Source: Octopus sinensis | Lineage: Eukaryota | Reading direction: 5' to 3' | DNA length: 64,000 nt | Assembly (NCBI RefSeq): GCF_006345805.1 | Contig: NC_042998.1 | Coordinates: forward strand, 868,001 to 932,000 | Part shown: piece by piece, positions 1-64,000 of the stretch | How the letters are laid out: each line of letters starts with the position of its first letter | How positions within the stretch are numbered: the stretch's first letter is position 1 | Notes under the pieces: generated by a model | The model's input: the letters and a program-made list of their open reading frames with translations, nothing else | Told to the model about the DNA's origin: nothing | Databases searched by the model: none | Translations under genes and position numbers: made by a program

Positions 1-348
1 ATTCATTTAGTTGTTCGGTGTTAATATAATATTATATATATATATATACTTGTGAACATGCACAGAACTGTTCAAAACCTAGCTGGATTATTTCTGACAT
101 ATGTTGTTAGCAATGTGATGTCGGAAAAAAATACAGCTTCATTATAATCGCATGTTGAGGACGGTGGATGGCAGATTCAACGGAACAACGGGAAAATCCC
201 CTTGCGTTATATAACTACATAGTATAAGAAAGGATTTAATGGAGTATTTGGGATCTAGTGACTAAGTTACGAATTAAGATTGTACAATAAACATGCACAA
301 CTCGAATCTGCTGCCCTCTTTCTCTCTCTAACAATATATACATACATG

Positions 349-384
<36 letters not shown>

Positions 385-509
385 ATACGCACACAGATAT
401 CGAATCTTAAAATTTTATTCCATAAACAATTATTATTCAAAATGACGTACATACATACACACACTGCGTTTAGGGAACTATGCATGTATGTATGTCATTG
501 TTTAGTTAC

Positions 510-598
510 ATTTCAAGGTTTCTTGCCAATAGAGAAAGAGCCGGTTTCAAACCTAGATCCAAAGATCCTTAATTAGAATTTCAGCAAAATCAACAGCG
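510..598. repeat. Dispersed ~90-bp repeat; inverted second copy at ~4118-4208
   Basis: ATTTCAAGGTTTCTTGCCAATAGAGAAAGAGCCGGTTTCAAACCTAGATCCAAAGATCCTT matches the reverse complement of 4118-4208. Confidence 0.6.
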
Positions 599-635
599 TG
601 TGCATGTATGTACACATCAACAGGCAGTTATATAT

Positions 636-845
636 TGGTTTCAAATTTTGGCACAAGGCCAACAATGTCAGAGAAGGGGTAAGTCAACTACGACTCCAGT
701 CCTGAGCAGGTACTCATTTCGTCGACCCCGAAAGGATTAAAGGCAAAATCGACCTCGGCAGAATTTGAACTCAGAACATGAAGACGGGTGAAATTCTGTT
801 AAACATTTTCCCCGGTGTGCTACGATTCTGCCAGCTCACCACCTT
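636..845 (-). mobile_element. tRNA-derived SINE, OK-like group (degenerate)
   Basis: Reverse complement has a tRNA-like head with B box GTTCAAATTC and the core GCCTTT.ATCCTTTCGGGGTCGA shared by >15 copies in the window. Confidence 0.8.
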
Positions 846-1671
846 AAAAGGACAGTTATATATAATAATAAATAATTATTCCATTGTCTATAAGCAAGGA
901 AATAAACGAATCTCGGCCATTTTTGAAGGTAGGTATTCAGTTGTTCAATTTTCACCTCCTGCACCATGATGCAGATATTATTGATCTTTATGTATCCCAG
1001 TTGAAGTGAAATATCCCTCAATATATCTAACTGCTGCAATATTGGCCCCCTATAGGATCATGCGAATTGAAACTGTTAAGACAGCTAATTTAGAATGGTC
1101 ATGAAGTAGATGCGGCCGAACTGAAATAATCCAAGCTCTGAAAATGTAACAGAAACCTTCCGCACACAGGATTGTCCTCAAGTGGTGACCATTCAATGCT
1201 TCAGAACAATGATCAAAATTAAGAATCAAAATTAAGACCCTAAGAAGTATCGTATGAAGTAGAACTTGTTCTCGATTGATTCACCGGAAATTGCACAGAC
1301 TTCTCTGAAACACAGATAATGCTGAGAAATACCTGAGATTCGCATGACCAAGCGGCATGTAAATGAAATTGGGTGTCGAAGTAAGGAAATTAGTTTGACA
1401 ATCGTTTCTCTTCTTATAGACCATAATAATCGCAAACAATTTAGTAGATACAAAACCACCAGTATCACAAGGTAAAAGGGACGTTTGTATTTGCTGTTTC
1501 GAGCAGGGTCCATAAATAAAGTACCAGCATTATACGGGAGTTGATTCTTCTCCTTATCTCAAAGTCGTCCTCTCTTATTCTTTCACGAAGTAATAGGCTG
1601 AGTCAAGACTTTAAGAGGGCCAAAAGAAGGATGCCTCCTCCCCCCTCTCTTTGTCTCTCTTTCTCCAATAT

Positions 1672-1751
1672 CTATCTATCTATCTATCTATCTATCTGTC
1701 TGTCTGTGTGTGTGTATATATATATATATGTATATATACAAATACATATAC

Positions 1752-1817
<66 letters not shown>

Positions 1818-2024
1818 GGACGCACGCACATGCACAAGGACACATATACACATGTTTCCTGTATACACATATCTGACTTATGGAAGTAATGCAATTCTAT
1901 ATATAATTTGCTTTTATTCTATACATAAACATGCACACAAACACAGACACACTCGGACAGACACGTGCGCACGCACACACACAACTACATATACGCATAT
2001 ATATGTGCCTGTGTGTGTACTTGT

Positions 2025-2076
<52 letters not shown>

Positions 2077-2295
2077 ATATATATGTGTGTGTGTGTATGT
2101 ATGTATGTGTGTGAGTGTGTGTGTGCGTGCGTGTGTGTATGTCTGGATTCCAACGCTGTCGGCTTTTGCTGGTTGTGGAGGAATGTCTGTCTGCTTCAAC
2201 ATGTGAACAAGTGTCTGTCTGTATGTCTACGAATGTGTTTTCAGTGCTGGTGCCTATATACCTATATATATGCGCACACACGCACACACATATGC

Positions 2296-2358
<63 letters not shown>

Positions 2359-2428
2359 GATATGCATGTATGTATATAAATATATATATATATATATATA
2401 CAAATATATATAAATACAACTATATATA

Positions 2429-2472
<44 letters not shown>

Positions 2473-2482
2473 ATATATATAT
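1672..2482. repeat. Compound microsatellite (TCTA)n/(TG)n/(TA)n/(CA)n
   Basis: Direct inspection; source of the YI/CV/HT-repeat pseudo-ORFs. Confidence 0.95.
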
Positions 2483-3574
2483 ATTTAAAGTATGTGTATT
2501 GAATTTCTGTTCCGGAAACTGAAGATGTCTTATACATTCTGGTTGTTGTTGCTGTTGTTATTGTTGCTCAAAAACAGTTTTATAGATTAGGTATATGTTA
2601 AATATTACTGCACGATAGAACTGCGAGACGTTGTTTTGGCGTGTTTTGAGAGTAATATAATCTAATGTGTAGAGAATGATAGAACGATCGCAGACTAGAG
2701 TGTCGTAAAGGAAGGAGATATACAGTAGCGTTGTATTGGTAAGTTACTCGAATATTTTAAGCGATCCAAATATTTGTTTATATATTTCCGAAACCTCTAA
2801 CGTACAACGTATTTCACTATCTTTGTAATTTTTATATTAGCCATGTAATTAGCTTATAAGTTAAATTGATAAAGTATCGTGTGAATGAATAAGAGTTGGG
2901 CTATCAGTTAATAAGGTTTCGATTCCTCCTCCTGGCACCATGTGGAACTAGGAACATCGCCAGCCTGTTGTTACTGCTGGTGCTTTTATTGTTTATTATT
3001 GTTGTTGCTTCTGTTGTGTATTTTTTCTAGTTGTTTCCCTTCTTTCTTGGTATAAAAACCAGTTCCAAAATTCCATCTGCATAATTGCCTGTTGGCTTTT
3101 AGCTGCGCAGCGACGAGGCGGTTCTTGGAACGTTGTGGAGCGAGCGTTGTAGGTTCTTTCAATCGAAATAGCAGAGCCACAACTGACACATCTCTTCATT
3201 TTTTTCCCAATGATACTATCATATTACACATTTCGGAAAACATCTAATAGACGGCAATGGTGGGTGTAGGAAAAAAAACCCAAAGCAAAACAAAGGTTAG
3301 CTCTTGCATAGCTCTATGGTAAACATCCAATGAATAGAAGCTCTGTGGTAGTTGTTAAGTAACGTTATATTTTTCAATACCCAGCTTGGCACACACACAC
3401 ACACACACACGCACACACATACACATACTCACTCATGCGGGCGTATCTATACATTTATACATACATACACACCCATGTATACACATACATATGCATATGT
3501 ATTTCCTTGGGTTTAAACGCTTGGACGGAATTCCAGGTGCACCATCGTGACATTCTGGGCATTATTAAGCACGG

Positions 3575-3780
3575 CAAAAGGAGGCGAACTGGCAGAGTCT
3601 GACTGACTACTTCTCGGCCTTTTTTCTGGCTTTACGTTTTGAGTCTAAATTCCACCCAGGTTGAGTTTGCCTTACATCATTTCGTAGCCGATAAAATAAG
3701 TAACAGTCTAGCAATGACTTAGATGTAATTGACCGGCTCTTTGTCCTAACGTTTCAGTCTTGTGTCTATATAAGAGAGAA
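3575..3780 (+). mobile_element. OK-like SINE, old copy
   Basis: GGAGGCGAACTGGCAGA head, TTGAGTCTAAATTCC B box, degenerate core. Confidence 0.65.
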
Positions 3781-4006
3781 TTATTTACACTGGAGGAGGC
3801 CATCCCACAGTCAATTTTCTCCAGAGAATGAAAAACAAAATATATATATATATATATAGAGAGGAATCGACCCTGTACATGACTGCTACATTAATTAACG
3901 ACTCCGAAAGGAGGAAAAGAAAAGTTAACCTCGAAGGGATTTGAGCGTAAAGAGCATAAAGAGAAAATTAATTCAAAGCAATCTAATCCACACACAATTT
4001 ATACAT

Positions 4007-4052
4007 ACATAATACATACATACATACATACATACATACATACATACATACA

Positions 4053-4085
<33 letters not shown>
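4007..4085. repeat. (TACA)n microsatellite
   Basis: Direct inspection. Confidence 0.95.
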
Positions 4086-4269
4086 GAATACGTACATACA
4101 TATATAAAAAACAAAAATACCCTGTTGTTGATTTTAAAATTCCAATGAAGGAGCCTTGGATCTAGGTTAGAAAGCAGCTCTGTCTCTATTAACAAGAAAT
4201 ATTGAAATAAATATGTGATGCGTAGTGATCAACTTATGTCAGATGTGACAAGAGAGAATCATTCAATCT

Positions 4270-4910
4270 ATGCAAAGCGCCTTCTAAACAAGTTAAAACA
4301 CTAAGAGGCTGAAAAGCTTTTGTTTTCCAACGACGTGGAAAAAATTTGATCAGAGCAAAAGAGAAAGCCGAAAGAACGACAAATGGTTATGCAGAGACCC
4401 TATTGGGGCTCAACAGTCATGCATACAAAATCCCCAGCAGCTCTGATAGTTCTGGGAGTCATCAGCAACGAGGGGAATGTCATTCCTCCTTATGTTTTTT
4501 CACAGGATGTAAGAGTTAATGCCACTGTCTACACAAATGTGTTTGAGAAATTTGTGAGGCTCTGGTTAGACAGAAAATGCAACGGAAGATCGAAAATCTT
4601 CCAACAAGACTCTGCACCGTCTGATAAGGCTCGGACAGTCCAAGCATGGATGCATATTAACCTCCATGATTATGTTCTCTCAGGTACCTAGCTCACCAGT
4701 CCTCAATCCACTGAACATTTACGTATGGGGCGTAGTAGAGAGGCCAATCAACACTCTCCATAACACTATACGATCTTTCAAGTCTGCCATAATTAACTCT
4801 AGGTCACAAATGGATATAGATCATCTGATTCGATCGTATCAACTCTTCCAATTCTGTATAGAAGCAGTCACTGATGTTAATGGTGGATTCAGTGAATAGG
4901 CGGGATAAAA
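4270..4910 (+). mobile_element. Tc1/mariner transposase relic, probably DD37D (maT)-like
   Basis: Frameshifted catalytic domain: VLGVISNEG, FQQDSAPSDKARTVQAW, SPVLNPLNIYVWGVVE, ending IEAVTDVNGGFSE*; reconstructed D-to-D spacing about 36-37. Confidence 0.8.
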
Positions 4911-5170
4911 GCATTCTCAAGATTATTTGTACCAATTTTGTTTGCAAATACTACTTTTGTTTGGTGAACTATGCGTCCTTTTCGAAAATATTACAAGTGA
5001 CCTCAAAAAACTGACGCACCCTCTGTGTGTGTGTGAGAGTATAGACACTCACACACACATATAATATATATATATATATATCTGTATGTACACTCACGTA
5101 TATATGCATACATGCATACATGCATACATAATACATAAATACACATCCTCTCTCTGTTTCTTTCTGTTTT

Positions 5171-5201
<31 letters not shown>

Positions 5202-5379
5202 TTCTCTCTCCTCTCGTCATTCTCTTACCCCGTAGAATAATTGCTGAGTAATCAGATCTGAGACACTTCGTACTTTACAACAGCGCTCGTAAGACTACAT
5301 CAGAAACTGAGGGCCTAAACTATGGTTATGGCAATCCATCCATCCACCCATCCATCCAGCTTGCTAGCTATGTCCAACC

Positions 5380-5434
<55 letters not shown>

Positions 5435-5532
5435 ATATGCATTATATGCATAAATGCAAGCTAGTTTTCCTGCCAGGATTGATTCCGTCCCATATTATTA
5501 TATACAATATGCAATGATATGCATTGTTTGTT

Positions 5533-5753
5533 ATACAAGAGGCTGTTGAAAGGTTCCTGATTTTAAGGGTGTCGCGAAAGGCTTGATTGGTGACCCAACT
5601 TTCCGAGTCCTTTTCCAGGGCTTAGAAAAACTGAAGGAGCGCTGCAATAAGTGTGTGAATCTGAGACGGGATTATATTGAATAAAATCATAACTGATTCT
5701 CCTGCATTGTTTCTTTCAGCCAAAGCAAGGCATTTTCAGCCCCACCCCTTGTA
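5533..5753 (+). mobile_element. Mariner-derived MITE (~220 bp)
   Basis: Imperfect TIRs TACAAGAGGCTGTTGAAAGG / TTTTCAGCCCACCCCTTGTA; interior encodes the transposase C-terminus LEKLKERCNKCVNLRRDYIE*. Confidence 0.8.
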
Positions 5754-5819
5754 CAATAGATGCATTAAATTTATTATATTGCATTAGTATCATGTTCGCT
5801 AAATGACACCAGGTGCACA

Positions 5820-6170
5820 CGGGGCTGTGTGGTAAGAAGCGTGCTTCCCGACCACATTGTTCCAGGTTCAGTCCCACTGTGTGGCTTCTTGTGCAAGTGT
5901 CTTCTGCTGTAACCAATAACCTTGTGAGTGGATTTGGTAGAGAGAAACTGAATGAAGACCGTCCTGTATATGTGTGTATGTGTGTGTCTGTTTGACCCCC
6001 ATCACAGTTTGACAACCGGTGTTGCTTTGTGTTTACGCCCCCGGAATCAAGGGTTTTGGTAAAAAGAAACTTATAGAATAAGAATAAGAATTCCTGCAAT
6101 AGATTCATTCGACTAAAAATTCTTCATGGAAGTGCTGCAGCATGGCCGTAGTCTAATGACTGAAACAAAA
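5820..6170 (+). mobile_element. CORE-type tRNA SINE, OR-like group
   Basis: Head GGCTGTGTGGTAAGAAGC...GGTTCAGTCCCAC, CORE-like ..GCAAGTGTCTT, internal (TG)n, tail CAGCATGGCCGTAGTC.AATGACTGAAACAA. Confidence 0.85.
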
Positions 6171-6185
6171 GATGAAGATCAATAG

Positions 6186-6418
6186 CTATTTCTTTACTAC
6201 CCACAAGGGGCTAAACTCAGAGGGGACAAACACGGACAGACAAACGGATTAAGCCGATTACATCGACCCCAGTGCGTAACGGGTACTTAATTTATCGACC
6301 CCGAAAGGATGAAAGGCGAAGTCGACCACGGCGGAATTTGAACTCAGAACGTAGCGGCAGACGAAATACGGCTATGCATTTCGCCCAGCATACTAACGTT
6401 TCTGCCTGCTAGCCGCCT
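6186..6418 (-). mobile_element. OK-like SINE, young ~230-bp family, full length
   Basis: High identity to the copies at 54690 and 55915; tail ...GCCCCTTGTGGGTAGTAAAGAAATA. Confidence 0.9.
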
Positions 6419-6749
6419 TATAAAGATCAATACCATTAGACGTTATATGCAAGTACTCGTAAAAGCAGGAGTACCGTTAAAACTCACCAAACATTACCGC
6501 GGCAAATCCGCGGTCTGTTGCATTAAACTAGGAGAAACTGTTCTGCACTGTATATTTTTTCTGTAATTTTTAGAATTTGTATATATTTATTTTATCATAA
6601 ATGCAAAACAACACCACGGAGGAATCGACGTCAGCTTAAATAATAAACCGTGAACCGCGAAAGGGCGAGGGATTACTCTATTTTACCTTGCTCCAGTTCA
6701 CTCAGCTAAGGCTTACCCTGCGACGGAATAATCTTCCAATCAGGGCTAA

Positions 6750-6860
6750 TGTAGGCCTGCTCGCCTAGCCAGCATCATGGCGTCATACGAATGTTAAAAC
6801 TATGCGAAGCGTATTGTGACAAGCGATGTATAACAACATCCGATACTCTTGTCGATATCG
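6750..6860. repeat. Degenerate copy of repeat X (see 21007 and 39281)
   Basis: GGCCTGCTCGCCTAGCCAGC...GGCGTCATACGAA...TGTGACAAGCGATG. Confidence 0.7.
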
Positions 6861-7604
6861 TAACATATGTGTGTGTCTGTGTGTGTGATACACATATATG
6901 CATATATATGTATATATGTGCGTATATGTTTATCTCTCTTTCTATATGCATGTATGTATGTATGTATGTATGTATGTATGTATGTATACGCATGTATATG
7001 AATGTGTTTGTTTGTGTGTTTGTGTCTGTGTCGTTGTAACATGTGAGTAAGCAGAGTAGAAGAAATATTAAATATTCATGGAATATTTTGATTGAAATCT
7101 GTATGAATTGCAAATGTGGATTTCATTGGACGCTGCGACGTTTCTGATTTGGTCAGAATTCTCTGTCTCTCTCTCTCCCTCACCACTCTGCTCCTCTCTC
7201 CCTCTCTCTCTATCCCCACTCTGCTCCTTTCTCTCTTTCTCTCTTTCTCTCTCTATCTCTCTCTCACTATCCCTCTTTCCCTCTCTATTTGCCAGCTGGC
7301 AGGATGTGAAGCTAGATTGCATTCGATATTTTTTTTTACGATTGGCAAGTTTTATGACTTTAAGAAATTTTGGTAAATTAGACTAAAAAAAGAACCTACG
7401 TAAGCCATGCAATCACTCACTAATTATCCATTTCTAATTACTATTTATCGGATTGATTGAACATAAACGAAATTATGTAATTAATTCATTAAATTCTATT
7501 CGACATTTTTAAGGCATTTGATATGAGTTGCTATACGCAGTCACATAGTTATAAACACTAAATTCAAACTCTATCGATATAGTGTTGTTGCTGTTGTTGT
7601 TGGT

Positions 7605-7639
<35 letters not shown>

Positions 7640-7644
7640 TATCA

Positions 7645-8091
7645 TTACGGCGGCGAGTTGGTAGTTTCGTTAGCGCACTGGACGAAATGCTTAGCGTCAT
7701 TTCGCCAGTTGCTGCGTTCTGAGTTCAAATTCCGCCAAGGTCAAGTTTCTCTTTCATCCTTTCGGGGTCGATAAATTAGGTACCAGTGAAACAATGGGGT
7801 CGCTGTAATCGACTACCCCCCTCTCCCAAAATTCCAGACCGTATGTCTATAGTTGAAAGGATAATTATTATTATTTTAAGGCGGCTAGTTGGCAGAATCG
7901 TTAGCAAGCGGCACGAAATGCTTAGCGGCATTTTATCCGCCGCTACGTTCTGAGTTCAAATTCCACCGACGTCGACCTTACCTTTCATCCTTTCCTAGGT
8001 CGATAAATTGAGTAACATTGAAACACTGGGATCGATGTAATCGACTCATCCCCTTCCCCTAAATGGCTGCTCTTGTGGCCAAATTTGAAGC

Positions 8092-8095
<4 letters not shown>
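7645..8095 (+). mobile_element. Two adjacent OK-like SINEs with different tails (7645-7865, 7878-8095), flanked by (TTA)n
   Basis: Two GGCGG..AGTTGG heads, GTTCAAATTCC B boxes and shared core. Confidence 0.85.
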
Positions 8096-8134
<39 letters not shown>

Positions 8135-8529
8135 GTTGTTGTTGTTGTTGTTATTAAGTTCATTAGTATAAAAGTAATTGTTTAAATTACTGTTGCTTTG
8201 AACTTGCCAAACTTAAATAAATTCATCTTACTAAAGTAACTTCAAAGCTGTCATAGAAAACCTCCGGTCCACAGGATTTTCTGAATCGCATGACTAACGA
8301 AACATTTCTTTAGTTTAAAAAATCTTTCTATTTTTTTTCCTTTCAGTAGTGCAGCCTGCCTTATGACAGCCGTGTCCCATACGGCCCGCTTTTCGATAAA
8401 TGTTACCCATTGACGCTATTATTACCGTATTTCTGCTGAAATGCAGTCGTTGTTTCCATAAATTTTGAAAATAATAAAAAATTTAGTAAAGTAACTGTGT
8501 CATTATTAAGCAGGTATTTGGAACAAATT

Positions 8530-8702
8530 TTGGCAAAAGGCTACCAATTTCAGGAGAGTGGGTAAGTCATTCTTTATTGAGCCCATTGCTCAACTAGTAC
8601 TTATTTTATCGACTGCGAAGGGACGAAAGGCAAAGTCGACACCGATGGCATCTGAACTCAGAACGTAAAGACATGCTAACGATTCTGTTAGTTCGCTGCC
8701 TT
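8530..8702 (-). mobile_element. OK-like SINE, degenerate
   Basis: GAAAGGCAAAGTCGAC...GAACTCAGAACGTAAAG. Confidence 0.75.
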
Positions 8703-9876
8703 ATTTCGAACATAAATCAACATGGCGGAAGGTTTTAATTTAGAGCACTTTAAAGCAGGAATTGTGTATGATGAAAACAAAGGCGGTCTTGGGCAAGTCG
8801 ATATCGGAAGTGAGTTGATTTATATGTCATGCAAAGCAGCTTAAAAATGTTTATTTCTGGGGAGATATCTTAATGCCATTCTATAAGTGGATTCCTCATA
8901 ATGGTACCAAGTTGCTTTAGCACAGAACTACCAACAACTACCAACGTGCTCCAACTAAACCTGCATTAAATCATACCTGACCGTTTTAGAAAAAAAATGA
9001 ATGCATTAGATAACGTAGTTCCAGATGTCACCGTATCTAGGTGAAAAAAAGAGGATGGTCACGGTTGGGATGTTTCTGACTGTTAGTCTGAACTGCTCGA
9101 CTAAAGATGATCTGAATTTAAATGACAGTCGCGGCAAGAACAGCAGTTAGACAGATTTCTCGCGAGGCAGTTAAGATGGATGCCAAGATGCGTCGCACCA
9201 AGTAACACGAGCAAGCTTTTAGCTCAGACTACATATTTTTGAAGTGTCTGTCTCGCTCGTGCGCTCCTAACCGCTACTCTCATTATCAACGATTCCAAAA
9301 GAAATAGTATCAGCAGTGAAGTTTTCTCTTTCATTGTTCCGGACCGGGAAAAATATTCTTCAGATTACGATACTGTTATTGAAAAATATAAAGGAAAGAG
9401 CAAAAAAAAACTCTCACAAAACAAACTTATTTATAGAAATATTTCGTATATGTCTCTCTACGTCTAAGAACAATCTTTGGATATAAAGAATCTGAAATCA
9501 AAAGAACAAAAGAATGCCGTTTTCTAGCCATCACATTTCACGTGATCTTTCAAAATTCTCAAAGAACTTGGCTCCTGTGAAGATACTTTCCATAGTTTCC
9601 CCAACGTTCATTTATGGTTTTACAGCATCTAAATCTATTCTCCATGTATCTTCGTAATAAATTTGTTTGCATCTTCTTCATATATATAGTTCATTCGTCT
9701 TGAACTTTACATTTCACTACTTTATATTATTCCTCAATTTTTTCTTTTATTTGTGTTTTTCATTGTAACGTAATAACTTTGATTCTATTTATTCTTACCT
9801 TACAGTCGTCACACTTCTCTCCTTTTTACACTTTACTGCTTTATATCGTCTATATTCTTTCATTCCTTTATTATAT

Positions 9877-10190
9877 ACGAGTGGGAGTGAAAAGTTCCTG
9901 GCTTTAAGGGTGTCGCAAAAGGACTTGTTGGAGGCCTAACTTTCCGGGTTCTTTTACAGGGATTAGAGAAACTGAACACTAGTTTTTCTGCCAAAATTGA
10001 TTCGGTCTCATATTATTATATACAATATGCATTGTTTGTAATACAAGGAGCTGCTGAAAGATTCCTGGTTTTAAGGATGTCACGAAAGGCCTGGTTGCTG
10101 GCCAATCCTTCCGAGTCTTTTTCCAGGATTTAGAAAAAATGAAGGAGCACTGCAATAAGTGTGTGAATCTGAAAGGAACCTTTCAGTACA
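9877..10190 (+). mobile_element. Two partial mariner MITE copies (9877-9975, 10041-10190)
   Basis: TACGAGTGGGAGTGAAAAGTTCCTGGCTTTAAGGGTGTCGC start; similar to 5533 and 36614. Confidence 0.8.
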
Positions 10191-10322
10191 CCGTGGTATT
10201 ATATAGAGTATTATCTTCTGGAAAGCATATTCACAGTTTCGGATACACAGTCACTCACTCACACACATATACACACACGCACGCACACAAACACACATAC
10301 ACACACATACACTTTCTCTCTC

Positions 10323-11689
10323 TCTATGGTTGCTGTTTGACAACGGGGAAAAGGCTCTCCGGTTTGCGAATCAGCCTTTAGAAGGCAAGGAAATTCTGTT
10401 CCTTCCGTCATATTGTGGAAGAAAATTAATACGAGCCTGGGTATGTGGGTTATCCCCAGGCACCGAAGCGGATTGGATTGAAGATACCATGCGACGGGGA
10501 CTGGGGGATGGCGGGCCCAGGCTCTTAAATGTAAGGGTATTGCCGGCGGTCGATTGGGAAGGGTCAAAAGCGATTTTGACCCTGTGGACCCCATCGGCCG
10601 CAACAGATCTGGTTTTTCCAGATCTCTTGAAAATGGCTGGCTGCAGGTATCCGGTGATACTTGAGGGACGTCCCCCCAAGTGTCACTCGTGCCTGCAGCC
10701 AGGCCACATTAAAAGAAACTGCCCTCAGGACCATGGTAAGGTCATGGAACAGTCACTAGATGCCACTTCCCCTACCCGGTCAAAGGGAGAGGTGGATGTG
10801 GTCGAGGAGGCTTCAGCCTCCTCAACTAAAAAAGGATTAAAAAGGCAGAAGGCGGGCAACAATAGTTGCCCGCTGAAGGAACCTAAGGCTTCGGGAGGCG
10901 GGGGAGCGTCTCCGTACAAAGCGGAAGAGCTCCACTCTCCCGAAGTCAGAAAGAAAAGAAAAAAAGAAGGAAGAAGAACGGGTCATCTCAGCGGGGAGAT
11001 GATGTGCCGTCTGCATGTCCCGAAGTTATGCCACCCACGGTGGAAGAAACCACCCCACCCTTAAAGATGATCAATTAATTATCTTTTTCTACAAGGGCGG
11101 GGAGGTGGAAAAATAGTAGAAGAACATAAAGAGACAGCAGATATGCCCTTCACACGGGATCCCGAATGGCCTCCGCAGATAGCAGAGGAGGTCATAAGGT
11201 TTCCCTTGTGGGAAAGGCTTAAAGGATTTGGGAAGGAGTGTCGCAAATGGCCGGGTGGCCCTTACATGCCCTTACATGTCCTACATGAATGAGGCATGGG
11301 AAATGGCGGAATACAGGAACTCAAGCGGCATTGAAGATAATGATGAATATATCGATGGATGTATCGAAGAGTAGGAGGTGAAAGACCCTCGTTATAGGGT
11401 TTGAAACCTCAGCTTATTGTATTATTTGTAGTGGTTTATAACCTCAATTGTGTGTTTAAAAAAAAAACATGTTAAGTAAGAGGTTTTAGTGCTTCCTTCT
11501 TGTAAGAGGTTTGAAACATTGATTTTTTAAAAAAAGAAAATATGTTTTCGAGAAAAATCCAATCGGCGGGTGTTGGGTTTCGTCTCTCATTTATTCATTC
11601 TATTTCATTATCATTCATTAATGTGTTTGTCCGGCCCGCAAAGCTACACACTCTTTGTACTGTCTATGATGACAAATTTTATGAAATAA
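10323..11689 (+). mobile_element. ORF1-only L1/Tx1-like element, copy 1 (5'-truncated, type A)
   Basis: ORF 10330-11064 with KEILFLPSYCGRK and zinc knuckle CHSCLQPGHIKRNC; frameshifted C-terminus PFTRDPEWPPQIAEEV; TCATT-rich tail ending ATGAAATAA; no endonuclease or RT sequence follows. Confidence 0.8.
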
Positions 11690-11827
11690 AGTAGCTTGCT
11701 TACCAACCACATGGTTCCGGGTCCAGTCCCACTGGCGGCACCTTGGGCAAGTGTCTTCTACTATAGCCCCAGGCCGACCAAAGCTTTGTGAGTGGATTTG
11801 GTAGAGGGAAACTGAAAGAAGCCTGTC

Positions 11828-11889
<62 letters not shown>

Positions 11890-12090
11890 ATATATATATC
11901 TGTATATGTTTGTGTGTCTGTGTTTTCCCACCAGCATCGCTTGACAACAGATGCTGGTGTATTTACGCCCCCGTCACTTAGCGGTTCGGCAAGAGAATAA
12001 GTACTAAGCTTACAAAGAATACGTGCTGGGGTCGATTTGTTCGACTATAGGCGTGGCCGCAGTCAAACGACTGAAACAAATAAGAGAATA
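11689..12090 (+). mobile_element. OR-like CORE SINE missing its first ~20 nt
   Basis: Begins AAGTAGCTTGCTTACCAACCAC; CORE CACCTTGGGCAAGTGTCTT; (TA)n; tail. Confidence 0.9.
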
Positions 12091-12317
12091 TGTCCACAAT
12101 GGTAGAAATACAACAGGAAACATACGAGTACATGTATATGTCCGTAGAAAATTACTATATCTGTATATGGATAAAACTATTGGAGAGGAATCAATACCTT
12201 CGTATCTTTGCTTTCGGAAAGAATTCAGCTGAATCAGTTGCTATAAATTGGTGTGAAGATTTCACAGGAAGGCAATCAATTAATCAATCAATCAATCAAT
12301 TAATACATATATATATG

Positions 12318-13513
12318 TTCCGAAAGAACCAAAATGGATTCAGACATGGGCGCTCAACGCTGAGCCAGATACTATGCCTACGCAGACTTATTGAAGAATC
12401 AAAAGCATTTAATCGCGATCTTGCAATGGTATTTGTAGACTTTTCTAAAGCGTTCGATTCTGTAGATAGGTACAAGATGTTTGAAATCTTTAAGCTCTAT
12501 GGGATACCAGACAAGATCATTTCTGCCATTAAGGTCCTCTACACAGATACGTCTTCAACCATCTTAACCCCTGACGGAGAAACACCATCTTTCTCAATCA
12601 AAGCCGGAATACTGCAGGGAGACACACTCGCCCCATTTCTTTTCCTCATTGTTGTTGATTATGTGCTACGTATGTCAGCTGATACCATCTCTGGCAAGGG
12701 CTTTGAAATAAAACCAAGAAGAAGTTTCAGACACCCAGCTGAGTACTTGACAGACACTGACTTTGCTGACGACATCGCTCTTATCAGTGATTCTCTCTCC
12801 AATGCCCAGTCTCTTTTACAATCTCTTGAACAAGCCTCAAATTGTGTAGGTCTTTACCTCAATGAGGCCAAGACTGAATACATAAACAAGTGCCTGTCCA
12901 ACAGTGATTGCATCATCCACACTCTCAACAATGCGCCTTTAAATATGGTTTCTGATTACAAATATCTTGGGTCATACATATCATCATCTGGAAAAGACTT
13001 TCTAACTAGAAAGGGTATGGCCTGGTCAGCCTGTAATGACATGCATAAGATCTGGTCATCAAATCTAAGTAGAGACTTCAAACTTGAAATATTCAAAGCC
13101 ACAGTCGAACCAATTCTACTATATGGCTCAGAAACCTGGACGTTATCAAAGAAGCTTGAGAGGCGGTTGGATGGAACCTACACTCGCCTCCTTATTAGAG
13201 CTCAAAATCTCTCGTGGAAGCGCCATCCAACCAAAATGCAAATATATGGGAAACTACCACCTGTGACATCTCTTGTGAAAGGTAGGAGAGTCCATTGTTG
13301 TAGAGCTGAAAAAGAGGTAATTTCTACTCTTCTCTTCTGGAAGCCATCTACTCGCAATACCAGAGGGCGCACACTCTCCTACCCTGATGTAATCTCCAAG
13401 GATACAGGCATCCAGCAACAGGAGATCCGTAATGCCATGATAGACCGTGAAGTCAGGCGTAACATGGTAAATTCCATTGTCTCGACCACGGTCGAACAAT
13501 GATGATGATGATG
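12318..13513 (+). mobile_element. RTE-clade LINE, 5'-truncated, RT domain open to its stop codon (13502)
   Basis: QNGFRHGRST, FVDFSKAFDSV, GILQGDTLAPFLF, DFADDIAL, YKYLGS, LLYGSETW, DREVRR; short (TGA)n tail right after the stop. Confidence 0.95.
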
Positions 13514-13528
13514 TATAGAATATAAATA

Positions 13529-13596
<68 letters not shown>

Positions 13597-13711
13597 GAAA
13601 TATTAAAATTACTAAGTCTCTATAAAAGAGATTACGGCAGCGTTCACTGGAAATTAATTGTTATCGCCATATTAATATGGCATTCTTATAGATATAAGAA
13701 TAATCGCTGCC

Positions 13712-13787
<76 letters not shown>

Positions 13788-13789
<2 letters not shown>

Positions 13790-13960
13790 GGAGAATTTAC
13801 AAAAAAAAACAAAAGACGAAGACAGGTGGCGTAGACAACAAATAGATGTATTAGTATTACGTTCGGGAAGTGAAAAAGTCTCTGACGTTTCGAGCCTACG
13901 CTCTTTCAATGAAAGGGACATAGAAAGAAACAAGGAGAGAAAATAAATAATGTGCAGTGG
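13788..13960 (-). repeat. Hammerhead-like repeat family H (PLE pLTR-like), degenerate core
   Basis: Homologous to 29730-29900, 39595-39640 (partial) and 46760-46925; abuts (TA)n; GAGC-GTAG-GCTC-GAAACGTC on the minus strand. Confidence 0.7.
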
Positions 13961-14443
13961 CTAGCGATCTTTCATGATATATATACACACATAGATACAT
14001 GCAAATATATGTATGTATCTATGTCAGCTGTCTATCTACTCCTAGTTTCGAGCACTGAACGACAATATGAGTCTTCGAAGACAGTTGCTCCTATACGTGC
14101 CAAAATAAAATTTGGGACTCATACAAAGTCATTAGACCAAAACGAGAGTAAAAGTAGCGAATGCTGGAGAAACATTTTTTTACAAGAGACAAGATGTAAG
14201 CGAAAGAGAGGATACGTGCTATCCTTACGACAATCGTGAAAGAAAAGAAAGATGATCACGTGAGGAAGAGAAGGATGGACGATGGTCACGTGTGAACAAC
14301 GAGAGAGAGAAACGGAAAAAGAGGGAAAGAGAGACAGACAGAGAGATAGAAAACGGTGAAGGGGAGGAAAAAAGGAATTAGATAAAGGATGAGAGAAAAT
14401 AAAGATAAGCTTACTTTGAAATGGATGCGTTGCTTTCAATCAG

Positions 14444-14495
<52 letters not shown>

Positions 14496-14514
14496 ATATA
14501 TGTATATATATGTT

Positions 14515-14723
14515 CCCTTTTACTCTTCTACTTGTTTTCGTCATTTGACTGCGGCCATACTGGAGTATCTCGTTTAGTCGAACAAATCAACCCCAGGACT
14601 TATTCTTTGTAAGCCTAGTACTTATTCTATCAATCTCTTTTACCGAACCATTAAGTCACAGGGACGTAAACACATCAACATCGGTTGTCAAGCGATGATG
14701 GAGAACAAACATAAATGCATACG

Positions 14724-14771
<48 letters not shown>

Positions 14772-15489
14772 TATATATATATATATATATTATACTATAT
14801 CATACACACACACACACACACACACATATATAAAGGGTAAAGACCCCCTTCGGTCATGAATGACCATGGGATTGCACCTAGAAAGTTACCCTCCTAGACA
14901 CAAGTCCGGGCAAGGTTGTTTTATGGAAGACCAGCAGTCGCCCATGCATACCAGCTTCCTTTCTCCAAGCCACTGATGTTATCCAAGGGAAAGGCAAAGG
15001 TCGATACAGCTTGGCACCAGTGACGTCGCAACTCATTTCTACAGCTGAGTGAACTGGAGCAACGCGAAATAAAGTGCCTTGCTCAAGAACACAACACGCA
15101 GCCCGGTCCGGGATTCGAGCTCACAACCTCATATATATATATATATATATTATATTATACTATATCATACACACACACACACACACACATATATAAAGGG
15201 TAAAGACCCCCTTCGGTCATGAATGACCATGGGATTGCACCTAGAAAGTTACCCTCCTAGACACAAGTCCGGGCAAGGTTGTTTTATGGAAGACCAGCAG
15301 TCGCCCATGCATACCAGCTTCCTTTCTCCAAGCCACTGATGTTATCCAAGGGAAAGGCAAAGGTCGATACAGCTTGGCACCAGTGACGTCGCAACTCATT
15401 TCTACAGCTGAGTGAACTGGAGCAACGTGAATAAAGTGCCTTGCTCAAGAACACAACACGCAGCCCGGTCCGGGATTCGAGCTCACAAC

Positions 15490-15541
<52 letters not shown>

Positions 15542-15680
15542 ACTGGATTTTTTCAGTTTCTGTCTACGAAATCCCCTCACAAGGCTTTGGTCGGCCCGAG
15601 GATATCGCAGAAGACACTTGTCCAAGTTACCATGCAGTGGGACTGAACCTGGAACCGTGTGGTTTGGAAGCAAGCTTCTT
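14515..15680 (-). mobile_element. OR-like SINE split in its (TA)n by a duplicated SINE; its head is cut by ORF1-only copy 2, with the remainder at 18049-18088
   Basis: Tail 14515-14740, CORE/head 15535-15680, head remainder CTTACCACACAACCACTCCTGCGC at 18061. Confidence 0.85.
14833..15493 (-). mobile_element. Two tandem near-identical copies of a third tRNA SINE (period 363 bp)
   Basis: Head GAGGTTGTGAGCTCGAATCCCGG, CTTGAGCAAGGCACTT, CTCCAGTTCACTCAGCTG; units 14833-15130 and 15196-15493. Confidence 0.9.
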
Positions 15681-18048
15681 TATTTTATGAAATTGGCCAT
15701 GAAGGCCGGACATAGAGGAGACAGCACAAGGTGGGGACAAAAAATAAAACGGATAGAAAGAATGAATTAATATAATGAAAGATGAAATGAAACCGTTCCT
15801 CCCCACCTTCGAGCGACTTCATTGAACCAGTTGATACATTTTTTTAAACACTAGTTTATGACACAAATATTAGCGACAGATAATTATCATTCTTATGAAG
15901 GTTGTTTACATTGTGCTTCTTTGAAATATCGTAAACACTTATTTGCTTAGGCATTGAGCTACATCCACTTCTGGGGGGTATATCCTCCACCCTAACCCTG
16001 GAAGCACGTCTCTCAAAATATACAGATAGAAGAACCACTTTATCAGTTCTCAGCGATGTTGCTGAGTGCAGCCTGGCAGGAGCTACCTTCCAAAACCAAG
16101 ACAGAGACATTAATGAGATGAATGATGATGATATAAGGATGGGAGAAGACGAAAAGCGCCCGCCGACTTTCGCTTCTTTAAAACATTGTTCTTTTTTTCT
16201 TTTTTTTTTAAAACACAATGAGGCAATAAACCTCTTACACAGTTCAAAATTAAAAATAAAACACAAACACGAGGCAATAATCCTCTCACTTTTTACATTT
16301 TTAGTCTCTTTTTGAGGTAATACACCTCTTCTATTTTTCCGCCCGGCCAGGCTCCTCGCTTCATCGAAGCACCTGGTCCGTTCCGAACTTAAAGGTTTCA
16401 ACATATATCTGAAGGAGTCCTTCGGGAAGTAGTTCGTTATCCTACACAGATCGTTCTCCCATATGACCTCCGCAGCCACCTGCGAAGGCCACTCAGGGTC
16501 CTCCGTGTAGGACAGAAGCCCCTCCCACCGGCACTTCCTTTCAATCTTTTTGATTTTATTTTGCAAGGTTCCTCCCTTGTGGAAGAGGATCAAAAATTCC
16601 TCCTCCAGCGGCACACCCGCCAAAAGAGAATCGGGACACGTCGGCAGCGTGTCACAACCTGCTGGCAATGTCCCGTTTTTCTTTTTTCTTTTCTCTTTCC
16701 CTTGGGCTGCCGGAAGGTGGTGTTCCCTTGCTGTGTCCAGCAGGTCTTCCTTTTCTCCCGCAGCTCTAGGTTTCTCACCTTTCGCTTTCGGTTTTTCGAG
16801 GAGGTTTGCACCTCCTTGACATCCTCCTCCTTCTCTCCCTCCATTGAGGGAGCGGGGAGTGGTTCCCCTGTTAACTGCTCCAGGATCCTACTTTGGTCCT
16901 TGGGGAAGTTTTTCTTGATGTGGCCGGTCTCCAGGCACAGGTGACACTTGTGGGGGGGGGGCGTCCCTCGAGCATCACCGGATACCTAGACCCGGCCATC
17001 CTCAAAAAATCTGGGAAAACCAGACTTTCGGCTGATTGGGTCCATAGGGTCAACACAGCTTTTGACTCCTCCCAATCAGCCGCAGGCAAAATTTTTACGT
17101 TGAGCAGCTTGGTACTGCTACCACCCAGACCCCGGCGGATAGAGTCCTCTATCCACTCGGGCTCAATTCCGGGTGGCAAGCCGCAAACCCAAGCCCTCAT
17201 TAACTTCTTCCCACAATAACTGGGAAGAAACATTATTTCCTTCCCCTCGAGGGGCCGGCTTTCAAAATCGCAAGCTTCTTTGGGGAAGTCAAATAGCAAC
17301 CAGACCGTTGCAAATTTGACTCCCCGTGAAATAAATTTAATAGCTGGCATGTATTCTGCCAGCTCTTTCAAAATTGTGGCTTTCGGGAAGACGGTTATGG
17401 TATCGAGTGACTTTGAATAAGTCCTCAACACCACCGTCTTCCTTTCGAACTCTTTTAGCCATGATTTGGGAGGTGTTAATTCCCACACTAATATTTCCTT
17501 TGCCATTTTGTTTTAAATAAAAAGTTCAAATACAGTTCGTCAATACGTTTTCAAATAAAGAAAGATACACAAAAAAAGAAAGAAGACACAACAGAAGGGA
17601 AGAAAAAATAAAATTAACAGTTCAAATAAAGTTCTTTCTTTTTTTTTAAATAAATGATAGCTGTGAAAAGAGAGTTCAAATCCAGGCAAAGAAATAAATT
17701 TCCGGCCGAAAGGTGCTCCTGGCCAATCCTTTAAATCCACGTGGGCACAAACATTTTCAAATACAATTTCTCACAATTATGTGAGACAACACACACGTCT
17801 CCACAGCAAGGCAGACAAAAGGCCCCGAATCCAGTAAGGACTCCCTGCCTGTTCAAAAAAATTAAACCAACAGGCAACAAATCCTACCGGACTCACAAAG
17901 CAAAAAGTCTTACCTTACAGTAGAGCGTCTTTCAGTTCAACTTTTGCCAGCTGCATACCAGCGTGACGACTTCAACAGGTGCGTGAAGAATACTGTTTTT
18001 GTTCTTTTTAGGACGGAGCTCAAAGCTACACGTCCTCACTGTTCAACC
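15681..18048 (-). mobile_element. ORF1-only L1/Tx1-like element, copy 2 (full length, TSD-bounded, type A)
   Basis: 15-bp direct repeat GGAAGCAAGCTTCTT at 15666-15680 and 18049-18063; ORF1 from ATG 17506, frameshifted in a G run, knuckle CHLCLETGHIKKNF, YTEDPEWP motif; no ORF2. Confidence 0.88.
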
Positions 18049-18097
18049 GGAAGCAAGCTTCTTACCACACAACCACTCCTGCGCATATAATTACGAG

Positions 18098-18304
18098 CTA
18101 TTTCAATTTCCTACATTTCAGATGCAGTTTAGGCACGAGCAAAACGAGACGGTAGATGCAAAATGTAGAAGGATGAAGTATCAAAAATAGGAACTTCCAT
18201 CTCATCCGTCTCACGAGATTTTCAACTGTCTTGAGAAGCATCCTGAGGCATAGGTTATTCGGTGGTGTAAGCATATTCTTAGTAGAGTAATCCATGTAGT
18301 ACAA
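18098..18304 (-). mobile_element. Penelope-like element, ORF N-terminus fragment
   Basis: MDYSTKNMLTPPNNLCLRMLLKTVENLVRRMRWK resembles the YSxKNIP...VExLVKRMRWK start of Penelope/Neptune-type ORFs. Confidence 0.75.
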
Positions 18305-18562
18305 ATCTAATTTAGTGACTAAATTGGTAGAATCTTTGCACTGTTATTATCAGTTCGAACATGCTTGATGCACGTTCGAACTGTGGAATATGCTACTCAC
18401 TAATGATAACATTGCAACTTTTCTTATCACTGCTTAGTGCTCCTCCATCGTAATTTACTTACGGCGGACCGCCGAATAGCGCTGCCAGTCACCGTACGGT
18501 GAGTGGAACGGCATAAAAGAGGTAATATCTTCAATCAGCTCGTAGCGTCCTCTACCTGGTGT

Positions 18563-18610
18563 CTGTGACCGAAGAGGAGATAACTACTCCGAAATGCTAG
18601 CATCTCACAG
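18563..18610 (+). ncRNA. Type I minimal hammerhead ribozyme, U4C core variant
   Basis: CTGTGA-CCGAAGA-GGAG(ATAACTA)CTCC-GAAA-TGCTAGCA-TC^TCACAG: stem I 6 bp, stem II 4 bp, palindromic stem III. Confidence 0.75.
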
Positions 18611-18953
18611 TCTAGGTAGCTGGCGCTGCGATCTGTTCTAGATGTATACACACCATTTGTCAACAAGCGAGATATATTCTCCGTGACGAACGCAGTGAGT
18701 AGCTAGTTTCCCAGTTCGAACGTGCATCAAGCATATTCGGACTGAACATTGCAATTTTACTTATCACTGCTTAGTGCTCCACCTCCGTAATGGTATAATA
18801 TTTAGTTACTCACCTTAACGTAGCTATCACGCAAAACATGAGTAGATTATGACTTTGCAGTAGAAAACCGCGTGTTGGGGGTATATGGTTTGGTTTTAAG
18901 TGAAGATCAACAAAATTATTCTATCCAGTGAGAGATAAACATTATTTAATGTA

Positions 18954-20206
18954 CGAGGGGCGTTCAATAAGTAATGCCTCTGACCCACTTCCCATAGCAG
19001 TAGAGCAACGACACTTGGCACAGTTATTAGTCTTTTCCTACATAGGAACTACCCAGAGTTATGCATTTCTCCCATCGTTTGATACAGCTCTGGAGACCGT
19101 TTTTGTAGAAGACCCCAGCTTGGTCCTCCAACCACGACGTGACTTCAGAAATCAAGGCTGCATCATCTGGGAAACGCTTTCTTTCAAAATCAACTTCATG
19201 GCTGGGAAGAGGTGAAAATCAGAGGGTGCAAGGGGAGGAGTTCATAGCTGCACGCCTGTGCTTCTGATCTGGCGACACGCGAGTTGTGGACCGAGAGCGT
19301 TGTCCTGCAGGAGGAGGATGCCTTTGCTGATCTTGCCCCGCCTCTTGATTTTGATAGCTTCTCTTAATTTCCTCAAAAGTGAAGCATAATAGGCTCCTGT
19401 AATTGTGGTACCCTTTTCCAGGAAATCTGTCATCACTACTCCGTCCTGGTCCCCAAGACTGTGAGCATAACCTTGTCAGCGGAGGGCTGCACCCTTGCCT
19501 TCTTTGGAGGAGGTGAGTCACGGTACTTCCACTGCATTGACTGGCTTTGGTCTATGGATCATAGTGATGAACCCAGGTTTTATCCGTGTGATCATCTTTT
19601 GAAAAATTTTGACTCATCTTCTTGGCACATCTCCAAATTCATCCTCGAGCACTCAACGCGTTCTTGCTTCTGGAAGGTGTGAGCAACCTGGAAATCCATC
19701 TGGCAGACACCTTTTGCATATGCAAATGGTCATGAATGATAGTTTTCACAGACCCGTACTAATCTTGACCTTATGGGCTATTTGGCGAATAGTTATGCGT
19801 TGACCTTCCAAAATGGCAGCCTCAACTTGACGGACAGACGTCTCATCAACGGCAGAAGGGGGCGACCAGATCTGGGAGCTGTTTCCACAGAGTTCCGACT
19901 ATGTTTGAATTCACAATGCCAGCGTTTTACAAGGTCATATGATGGGGCATCATCACCATAAGTTACTTTCATTTCATCAAAGTCTCCCGTGGTGTGCGTC
20001 CTTTCAAATACAAACCATCACACTGCTCGACACTCAACAGGCTCCATTTCACACTTGACTCAGTTCAAACACTTGTAAATCAGAAACCACAATTAGTTCA
20101 GAGCTGTAATTCGCCACGTAATCTATAGAGATATAAATAAGTGCACATGCAGCTAGATCAAACAACTGCAAGTGGGTCAGGCGCATTACTTATTGAACGC
20201 CCCTCG
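18954..20206 (-). mobile_element. Full-length mariner (irritans-like, DD34D class), transposase disrupted (~20047-19028)
   Basis: 34-bp TIR CGAGGGGCGTTCAATAAGTAATGC..CTGACCCA (2 mismatches), TA on both sides; MEPVECRAV, PRSGRP, LLLQDNA, SDFHLFP, RWEKCI. Confidence 0.95.
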
Positions 20207-20254
20207 TATAGAGTTACGAGCTACTAATAGTTTCGTAGATGGGAGATGTAGTCT

Positions 20255-20380
20255 AGAAAGTTGTACTCTGCTAAGAATATACGTACACCATTGAAAACTT
20301 ATACCTCCGGAAACCACTCGAGAAAGTTGAAGAGCTCGTGAGACGGATGAGATGGGAGACATTTTTTGGCGATTCACTTT
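20255..20380 (+). mobile_element. Second Penelope-like ORF N-terminus fragment
   Basis: YSAKNIRTP / NLYLRKPLEKVEELVRRMRWETFF; CTCGTGAGACGGATGAGATGG shared with the 18098-18304 fragment. Confidence 0.7.
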
Positions 20381-20611
20381 TCCACTTTTGGCATCCACGT
20401 TCTTCTAATATTTTCTCGTGATATTTCTTATTCTAGCATCCTGATTTCAAATTGAATATGTCACGTGCTCAGATTCCGAGGATAACTTGGAGACACAAGG
20501 CAAGTTCTTAAAACTTGCCTAGACTACATCTCCAATGCATGAAGCAATAAGTAGCTCGTAACTGCATACTGTGTACTTTAAATAATTTTAAATAATTTGT
20601 ACCTATATACG

Positions 20612-20900
20612 TGTGGAAGCGCAATGGCCCAGTGGTTAGGGCAGCAGACTCGCGGGTTCGATTCCTAGACCGGGCGTTGTGTGTGTTTATTGAGTGAAAA
20701 TACTTACAAGCTCCATGAGGCTCCGGCAGGCGGTGGTGGCGAACCCTGTTGTACTCTTTCACCACAACTTTCTCTCTTCCTGTTTCTTGAGTAACGCTGC
20801 GATGGACTGGCGTCCAGTCCAGCTGAGGGGAACACATACGCCATAGAAACCGGGAAACCGGGACAATGTGCCTGGCTAGACTTGAAAAGGGCGAAATGAA
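20612..20900 (+). mobile_element. Fourth tRNA SINE family with a CTGCGATGGACTGGCGTCC central motif
   Basis: GGAAGCGCAATGGCCCAGTGGTTAGGGCAGC head, GGTTCGATTCC B box, (GAAT)n end; head also at 39410-39570 (-). Confidence 0.8.
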
Positions 20901-20932
20901 TGAATGACCTACATACGTACACACACACACAC

Positions 20933-21006
<74 letters not shown>

Positions 21007-21009
<3 letters not shown>

Positions 21010-21122
21010 CCTGCTCGCTTAGCCAGCGGGGTGGCGTCATTCGAAGGCTAAAACATGCGAACGCATTGTGACCAGCGATGTGTAACAACATCTGATGGTC
21101 TGGTCGGTCACGTGATCACGTG
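21007..21122. repeat. Repeat X (~115 bp) ending in CACGTGATCACGTG
   Basis: Reverse complement of 39281-39392. Confidence 0.85.
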
Positions 21123-21619
21123 ATATATATATATATATATATACGATATAAATATACGATATGTATATATATATATACTCACCCATTTTGGCCAGAAGTC
21201 ACCCGATAATAAATCAATATTCTATAAATATTATCTGTAATTCAGTATTGACTGGAATGGGAAAATGTGTCGCTCAAGAAGGATTTCAGTTTGAACAGTT
21301 TCCATGATGTTTCATATTTAGATGTTTTTATTAAATTCATTCAATTGTTAAACATAAAAAAATCTTGGAATTAAATGCTTTTGATTTACTGTCGGGTGAC
21401 TTTTGGCCAACTCTGTATATGCGCATGAGTATGAATATAAACAACCATATGGTTTCAGGTTCAGATGGTACTTAGGGCAAGTGTCTTCTATCATCGCCTC
21501 AGACCATTTGGTAGATGGAAACTGTAAGAAGCCTGTCGTATGTACATATATCTGTGTCTACGTATCTTTGTGTTGTCCGGGAGTCCGCTGCTCTAACAAC
21601 TGGGCTATTGTCCATACAC

Positions 21620-21637
21620 ACACACACTATATATATA

Positions 21638-21729
<92 letters not shown>

Positions 21730-21737
21730 GTATGTAT

Positions 21738-21790
<53 letters not shown>

Positions 21791-21800
21791 ATATATATAG
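21620..21800. repeat. (TA)n microsatellite
   Basis: Direct inspection. Confidence 0.95.
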
Positions 21801-23044
21801 TTAAAGAATATTTTCTCTTATTTTTATTTATTCCTATCACGAATTATTCTGCTGTTTTTATTTCGCTTCCTTCTTAAATATTTCTATTCTCGTTTATTTT
21901 TCTTTTACTTTTTAATATTTTGCTCTCTTTCTTCGACGTTTTTCATTCATTGTTTATACTTAATATTTTGTTTATTTTTGTAATATTTTGCACGCTCTGT
22001 CACCTGTCTACTTGTGTAGTCGTTTTCGCTCAGTTTTCTCACTTCTCTCTCTCTCTCTCTCTTCGCTCCCTGTTTGAATACGTAAAATGATATGCATATA
22101 CACACATATACAGACATGCATATATATATATATATGTATGTATATACATACACACACACGTATATGTGTGTGTGTGGAGGAAGGCGTATATATGTGAAAG
22201 TGCGTGTTATTTTATCAGTCAAGTGAGCTGATCATTTAAACTATGTATATTTATGTAGACTGGCGTATTTATGTCCCGTGTCTTTTCTTCCTCACTCCTA
22301 TCAATGGACATTCTTTCTTTAGTTTCTATGAGCCAACAACAATATATGGGCGTGTATAGGTTTACATCATACTATATATATATGTGTGTGTGTGTTTGTA
22401 AATATTAAATGGGTCTTGCCATTGAAGGTTTACTTAAGTGTCTCTCTCTCTCCTGTGCGTTGTTTCAATGAGAAAACCATTTAGTATCGATAGAAATAGA
22501 AACGTAGTGACAAATTTTAAGCGGTATTTGCCACAAACTGCTCCATTGCAGACTGAATGAATAGATTGCAAAGCAATGCTACGTTTCTGGCTATTATATC
22601 TACAGCTCATTAAATTCTAGCTTTAGTTTGAAACTATACATCACATACGACCACTTTAAACTATGCTGATTCTATTCAAAATATCTATTTCGAGCCAAAC
22701 GATAAGAAACCATACGTGACTAAATTAAAGATGATCTGAGAAATATCTCACATAAGTTACTTTGATTGATAATGTAGTTACATAAATCATTTTTACAATT
22801 TACAAACGGTCATAAAGTTCGACCTTTCACTTTTATTTCCCTACAGTGGACGGCAATAAATTTTCTCTCGGTAAAAAGTAACACCCCAGAGATTCTTGAG
22901 TGTGTTGCCAAGAAGTGTAAAATCGAAGTCTATAGAATTAAGCTGCACTTTTTCAGGGACATGAATAAATGCCTGTTGTGGAATATGAACTCTGAGCCGT
23001 ACAGATAAATATAAGAAAATGGAATGAATTATTCATTTAAAATC

Positions 23045-23240
23045 TACAGGCGTGGTTTAGTGGTACGAAGCTTGCTTCCCAGCCCTATGGCACCAGGTTC
23101 AGTGCCACTATGAAGCACCTTAGGTACGTGTCTTCTACAATAGCCTCGAGCCGACCAATGCTCTGTGAGTGAATTTGGTAGACGGAAACTGAAAGAAGCC
23201 CATCATATATATACATATATATATGTGTGTGTGTGTCTGT
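23045..23240 (+). mobile_element. OR-like SINE head/CORE; a matching tail lies at ~24620-24820
   Basis: GAAGCTTGCTTCC...GGTTCAGTGCCAC...GTGTCTTCTAC...GGAAACTGAAAGAAGCCC. Confidence 0.75.
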
Positions 23241-23254
23241 CTGTATGTGATATA

Positions 23255-23294
<40 letters not shown>

Positions 23295-23603
23295 TATATA
23301 TATAATATATTGGCTTTAGAATAATCTTCTTTAGCCCTTATAAGATATTTACAATTTTTAACCGTAAAGGTTCTTTTAATATACTGCCACACTTCCTGAT
23401 GGAATTCTTTTCTGTAGAGAAAAAAACTTCATCCTTTTTAATAGTAGTATATATATATATATAATATATAATATATATATAATATATATATATATATTAT
23501 ATATATATATATTCAGCAAAAATTTAGATTCAAATGAATATGGTACTTAATTTAGATGCACCAAAATTTTGTATGGTGTTATCCATAAAATCCGTGGGGT
23601 GAT

Positions 23604-24591
23604 TATAATCAAAATAAGCAACAAGAATGACTTCAGTAATTTGGTACGATCGTTTCGTACTACATCATTTTATTAAATGTTGTAAGTATTACAACAGATT
23701 TAAGATGCTGAGTACTCATCAGCCAATTATAGAGGTTTTCCATCAATACAAAAATTTCAAATCAAGTGGCAACATTATAGAGAAGGTAGATATACAGACA
23801 AAGTTCGGGATTTAAATTTCAAGAACATATGAGGTAGTGAAGTCCTTCCACTGACTGACTAAGATATGGTTGTTCCTAACTGATGTAAGGTTAGAAGCAA
23901 TAAAGATTTTTTAATTGTAGAAATGGGGTAAAGGAGGTTTCAGAACTCTATAAAAGGAATTCATGTTGAAGACAGCAATTTCCACTAATAAATGCCAATT
24001 ACTGCTATTTGGTGAGAGAAACTAAGTCAATGTCAAATGGTCCTAATCCCATTCACAGAAGGTGTAATTTAGAGGAAAAAAAACCTATTACTTATTATTA
24101 TGAGTAGGCATAGTATTTTTTAACTGGGGGAAAGCCTTATTAATTTTAAAGCTAGATTAAATTTAGAAAAAAATTCCAATTTCAAGTTTGCAGTGAAGTT
24201 TTTTTAGTCATCTATGAATGTTAAATTGAAAGCTAGTATAGTATATTTCTTCTTATTTGATTATAAAAAATTAAAATTTGAAAAATATAGGAATACTCAC
24301 AAAATTATTATTTAAAGTATTTAAACGTTCGGGTTGTGCAATGTATACAAGATACTCCCAACTCCAGACGGTTATTCAGCAGATTTGTATAACTCTGATG
24401 TTTTAAAATTTCATAAGTTTCCATAGAACAAAGTTGACAACCAACCCTACTATTTCTATAAGGTTGCACCCTTCTAACTATATCCCATTTTAGGTTGAAT
24501 TCTATATTATTTGTTTTTAGTTCCCAAATGTGTAGTACGAAACGATCGTACCAAATTACTGGAGTCATTCTTGTTGCTTATTTTGATTATA
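23604..24591 (-). mobile_element. Penelope-like element 3' part (GIY-YIG C-terminus + 3' region) bounded by 60-bp inverted repeats
   Basis: HIWELKTNNIEFNLKWDIV..PYRNSRVGCQLCSMETYEILK..LLNNRLEL..CIH (24568-24308); IRs 23605-23664 and 24531-24590 with one mismatch. Confidence 0.88.
23637..23729 (-). ncRNA. Type I hammerhead ribozyme, canonical core, long stem II
   Basis: TAATTGG-CTGATGA-GTACT...AGTAC-GAAA-CGATCG-TA^CCAAATTA; same strand as, and downstream of, the PLE ORF. Confidence 0.85.
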
Positions 24592-26753
24592 TATATATAT
24601 ATACCTATATATATATGAATGTGTCTGTAGCTGCGGGTTTGTCCCCCATCACCGCTTGACAACCAGTATTGGTGTGTTTACGTCCCTGTAAATTAGCGGT
24701 TTGGCTAAAGAGAGGTTTCAATAAGTATCAGGTTTTAATGTACTGGGATTTGACTAAAAATTCTTCAACACGGTGCCCCTGCATGACTGTAGTCTAAGGA
24801 TTGAAACAATTAAAAGATACTCGGTTGGGCCAAATCGAAGCTTTAAGTTTATCGGTAGAAACCAATGCGTTTTAGTAAACGTAGCTGTTGACGACACGTA
24901 CAAGAACGAATCTCTAAAACTATGTTGTGGAAAATCTTTATTATACAAACAGATAGGGAGAGGTAAAAAGTTGACGAATATAACTATTGAAGTTGGTTAC
25001 TTTTTGTGAAACATTTTTCTTTTGAACAGTTTCTTTCTATTTTCTCGCCTGTTCTTTGATTTATAAATAACAATAGCCTTAATGTTTTTCTTACTTGAAA
25101 TGGTTTTAAATATTGTTTATTTTACTGGAAAACGAAACAAATTCAAAATTTCTGGTACAAAACACTAAAATAGTTATCCATGTATCAGAATTAAACATTT
25201 CTTTAAAATACACCCGAACATTAAAAGACCTCGTGTTATTTTTATTTAAAAGCGATACAAAGACACTAAAAAGTGTGTAGTCAAATGAGTTGATAGAATA
25301 CGGTGAACGAATGTTAAAAAACAGCTGATCGTACTATTCTACTTTTGCTGATATGAAGCTGTGTCAAAAGTACTTGGCTCTCAATGGCTCTGGCGATCTA
25401 GCTGTAAATAGATACCTACTTTTAGTTTTGAAAGTATTGACTAACAGTTTCAATGTCTAGCCCGTCTACTGCTAATAACCGTATTGTTAAGTACTGAACA
25501 AGTATCTTCTGAGGAATTGTATGTTATAGGTTGACCACCGATCTTGAAAATAACGTCTATTAAATTATTAGCATATTGGAAACAGAAACATGCTTATGAC
25601 CCTGCGACATTGGTACAACACCAGAGTCTGGAATGACTAGAACAATGCAAAAATAGCACCTTGGTTTCGGACAGACGCGTTAGTAGTTATTGCATAATAG
25701 AGGTCAGTTTTGGTAAGCAGGCCAATGATACTTAAGTAGACGGTGAAACGACAGGCCATAATACTCAGATTTAGTATCCAAAATATTTATTCATCTCCAT
25801 TTGGTCAAGGACCACACTATGGGCTCCGAAGCACAGTGATTTATTGTCTAACGTGCAGTGCTGATGCAAATTCGGTACATTTATTTGAGTTCACTCCTAA
25901 GAGTTTATGTGGAAATGTTCTGTTGTATCTTAGTGTATGAGAAATAATTTTGCGAAACCTCAGCTGATTTTTGAATGATTATAAGTGAGGAATGAACAAT
26001 GGACTTGGTACATTTGCTAATCTCAACGGTAGATTGATTTGCCGTAATCGCTCCGACTCTAGGCTCTGAGTTCAAATCCTGCCGAGGTCCACTTTACATT
26101 TCATTTTGCTCTGTAGTTGATTTCTTCTCTTTCACTCACTCTTTGTTTCTGTCTGCCAGTTAGTCTCTCTCAATTTCTTTCTGGGAGAAACCGGTTGTCG
26201 TCAGACCTGGTGAGATAGAAATAGATTAATTGAGAGATAAAGAGAGAGAGAGAGAGATGGGCTCCATGAGGTCCAAATGTTCAAGGTATACTGTATGTCG
26301 CGACGGTGTTCTAGCGACAACTATCAATGAGTGGATAACCTAAAGCCAGGCGGTAATGATTGTTTTGTTTTTATTTATATTCTTAATATATACATTACAA
26401 GAGAGGTCCTTATAGGACAATTGTATTTACTACTACACTTAGGAGGAAACGGAAATTTTACACAAGAATTTAGTGTTAAATATTAAATTTCAAAGAGTCC
26501 TAGATATAACAATTCAGCAGGTCAATCCAAACAAGTCTTCTTTTGTTTCTTCTTAAGAGTGGCATAAAATCTTTCTTTCCGCACTGACCCATTTAGTAAT
26601 GAGGAATTTATTATCTCATAGAAAGCATGCTGATAAGGAGTGAATTTTGTACAAAAATAATTGACTAGGTTATTCATTTGTTGATAGTGCAAACACTTTA
26701 AATTGGAGTGGATATCTGCAATTATTGTTCCACTAATATTTCTTTATTTACAA

Positions 26754-26965
26754 GGAGGCAAGCTGCAGAAACGTTAGCATGCTGGGCGAAATGTTGGCGG
26801 TATTTCGTCTGTCTTTACGTTCTGAGTTCAAATTCCGCGCATGTTGACTTTGCCTCTCATCCTTTCGTAGTCTATAAATTAAGTACCAGTTGCGTACTGG
26901 GGTCGATCTAATCGACTGCGCCCCACCAAAGAAAGAAAAATTTCGGGCCTTATGTCTAGTGTAGA
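26754..26965 (+). mobile_element. OK-like SINE
   Basis: tRNA-like head, GTTCAAATTCC, GCCTCTCATCCTTTCG core. Confidence 0.85.
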
Positions 26966-27027
26966 AAGGAATACTTCTTTATTTATTTCAGAAACCTGTG
27001 ACACTGCAGTATGGTTAAAAAAGAAGA

Positions 27028-29620
27028 TTATTTTTACAGCCATGTGGTTCTTGGTGAATGGGGATATAAAACATAAAACGAATGAGAATGACATGTTATA
27101 TTTATATAACAATGAAATGTTATATAAAATTGAAATTGCTGCATGGGCCTGATTCCCATGCAGTAACATCTGAACGTTTATACACTCTATTTACAATCGT
27201 TCTATTTTTCTATTGCAATAATAATTCTCTAAAAGAGATATAGACAGTAACTGCTCGACAACATAAGGGACTAAAGCCATCTGAATATGGCTAGGGACAG
27301 GGCAGGGTGGTGGGGGTGTCACTGTTGCATTTAGCCCCAGGCGAACATCGACGTCACCAGAAAGGCCCGACACCGTCACGGTGTCCTTTAACCTGCAAAG
27401 GGAGGTAATTCCCCGATGAAGCGGAAACCACACACGGACCATGGTTTTAAGGTGTATTGCCTATCGTCGGCGTGTGGTAGGCTTCCGCTTCCTCGACGAA
27501 CTCTCACTCTGCAGGATATTCATATATAGATTTTCAAGCAAAATACATTTGCTGATTTCGAAAATCTGTTCGAAAGCAATAATAATTCTCTAAAAGAGAT
27601 ATAGACAGTAACTGCTCGACAACATAAGGGACTAAAGCCATCTGAATATGGCTAGGGACAGGGCAGGGTGGTGGGGGTGTTACTGTTGCATTTAGCCCCA
27701 GGCGAACATCGACGTCACCAGAAAGGCCCGACACCGTCACGCCGACGATAGGCAATACACCTTGAAACCATGGTCCGTGTGTGGTTTCCGCTTCATCGGG
27801 GAATTACCTCCCTTTGCAGGTTAAAGGACACCGTGACGGTGTCGGGCCTTTCTGGTGACGTCGATGTTCGCCTGGGGCTAAATGCAACAGTAACACCCCC
27901 ATCACCCTGCCCTGTCCCTAGCCATATTCAGATGGCTTTAGTCCCTTATGTTGTATTTTTCTATTGTTTTTTCTTAATCATCTTTTTTTCTCTTTTTTCT
28001 TTCCATTGAAACACTTTTACTTTTTTCTTTCAACAAAACAATTTTACTTACTCATTTTTTTTTCCATTTTAATACCTCATGAAAGGCTCCACGTCTCTGA
28101 GTTCAACTACGGGTGGCAGTTCATCGAACTCCACCAACACTCCGGCCGGGTCAATCTTGTTTCTGCACATGTCTCTCAGTCTCTTGTATGTGTCTTTGTC
28201 GACTACAATGGCCTTTACATTTTCGGAATATATATCCGTGGGTAACCTTACCCTTATGATATGCTTAAATTTTACAATTTTTCTTTCCGTCTCTTTGTTT
28301 TTTTACATATGTTACAAAGTTCCATTTATTTTTTCCTTTCCTTGGTTTTCTCTTTTCTACTTCCGGTTCCTTTTCTATCTCCACTCTGAACAATTTCTCC
28401 ATTTCACCCTCGTACAGTTGTACTCCTGAATCTTTCTCCCTCGCTGAAATAACACTGTTTCCTCCTTCTGTAACTCATTCTCGCACACTTTTCCAATTAC
28501 TTTTTCACTTTCTTTCTCCATCACCATTTTGTCTTCTTTCCTTCTGGTCGCATCTTTCATTTCCACCTCTTCTTTCTTCTTTTTCTGGTTACCAGGCCGG
28601 GGGGGGGCTCCCTCTTCCACTTCTTTTTCTTTCCACCACCGTAAATCCTTCCTCCATTGTTTTCTCTTCCATCTCTACCTGTACTACCTGTTCTCTACTT
28701 TCCTGTTTCTCCTTCTGTTCTCTCTGTGGGCACCTCGCCTTCATGTGGCCTTTCTCCCCACATGCAAAACATACAGGCGGCCTGCCCTCCACCACCACCA
28801 CCACCACCACTCTCAATCTCAAGTCGTCGGGTAGCACTATCTCCTCAGCAATCCGATTTAAGTCTTCTATTGTTGCCTGGATAGTGAGCTCGATCCCGTA
28901 TCCCCAGTAGTTGATTCTATTTGTCCTTATGGCCTTCAATATGTTGGCCCCATCCTTCATGTTGAACATTATGGTTGTCATCAGCCATGCTTCTTCTTGT
29001 TCTGGGAGTACTTTACCTACTCGCACTCTGGCCACACGTTTGCCACATTACGACGGCAAAAGTACCCACTCCTCCGATCTTATTGTCTCTTCCTCTGTCG
29101 CAAAGCGCACCTCCATGGTGGCATACTTCCTTCTTCTTGTTATATAAATTGTTAATGTTTTAATGCTTTTCAATACCTCTTCGATTTCCTCCACTGTCGC
29201 AATCTCTATCTTTCTCATTCCTATTTTCATTGTTTTATACGTAACTCTTCGTCCCGTTACACTGTTTGTCAGCTCTGCAGGTGGCGTCAACTTCAACGTC
29301 TCTCCATCCTTCTCCAGCAACTTTTCACATCCCTTCATTTTCCTTGGTTCGACCTTAATCGCAATTATCTCCAACGTTTTCTCTTCAGATCCTTTTCCAG
29401 TTAAGGACGCCCGCAGGTGTTTTCTCCATTTTTCTTTCAATGGCAAAAAAATTAAACAACAACAATTAACAACATCAACAATCAAACAGCAATAAACGAA
29501 CAATTATTTAACTCTTTTACTCATAGAAAACACTCCGTCATCAACGACTCAACTCCAAATATAATACTGTCAACTACTCTCCGACTCTGCTACTACTTAC
29601 CTCCAACAATGACTGTCTCA
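27028..29620 (-). mobile_element. ORF1-only L1/Tx1-like element, copy 3 (type B), with an insertion in its 3' UTR
   Basis: Frameshifted ORF1 from ATG ~29429: KYATMEVRF, VLLPS*CGKRVARVRV, knuckle CFACGEKGHMKARC, acidic/basic C-terminus ending ...VEPFMRY*; family tail ~27028-27130; no ORF2. Confidence 0.8.
27216..27953. mobile_element. TSD-bounded direct+inverted composite of an RTE-like 3' end
   Basis: A 27215-27474 (+), B 27576-27741 (+, partial), C 27738-27954 (inverted A); 13-bp flanking repeat TATTTTTCTATTG; translation LLDNIRD*SHLNMARDRAGW resembles an RTE C-terminus. Confidence 0.75.
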
Positions 29621-29729
29621 ATTTATAGTGGCTAATTCATACCACCTGGCCACGTGGGAAGGAATGTACCGTTTTCACTACAACATACACATACACACAC
29701 ACACACATATATAGTACAAATTTACAGAA

Positions 29730-29900
29730 AAAAGACGAAAGCAGGTGAGGGAACAAGCGGGTGCGTATTAGTTTGGCGCTCTGGAAGAATGAAAAAGTCT
29801 TTGACGCTTCGAGCCTACGCTTTTCGACAGAAAGAGTTGAGAGGAAAAAATGGAGAGAGAACGAAAAACAAGATGCAGAAAGAAAATAATGCGTGGGGAT
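29730..29900 (-). repeat. Hammerhead-like repeat family H
   Basis: TCTTT-CTGTCGA-A-AAGCGTAGGCTC-GAAG-CGTC-AAAGA on the minus strand. Confidence 0.65.
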
Positions 29901-32109
29901 TAACGGTTGGCGTCTATATGAAATAGCGACAGAAATGTGAAACGGATTGAGGATGCAATTGGTAGAGTTGTCGCCCTTCCTTCTCTCTGTTATTTATTTG
30001 CCATGAATTATTGAAGTTATTCTAAGTTAAGCACCATTTACTGTGAATGCATGGCATTTCTTTTCTTCGAATATGTAAATTTACTTGACTACTTAAAGTA
30101 ATTGAAAATTAAACTGTTTTATTATAGCAGTATGGGCAATAGATTTGTAATATGAGGTTTTATATTGCACAACCCCATCTCTGGAATGTTTAGCGTCAGT
30201 GATAATTGAAGTTCAGAGCAGATAACGGTTGGTATGACGGTCGATCCCAGGAAATAGCAATACAAAATATTGACTGTGCGTCGAGCCTCAGAGTAGAGGA
30301 ATGGTCAATGAGGATCTTTAATAAAAAGAAAAATGATCTCTTATAATAATGCATATATGTTTGGGAGGAATAGAGAGAATGAAAGAGAGAAAGAGGGGGA
30401 GAAAGTGTGTGTGTGTGAGTAAGTGTGTGTTTGAGCATATTTGAAAGCGGAAAGATAGGCGCCAATATTTATTTGATAGTGGTAGTTTTATAGACTGGCT
30501 ATTGAAATGCAAATATAGAAGTATACCTCTACAACATAATTAAACCTCTTGAGTTACTTTCTAAACCAGAATTTCCGTCCCAAAAACGGAATGTACTCCA
30601 GTGTTAGTATTAATCATATCATCACACTGTGAATTTCTGTGATTATAAGTACAAACAATTTACTACATCTGACTTAAGGGAAGCTCCTGCAGTGTCAAAG
30701 AAAGTCTATTCTAATCAAACGTTTAAGCCTATGTGAACCTGTTTGAGGAAAAGGTTCATTGGCTTTTAGTGAACAAATAAACTAATTTTTTATCAATTAG
30801 TACCAATTTAGATTTGAAAATATCCAGAGTATGTGCATGCCTGTGCGTGTATGGTTGCTTGTCTGTGTGTGTGTGAGGGGAGTGTTATGTAAAGCAAGAA
30901 AGTGTTGTGAGATTATGAGAAATAATGGCACTCTACGGAAAGTGACAAGTTTGTTGTGAACTCAATCTGTGACATTGTTGAAACCATTTAATTACTCTTA
31001 TGCAACGTATATTTACTACTTAAGCCCTTCTTTCCCTCCGGAGAATAGGGGGCATCGACGGCTTTTCTCTACTGTTCTTGACTCAGGGTTGTCTTTTTTG
31101 TTTCCCTCTAATTGGATCCGTGCTTTTTCAGCTCTGCTTCAGTATCTCGAAAGCGTCCACTCTCTTCCCTTCTATGCGGGCTCTATTCAATTCTTTTTCC
31201 TATTTTTTCTCCTGAGTGAAGGGTTCCCTTTCCCGGCTCTGATAGGTTTGTTTTCAATGTTTCTATAACTTTGCTTTTTTTTTCTAGGCAGTGCTGTTGG
31301 CTCTACGCAAACCCATTGCTATTTCTAAGAAGAGGGGGTTCATATTAGTCTGTCTGCTATCCTTTGACCCGTCTAGCATAAAAGACCCTACTTGGAGCTT
31401 GTGCCCTGCTGGAGTAGCTATCAGGATCATTAAGGAACACAGGCCACCACACAACAAAGGCTGGAACTTGTAGTGGTTATATCACATATACTTTAAGGAA
31501 CACACAAACATCTCAATACCATATTTTCCCTTTTCTTAATCAACTGAACCTAATACATAGTTTCATGAGATGAGGGAACCTCAACGAAGTTAGAAAGAAT
31601 AGCAACCAAATCTCTCAGGAACAAATCTTAAACTACTGTCTTAAAAATTCGTGATGGATACAGTAATTCTTGACATCATAGATGAGCATAAGGAAGAATT
31701 GTCATTGGTTGGCGATTATAGATCTGCTTGATCAGGGCTGACATAGAGTGAAACAACTACAACAATTATAACGTTCACTTCATTCCTGCTCTTCAGTCAG
31801 ATAGTATAATTCTGAATGGAAGACAATTGCAAAGAAAATAATATAACCGAAAGAATGAATGTGACATGTGTAAACTTCTGGAAAATAAAGGTTTCGATAT
31901 AAATGAAGTTTCTAAAATAGAAAAGTTTCTTAATTAGATAAAGTGAAGTAATTTCCACCAGAACACATCGCCTGGTCACAAATCTGGATCGTTGGGAGCT
32001 TATGACAACAACCTCATTAAGACTAGTATTAAGCGTAAGACAAAGCCGTTGAAAAAGTAGCAACATTGTTACAAACCTACCGGTATTCTACAAAAAAAAA
32101 AAAAAAGTA

Positions 32110-32570
32110 TATGGATTCGGTGTTTGGCTCCAGGCCAGCATTTTCAAGGGAGGAATTAAGTTGATTATAATGACTCCAGTACGCAACGGGTACTTATTTT
32201 ATTGATCCTGAAAGTGTGAAAGGTAAAGTCAACCTCGGCGGACTTTGAACTCAGAAAGTGAATATGGACGAAATGCCGCTGAGCATTTTGCCCAGCATGC
32301 TGTTATGCAAGCTCGCCGCCGTAAATAATAAAATTAGAATAACACCATGTTATGCTATCATATAAAATTCTTTCTACTATAGCCACAAGACCTGAAATTG
32401 GGTCAAAGGAGTTGTCAAATCGATTACATTGACGGCAGTACTTGACTAGTAGTTATATTATCGATGACAAAAACGACGGAAGGTAAAGTCGACCTTGGCA
32501 GCATTTGAACTCGGTACGTAAAACGGAAGAAATTCGAAGTCTGCTAACAATTCTGCAACCTCGCCAGAAA
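32110..32570 (-). mobile_element. Two degenerate OK-like SINEs (32110-32322, 32380-32570)
   Basis: AAGGTAAAGTC.ACCT.GGC...TTTGAACTC in both. Confidence 0.75.
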
Positions 32571-32822
32571 TAAAAGCATATGTCAGAGATGTCATACGCT
32601 TGCATCATTTTAGTGAGCTATGACCATTAATATCTTGTGGATATTGCATATGCATTAAGTATAATGTACGCTAGTTTTGAGTATTGTTATTGAAATTTGT
32701 TTTAGATATCTTCTTTTCATTCTTAACATATAATTTGAGTATCAAAGACTTCATGGCTATAATAGAAAAATAAATCAACATATGAGATATTTGCGTCGGC
32801 GTTCGTAAATGCGTGTAAAATG

Positions 32823-32889
<67 letters not shown>

Positions 32890-33333
32890 TATATTATTAT
32901 TGTTGTTGTTGTTGTTGCTGTTATCTGTCAAATCGATAAGGATGTTATATTAGGATAATGAATTTGAATATTAAATAATGCTTTCTGCATATTGAATAAC
33001 ATTTTAGGAAATTAGATATTAAATAATAAATATTAAGTACTTCGTTGGTTATGAATCGTTTTTGTAATTCAGTCTGACTATTATATCTGGATGATTTCGT
33101 ATCAAATGATCCGCCTAGTAGTTGTTTCGTTAATAACAAGATTACTCAATAATCATTTTTTGATTAAGTTGAAGCTTTAGTAAAGACAGTTTATTGGCTG
33201 CGGATAAATTCTATTTCGATTCTGGTAAGTAATTACTTTAAATATTGTTTCAGATAGTTTCTTGCCAAATCATTGATGTTACAAAGTTATGGAAACGATG
33301 TAGACCAGACTATCGTAATTCTGTTTTGCATAT

Positions 33334-33370
<37 letters not shown>

Positions 33371-33627
33371 ACACACATCTTTACACATCAATATTGATAA
33401 CACTGCGTATGACCTACTCTACCATTTCTGATAATATTTCAAGGCTGTTATATCTCTATAATATAGACAACATTGAATCTCAAAAGGCTGCCTGTCCTCT
33501 TAAAGGTTTGAAATCGTTTCAACTTTATACAATTGCTGAATCATTATTAAGTCCAAGAGTGTTCTACAAAAGAATACCACACACACATGAGTAAATATAT
33601 CTGTCTGTCTACTTATATATATATATA

Positions 33628-34140
33628 TCTCTTATTATAAAAGGCAGATTTTATCTGCCTCCCTTTGGGAGTTATAGAATCTCTTATAAAAGGCAGATTT
33701 CATCTGCCTCCCTTTGGGAGTTATAGAAATCTACAATATAGGATTTCTTCAATTACAATTTACCTAGCATTTTTAAGAGTACAATGCATCGCGTCATGCC
33801 AGGTCCAGTTTTTAAAATTTAAACTCCAATTAAGCAAAATTTACAGAAAACTCACATTCTGGTGTGTGTGTCAACTGCTTTTCTTAGTCTGGTTTACACC
33901 ACACGCAAACGCACACACACAGTGTGCAACGAATAAAATGAAAGTAAATAGCGACAGAGTGATTTGAGGAAGACTAAACTGAAAGTATTCTGTCTATGAC
34001 GCTGATAGATACATGAGTAAAATGTATGGGAAGCTAAGAGCTAAGAGTGAGTGAAAATGTTCTTGGAATAGAGTAAATAGCGAGAGAGAGAGTGATTTGA
34101 GGAAGACTTTACATTAAATAACCGTAGTGGCTTGTGTTAG
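33628..34140 (+). mobile_element. Possible non-autonomous Helitron-like element with a ~41-bp internal tandem duplication
   Basis: Starts A|TCTCTTATTATAAAAGG; TATAAAAGGCAGATTT.ATCTGCCTCCCTTTGGGAGTTATAGAA twice; 3' end TTAG|T is weak. Confidence 0.4.
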
Positions 34141-34145
34141 TAATA

Positions 34146-34340
34146 AAGTAAACATACACTCATACATACATACATACATACATACATACATACATACATA
34201 CATACATACACACACACACATACACACACACATACATACACACACACATACATACATACACACATACATACATACATACATATACATACATACATATACA
34301 TACATACATACATACACACACACACATACACACACACACA
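34146..34340. repeat. (TACA)n/(CA)n microsatellite
   Basis: Direct inspection. Confidence 0.95.
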
Positions 34341-34519
34341 CAGTATTGAAGCTTGAGAACAATCAGATACATTTGCAACACATCTGTTGAAAATATTATT
34401 GTTCACACACATACATATACATATATACATACAGACAGACAGACAGATAGACACACACACACACACACACACACATGATCCAGCATGGCCACAACCTCAA
34501 GGCTGAAACATATAAAAGA

Positions 34520-34890
34520 ATAACAGAATATAAATGTATGCAAAGTACAAGAAATATTAATGCAGTATATGGGGATTGGACAATAAGCGTAAGGCAGTGT
34601 CAATGGTGGTTCCAGAAATCCCGAGCCATAAACTACAGCCTAGAAGACGAGCCTCATCCTGAAAGATCTGTAGAACTCGACAAGGACATCCTGAAAACCC
34701 TGGTGGAACAAAATCTCATCGTAACTGTTGAGGAACTAGCAGAGAAGCTTGGATTTGGTCATTCAACCATTCATTGAGACCTGTGTGCTATCGGAAAAGT
34801 CAGCAAATTCGGTCAATGGGTTCCTCACGAACTTTCCGAGTCTAATTGCATGCAGAGTGTGAATGTATGCTTTTCTTTGCTGTCACATCT
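34520..34890 (+). mobile_element. Mariner transposase N-terminal fragment (same family as 48200-49347)
   Basis: RNINAVYG..QWWFQKSR..SLEDEPHPERS..TVEELAEKLG..WVPHELS. Confidence 0.88.
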
Positions 34891-34912
34891 CACCACTACT
34901 GCGCTATGTATA

Positions 34913-35449
34913 TCTATATATATAAAACTGTAGTTGTGTGAGTGTCTGTCCCCTTCGATTTAGATTCCTAACTACTCCCACATTTTGCGGTGCAGTTTAA
35001 CCAAATTCGGGTAGCTTATAGTCGTGTTTCATATCGAGCCCGTCTGAGAATTAGCGCGCGTCTACGATGAGTCTACGATTTTAAAAATAATTTAACATCA
35101 TTTTTTATTCCATTTTAATGCATAATTTTTCGTGTGTCGATGGCGGCGGAGTTGGCGTCCACGCTCACACCTGCACTTGTGGGGAAGGGAGTGTAAGGAA
35201 ATCAACGTCGTAATGCGTTGTCAAGGAGACCAGTGTTCTTTTAGAACAACGACTTCATGGCTTGAAGACACCAAAACAGAAATGGCTAAGAAAGCGTCTA
35301 CATGAGTCTACGATTTAAAAAAAAAATTACCATCGTTTTTTTCCATTTTAATGCATTTTTTCGCTATTATATAAGGGAAGTAACTCTCTAAAAATGCTTA
35401 TATAGTTATTTCCCTTACAAACCCGAGCAACGCCGGGCGATACTGCTAG
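34913..35449 (+). mobile_element. Non-autonomous Helitron
   Basis: A|TCTATATATATAAAA start; 3' hairpin CCCG-AGCAACGC-CGGG; CTAG|T end; second copy at 49695-50087. Confidence 0.9.
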
Positions 35450-35652
35450 TATATATATAAATTTGTTGTTGAAAATGCACCTGAATTTGAAAAACTTGTA
35501 ATAGTGTTTGTAATTGTGATAAATATCCAATTGAGGTGAATACCGCAGGCTATTCGTCAGGCCAAGGGTGTCTTGATTAAACGAAAGTTTGCATTGTGGC
35601 AAGGAGATACATGTTAACACATGGATGATTATATCAATCTTGGATCTTACAT

Positions 35653-35687
<35 letters not shown>

Positions 35688-35688
35688 C

Positions 35689-35729
<41 letters not shown>

Positions 35730-35758
35730 TATATATATATCTACATTATATATATATA

Positions 35759-36583
35759 TTAGCTGACGTACCCGGTAATTCCCGGGAAAGCAGGGCTTAT
35801 CCCTTGGTTCCGTTCTCATAATTATTTCGCTAATCCAGTAACAACAATACAAAGTTTGTAGCCCTTAAAACAGTTTTTGTGCATCTACAGAGAATACCGA
35901 ACTGTCTTATACAGGATCTTGTCTTTAGAAATTCCAACTAAGTTATGAATACCCAAATTGTGAAGTCAGTTACATAATAAAAATGAAATTAGTTGCCCGA
36001 TAGTATAAATTCAAATAAAGTAGCCCCGAAAAGGGCTGTAATGCATTCCCAGAGTATATAGAAATTAGGAGGAAATACTAATAAGGTATATATACTAAAA
36101 TCGTGAAGCTTGTTACGTAATTTCAAGCTAATCAGATATGAGATAATAACAATTCAAAGTAAATAACTCTGAAAATGGCTTTTGTGTGTTCCCAGAGAAT
36201 ATTACCCTCAGGATAATAAGTCACTAAGCGAAATAAGTGGATCTATTGTTTAGGAAAATACTATTTACGTGTTTAAAGGTTGTACTGGATAAAATGTGAA
36301 AATAAATCGAACTGTTCAAATACTAAGAAATAAGCATGCTTAATTTGATTTATACCAAATAATTTAGGAAAATGAAGGGGTTTATTTACCTTAGCTATAT
36401 ATATACGGATTCCTCCCAGGAGCCCTATTATCGACTTTTTTCAACAATCTGAGTATGCCATGAGGTTTCCAGACATGAATTCTACTCATGTGTCAAGTTT
36501 CATGAAAATCGATAAAACGATGTAGGAGGAGTTAGGTAACAACTCTACAAACACACGCACTGATAGAATTTCCAACATACATA

Positions 36584-36585
<2 letters not shown>
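35759..36585 (-). mobile_element. Helitron/Helentron-like non-autonomous element
   Basis: Minus-strand 3' hairpin CCCGG-GAATTA-CCGGG followed by CTAA; 5' part TATCGATTTTCATGAAACTTGACAC typical of HINE-like repeats. Confidence 0.55.
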
Positions 36586-36613
<28 letters not shown>

Positions 36614-36617
<4 letters not shown>

Positions 36618-36824
36618 GGGGGATGAAAAGTTCCTGGCTTTAAGGGTGTCGCGAAAGGCCTGCTTGGATGCCCAACATTCCAAGTTCTTTTACAGGACTT
36701 AGAAAAATTGAGGGTCCGCTACAATTAGTATGTGAATGTGAGAGGGGAAAATGTTGAATAAAATATCTGATGCACTTGTATTTTCTTGAACCTAGAGTCA
36801 GGAACTTTCCAGTACCTACCTCGT
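36614..36824 (+). mobile_element. Mariner-derived MITE
   Basis: TACGGGGGATGAAAAGTTCCTGGC ... GTCAGGAACTTTCCAGTACCTACCTCGTA. Confidence 0.85.
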
Positions 36825-37182
36825 ACACAAACACACAAGCTGTATGTTGTTCCACTCCTTTATTGTCGGGAACAACAAGGAAAGTACGCTAGTGAGAGAT
36901 GAATATCATTTAATATACGCAGGATTTAAACTCGAGCAATTAGTTTCCTGCTGTGAAAACAAGATGGTCAGAAAAGCTTTGTAGCGTGCCGTGTGTTTCC
37001 AAACAGTCAATTAGAATCAAATACACAACATATGTATAAACATATATGCGTGTGTGTGTGTTTGTAAATAGTCAGGGATTACTCCAAACGTTTGCTGGCT
37101 TGCTCTCAGTTAGGTGTATATATTACGGAGATGTACTTGCATAGCAAGTGACCTGATCTCAGATCGTGTGCTGAAACAAAAA

Positions 37183-37440
37183 CAATTGCAGCGTGGAAGG
37201 TATTTATAAGCCATTTAAAAAACACACAAAAACAGTTAGATTCATTTCAACATTTAAATTTAATCTGCCAAAATATTTTCGTCGCTTTGATCACGTGCTG
37301 CACGGAATTTTATCTGTGATCAGGTCGCGGTCACAAAGCGACGAAAATATTTTGGCAGATTAAATTTAAATGTTGAAGTGAATTTAACGGTTTTTGTGCG
37401 TTTTTTAAATGGCTTATAAACACCTTCCACGCTGCAATTG
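37183..37440. repeat. 107-bp inverted repeat with a 44-nt spacer, PLE pLTR-like
   Basis: Arms 37183-37289 and 37334-37440 are reverse complements with a handful of mismatches. Confidence 0.9.
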
Positions 37441-37459
37441 TGTGTGTGTGCATATATAT

Positions 37460-37532
<73 letters not shown>

Positions 37533-38000
37533 TATGTATATGTAATCCAAAATTTATAAGGAGTGGAATATGTAGAATATAGGCTACATACATTTATTAA
37601 GTAGCTGAAATTCCTTATGTTAGTCTTTCATAACGAACTCTCCTCAGCACAACTAGTCATTAGGCCGAAATCTCCACAACAAAGTTTATGTCGCCCCAAG
37701 AAATAAACAGTCACCGAGCTAACCACTATGTGTGTATATATGTACTTCGTGTGTACAACACACACACACACACATGTACACATGCACATATTCTCGCTTA
37801 TATATGTATGTATTGTTCTGTAGAGCACACTTGGTTTGCTAATGATTCAACAACTGTTCAAAGCTGAAGTATTTTCAAGCCTTTAAGAGGACATGAAATT
37901 CTGAGAGTCAGTCTAACAACCTTGAAAGGTCAGCTATCGGAAATTGGGGAGCAGGTGATACTTAGTCATATCAACATAGATGTCTAAAGACTACCGTGTG

Positions 38001-38062
<62 letters not shown>

Positions 38063-38238
38063 GCCTTTCTTTCTCTCTCTCACTCTCTCTCTCTCTCTCT
38101 TTGTCTCACCCTCTCTCTATCTCTCTATCTTCTGCTAGACATCTCTTTATCTGCGCATCCGTCCGTCTGTTCACCTGCCTGTCTGTCTCTTTGAATACTT
38201 CTCTTCCCCTTCTCTCTGTCCTACTGTCTTTCTCTCTC

Positions 38239-38287
<49 letters not shown>

Positions 38288-39237
38288 TTATATATCCAAG
38301 GGATCTTTTTAAACCCAAAATTTACACGCTGTTATGCATAGCTTTGTCTGTTTCGAGATCCACAGTTCCAAAAAGGAAATTATCTTTTATCTCTTACCTT
38401 TAACTGGTTCCAGTAAAAGGCTAGGGCCATGATGGAGCACCGCCTATTTCACATTCTCCGGAAGGTTATAAATTCTTACGTCAACAATATGTGCGTGTGC
38501 ATGCGCGTGCAAGTATATATGTATGTATATGTGTATGATGGATGTATGTAATTTACGTATGTATAAGTACGCTTGTGATGATATACCGGAAATGTTCAAC
38601 TACTGAATGTCAAGTACTTCAAGCTTTCAACTGAATCCAGCTAAAAAAGCAGAATGCTATTCGAATGCATTCCATTCCGTAGTTAAACGGGCAGGCGACT
38701 AACGAAGTTCCGTCTCTCTTTTATCAAACCAAGAAGTGAACTCAGAAAGAAACTATTTCAAATAAATATTTCCTGTTAATAACACAACACAAGTATAGAA
38801 ACTTAGAAACTTAACACATTATTCTTAAGCACACGCACACACACATACAAACACAAACATTAAGTTCGTACGCAAGTGAGCGGTGCTCAGACACATATAT
38901 GATTTTAAATACTGTTGCAGGTAAGTGCGTCTAGTTGGATATATCCGAGCGGATCAAATGTAGATTTTCATTTGCTTGCTTTGATAAATATACCTGTGTA
39001 TGTATGTGTGTTTATGTACATACATATACACATATACATACATATATATATGTGTGTGTGTGTGTATGTATGTATATATGTATGTATGCATGCATGCATG
39101 TATGTATGTATGTATGTATGTATGTATGTATGTGTGTGTGTGTGTTTGTACGTTCTCATGAGTGTGTGCGTATATGTATGTACAAGTGCACAAACATATA
39201 TCTCAATGGATAAACATCCATACACAAATATGAATAC

Positions 39238-39280
<43 letters not shown>

Positions 39281-39287
<7 letters not shown>

Positions 39288-39570
39288 ACCGACCAGGCTA
39301 TCAGATGTTGCTACGCATCGCTGGTCACAATGCGAAGCGCATTGCTTTAGCGTTCAAATGACGCCACCCCGCTGGCTAAGCGAGCAGGCCAACAGAAGAA
39401 AGATTGGCAGAAAGTTGCAGCGAAAGAGCACAGCAGGGATCGCCACCACCCCCTGCCGGAGCCTCGTGGAGCTTTATGTGCTTTCTCTCAAGAAACCCCC
39501 TGGGAATCGAAACCGCGATCTTACGACCGCGAGTCCACTGCCCTAACTACTGGGCCATTGCGCCTCCACA
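39281..39570 (-). mobile_element. tRNA-SINE head joined directly to repeat X
   Basis: Minus strand TGTGGAGGCGCAATGGCCCAGTAGTTAGGGCAG...GTTTCGATTCC, then X. Confidence 0.8.
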
Positions 39571-39634
39571 CACACACACACACACACATATAGAATGGAG
39601 AATTCACCAAAAAAAACAAAAGACGAAGACAGGT

Positions 39635-40050
<416 letters not shown>

Positions 40051-40295
40051 AAGGAATATATATATATATCTACAGAAAGAGAAAGAGAGAGAGGAGGAGA
40101 GATGCGTGTTCATGCGCACAGATACACAGAGACACAGACTCCCCCCCACACACACACACTCCTGAATGAAACTTCTTTTCACACAAGAAATTTCAAACAT
40201 GTGAGAGAAAATCTATACCAGAAAACTAATTACAAGGAAATTGACTAGAATTTCTTTCATCCCTCTGCAAGAATGTGATATTTGAACAAATAATA

Positions 40296-40302
40296 CTGAA
40301 AG

Positions 40303-40361
<59 letters not shown>

Positions 40362-40390
40362 TAATAATAATAATTATTATTATTATTATA

Positions 40391-40473
<83 letters not shown>
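40296..40473. repeat. (TAA)n immediately followed by (TTA)n
   Basis: Direct inspection. Confidence 0.95.
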
Positions 40474-40479
<6 letters not shown>

Positions 40480-40704
40480 CCGTATGAGCGGGATGGGCTA
40501 CTCGACCTGAAGAAAATTCTAACTAGGCCCCACCCACAAGGTCATGCGCTGTTTATCTTGATATGAGATCACCATGTCACGCACATATGGTTGTGAAGCA
40601 TGTGCCTGGTGTACCCTTATCAGACGGGTAGTCATGATGGGTATACTGGGCTTCGTATATTTAACCCCAGTGTCACTTTGATGGCATGCACTGCTCTCTC
40701 ACTC
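40474..40704 (+). mobile_element. Truncated copy of the TAA-associated non-coding element (see 61480-62034)
   Basis: Reverse complement of ~61480-61710; ends CTCTCACTC-AATAAAAATAAT. Confidence 0.85.
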
Positions 40705-41214
40705 AATAAAAATAATGTGTATGTATGTATTGATGACTATATAATTTTGCTTGTGATCACAAAACATAACGCCAATGATGAATATATATCTTTCAGTTTT
40801 CATCTTTTACTTCTTAGAGCCATTTTGATTGCGGTCGTGCTGGGGCATCTCCTTGAAGGCTTTAGACGAGCAAATCGACCCCAGTGCCAATTTTTAAAAG
40901 TCCAGTTCTTATTTTACTGGTTACCTTTGCCGAACTGCAAAGTTATGACGGCATAAACAAATCAAATACTTGCTCAGTGGACCTCATTCAGAAACCATGT
41001 TTTGGGGAAGAGACACTTCTTATTACACAGACATGCCTACGGATGACACACACACAAACACACAGATTGATTGAGTGATAGATAGATGGAAAATTTTATC
41101 GTCACTAAATGTGCTTGGGGGTGCCAAAGTACCTATATTACTAGAAATAAGAGTTAAATACTCTTAAAGTTGTAAGAAGAGCGCATTAAGAGTCTCTGAC
41201 TCATATTTTTAGCA

Positions 41215-41404
41215 ATATAGATGGTAAGAAGTTTGCTTCCGAACCAAATGGTACTAAGTTCAGTCCCACTGCATGACACTTTGGCCAAGAGTCTTCCACA
41301 ATAGCCTCGAGCCGATCAAAGCCTAGTAAGTGGATTTTGTAGATGGAAACTGAAAGAAACCTGTCACATATATCTATCTATATATATAAATGTGTGCATG
41401 TGTT

Positions 41405-41435
<31 letters not shown>

Positions 41436-41862
41436 GTGTTTATCCCCCGTACCGCTTGAGAGCTGGTGTTTATGCGTCATGCCGAAAAAATTTAAGTACT
41501 GGTGTCGAGTCGTTCGACTAAAATACTTCTAGTGCCCCAGCATGGCCGCAGTCTTGTGACTGAAACATGTAAAAGACAAAGGATATAATGTCGCTGAGTT
41601 TCGCCCATGCGCCAACAATGACTGGCCTTCTTTTCATTTCTTTTTATCTGCCATAGGGAATCTCTTTTACTCTTTTACTTGTTTCAGTCATTTGACTGCG
41701 GCCATGCTGGAGCACCACCTTTAGTCGAGCAAATCGACCCCAGGACTTATTATCTGTAAGCCTAGTACTTATTCTATCGGTCTCTCATGCCGAACTGCTA
41801 AGTTATGAGGACGTAAACACACCAGCAACGGTGGTCAAGCGGTGTTGGGGGGACAAACACAG

Positions 41863-41917
<55 letters not shown>

Positions 41918-42058
41918 CAACGGGCTTCTTTCAGTTTTCGTCTACCAAATCCACTCACAAGGCTATAGTAGAAGACACTTGCCCGAAGTGCCACGCAGTG
42001 GGACTGAACCCGGAAGCATGTGATTGGTAAGCAAGCTACTTACCACACAGCCACTCCT
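41215..42058. mobile_element. Two OR-like SINEs in tail-to-tail inverted orientation (41215-41580 +, 41650-42058 -)
   Basis: Heads, CORE, microsatellite and tails recognisable in both. Confidence 0.88.
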
Positions 42059-42134
42059 ATATAAATAAAACTTTTAATTAGTTTGAAACAGAGTAATATA
42101 CCGATAACTAAATGTCATCAAATACCTACCAAAA

Positions 42135-42310
42135 GGTTGCGAGTTGGCAGAATCAGTAGCTTAGCAGTATTTGTGCCGGCTCTTTAAGTTCTGAGTTCAA
42201 ATCTCACCGATGCCAACCATGCTTTTTATTCCTTCGGGATCGATAAAATAAAGTACCATGGTGTTGATGTAATCGACTTGTCTCTTCCCTTCAATATAGC
42301 TAGTCTTGAA
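42135..42310 (+). mobile_element. OK-like SINE, degenerate
   Basis: GTTGGCAGAATC...GTTCTGAGTTCAAATC...CCTTCGGGATCGATAAAATAAAGTACC. Confidence 0.75.
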
Positions 42311-42814
42311 TCCTGCAACAGACTAGCGTCCCGTTCACTTATATGCCACGGAAAATGGGAAACTAGCATTATGAGTCCGAGGGATCATAAGAAATGATAG
42401 AATAATAATAATAATAATAATAATAGGTTTCGCACCGTGAAAATCTGATAAACCGATATGTAGTTATTCACTACACACACACACACACACATGTACATGT
42501 CACAATATGTGTGTATCATTACATAACAATCGTATACGAAACACTCCTATTCAATCACGCACGCTCACGCACGTATATACACATGACATCGCAGCACACG
42601 TGCAAGTATATCCCATGACATACACACGCAAATACAATCATCACATGACACACACGAACACACAGACATTACATGATGAATACACACATCACATATTAAA
42701 GAACACTACACTTATTACACAAATATACACAGCTATATACAACACATACATCATATCATATGAGACCACAGCATACAGATACAAATAACACACGCATACA
42801 CAAGCATCATATTA

Positions 42815-42859
<45 letters not shown>

Positions 42860-43869
42860 CACTCACACATATATGCAACACACATACATACACATAGAAT
42901 TAAGTTAATACTTAAAAGGTTCTGGAGACAGTAAGAATAACAACAGCACTACTAGTTTAATTTTAATTAGAGAAAAAAGGGAGAAGGGATATCCCCGTGA
43001 CTTTTTCCGGTCCCTCCCACATGGGTGAAATCGATGTGGTTGATGTTCAGTTCACTGGGCTGGATTCTCTATAGTGTCAGTAGCACAGCGGCACCATGTG
43101 GAAGACAAGTAATAAACATGCAACTTCACCACATGCAACTAAGACCCGCTATGTCAACGAAACGAACCAGTGAGAGGGCCAGTGTGTGGTCGTTCGAACT
43201 GCTAGAAATAGCAACTAAATTTTCATAAAATCACGTCTTATCATTTTACAAAGAGAAGGATATATAGGGCGATGTTGTCATAGATACACAAAAGACGGAG
43301 CAGTCAAAGCTGGAAGACCCTTTGCTCATAGATATGCTTTATCATAATTCACCTGGCGTTCGACCACACCGACCGAAGTAACAATAACTGTTATTGAGGA
43401 CAGTGCTAGTCCCCGTAAAGGTTTTCCAGAGAAGAATGCTGTGTAAAGTGCACTTCAGTAGATGGATGAAACGACAGCTATGGAAACTACAGAATATTTA
43501 CATCAAATTTTACCAAACAACTCAGAAGCAGTTACGCTCTTTACTCTTCACTCTTTTACTTGTTTCAGTCATTTGACTGTGGCCATGCTGGAGCACCGCC
43601 TTTAGTCAAGACCGGTTTTATGCAAGGCAATTTTCCAACAGACTGGGGGATCATGCGTATAACAAAATATTATAAAGTGCATAATATATAATTTTATTAT
43701 TACATATATATTTCGTCTGAGGCCGACTTTAGCTTTCATCCTTTCGGGATCGATAAACTAAGTACCAGTGAAGTCCTGGGGTCGATATGATCGACTGACC
43801 CCTGCCCATAAAATCAAGGCCTTGTGCCTATAGTAGAAAGGATTATTATATATATGATAGTTATACATG

Positions 43870-44210
43870 TCGCAGATAATGCATGGCCTAGCTCTCTGTC
43901 GGTTACGACAACGAATGTTCAAGTCGATTTGATTAACGGAACAGTCTGCTCGTGAAATGAACATGAAAGTGGTTGAGCACTCCACAGACACGCGTACCCT
44001 TTACGTGGTTCTCAAGGCGATTCAGAGTGACACACCGAATGTGAGAAGGCTGACCCATTGAACCACAGATAGAACTCATTTTTGCTAACTGAGTGGACTG
44101 CAGCAACGTGAAATAAAGAGTTTTGCTGAAGGTCACAAGGCGCCACCGGGAATCGAACTTAGGACTTTATGATCGTTAGCTGAATACCCTAACCACTAAG
44201 TGGCGCACTT
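43870..44210 (-). mobile_element. tRNA SINE of the family also at 53375-54310
   Basis: Minus strand AAGTTCGATTCCCGG B box, TTCACGTTGCTGCAGTCCACTCAG motif. Confidence 0.8.
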
Positions 44211-44866
44211 TCACATAATAATAATACATATATAATGCAAAAACAACCCGCAGCGAAAGTCAATACAATATTGTAAAAAATAAAAATTTAGAAATTTATA
44301 TTCTTTCTGTGCATCTCGGTGGCAAATGATTCACAGCCCGGTACTGCTCTTCGGGCCCAGTGGTTGGGAACCCCTGATTTACAGTACAAAACGGTTTAAA
44401 TACCTGGAAACGAATAAATGCATGGTAGCAAATATTTTTAATCACATCTTGTAATTCTTTCAAAGATTGCCAACAGTTTGCTCTTCAGACGAAAAGAAAA
44501 AGCAAAAAACAAAGTATATTGCTGAGAATCTATTTTAAAAGTGTTTTGGAAAACTATATATCTAAATATCATAGCAAAGAAGAAAAACTATTTTTTAGAA
44601 ATCACTTGCCAAGAAAGCAGGGTTTTCCACTTAAATTCAGTACTTACGACTATTTTTACATCAGTGCAGTCTGTTTGATTAGCAGTCGGAGTTTGCAGCA
44701 GACGGAATTTTCAGCCGATTCAGTCAGCAGCAGCTGGAATCTAGAGCAGTTGGTTTGATATATTTTTATTTAGATATTTACTTGTCTCAGTGTCTCACTT
44801 GTACCAAAGAGAGGAAATTCTCAAGTGGGTTAGCTCAAAAAATGCTATGATTGTCGACTCCATTGC

Positions 44867-44900
<34 letters not shown>

Positions 44901-44914
44901 GGTCTCTCGCTCTT

Positions 44915-44946
<32 letters not shown>

Positions 44947-46027
44947 GCGCATCACTTACACGAGCTTTTTGTCCCGAAGTTCTACAGGACAAAAACTGAG
45001 AGTTAACAAGTCCACTAACTCCTCACACAGACTATACTAAGTGCTTCAGGATTTCGAAGGAGACTTGCTCAAGGATCCCTACAGGGGCCGTAGTTTGGTA
45101 GCGTCATTACATCATCGCTAGAATGCTGTCTGTCGCTAAGTACTTTTATATTTTGTTACTCCTTTATATTCTGATTACAAATCCTGCCATGATTGCATTG
45201 TTTGACTTTACTCATCCTTCTTTTCTAGACAATATGTCGCTTAAGAGAAAATATTTAATACTTGTTGACTTATAGAATACTTATTTTCTCTCACGAGTGG
45301 TGGATTGGCAAACACGTTAGAGTGCCGATCAAAAGGTCTTGCAGTATTTGTTCCGTGTCTTTACGATCTGGTCTCCAATCCTACTGAGATCAGGTTCTGT
45401 AGATGAAGTGGTCAACTCGTTCTCCTCAAAATTGCTGGCCTTGTACCAAAATCGGAAACCATTATCAGCAGGCCCTACAGTCAATGGGGGAGCTCACACG
45501 GTGTAATTAACATTCAAGAAATAGCAGCTAGATCAAGCTCAACCCACAGTTTACTGTCTTAAAAAAACGAAAGATGCATTAGGCAATGAAGCCCTTGATG
45601 TAAAAAAAAGGGACAAAAAACAAACACCCCACCATAAAAAAAAACAACCCCAAAACAGGTTACTCCCAGACTACTGATGTTAGTTTAGGCCTACCCAGTC
45701 TGGGGTAACCCGGGACAAAACGACAGCAACAGCAACAACAACAACAGCTAATGTAGCAGCAGCAAAAACAAAAACAACAACATTAGTTGACTGAATGGAT
45801 AATACCGCCTCCCTCTTACAGAAATACCATCACCACTAAAAATAAATACTATTAAATTTATGGTAGTTATTACTGGTATTATTGTGATAGTTATGCTGTC
45901 TCATTCAGCGTCATAGTTATATTTGATATCATTAACATCATGAGTATCATGTGTGATGCATGTGTATCCATACCTGCATATTTGTGCAGCGTTCCACGAC
46001 CATATGTACTTACAAGTACGGATAGAG

Positions 46028-46135
46028 TTCTTCTTCTTCTTCTTCTTCTTCTTCTTCTTCTTCTTCTTCTTCTTCTTCTTCTTCTTCTTCTTCTTCTTCT
46101 TCTTCTTCTCCTACTTCTTCTTCTTCCATTTCTTC
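46028..46135. repeat. (TTC)n microsatellite
   Basis: Direct inspection. Confidence 0.95.
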
Positions 46136-46325
46136 TTCTACATGTACTTGTAATTAGATTTTTGTTGAAGATTTTCTTTCACGTGTTCGAAATTCCTTGT
46201 GTGGGACGATAATTGCTCCGAAAGAACAAACAAACACACTCATTTTGGCGCGCGTACACACAAACAGTTACGTACATACGTACGCCTATGTGTGTGTTAT
46301 GTATATATGAGAATATATGTATAGG

Positions 46326-46391
<66 letters not shown>

Positions 46392-46437
46392 ATGTGTATG
46401 TTTGTGTGTGTTTTTACGTATATGTATGTATGTATGT

Positions 46438-46486
<49 letters not shown>

Positions 46487-46574
46487 GTTAATCCAAACAA
46501 GAAATCACAAAAAACACAACAACGCGAGGACGTGAAACAAATATAGTATTATTGGATGCTCAGGAAAGAAGGAG

Positions 46575-46611
46575 TGTTTAACGTTTCGAGCGGAGCTCTT
46601 CGTCAGAAACA
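46575..46611 (-). ncRNA. Minimal type I hammerhead with an extra A after A9
   Basis: TGTTT-CTGACGA-A-GAGC(TCC)GCTC-GAAA-CG-TT^AAACA, inside a ~180-bp repeat (46500-46682) between (TA)n tracts. Confidence 0.7.
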
Positions 46612-46679
46612 TAGGAAAAGGAAAGATCCAAAGAAGGGAAGACGGAGGAAAAAATCGCCAACGGTACACACGCGGTCAC

Positions 46680-46759
<80 letters not shown>

Positions 46760-46761
<2 letters not shown>

Positions 46762-46925
46762 AGAATTCACGAAAAAGCAAAAGAATGAGACAGGTGGTGT
46801 AGAAAACAAACAGATGTATTAGTATAACGCTCGGGAATTGAAAACGTTTTTTACGTTTCGAGCCTACGCTCTTCCACAGAAAGGAACACAGAAAGAAACA
46901 ACGAGAGAAAAAAATGTGTGTAGTG
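46760..46925 (-). repeat. Hammerhead-like repeat family H
   Basis: TTT-CTGTGGA-A-GAGC(GTAG)GCTC-GAAA-CG-TA-AAA. Confidence 0.7.
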
Positions 46926-47230
46926 GCAACATATATATATGTGTGTGTATGTATGTGTGTGGTAAATGAAGGATGGAAGATACGAGTATTTTTATTAATC
47001 ACGGTCTACCATCGACCCCTCATGGGTGGGATACTTAACAACTGGTTCAGGAGCATCCGGCGGTATAGATGTATCTTTTCGGATGATAGAGAGATATAAC
47101 TCGTTAAAATAACAATTCCGCAATGTATCTTCTCATTTCGTGTAAAGAAAAACAGCAAAATAAATGATATAGCTTCATTTATGTAGAATATCAATAATGA
47201 AATAAAGATATATATATATATGTATATATA

Positions 47231-47348
<118 letters not shown>

Positions 47349-48199
47349 ATTGCTGGATGTGACTTGATTTAAAACCGTCTGTTGAAATTGAAACAATTAC
47401 GTCGTTATAAAGCCATGATAACCTTGTGACAACATGGCACATGTATTCCGATTTCTTGCGTACAATTCAAAAAAATCCAGCCGATGTCAACTTTAGCGTT
47501 AATCCTTCGAAGTTTGATATGTAAAGTACCAGTCTTGGGCGCATCGGATTAGTGGAATCATTAGAGTTTGGAGCGTAATAGCTTGGCTTATTTGTTCTGG
47601 TTGTTTGCATTCTGAGCTCAAAATCCCACTGAGGAGCGCTTGGCCGGTTGACTTAATCCGTCACCCGATTTAAAACTACTTCCTGGTCCTTGTGTCTATT
47701 AAGCGGAATCTTTACTGCTACAAGCATTCAAGTTAAGTCTCCTACTTTTAGTTAACCATCCTCTTTTGACCTCACTTGTCTCGGGTGCTACTTAAAATGT
47801 TATGTATATTGCTTTTACTGTTGAGTAAGCGATCGAAAATAGCCACGAGTACTTTCAATCTTCCTTGGATTAAAAAAGAAAGATGTTATCGCTATTAACA
47901 ACGATGGGGTTATATAACTTTGACTGGTGCTGTACTTGCCATGACATATTTAACTCTTCTTATGATACATAAGAATTTTTCCATTGCTTATTTGATATCG
48001 TATTTACATAGCACTACAGCAGCTGGAACTAGGCAGAACTTTCCTAGAAAGTCTCTCAAATATACATACACATCTTTTCTTTTTTAATTGCATGAACTAA
48101 AAGTCGGAGTGGGCGGAAAAACTATCTGCATCAACTTGCTAAAAATACAGGTAGTAATTTTACCTTGTCCTTATTCTTAGTGCAAGTTTTAAAGAGTGC

Positions 48200-49347
48200 A
48201 GTTCGATTTTAACAGTTATTTTTTCAAAGCTATAATGGAAGTGACAATGGAGCATATTCGGCATATTTTGCTTTATGAGTTCAATAAAGGCAACAATGCA
48301 ATGGAAAAGTGCGAGGAATATTGATGAAGTATATGGGGATCGGACTATAAGAATAAGCCGGGGCCAACGGCGGTTCCAGAAATTCCGAGCCGCAAACTAC
48401 AGCCTAAAAGACGATCCACGTCCTGGAAAATGTGCAGAGCTCGACGAGGACGTCCTAGAAAACTTGGTGGAACAAAATCTCATCGTAACTGTTGAGGAAC
48501 TAGCAGAGTAGCTTGGATTTGATCATTCAACCATTCATTGACACCTGTGTGCCATCGAAAGAGTCAGCAACTTGGATCAATGGGTTCTTCACGAACTTTC
48601 CGAGTCTAATCGCGCACAGAGGGAATACTTGCTCTTCTTTGCTGTCACCTCTCACAAATGAACATTTATTGGACTGAATAGTGACTTGTGTCGAGAAATT
48701 GGTTCTCTATAAAAAATCTCAAGCGCTGAAGACAGTGGGTAAAGAAAGAAGAAATACCGGCACCTCAGGTTGAAGAAGGTCTTCATCCACATAAGGTGTT
48801 GTTATTTGTTTGGATTTTCTTTTGATGGGATATGAAAGGTTTAGTCCACTTTGAGCTTTTAAACTCAAACCAAACGATAACAAAGGGATCTACAGCAAGC
48901 AGCTTGAGGGCTTAAGTCAGCGCTAGAAGAAAAGCGACCATCTTTGGTTTCAAGACGAAAGGTGTTCTTCCATCAGGATAATGCTCGCCCACATATAGCG
49001 AGGATGATATTCCAAAGGCTGGAGCAGATTGAATGGAAAACTATGCCCCTCTTACCATATTCGCTGGACATTACCCCAATCCGATTATCATTTATTCCGC
49101 AGTCTTCAAAATGATTTGGACGAAAAAAATATGAATTCTGTAAACGAGGTTAGAATAGTAATGGAGGAATATTTTTCGTCACGGACGAGTGAATCTTGGA
49201 AGAGCGGCCTTGCAAATCAGCCAGATGGAGGGACGAGCATTGTAGAAAATGAAGGAGAATACATACTAGATTAAAAGCTTTGTTTATATCTTAAATTTGA
49301 AAAATAAAAGAACTATAAAAAACAGCATTATTTATGGAATGACTCAA
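48200..49347 (+). mobile_element. Near full-length decayed mariner (Hsmar1/cecropia-mauritiana-like); transposase 48235-49274 with stops and frameshifts
   Basis: HIRHILLYEFNKG, DDPRPG, HQDNARPH, SDYHLFRSLQN, VENEGEYILD*; right end ...ATGGAATGACTCAA-TA; left TIR not found. Confidence 0.92.
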
Positions 49348-49522
49348 TATGTGTGTGTGTGTGTGGTGTGTGTGTGTGTGCGTGATACCCTTACGGATAA
49401 ACGAATACACTGCAACAATATAATCGAAAAGACGGCCGTAAGCACACGGAACCTAACAACAATCCAACGCGCTAACTCGAGCTGTGAACTATCAACGCAC
49501 GAACGGTGGAACTAGCTCAAAC

Positions 49523-51600
49523 TTATTTCTTTATTGCCCACACGGGGCCAATATAGAGGTGACAGTACAAGGACAGACAAAAAACCCAAGGATGGGGACA
49601 AAAAATTCGAATGAAAAGGATGAATTAAATAATCAAATGAAAAATGGAATGAAGCCACTCGACCCCACATCCAGATGACTTCATTTATCTTTGACTAGCA
49701 GTATCGCCCGGCGTTGCTCGGGTTTGTAAGGGAAATAACTATATAAGCATTTTTAGAGATGTAAAGTATAATAGCCATCTCAATATAGCTAACCACAAAG
49801 GGGGGGGGGTTACTCTAGCTTTTTACGTTCTGAGATTTAATAATAAATTTTTAGAGAGTTACTTCCCTTATATATGCCAAAAATGCATTAAAAATGGGAA
49901 AAATTTATGGTAATTTTTTTTTTAATTGTAGACTCATCGTAGACGCGCGCTAATACCCAGAAGGGCTCGATATGAATCACGACTATAAGATACCCGGTTT
50001 TGGTTAAACTGCACCGCAAAATGTGGGAGTAAGGAATCTAAATCGTAGGAGACAGAAACCACACAACCTCACTTTTATATATAAAGATAAACACGACAAT
50101 TTACTTATTTTACTTATTATAAAACATTTTAAAATCTTATTCACCACATAAAATGTCTATATTAAAGTCTTTAAGAAGTTCTTTGTAACCTACTGTTGTT
50201 GGTATATACCTGGTATCGATTTTCTTTCGCCAGTGAAAAACATTGTTCCCGTATTCTTCCAGTTCTGATGTGTATCTGGGGTCTACTATCACACAGTCAT
50301 AGTGCGAGGGCACTTCCCCACACTCTACAATGATTACCTTTATCTACTCTTCCCACCTGTCTAACCCCTTAGATAGCTTAGCATGTTTTGCATTGTAAAT
50401 CACTATACTTTTTTTCACAGGTTGGGGCTTGGGAAATTTGGGGCTCTTGTGTGCTTGTGGTTAATTTGTCAGTGTAAGGTGGGGGTAGGGTGAGGGTTAG
50501 TGTCTGTAGGGAAAGGGTGGAGCAGTGTGGGTCTGGGTGGGAGTCGGATGGGTGTGAGATGGGGATTATCGTTCACTGATTGTACTTTTTCTCCTCTTTC
50601 TGCTCTTCTTTCCTGCAGTTTCCCATTCGTCTTTGGTTTTATTTTTTCCTTTTTCCCCTGTGCTGATCTCTCTTCCGTTAGTTCTTGCCGGCGGTGGAGG
50701 TGCAGTTTCTTTTACGATCACGGGTACCTCTTGTGACTTTATGGGCGGTGGAGGACATTCCGCTCTAATGTGCTCTTTTTGGCCACATATGTAACAACGA
50801 GGGATACTGACCACCACTCTAACACCGAGTATTACATCTTTGAATGTAATGATCTCGACCATATTTTCCAGGTCTTCCAGGGTGGCCTAGACTACCATAT
50901 CCAGGCTCTGCCCTTGCGAATTTTTATGTGCAGTGCTGGTGGCTTGGAGGCCCAGCAGTATAGCAGTTACTAGCTTCTATGTCTTCTACCCCTTCCCTGG
51001 AAGTACGTCTTCCAAGGTATATGGGCAGAAGTAACACCTCATCAGATTTTAACGGGGTAGCCTGGCAGTAGCTTCATCTCGGAACCGCACCTCCACCGTT
51101 CCGAACTTTCTTCCTCTGCCAGATGGGTTTTAACGCCTTTTCAATTTGAATTGTAGTCATTAATTCGATTTTCTTGGTTTTGACAGAGTAAGTTCTATAG
51201 ATTATCATCTTTCCTTTGGTTGGTTTTCTGTAATAACTTCTCGGGGAGGGGACACCTTTACGTCTTGCCCCTACCTACGAAGCATATTCTTGCATTTACC
51301 TAGTTCCTTTGCATCAATTTGTTCGTTGTGGCTTTTGACCACGGCCGCAAAATTCATTCTTTCTTCTTTTTTGTCTATCACAGAAATTGTTTTCAGCAAT
51401 TCTTCCTCGGAAGAACTCAGATTGTCATACTCCATTTTTTAACGCTGTGCTACCCCCTTCAAACAAGGGGGAAGGCGTCAACAAAACTGTCGTAAGGCAG
51501 CAAAACAAAGTGTTGTTCAACACAAAATAATTAGAATAAACAGCCATTCAACAGTGCAACAATTAATTTAACAGTGACTTACTACAAATATGTATTTTAA
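49523..51600 (-). mobile_element. ORF1-only L1/Tx1-like element, copy 4 (type B), Helitron inserted in the 3' UTR
   Basis: Decayed ORF1 from ATG 51435: IYRTYS, KFGTVEVRF, LKSDEVLLLPIYLGRR, knuckle CYICGQKEHIRAEC; TCATT-rich tail 49523-49690; no ORF2. Confidence 0.8.
49695..50087 (-). mobile_element. Non-autonomous Helitron (internally shorter relative of 34913-35449)
   Basis: Minus strand A|TCTTTATATATAAAA ... CCCGAGCAACGCCGGGCGATACTGCTAG|T. Confidence 0.9.
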
Positions 51601-51809
51601 CACAAAGTAGAACTAGAACGATGATTTTATTCAAACCACAAGGGTTAAAGAAGAGGGGACAATACACGGGTACCATGGGTTATTTTGATTGACAACAGCC
51701 GCTTCGATTAGCCGTTTCGAATCCTGCATGTGACTGACACACTTCAATAACCACTAAATAATCACATACACTATATACTGACACACACTTTTTCGATTTT
51801 ATTTTCGCT

Positions 51810-52420
51810 ATTAACCGTCCTTGCGACCCCGTTCGGATCTACGATGGGGCTACGAACTATACAATGAAAATCGAGAGTTACTCGCGGTCGGTGAATTTTT
51901 AATAAAAATGCGAAGGTGGTTTATCAATTCAAAAATCGATGTCCACGAAATAATCATACTTTTTTAATTTTTTTAATGCTAAAAACCTTCCCGACGACCG
52001 TCTTTGTAATCCCGAAAAATATCGTAACCGTTGGTCCAGCCGACTGGCAGCGAAGAGGGAACAGACAAAGAGACGGACAGAAAGACGGTCATAGCGCCCA
52101 TTATAGTAAGATAGCAAATCTCCTCATCTACGATGTGAAATAAGGGGACAGTATTGCAAATTTAAACCCTCTAAATTCACGAACTATATGGGGCGGAAAT
52201 CCAGAGTTAATCTTCGTCGCCGCAATTTTAACAAAAAAAAGAAAATCAAAGCTGATTTATTAATACAAAACTCAATATTCACTAAATAATTATACTTTTT
52301 CACATTTTTTCACTAAAAACGTCCCTGATTACCTCCTTCTTAATCCCGAAAACCATCGTGACTCTTGGTCCAGCCGTTGACCATGATGACGGAACAGACA
52401 GACAGATGGACTTAACGTAA
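51810..52420 (-). mobile_element. Helitron/Helentron-like relic with two related 5' segments (~51930-52115, ~52300-52420)
   Basis: Minus strand TCTTACTATAATG start, GTCTGTTCC...GGCTGGACCAA motif twice. Confidence 0.5.
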
Positions 52421-53374
52421 GATGACAAGAGTTACGGAATCACTTTCTTTAGCTTACAATTGTTTCTGCTGTTAGGAGCATTGCACTTAGGGCTGAGTGC
52501 TTGTGCGACATCTTATAGCTTTTGCGAGCCATTTAAATAAGGGGATTACGTAACTCCTGTGATTTTGTTTTCATTAATACATAAATATATTCTAAACTCA
52601 GCTGGCGCTTTACTCTAAAGTATAACTATATTGAGTTCTAAGAAATGACTATTAGTAACGATATTTCTAAGCATAATCGTAATATATATATATATATATA
52701 TATATATAACTTTTTAACCTGCTACATGTGTGTGTGTGTGTGTGCATGTGTATGCGTGTATGTGTGTGTGTGTGTGTGTGTTGTTGAATGTGAGATCTCT
52801 GATTTTAATGGGAGATAAAAGATTTGCTGTTAACTCAATGCCCTTGGCAAAGGAATTTAACAGTATAAGTAAAATAAATGGCATTTAACCGATTCAAAAC
52901 CGCCGGCCTCTCACAATCCACTCCATGGTGTTAGCTACAATGCACAACATGCTTGGAAGTCCATTCAATAATCCTGTCCATCCATACCCTCAAAAAGGAT
53001 GAAAGATAACATGATATCAGCTTGATTTTTGAACGTATTCACACGTAATATAAAAGTACATACTTTGAAACCATTAATCATACTCAAACCTTGTTGCAAA
53101 GATATTCGGGTTTACTTTCAGTTTTCATGCACAGCATGTAACCCCCTCAATTCTGTAAGGTAGTTTAAGGCTTTGAGCAATGTGAACGTATAAAATGAAA
53201 GCAAAAGAGTTACCAACGACCTAAGTGAACCGAAAGGAGTCATGTCGATTTCATAAGGTGATGCAAAATAACTTCACTCAACAATCGAAACCGTGTTGTA
53301 AGCTGGACTGCCAAACAGATTGGGAAACTGACGAGGAGTTGGATCAACAAAGGGAACCTATGATGCACAGTGAA

Positions 53375-54310
53375 GGCGCACGGCTTAGTGGTTAGGTTTG
53401 ATTTACAATCATAAGGTTGTGAGTTCGATTCATGGAGGTGCGTTGTGACATTGAGTAAGACACTATGTTTCACGTTGGTCCAGTCCACTCGGCTGGCAAA
53501 AATAAGTTGTACCTGTAATTGAAAAAGGCCGGCCTTGTAACATGCAGTGCCACGCCGAACCTTCTTGAAAACTATGCTAAAGGTACTTATCTTTTTATTG
53601 CCCACAAGGGGCTAAACACAGAGGGGACAAACAAGGGCAGACAAACGGATTAAGTCGATTACATCGACCTCAGTGCGTAACTGGTACTTAATTTATCGAC
53701 CCCGAAAGGATGAAAGGCAAAGTCGACCTCGGCGGAATTTGAACTCAGAATGTAACGGCAGACGAAATACCAATTTCTTTACTACCCACAAGAGGCTAAA
53801 CACAGAGAGGACAAACAAGGACAGACAAACGGATTAAGTCGATTATATCGACCCCAGTGCGTAACTGGTACTTATTTAATCGACCCCGAAAAGATGAAAG
53901 GCAAAGTCGACCTCGGCGGAATTTGAACTCAGAATGTAACGGCAGACGAAATACCAATTTCTTTACTACCCACAAGAGGCTAAACACAGAGGGGACAAAC
54001 AAGGACAGACAAACGGATTAAGTCGATTATATCGACCCCAGTGCGCAACTGGTACTTATTTAATCGACCCCGAAAAGATGAAAGGCAAAGTCGACCTCGG
54101 CGGAATTTGAACTCAGAATGTAACGGCAGACGAAATACGGCTACACATTTCGCCCGTCGTGCTAACGTTTCTGCCAGCTCGCCGCCTAAACTATGCTAAA
54201 CGTACGCGTGTCTGTGGAGTGTTCACCCACTTGCACGTTAATTTCACATGCAGGTTGTAACGTTGATCGGATCAACTAGAGTACTCTTCGTCGTAACCTA
54301 CGGAGTGCCA
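53375..54310 (+). mobile_element. tRNA SINE interrupted by an OK-like SINE trimer
   Basis: Head AGGCGCACGGCTTAGTGGTTAGG, GAGTTCGATTC; continues after 54188 with GTGTCTGTGGAGTG. Confidence 0.85.
53587..54187 (-). mobile_element. Head-to-tail trimer of the young OK-like SINE (period 184 bp)
   Basis: Three cores; flanked by AAACTATGCTAAA(G/C)GTAC at 53569-53586 and 54188-54205. Confidence 0.92.
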
Positions 54311-54689
54311 AGTTATAATGCAAAGTTGCAGCTGTCTTCCAGTTTGCATCTCCTCCATCAACCAAGGGGCCAAACCAAGCATCACCTGTCTACATAAATC
54401 GTCATGCTGGCAGCGATGTATGCCGGAGATACATAGAAAAGGATCAGAAATATCAATATATTGACCAGCTAGAAATAGCAGTCAAATTTCCCTCAAATCG
54501 CGCCGTACAATCGCAAAAGAAAAACAAAACAAAACAAAAATAACTAGGACACATTAGGAAATTTATTCCTAGATATTCCTAGACAGACGTGAGGTTGTGA
54601 CTGGAATACTTTTGTCGATAGATTTTCTCGGTTAGGGTTGACAAAATGAAAGGTCAACAACCAGAATACCCGAGTAAGATTAGTTTATA

Positions 54690-54920
54690 TTTCTTTACTA
54701 CCCACAAGGGGATAAACACAGAGGGGACAAACAAGGACAGACAAACGGATTAAGTCGAATACATCGACCCCAGTGCGTAACTGGTACTTAATTTATTGAC
54801 CCCGAAAGGATGAAAGGCAAAGTCGACCTCGGCGGAATTTGAACTCAGAACGTAGCGGCAGACGAAATAGGGCTACGCATTTCGCCCGGCATGCTAACGC
54901 TTCTGCCAGCACGCTGCCTT
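54690..54920 (-). mobile_element. Young OK-like SINE, full length
   Basis: High identity to 6186-6418. Confidence 0.92.
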
Positions 54921-55439
54921 ATACTCGAGTAAGATTAGCATAGTGATGCATTAGTACACACAACAGTTTAATATAAATGCCTTGTCACAGATATTCATAC
55001 AACAGTATAGTTGTAGCAGCAGCAGCGACACCATAATGTTATCGAAGGTTTTGATGAGCTTCAGATGATTTGGTTGTTTCTTGATTATATTCAATAATAA
55101 AACAATAGAAAGGCCGCCGCCAAGCCGTCTCGGAATCCACTCTTTTTCTCATCTGGATTTACTATACGTACCTATCTTCCTGTATTGCAGTATCTAGTCG
55201 TAGGATCATTATGTAATTAACCGATGAGTCATAAATGTCAATACAGTAGGGCTTAATTTGATGACTCACCATTACTGACTAGCAGATTTACTACACAATC
55301 AGTAGACGAGGGTGTTGTAAAGAAGGGAAAAGTGGAATATCCATCCGGAATAAATTACCAACATAAAAATATTTACTTTATAACACGAATCTTTAAACCC
55401 AAGGAATGTCTGAAATGAAATCAAATAACAACAACCAAT

Positions 55440-56462
55440 TTTATTCTTTTCTACTCTAGGCTCAGGGCCCGACTATTTTTGAAAAAATTTTGGGGGGCAG
55501 TCGATTATATCGACCCAGTGCGTAACTGGTACTTAATTATTCGACCCGGAAAGGATGAAAGGCAAAGTCGACCTCGGCGAAATTTGAACTCAGAACATAA
55601 AGACGAAATACCTATTTCTTTACTACCCACAAGGGGCTAAACACAGAGGGGACAAACAAGGACAGACAAACGGATTAAGTCGCTTACATCGACCCCAGTG
55701 CGTAACTGGTACTTATTTAATCGACCCCGAAAGGATGAAGGGCACAGTCGACCTCGGCGGAATTTGAACTCAGAACGTAGCGGCAGACGAAATACCTATT
55801 TCTTTACAACCCACAAGAGGCTAAACACACAGGGTGCAAACAAGGACAGACAAACGGATTAAGCCGATTATAGCGACTCCAGTGCCTAACTGGTACTTAT
55901 TTAATCGGTAATTAAGGCGGTTAGCTGGCAGAAACTTTAGCACGCCAGGCGAAATGCGTAGCCCTATTTCGTCTGTCGCTACGTTCTGAATTCAAATTCC
56001 GCCGAGGTCGACTTTGCCATTCATCCTTTCGGGGTCGATAAATCAAGTACCAGTTACGCACTGGGGTCGATATAATCGACTTAATCCGTTTGTCTGTCCT
56101 TGTTTGTCCTTTCTGTGTTTAGTCCCCTGTGGGTAGTAAAGAAATAGTACTTAATCGACCTCGAAAGGATGAAAGGCAAAGTCGACCTCGGCAGAATTTG
56201 AACTCAGAACTTAGTGGCAGACGAAATACCAATTTCTTTAATTCTCACAAGGGGCTAAACAGAGAGAGGACAAACAAGGACAGACAAACGGATTAAGTCG
56301 ATTATATCGACCCCAGTGCGTAACTGGTACTTATTTAATCCACCCCGAAAGGATGAAAGGCAAAGTCGACCTCGGTGGAATTTGAACTCAGAATGTAACG
56401 GCAGAAGAAATACCGCTAAGCATTTCGCCCAGCATATTAACGTTTCTGCCAGCTTGCCGCCT
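55440..56462. mobile_element. Cluster of OK-like SINEs: minus-strand units 55440-55905, plus copy 55915-56147, minus units 56148-56462
   Basis: Repeated cores in both orientations. Confidence 0.92.
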
Positions 56463-56699
56463 TTAAAATTACAAATGCCTATTATGCGAGAAAGAGATTC
56501 GTTTTTGTAGGAGATGAATAATTAAATCTGTTACAACTCTGAAAGAACTATTGTTAGGCGTCCTACCAATTCACCGTTCTGGAATGGTACGGTTCTTTTT
56601 TTATGAGTTCGAAAGAATGAAAGCTAAAGGGATTTGAATTTAGATTACAGAGATCAGGTACAAGTAACAAAAAGTATCGTCTCTGACGACTTAACAACT

Positions 56700-56910
56700 C
56701 TCTCAATTCTTTTTCTCTTCTTTATTTTTACTGCGGTCACGCTGGAGCACTGCTGTGAAGAATTTTTTTGTCGAATTATTCGACCCCAATAACTATTGTT
56801 TTTCTTAAAGTTTGGTACTTATCATATTGTGCACTTTTTGCCGAGTTGCTAAGTCACGGGGACGTAAACATATCAACACCGGCTGTCAAGCGGTGGTGGG
56901 GAACAAATAC
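56700..56910 (-). mobile_element. OR-like SINE tail
   Basis: GCGGTCACGCTGGAGCAC...GCTAAGTCACGGGGACGTAAAC. Confidence 0.75.
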
Positions 56911-57634
56911 AGACATAATGACACGAGCGCAATCCTCTCGAAATTCCGTCTTGTTCGTACTTTTTTCTTTTTTGCAAGTTCTGCCCCCAAAATGTTCAAG
57001 CTGAACATCACCCAAACCAATCCCATTTGGTTGAAGGTGTATGTAACCTACAAAGATCGTAGGCAACCCCACTTTCTCGTGTAAGTTATCTAAGTTATCG
57101 GCGCGGGCTGGTATTTGTTAGCCACTTCGTAGCATCATGTTCATCACCCAACAATCCGGATTTCTGATTATGATAGAGTTTGCGTAGGTTCATTATCTCA
57201 TACTGGTTTGAAGCATCTCAACGGAATAAAAGATTCATCAGCAAATGGAGCCAAACCATTATATGATGCAGTGACGCTAATGGAATATAGATCTGTATTC
57301 ACTCTGGGTAATGTTAGTGGTATTAACAAAGACCTTTCTTACATATCAAACACAAGTAATTAGTGAATTAGTCACACGACAACAATAAAATTTTCCTTTA
57401 ACTACAGGAAAATCATCAATTTTATGGTTGTTTTAGGAGACACATTAGGCATAATTGGTCAAATTAAATTTGTCGTCGTTTTCAAGTAACGTTGACTTGA
57501 ATTTAATTTTCGAAAGGGTTCGTACGAAACAACTGAGATACGGCGCCATATTTGCAGCGAAACGTAAACTAATGACAACTCGAACACTGTTATTCTCAGT
57601 GTATATCGAAATAGACTTAACTACCCCCACTTAT

Positions 57635-57705
<71 letters not shown>

Positions 57706-57924
57706 GACATATATAAAATATAAATTAGAGATAAAACCACTATTATGCAACTCAAACAATGATATTTTTATAGAACATATAACTAGTTGCATAATAGTGG
57801 TTTTATCTCTAATTTATATTTCATATATGTATATTGTGAAATTTGATTTAATACGAAATTGGATTTTTCCCTGTACGTTTGGAGTTCTACTCCCTATTAT
57901 TATTATTATATATATATAAACTTA

Positions 57925-58630
57925 GATAAACTTAGATATGTTTCGACCAGAGATTGGTCCAGGCCATGTCTAACTTAATAGCACCACCTGATAGGATTAT
58001 TCGAATCCTGTTTAAGTCAAGTTTTGTTCAAGTAGTGAGTTCTTATTGGGTGAGTTGTATCCAGTTTTGTTCAAGTAGTGAGTTCTTGTTGGGTGAGTTG
58101 TATCCAATTATGGGTGGCTTATCTGGTATTCTTTGAAGGAATCTATCCAGACTCTGTTTGAAGTTGATGGGATCCTTTTCCTCTTTGATCTCCCTCGGGA
58201 CAATGTTAAATAGGGCAGGGCCTGTTGAGGAAAAGAAATTATGTTGCAGTGTACATGTATGTTGTGATCTTGAATTTGGCAGGGGACGTATAGCCCGTGG
58301 TCCAAGTCTTGGATGAACCTTGAAGCTAATGTTTAGGTAGTTTGGGCAAAGTTGGCGGTATATTTTCCACATCGTACAAATGATGTACCGCTCACGGCGA
58401 CGCTGGAGGGAGTAAAGTTTCAAGACTTTAAGGCGATCCCAATAATCGAGAGCAGCCATGCCTTCAATTTGTTTAGTGAGAGCCCTCTGGGGTGACTCAA
58501 TTCTGGAGATGTTTTGTCTTGTGTGAGGAGACCACAGTGGGCAGCAGTATTCAAGGTGTGGCCGTACAAAGGAGGAAAAAAGTGGTATGATGACACCTTG
58601 TTCTCTGGACCGGAAAGTTCTTAAGATCCA
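57925..58630 (-). mobile_element. CR1-group LINE 3' end
   Basis: WILRTFRSR..LFSSFVRPHLEYCCPLWSP..LKLYSLQRRRERY..FKQSLDRFL; terminal (ATCTAAGTTT)2; 43-bp tandem duplication at 58021-58106. Confidence 0.9.
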
Positions 58631-58648
58631 GGAACTCATCCTACGATA

Positions 58649-58685
<37 letters not shown>

Positions 58686-58846
58686 CGGAATCTTATATAT
58701 ATGTGTGCATATATGTGTGTGTGCATGTATGTGTGCATATATGTATGTGTGCATGTATATATATATATGTGTGTGTGTGAGTGTGTGTATGTGTGCGTTT
58801 CTTTGTGCACTTGTATATTTGAAACGTGCGTTCGTACATAAAATAA

Positions 58847-58941
<95 letters not shown>

Positions 58942-59419
58942 GCTACATGTGCATATAGATAAACGTCAGTGTGTATGTATTATGTGTACATATGAACATG
59001 TAAATAAGCGTATATGTGCGGCGCATGCGCGTGTGTCTTCAGTGAATGTGCATGGTGTTTGTGATTATGTAGGTGAGAGTTGTTTTGCATATTTATGTCG
59101 TTCTCACCTTCGGCGTTCAAACAGAAAAGCCCACACCGTACTTTAAATGTAGCTGCTACCGTGCTGCTTAAGTGGTGGGGGAGTTCTTAAGGCGATGTTT
59201 AGAACAGAAACTATCACAATAATAAAACAGAGGCAAGTGAACAAGTGCAGACCTATATATGTCGATTTGGGGGCACTGCAATAAATTGCAGACCTGTCCT
59301 TATTTCTCTTTTGCTGTTTTGCCGTTTCTTAACACAACACGCACAAAGACATAGATCACTTTCACAAGTTCGCATGCACACGTATACACTATACACATAC
59401 ATAGAACTACAGAAGTAAA

Positions 59420-60165
<746 letters not shown>

Positions 60166-61479
60166 GAGAAACGCGTCTACACTTCTGTATAATTGCAATG
60201 TCATCTCTGTCTTCTTAACTCTCTCTCTTTCCTTCGCTCTCTCTTTCCCCCTCTCTCTTTCCTTCGCTTCCCCTCTCTCCCCCTCTCTCCATATATGTCC
60301 TCATCTCTCTCTCTTTTAAGTCTGCAATCTACTTCCAGACCATACATATCCCTTTAACACCCATTTTTCTCTAACGTAGGGAGCACACCCGCAGACTTAC
60401 TTCCGGTAAACGACAAATCCTGTTGACATATATTAATGTTATTTTATTTTATTCTTATTTCGCTGGTGTATTTTCACAGCAGTCTGTCCCATTCCTAAAC
60501 TCTCAAATAGCTCCCTAAACTTTACAGAATACACTTAGACTCCTTTATGTGTTACCCACTCCCTTCTTCATAGTGACTTTACACATTAATAACCAGGTCT
60601 CCGTGTTTTATATGTTTCTTACACGGAGAGGAAAACACACCCTCCTTTTGCAACTATAGATTTGACAAATGCACCGATTCTCCAAATAGTAAGGCTGCGT
60701 ATACGATGTTAACGTTTGAGTGGCATAGACAAGCTTTTATCCTTGAAAGTTTAGGCTGTTTCTATTTATATGAGCAATTCAGATTTGTCCTTTTAAAGAG
60801 AGAATACAACTTAATATATGATGGTTGTGGAGATTTCTGGGACAGTAAAAAACTAAATCGATTAATGATTTTAGTTTTTTTCCCGTTCAAATCCTGGTTC
60901 AAATATTACCGAAGTCGTCTATCTTAATATTAGTGTAATGAAATACATCTACCCTCGTTGATTAGTGATTCATTCATCACTTATCCAGGTAAAACGTCTA
61001 ATTGTAAATCGTGTTACGCTTATCATAAATTGAATTGTGATTACACGGATCGGTTGTCAGTTAAAGATTCTGCTTGGATCGCAAACGCACTTCCAAGCGA
61101 CCATTTACAATTCTTAAGACAACTTCGGGCCTCGGAACAAGACCTATTTTCTTATATATTTCATTATTAATTTATTACTGATTCATTTAACATGGTGTTA
61201 TTGCGACCAAATTCCCGTGATAAACGAGGATAGATCTCTTTGTAAGTCAAGCACTAGACTGAGGTTAAATTCCATGAAGTATTTTTTAAAACCTGAAATC
61301 ATACTCAGAAACAAATAATAACATCCACGCTAACTGAAATCAATCTAATCGAAGCACAACAATGACTGATAATCGAATGGCGATGTCCTTAAAGTATGAG
61401 GCAAGTTCCTAGTGCGCACAATCTAAGATTTAATTTGAATTCATAGATGAAATTGTTTCACTTCAAAGATATTATTATT

Positions 61480-62034
61480 GAGTGAGAGAGCAGTGCATGC
61501 CATCAAAGTGACACTGGGGTAAAATATACGAAGCCCACTATACCCATCATGACTACCCGTCTGATAAGGGTACACCAGGCACATGCATCACAACCATATG
61601 TGTGTGACATGGTGATCTCATATCAAGATAAATAGCACATGACCTTGCAGGTGGGGCCCAGTTAGAATTTTCTTCTTGTTGAGTAGCCCATCCTACTCAA
61701 AAGGTCCCTAAATAAGGATTGTTTAAGGATGTTGAACGAAACAGTCATGTTTCCAGAGGCGAATTATTAAAACTCCCTAGAATTCCTCTCAACACATGGC
61801 TATGACGCTCTCCCACTACTTCTGCTCGTGATCAGAGATGCACATATTGTGAATCACTAAGGGACATGCTCAAGTGGTTAAGATCAAACAACTGACAAGC
61901 AAATCAGTGACACTGACAGAATATTTGTTGTAGCCATCTTTTATACCAAGATAAAACAATGTACATGATAACACTACCAATCAGTTAAGATGAGAAGCCA
62001 TGAGAGCCACTGCTAGGTACTGCATCAGGGCAGT
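61480..62034 (-). mobile_element. ~555-bp non-coding element flanked by (TTA)n on both sides
   Basis: Second copy at 40474-40704; no ORF and no tRNA head seen. Confidence 0.75.
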
Positions 62035-62052
62035 ATTTTTTATTATTATTTA

Positions 62053-62114
<62 letters not shown>

Positions 62115-62142
62115 ATTATTATTATTATTGTTATTATTATTC

Positions 62143-62191
<49 letters not shown>

Positions 62192-62192
<1 letters not shown>

Positions 62193-62943
62193 TAGTAGTT
62201 TTATTTTTATAGCGTGCTTTCACTTCACTACCGAGCGCAGCTCTGTGTGCCTTGGGTATGTGCTGTGATTTGTTGTGATGCTCTGATGGTTATTGTATGG
62301 AAAGTGTTCTGCGTAGGATGTGTGCAGTGCCTAGTAGTGCAATTTTCTGTATGTTATATGTGTTTGTAAGTCCTGATGTTTTTGTTATGTATTTGTCTGA
62401 ATATTTTTTATCATGCCTAATGCACCTACTATGATAGGAATTGTTTCTGTTTTCAGATTCCACATTCTAGTTACCTCTATTTCCAGGTCTTTGTATTTTG
62501 AGAGTTTCTCCATTTCTTTTAGAGACACGTTGTCATCTGCCGGTATTGATACATCAATTAGAAAGCATTTTTTTTCTTCATGATCTCTGACAACTATATC
62601 TGGTCTGTTGGCCTTAATTTCTCTATATGTGTGTATCGGCATATCCCAAAGTATGGTTGCTTTCTCGTTTTCTGTGACCTTTTCTGGTGTGTGCCTATAC
62701 CATCTTTTTTCTGTTGTTATTCCATAATGTTGGCATAGCTTCCAATGTATGTAGGTTCCAACTCTGTCATGTCTGTGAATATATTCCTTCTTAGCCAGGA
62801 CTGGGCAGCTAGAGATAATATGATTTATTGTTTCTTGTCCATCTCCACATATTCTGCAGTTACTTGTAATATTTCTTTTCATTACATGGTTTTGGTAATT
62901 TCTGGTGGGGAGGCTTTGGTCTTGTGCTGCAATTAAAAATCCC
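62192..62943 (-). mobile_element. R4/Dong-clade LINE, 5'-truncated (zinc knuckle + restriction-like endonuclease)
   Basis: GFLIAAQDQ, CRICGDGQETINHIISSC, RHDRV, NRPDIVV..FLIDVSIP, EKLSKYKDL, GALG; (TTA)n on both sides. Confidence 0.93.
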
Positions 62944-62965
62944 TTATTATTATTATTATTATTAT

Positions 62966-64000
62966 TCTATGTTTGACTTTTGCTTTATATTTGTACAAGT
63001 TGGCTCCAAGTCTCACCCAGAGACCTCAAGAGACAACAGGGTTGGAAGTTCATGTTGTTGTTATGCCTAGTGTGCCATATATTTGGGGGGTGGGGATGTT
63101 GTACTAATGAATGTCTAAGAAAAAAAAGTTTTTTTTTTCTTTTTTTTTTTTTTTTTTAAACCGAAAATTATGGTTGTTTGAAACCTTGAGGTTACATAGA
63201 GAGTATTTTGCGTAGGATATGAGCAGTTCCTATGAGCACTATCTTTTGAACTTCTGCCATATTTGGGTTTCCTGGTATCTGAGTTAGGTAGCTATCAGCC
63301 CCTTTTGCTATCATTCCCAGGGCACCTATGACAACAGGTATTGTTTTAGTCTTCAGCTTCCACATTTTGCTGATTTCTATTTCAAGATCTTTATATTTGC
63401 TCAGTTTTTGGTAGGTCCTGACAGATACGTTTATATCGATTGGGACAGTCATATCAATGAGGAGGCATGTTCTTTGTTTGAAGTCTTTCAATATGATGTC
63501 TGGCCTATTTGCATCTATCTTCCTGTCAGTTTGAATGGTGAAGTTCCAGAGGAGTGAGATGTGGTCATTTTCAAGCACTGGGGGTGGTTTGTGTTCCCAC
63601 CAGTTTTTTTCATGGGGCAAATCCAGGTTTTTACAGATTACCCAGTGAATATATTGTGCAGCTCTATCGTGCCTGTTGAGATACTCTGTAGGCGCTAGAA
63701 GACTGCACTTGGAGACCACGTGGTCAATGGTTTCATTTTGTTGCTTGCATACACGACACGTTGGACTGCTTCTGATCTTTAATATGTTGGCCTGGTAGTT
63801 TTTCTGTTGGTAGGCATTGATCATGAGCTGCTATGATAAACCCCTCTGTTTCAGATTTTAAGCCAGAGGCCATTAGCCATTGATGGGTCAGGGCTTTGTC
63901 GATATCTGCATTATTCGCTCTCTTTGTGTATTTGCCATAGAGAGGTTTTTCTTGCCATTTATTATTCAGAATATCTAAGGCCGCAGTTTTGGCACGGGTT
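62966..64000 (-). mobile_element. Second, divergent R4/Dong-clade LINE running off the window end
   Basis: WQEKPLYGKY, ETEGFIIAAHDQ, CRVCKQQNETIDHVVSKC, NRPDII..LIDMTVP, KLSKYKDL; 3' end abuts (TTA)n 62944-62966. Confidence 0.93.

What the first reader, a model, noticed from the sequence alone, without database searches (positions are those of the whole stretch)
15681..18048. A family of ORF1-only (half-LINE) retroelements that moved as a unit
Four copies (10323-11689, 15681-18048, ~27028-29620, ~49523-51600) encode a gag-like L1/Tx1-type ORF1 (RTYS..KFATV...LLPSYCG..RVRV region, then one CX2CX4HX4C knuckle and a low-complexity charged C-terminus). Each runs straight into a related TCATT-rich tail ending AAATAA, with no endonuclease or RT. 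Copy 2 is bounded by a perfect 15-bp TSD, so a 2.37-kb ORF2-less unit retrotransposed intact. ORF1-only HAL1 elements are known elsewhere, but two diverged subfamilies with four copies in 64 kb suggest a large, old, non-autonomous lineage that keeps supplying its own RNA-binding protein. All copies here are frameshifted.
Basis: partly seen in the sequence, partly recalled or inferred. Interest (0 to 1): 0.8.

Follow-up and report, generated by a model that had tools for sequence, protein, structure and literature searches.

The report
ORF1-only LINE relics in octopus
Four decayed copies of an octopus jumping gene keep only the RNA-binding first gene of a LINE element and lack the copying enzyme; they match known "half-LINE" parasites, but three independent copies sit at the same spot inside a short repeat (SINE).

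Summary
Four defective ORF1-only elements lie at 10323-11689 (+), 15681-18048 (-), about 26983-29660 (-) and 49523 to about 51597 (-). Each has a related TCATT-rich, non-poly(A) tail ending AAATAA. None has room for, or similarity to, an endonuclease or RT. Copy 2 has a perfect 15-bp TSD.

New points:
1. Pfam recognises only the CCHC knuckle, yet the protein belongs to a large octopod family (394 cluster representatives). In one relative (L002) it is followed by an APE endonuclease, so it is a LINE ORF1.
2. It probably has two RRM-like domains, a knuckle, a basic linker and a conserved C-terminal domain.
3. dN/dS between copies is 0.11-0.25. Copies 1 and 2 are collinear from ORF1 into the 3' UTR, so the ORF2-less state is old and ORF1 was under selection.
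4. Copy 2 is a chimera of two subfamilies within one TSD.
5. The TSD is positions 22-36 of a SINE I read as tRNA-derived. Copy 1 and an O. sinensis copy have junctions at the same SINE position, which suggests target preference.

The partner LINE, genome-wide counts and catalogue status could not be checked. Verdict: a new member of a known kind (like HAL1 and HeT-A), of moderate interest.

The parts
15681..18048 (-). Copy 2: complete 2.37-kb ORF1-only unit. It is a chimera of two subfamilies bounded by one TSD.
15666..15680 (.). TSD copy at the 3' side of copy 2 (GGAAGCAAGCTTCTT on the + strand). Equals SINE-A positions 22-36.
18049..18063 (.). TSD copy at the 5' side of copy 2.
18049..18084 (-). 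Head of the SINE-A copy that was split by copy 2 (SINE-A positions 1-36).
15537..15680 (-). Body of the same SINE-A copy (positions 22-166), followed by its (TA)n.
17507..18048 (-). Copy 2 5' UTR. Alignable with the 5' UTR of the O. sinensis copy in L001 (76% over aligned columns).
16349..17506 (-). Copy 2 ORF1: two RRM-like domains, a CCHC knuckle (last Cys is Phe), a basic linker and a C-terminal domain. Frameshifts near 16945 (G run) and near 16790. The 3' limit is approximate.
16100..16348 (-). Copy 2 inner 3' UTR and copy-1-type TCATT tail. It lacks the last 58 nt of that tail.
15940..16110 (-). Second ORF1 fragment of the copy-4 subfamily (..VVLLSVYFERRASRVRVEDIPP..), joined to the inner tail with no TSD between them.
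15681..15830 (-). Terminal TCATT-rich tail of copy 2 (copy-4 type), ending AAATAA(A).
10323..11689 (+). Copy 1: 5'-truncated, same subfamily as the main part of copy 2. ORF1 is open to 11064 with an intact CCHC; the C-terminal domain is frameshifted. Tail at 11540-11689.
11689..11827 (+). SINE-A body starting at SINE position 22, directly after copy 1. This is the same junction as in copy 2.
26983..29660 (-). Copy 3: a separate lineage (27% aa identity to copy 2). ORF1 at about 28589-29335 has an in-frame TAA and frameshifts. A C-terminal domain remnant lies near 28100-28300. A 0.7-kb rearranged block sits at 27258-27954. Both ends are approximate.
49523..51597 (-). Copy 4: a third lineage, heavily decayed. 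The CCHC is at about 50770-50810, the tail at 49523-49690, and an unrelated insert at about 49685-50080. The 5' end is approximate.

Best explanation
These are non-autonomous, ORF1-only derivatives of a LINE, living in an octopus genome.

Structure. A full unit is about 1.9-2.4 kb. It has a 0.3-0.5 kb 5' UTR, then one ORF of about 400-450 aa, then a roughly 0.3-kb 3' UTR. The ORF encodes two RRM-like domains, one CCHC knuckle, a basic linker and a conserved C-terminal domain. The 3' UTR ends in a conserved TCATT-rich tail with a terminal AATAAA and no A-run.

Inferred mechanism. The RNA is probably bound by its own ORF1 protein. A reverse transcriptase and endonuclease supplied in trans by an autonomous relative then copies it into the genome by target-primed reverse transcription. 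That relative is probably of the L1/Tx1 kind and recognises the conserved tail.

Shown here:
- The ORF2-less structure.
- The 15-bp TSD and the rebuilt empty site of copy 2.
- Purifying selection on ORF1 between lineages.
- Linkage of this ORF1 family to an endonuclease ORF in one relative.

Additional findings:
- Copy 2 arose from two templates. The most likely route is that the RT started on a copy-4-type RNA and switched to a copy-1-type RNA 58 nt from its 3' end. The result was inserted as one piece.
- Integration is not random. Three independent elements are joined to the same position (22-36) of a SINE I read as tRNA-derived. The cause could be a sequence-selective partner, or annealing of read-through 3' flank RNA to the nicked target. 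Both causes are inferred.
For: - TSD and empty site.
- No endonuclease or RT, and too little space for them: plus the sequence lengths.
- Family size and taxonomy.
- ORF1 followed by an APE endonuclease in L002. Its nearest solved relatives are L1 endonucleases only.
- Knuckle: Pfam zf-CCHC in 12 of 18 members.
- Tandem beta-alpha-beta-beta-alpha-beta units, with every top Foldseek hit a two-RRM protein.
- dN/dS of 0.11-0.25.
- Copies 1 and 2 collinear through ORF1, C-terminal domain, 3' UTR and tail.
- Tails related across lineages whose proteins are only 25-30% identical.
- Same SINE junction in copy 1 (3' side), copy 2 (both sides) and the O. sinensis copy in L001 (5' side).
- The SINE flanks belong to different SINE subtypes. 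Copy 1's flank is closest (91.7%) to an ordinary uninterrupted SINE copy, not to copy 2's flank (82.6%).
Against: - No partner LINE with this tail is in the window. The RTE-like, Dong-like and CR1/L2-like fragments end in different tails.
- The link to ORF2 rests on one 2.2-kb contig of unknown species with a degenerate endonuclease.
- The RRM assignment rests on a low-confidence model (pLDDT 55; Foldseek E >= 3e-3, TM 0.25-0.41).
- Target preference rests on three elements. Copies 3 and 4 are not in SINE-A and have no significant TSD.
- The 5'-truncated copy 1 lacks the expected SINE head upstream.
- Only five octopus copies were inspected, so ORF2-bearing copies could be common elsewhere in the genome.
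Confidence: 0.7

Rival explanations
1. The copies are sporadic, independent ORF2-deletion products of several ordinary autonomous LINE families, not a self-propagating ORF1-only lineage.
For: An autonomous relative with ORF1 followed by an endonuclease exists. HAL1 is reported to have arisen several times from L1 (PMC5753468). The low dN/dS could reflect selection acting in autonomous masters.
Against: None of the four window copies has ORF2, and the O. sinensis copy, which is cut off within its C-terminal domain region, shows none either. Copies 1 and 2 have saturated synonymous divergence yet share the same collinear ORF1, C-terminal domain, 3' UTR and tail. Copy 2 moved without an ORF2.
Confidence: 0.12
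2. The sequence is a host gene family: a domesticated ORF1 or ZCCHC3-like RNA-binding protein. The window copies are its processed pseudogenes.
For: Relatives are annotated as octopus proteins (LOC115225585 and others). Pairwise dN/dS is below 1. The 5' UTR has a conserved splice-donor-like motif.
Against: There is no poly(A) tail. A conserved non-coding 3' tail is shared by lineages whose proteins are only 25-30% identical. The same integration site recurs. The family spans hundreds of 50%-identity clusters. Every copy inspected is defective, including P0001, whose knuckle has Phe in place of the first Cys and which stops early compared with the other copies. An endonuclease ORF follows the gene in a relative.
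Confidence: 0.08
3. One ancient insertion into a SINE-A copy created a composite (SINE head, then element, then SINE body). That composite then spread as a unit by way of the SINE tail, so the shared junction is inherited and is not a targeting preference.
For: Three elements share the junction. The 5'-truncated copy 1 has no SINE head upstream, as a truncated composite would predict.
Against: Copy 2's two 15-mers are identical and both carry that SINE copy's own variants (A..C), whereas copy 1 and L001 carry other variants. The SINE flanks of copies 1 and 2 are not each other's closest relatives. Internal repeats as old as the divergence between the elements (dS about 1-2) should have decayed.
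Confidence: 0.05

Closest known systems
HAL1 (half-L1) of mammals
   Same: A non-autonomous LINE derivative that keeps only ORF1, lacks ORF2, is dispersed, and is mobilised in trans (PMC5753468).
   Different: HAL1 carries the L1 type II ORF1 (Transposase_22) and a poly(A) tail. The octopus elements have a knuckle-bearing ORF1 that Pfam does not recognise, a conserved non-poly(A) tail, and an apparent preferred target.
HeT-A of Drosophila telomeres (from my own knowledge, not tested here)
   Same: A gag/ORF1-only non-LTR element with CCHC knuckles. It depends on another element's RT and integrates at a particular kind of site.
   Different: HeT-A belongs to the Jockey clade, forms telomeric arrays, and has host-beneficial status. 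The octopus copies are interstitial, decayed, and inserted in a SINE.
Tx1-clade LINEs (Tx1L, Keno, Kibi, Koshi, Tx1-Mar)
   Same: Type I ORF1 (RRM plus CCHC), and a preference for specific repeated targets, including other transposons (PMC4494074; PMC5203782). The endonuclease of the related contig L002 is closest to L1-group endonucleases.
   Different: Tx1 elements are autonomous, with ORF2. No RT is available here to place the partner in a clade, and the tail is not poly(A).
Chimeric retrocopies made by LINE RT template switching, such as U6/L1 chimeras (from my own knowledge)
   Same: Copy 2 joins two different templates inside one TSD, and the upstream template is missing its own 3' end.
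   Different: Both templates in copy 2 are members of the same ORF1-only superfamily.

Membership tests
HAL1-type ORF1-only LINE derivative (architecture) | Encodes ORF1 and lacks endonuclease and RT | tested here: met
   Only 0.3-1.1 kb lies between ORF1 and the 3' end in each copy. There is no endonuclease hit and no Pfam hit in copy 2's 3' ORF.
HAL1-type ORF1-only LINE derivative (architecture) | Retrotransposed as such, flanked by a TSD | tested here: met
   Copy 2 has a perfect 15-bp TSD, and its empty site rebuilds an intact SINE. The candidate TSDs of copies 3 and 4 are not significant.
HAL1 proper (L1-derived) | L1 type II ORF1 (Transposase_22) and a poly(A) tail | tested here: not met
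   No Pfam match other than zf-CCHC. The 3' ends read AAATAA with no A-run.
Type I LINE ORF1p (RRM plus CCHC) | CCHC zinc knuckle | tested here: met
   Pfam zf-CCHC in 12 of 18 family members. The motif is intact in copies 1, 3 and 4.
Type I LINE ORF1p (RRM plus CCHC) | RRM fold upstream of the knuckle | tested here: inconclusive
The AF2 model of P0019 has pLDDT 55 and two beta-alpha-beta-beta-alpha-beta units. The top Foldseek hits are all tandem-RRM proteins, but with E >= 3e-3 and TM 0.25-0.41.
Type I LINE ORF1p (RRM plus CCHC) | Sits upstream of an endonuclease-RT ORF2 in autonomous elements | tested here: met
   In L002, P0019 (positions 18-683) is followed from about position 1385 by an APE endonuclease (Exo_endo_phos E = 6.4e-8). 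This is one contig only, and the RT is beyond the contig end.
Tx1 clade | RT phylogeny places the element or its partner in the Tx1 clade | not testable with these tools
   No RT belonging to this family is available. The endonuclease of L002 matches only L1 endonucleases among solved structures.
Tx1 clade | Preference for a specific repeated target | tested here: inconclusive
   Three independent elements share SINE-A positions 22-36. Copies 3 and 4 lie elsewhere.
   No such hit at E <= 1 for the window proteins or for 18 family members.
Processed pseudogene of a host gene | Poly(A) tail, and a 3' end set by mRNA cleavage | tested here: not met
   There is no A-run. The tail is conserved among lineages whose proteins are 25-30% identical.

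The most novel reading that the evidence does not exclude
An ancient, self-perpetuating ORF1-only retroelement superfamily of octopods has kept its own RNA-binding protein under selection with no RT of its own. It homes to one 15-bp site inside a tRNA-derived SINE, making it a sequence-targeted parasite of a parasite. The homing may be guided by read-through of its terminal AATAAA into the flanking SINE, so that the RNA carries the address of its next target.
Probability: 0.25. Interest if true: 0.65.

Novelty: new member of a known kind. Interest (0 to 1): 0.42.

Why it matters
Cephalopod genomes are roughly half repeats, and much of that is unclassified. If ORF1-only LINE derivatives form a large, old lineage under selection there, then the HAL1 and HeT-A strategy has arisen again, this time in molluscs. 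That strategy is to keep the RNA chaperone and borrow the polymerase. It would also give a name to many octopus gene models now annotated as "uncharacterized CCHC-type protein". A reproducible insertion site inside an abundant SINE would add a tractable case of target choice by a non-autonomous element. The chimeric copy 2 would stand as a natural record of RT template switching.

Tried and rejected
- Pfam on the copy 2 ORFs found nothing.
- Three word-indexed homolog searches returned only P0001 and P0019.
I rebuilt it from exact window ORFs.
- The AF2 model of P0001 was unusable, with pLDDT 37.
- A PDB sequence search found only the knuckle.
- A metagenome scan for distant relatives, made to find further ORF1-ORF2 linkages, found none.
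- Exact look-ups of window ORFs, made to identify the source assembly, found nothing. The species within Octopus therefore stays unknown.
- ARAGORN calls no tRNA in the window, so "tRNA-derived" for SINE-A is my reading of its box-A-like and box-B-like motifs.
- The candidate TSDs for copies 3 and 4 are no better than shuffles.
- I considered the RT ORF just downstream of copy 1 (12090-13502) as its ORF2 and rejected it. It is a 5'-truncated RTE-like element, separated from copy 1 by a SINE and a microsatellite, and it has a different tail.
- I rejected a nested-insertion explanation for copy 2. The upstream module lacks its own 3' end, and there is no internal TSD.
- The extra hits in L001 were C2H2 zinc-finger genes, matched through a chimeric gene model.

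Full report
**What is there.**
The window is octopus DNA. The only named relatives of its ORF1-like proteins are octopod proteins, and it is full of (TA)n and (GATA)n microsatellites and SINEs.

The 15-bp repeat GGAAGCAAGCTTCTT is exact at 15666-15680 and 18049-18063, and it bounds 15681-18048.

tblastn with 150 family proteins finds ORF1-like coding sequence at four places and no others:
- 10291-10941 (+)
- 16687-17509 (-), with an additional fragment at 15940-16110 (-)
- 28072-29425 (-)
- 50572-51397 (-)

All are defective, through frameshifts, in-frame stops or 5' truncation. Their last 150 nt or so are related TCATT-rich sequences ending AAATAA with no A-run. Alignment scores against shuffles give z = 4.4 to 17 for five of the six pairs; c1-c3 is not significant.

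**No ORF2.**
Only about 0.3 kb (copy 1), 0.66 kb (copy 2), about 1.1 kb (copy 3, of which 0.7 kb is a recent rearranged block) and 0.6 kb (copy 4, of which 0.4 kb is an unrelated insert) lie between ORF1 and the 3' end. An endonuclease from a related element finds nothing in the window. Pfam finds nothing in the long 3' ORF of copy 2.

The RT ORF just downstream of copy 1 (12090-13502) is a separate, 5'-truncated RTE-like element. A SINE and a microsatellite lie between it and copy 1, and its tail is (TGA)n.

**What the protein is.**
Pfam sees only a zinc knuckle, and the PDB sequence search likewise. A profile built from exact window ORFs plus P0001 finds 394 cluster representatives at E <= 1e-3, of which 84 are at E <= 1e-10. 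Every named one I looked up comes from Octopus bimaculoides, O. vulgaris, O. sinensis or Argonauta hians, labelled "uncharacterized" or "CCHC-type domain-containing". None of the long relatives carries an endonuclease or RT domain.

The link to LINEs comes from contig L002 (Logan run SRR11869394, species unknown). There the relative P0019 occupies positions 18-683. A stretch resembling the family's C-terminal domain follows. From about position 1385 there is a degenerate APE endonuclease (..LNIACLNVRSLKS..ET..DDFNAILD..SYIDRI..). Pfam scores it as Exo_endo_phos at E = 6.4e-8, and its only solved relatives are L1 endonucleases at E = 4e-7. The family is therefore a LINE ORF1, tentatively of the L1/Tx1 group.

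An AlphaFold model of P0019 is weak (pLDDT 55). It shows two beta-alpha-beta-beta-alpha-beta units before the knuckle, and all top Foldseek hits are two-RRM proteins such as Sxl, HuR, NONO and UP1, at E >= 3e-3. This agrees with a type I ORF1p as defined in the literature (PMC5203782), but it does not prove it.

Alignment of the stitched translations and of long relatives shows that the charged region is a linker. It is followed by a conserved C-terminal domain, seen in ..FFHKGG....DPEWP.Q[VI]A.EV.. and ..Y..LK..FP.DVG...

**An old ORF1-only lineage.**
Copies 1 and 2 are collinear from ORF1 through the C-terminal domain, the 3' UTR and the tail. Nei-Gojobori estimates are:

| Pair | dN/dS | dS |
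|---|---|---|
| copy 2 vs L001 | 0.18 | 0.88 |
| copy 1 vs L001 | 0.25 | 1.0 |
| copy 1 vs copy 2 | 0.11 | about 2, saturated |

I infer that the ORF2-less architecture predates the split of these lineages, and that ORF1 was under purifying selection while they diverged. Copies 3 and 4 are 25-29% identical in protein to the others but have the same architecture and a related tail.

**Copy 2 is a chimera.**
Element positions 1 to about 1949 are a copy-1-type element. That module's own tail stops 58 nt short of its end. Positions 1951-2070 then align with the copy-4 ORF1 at about positions 512-620, and positions 2226-2322 align with the copy-4 tail. There is no TSD at the internal junction.

The upstream module lacks its 3' end, which target-primed insertion does not produce, so a nested insertion is unlikely. 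The simplest reading is template switching (or an earlier recombination), followed by insertion of the whole 2.37 kb within a single TSD.

**Where it inserted.**
The flanks of copy 2 are the two halves of a SINE I call SINE-A, and the TSD equals SINE-A positions 22-36. I read SINE-A's head as tRNA-like, although ARAGORN calls no tRNA. Its body ends in (TA)n. About seven copies lie in the window. The rebuilt empty site aligns with uninterrupted copies.

Copy 1 is followed by SINE-A starting at position 22. In L001, the O. sinensis copy encoding P0001 is about 75% identical in DNA to copy 2, and it starts immediately after SINE-A position 36.

With roughly one SINE-A copy per 9 kb, two further hits on the same base by chance have a probability of about 1e-7. 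That figure is my own estimate.

The alternative is that one SINE-borne composite spread as a unit. Two results argue against it:
- The TSD variants track each SINE copy's own subtype.
- Copy 1's SINE flank is 91.7% identical to an ordinary SINE-A copy but only 82.6% identical to copy 2's flank.

Some doubts remain. Copy 1 has no SINE head upstream. Copies 3 and 4 are not in SINE-A, and their candidate TSDs are no better than shuffles.

**How it probably works (inferred).**
The element is transcribed from its 5' UTR. The 5' UTRs of copy 2 and L001 are 76% alike over aligned columns and share conserved blocks. Its ORF1 protein coats the RNA. A partner LINE's ORF2 protein recognises the conserved tail and performs target-primed reverse transcription.

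The terminal AATAAA spans the junction in copies 1-3. Transcripts may therefore extend into the downstream SINE, and annealing of that read-through flank to nicked SINE-A copies could explain the recurring site. Alternatively, the partner's endonuclease may be sequence-selective, as in many Tx1-clade elements (PMC4494074). No partner is present in the window: the RTE-like, Dong-like and CR1/L2-like fragments end in different tails. RTE and Dong elements are the LINEs so far described in octopus (PMC9115989).

**Comparison and verdict.**
In architecture this matches HAL1 (ORF1-only half-L1, which arose several times; PMC5753468) and Drosophila HeT-A. It is not HAL1 itself, because the ORF1 type is different and there is no poly(A).

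It is best filed as a new member of a known kind. Three features would interest transposon specialists if they hold genome-wide: a conserved stringent-type tail, a two-template chimera, and an apparent preferred site inside a SINE.

I could not check copy numbers, the partner LINE, or Repbase and Dfam.

Noticed in passing
window 11689-12090; also 41700-42058 (-): SINE-A seems to be a longer composite: a head and body of about 166 nt, an internal (TA)n, then a 3' module of about 190 nt containing GGGTCGATTTG.TCGAC and ending ..GACTGAAACAA.TAAGAGAAT. The 17-mer occurs 12 times in the window against 0 expected, partly within a second SINE family.
   Followed up: partly
window 12090-13502 (+): An uninterrupted 470-aa RT ORF (Pfam RVT_1 E = 3e-22) of a 5'-truncated RTE-like LINE. 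It ends in (TGA)n, then AAATAA and (TA)n, and it starts exactly at the end of the SINE 3' module.
   Followed up: partly
window 62040-63900 (-): Two tandem 3' portions of LINEs with a zf-RVT motif plus a conserved C-terminal domain. Each ends in (TAA)n, as if inserted one after the other into a TAA microsatellite, in the manner of Dong.
   Followed up: partly
window 57950-58810 (-): A 5'-truncated LINE C-terminal ORF (255 aa, no Pfam hit) that looks like CR1/L2. It ends in a duplicated ATCTAAGTTT unit.
   Followed up: no
window 27258-27954 (inside copy 3): An inverted repeat with 217-nt arms that are 99% complementary, separated by a 263-nt spacer, plus a further direct copy of part of it. This is a recent foldback-like rearrangement or insertion in the 3' region of copy 3.
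   Followed up: no
window 49685-50080 (inside copy 4): A block of about 400 bp, unrelated to the family, interrupts copy 4 between its C-terminal domain remnant and its tail. It is bordered by short inverted matches (TTTATCTTT and AAAGATAAA) rather than a direct TSD.
   Followed up: no
window 53576-56518: A second SINE-like family (..GGAATTTGAACTCAGAAC..) forms head-to-tail copies at 184-bp spacing, with inverted copies nearby. This is an array rather than dispersed insertions. A copy also abuts the 3' end of copy 3 at about 26800-26980.
   Followed up: no
window ~17905-17925 (-); L001 ~9575-9595: A conserved splice-donor-like motif (ACTGTAAG|GTARG) lies in the 5' UTR of copy 2 and of the O. 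sinensis copy. In L001 a pyrimidine tract plus AG sits just before the ATG. This could be a retained 5' UTR intron or a regulatory block.
   Followed up: no
proteins P0109, P0020 (profile hits): Some database proteins fuse an ORF1 fragment to C2H2 zinc-finger arrays or to WD40 repeats. These are probably gene-model chimeras caused by these elements lying in or near host genes. L001 has the P0001 copy inside the span of a larger called gene.
   Followed up: partly
window 40469-40714 and 61470-61715: A 246-nt inverted repeat pair, 93% complementary and 20.7 kb apart. It is probably two copies of another dispersed repeat in opposite orientation.
   Followed up: no
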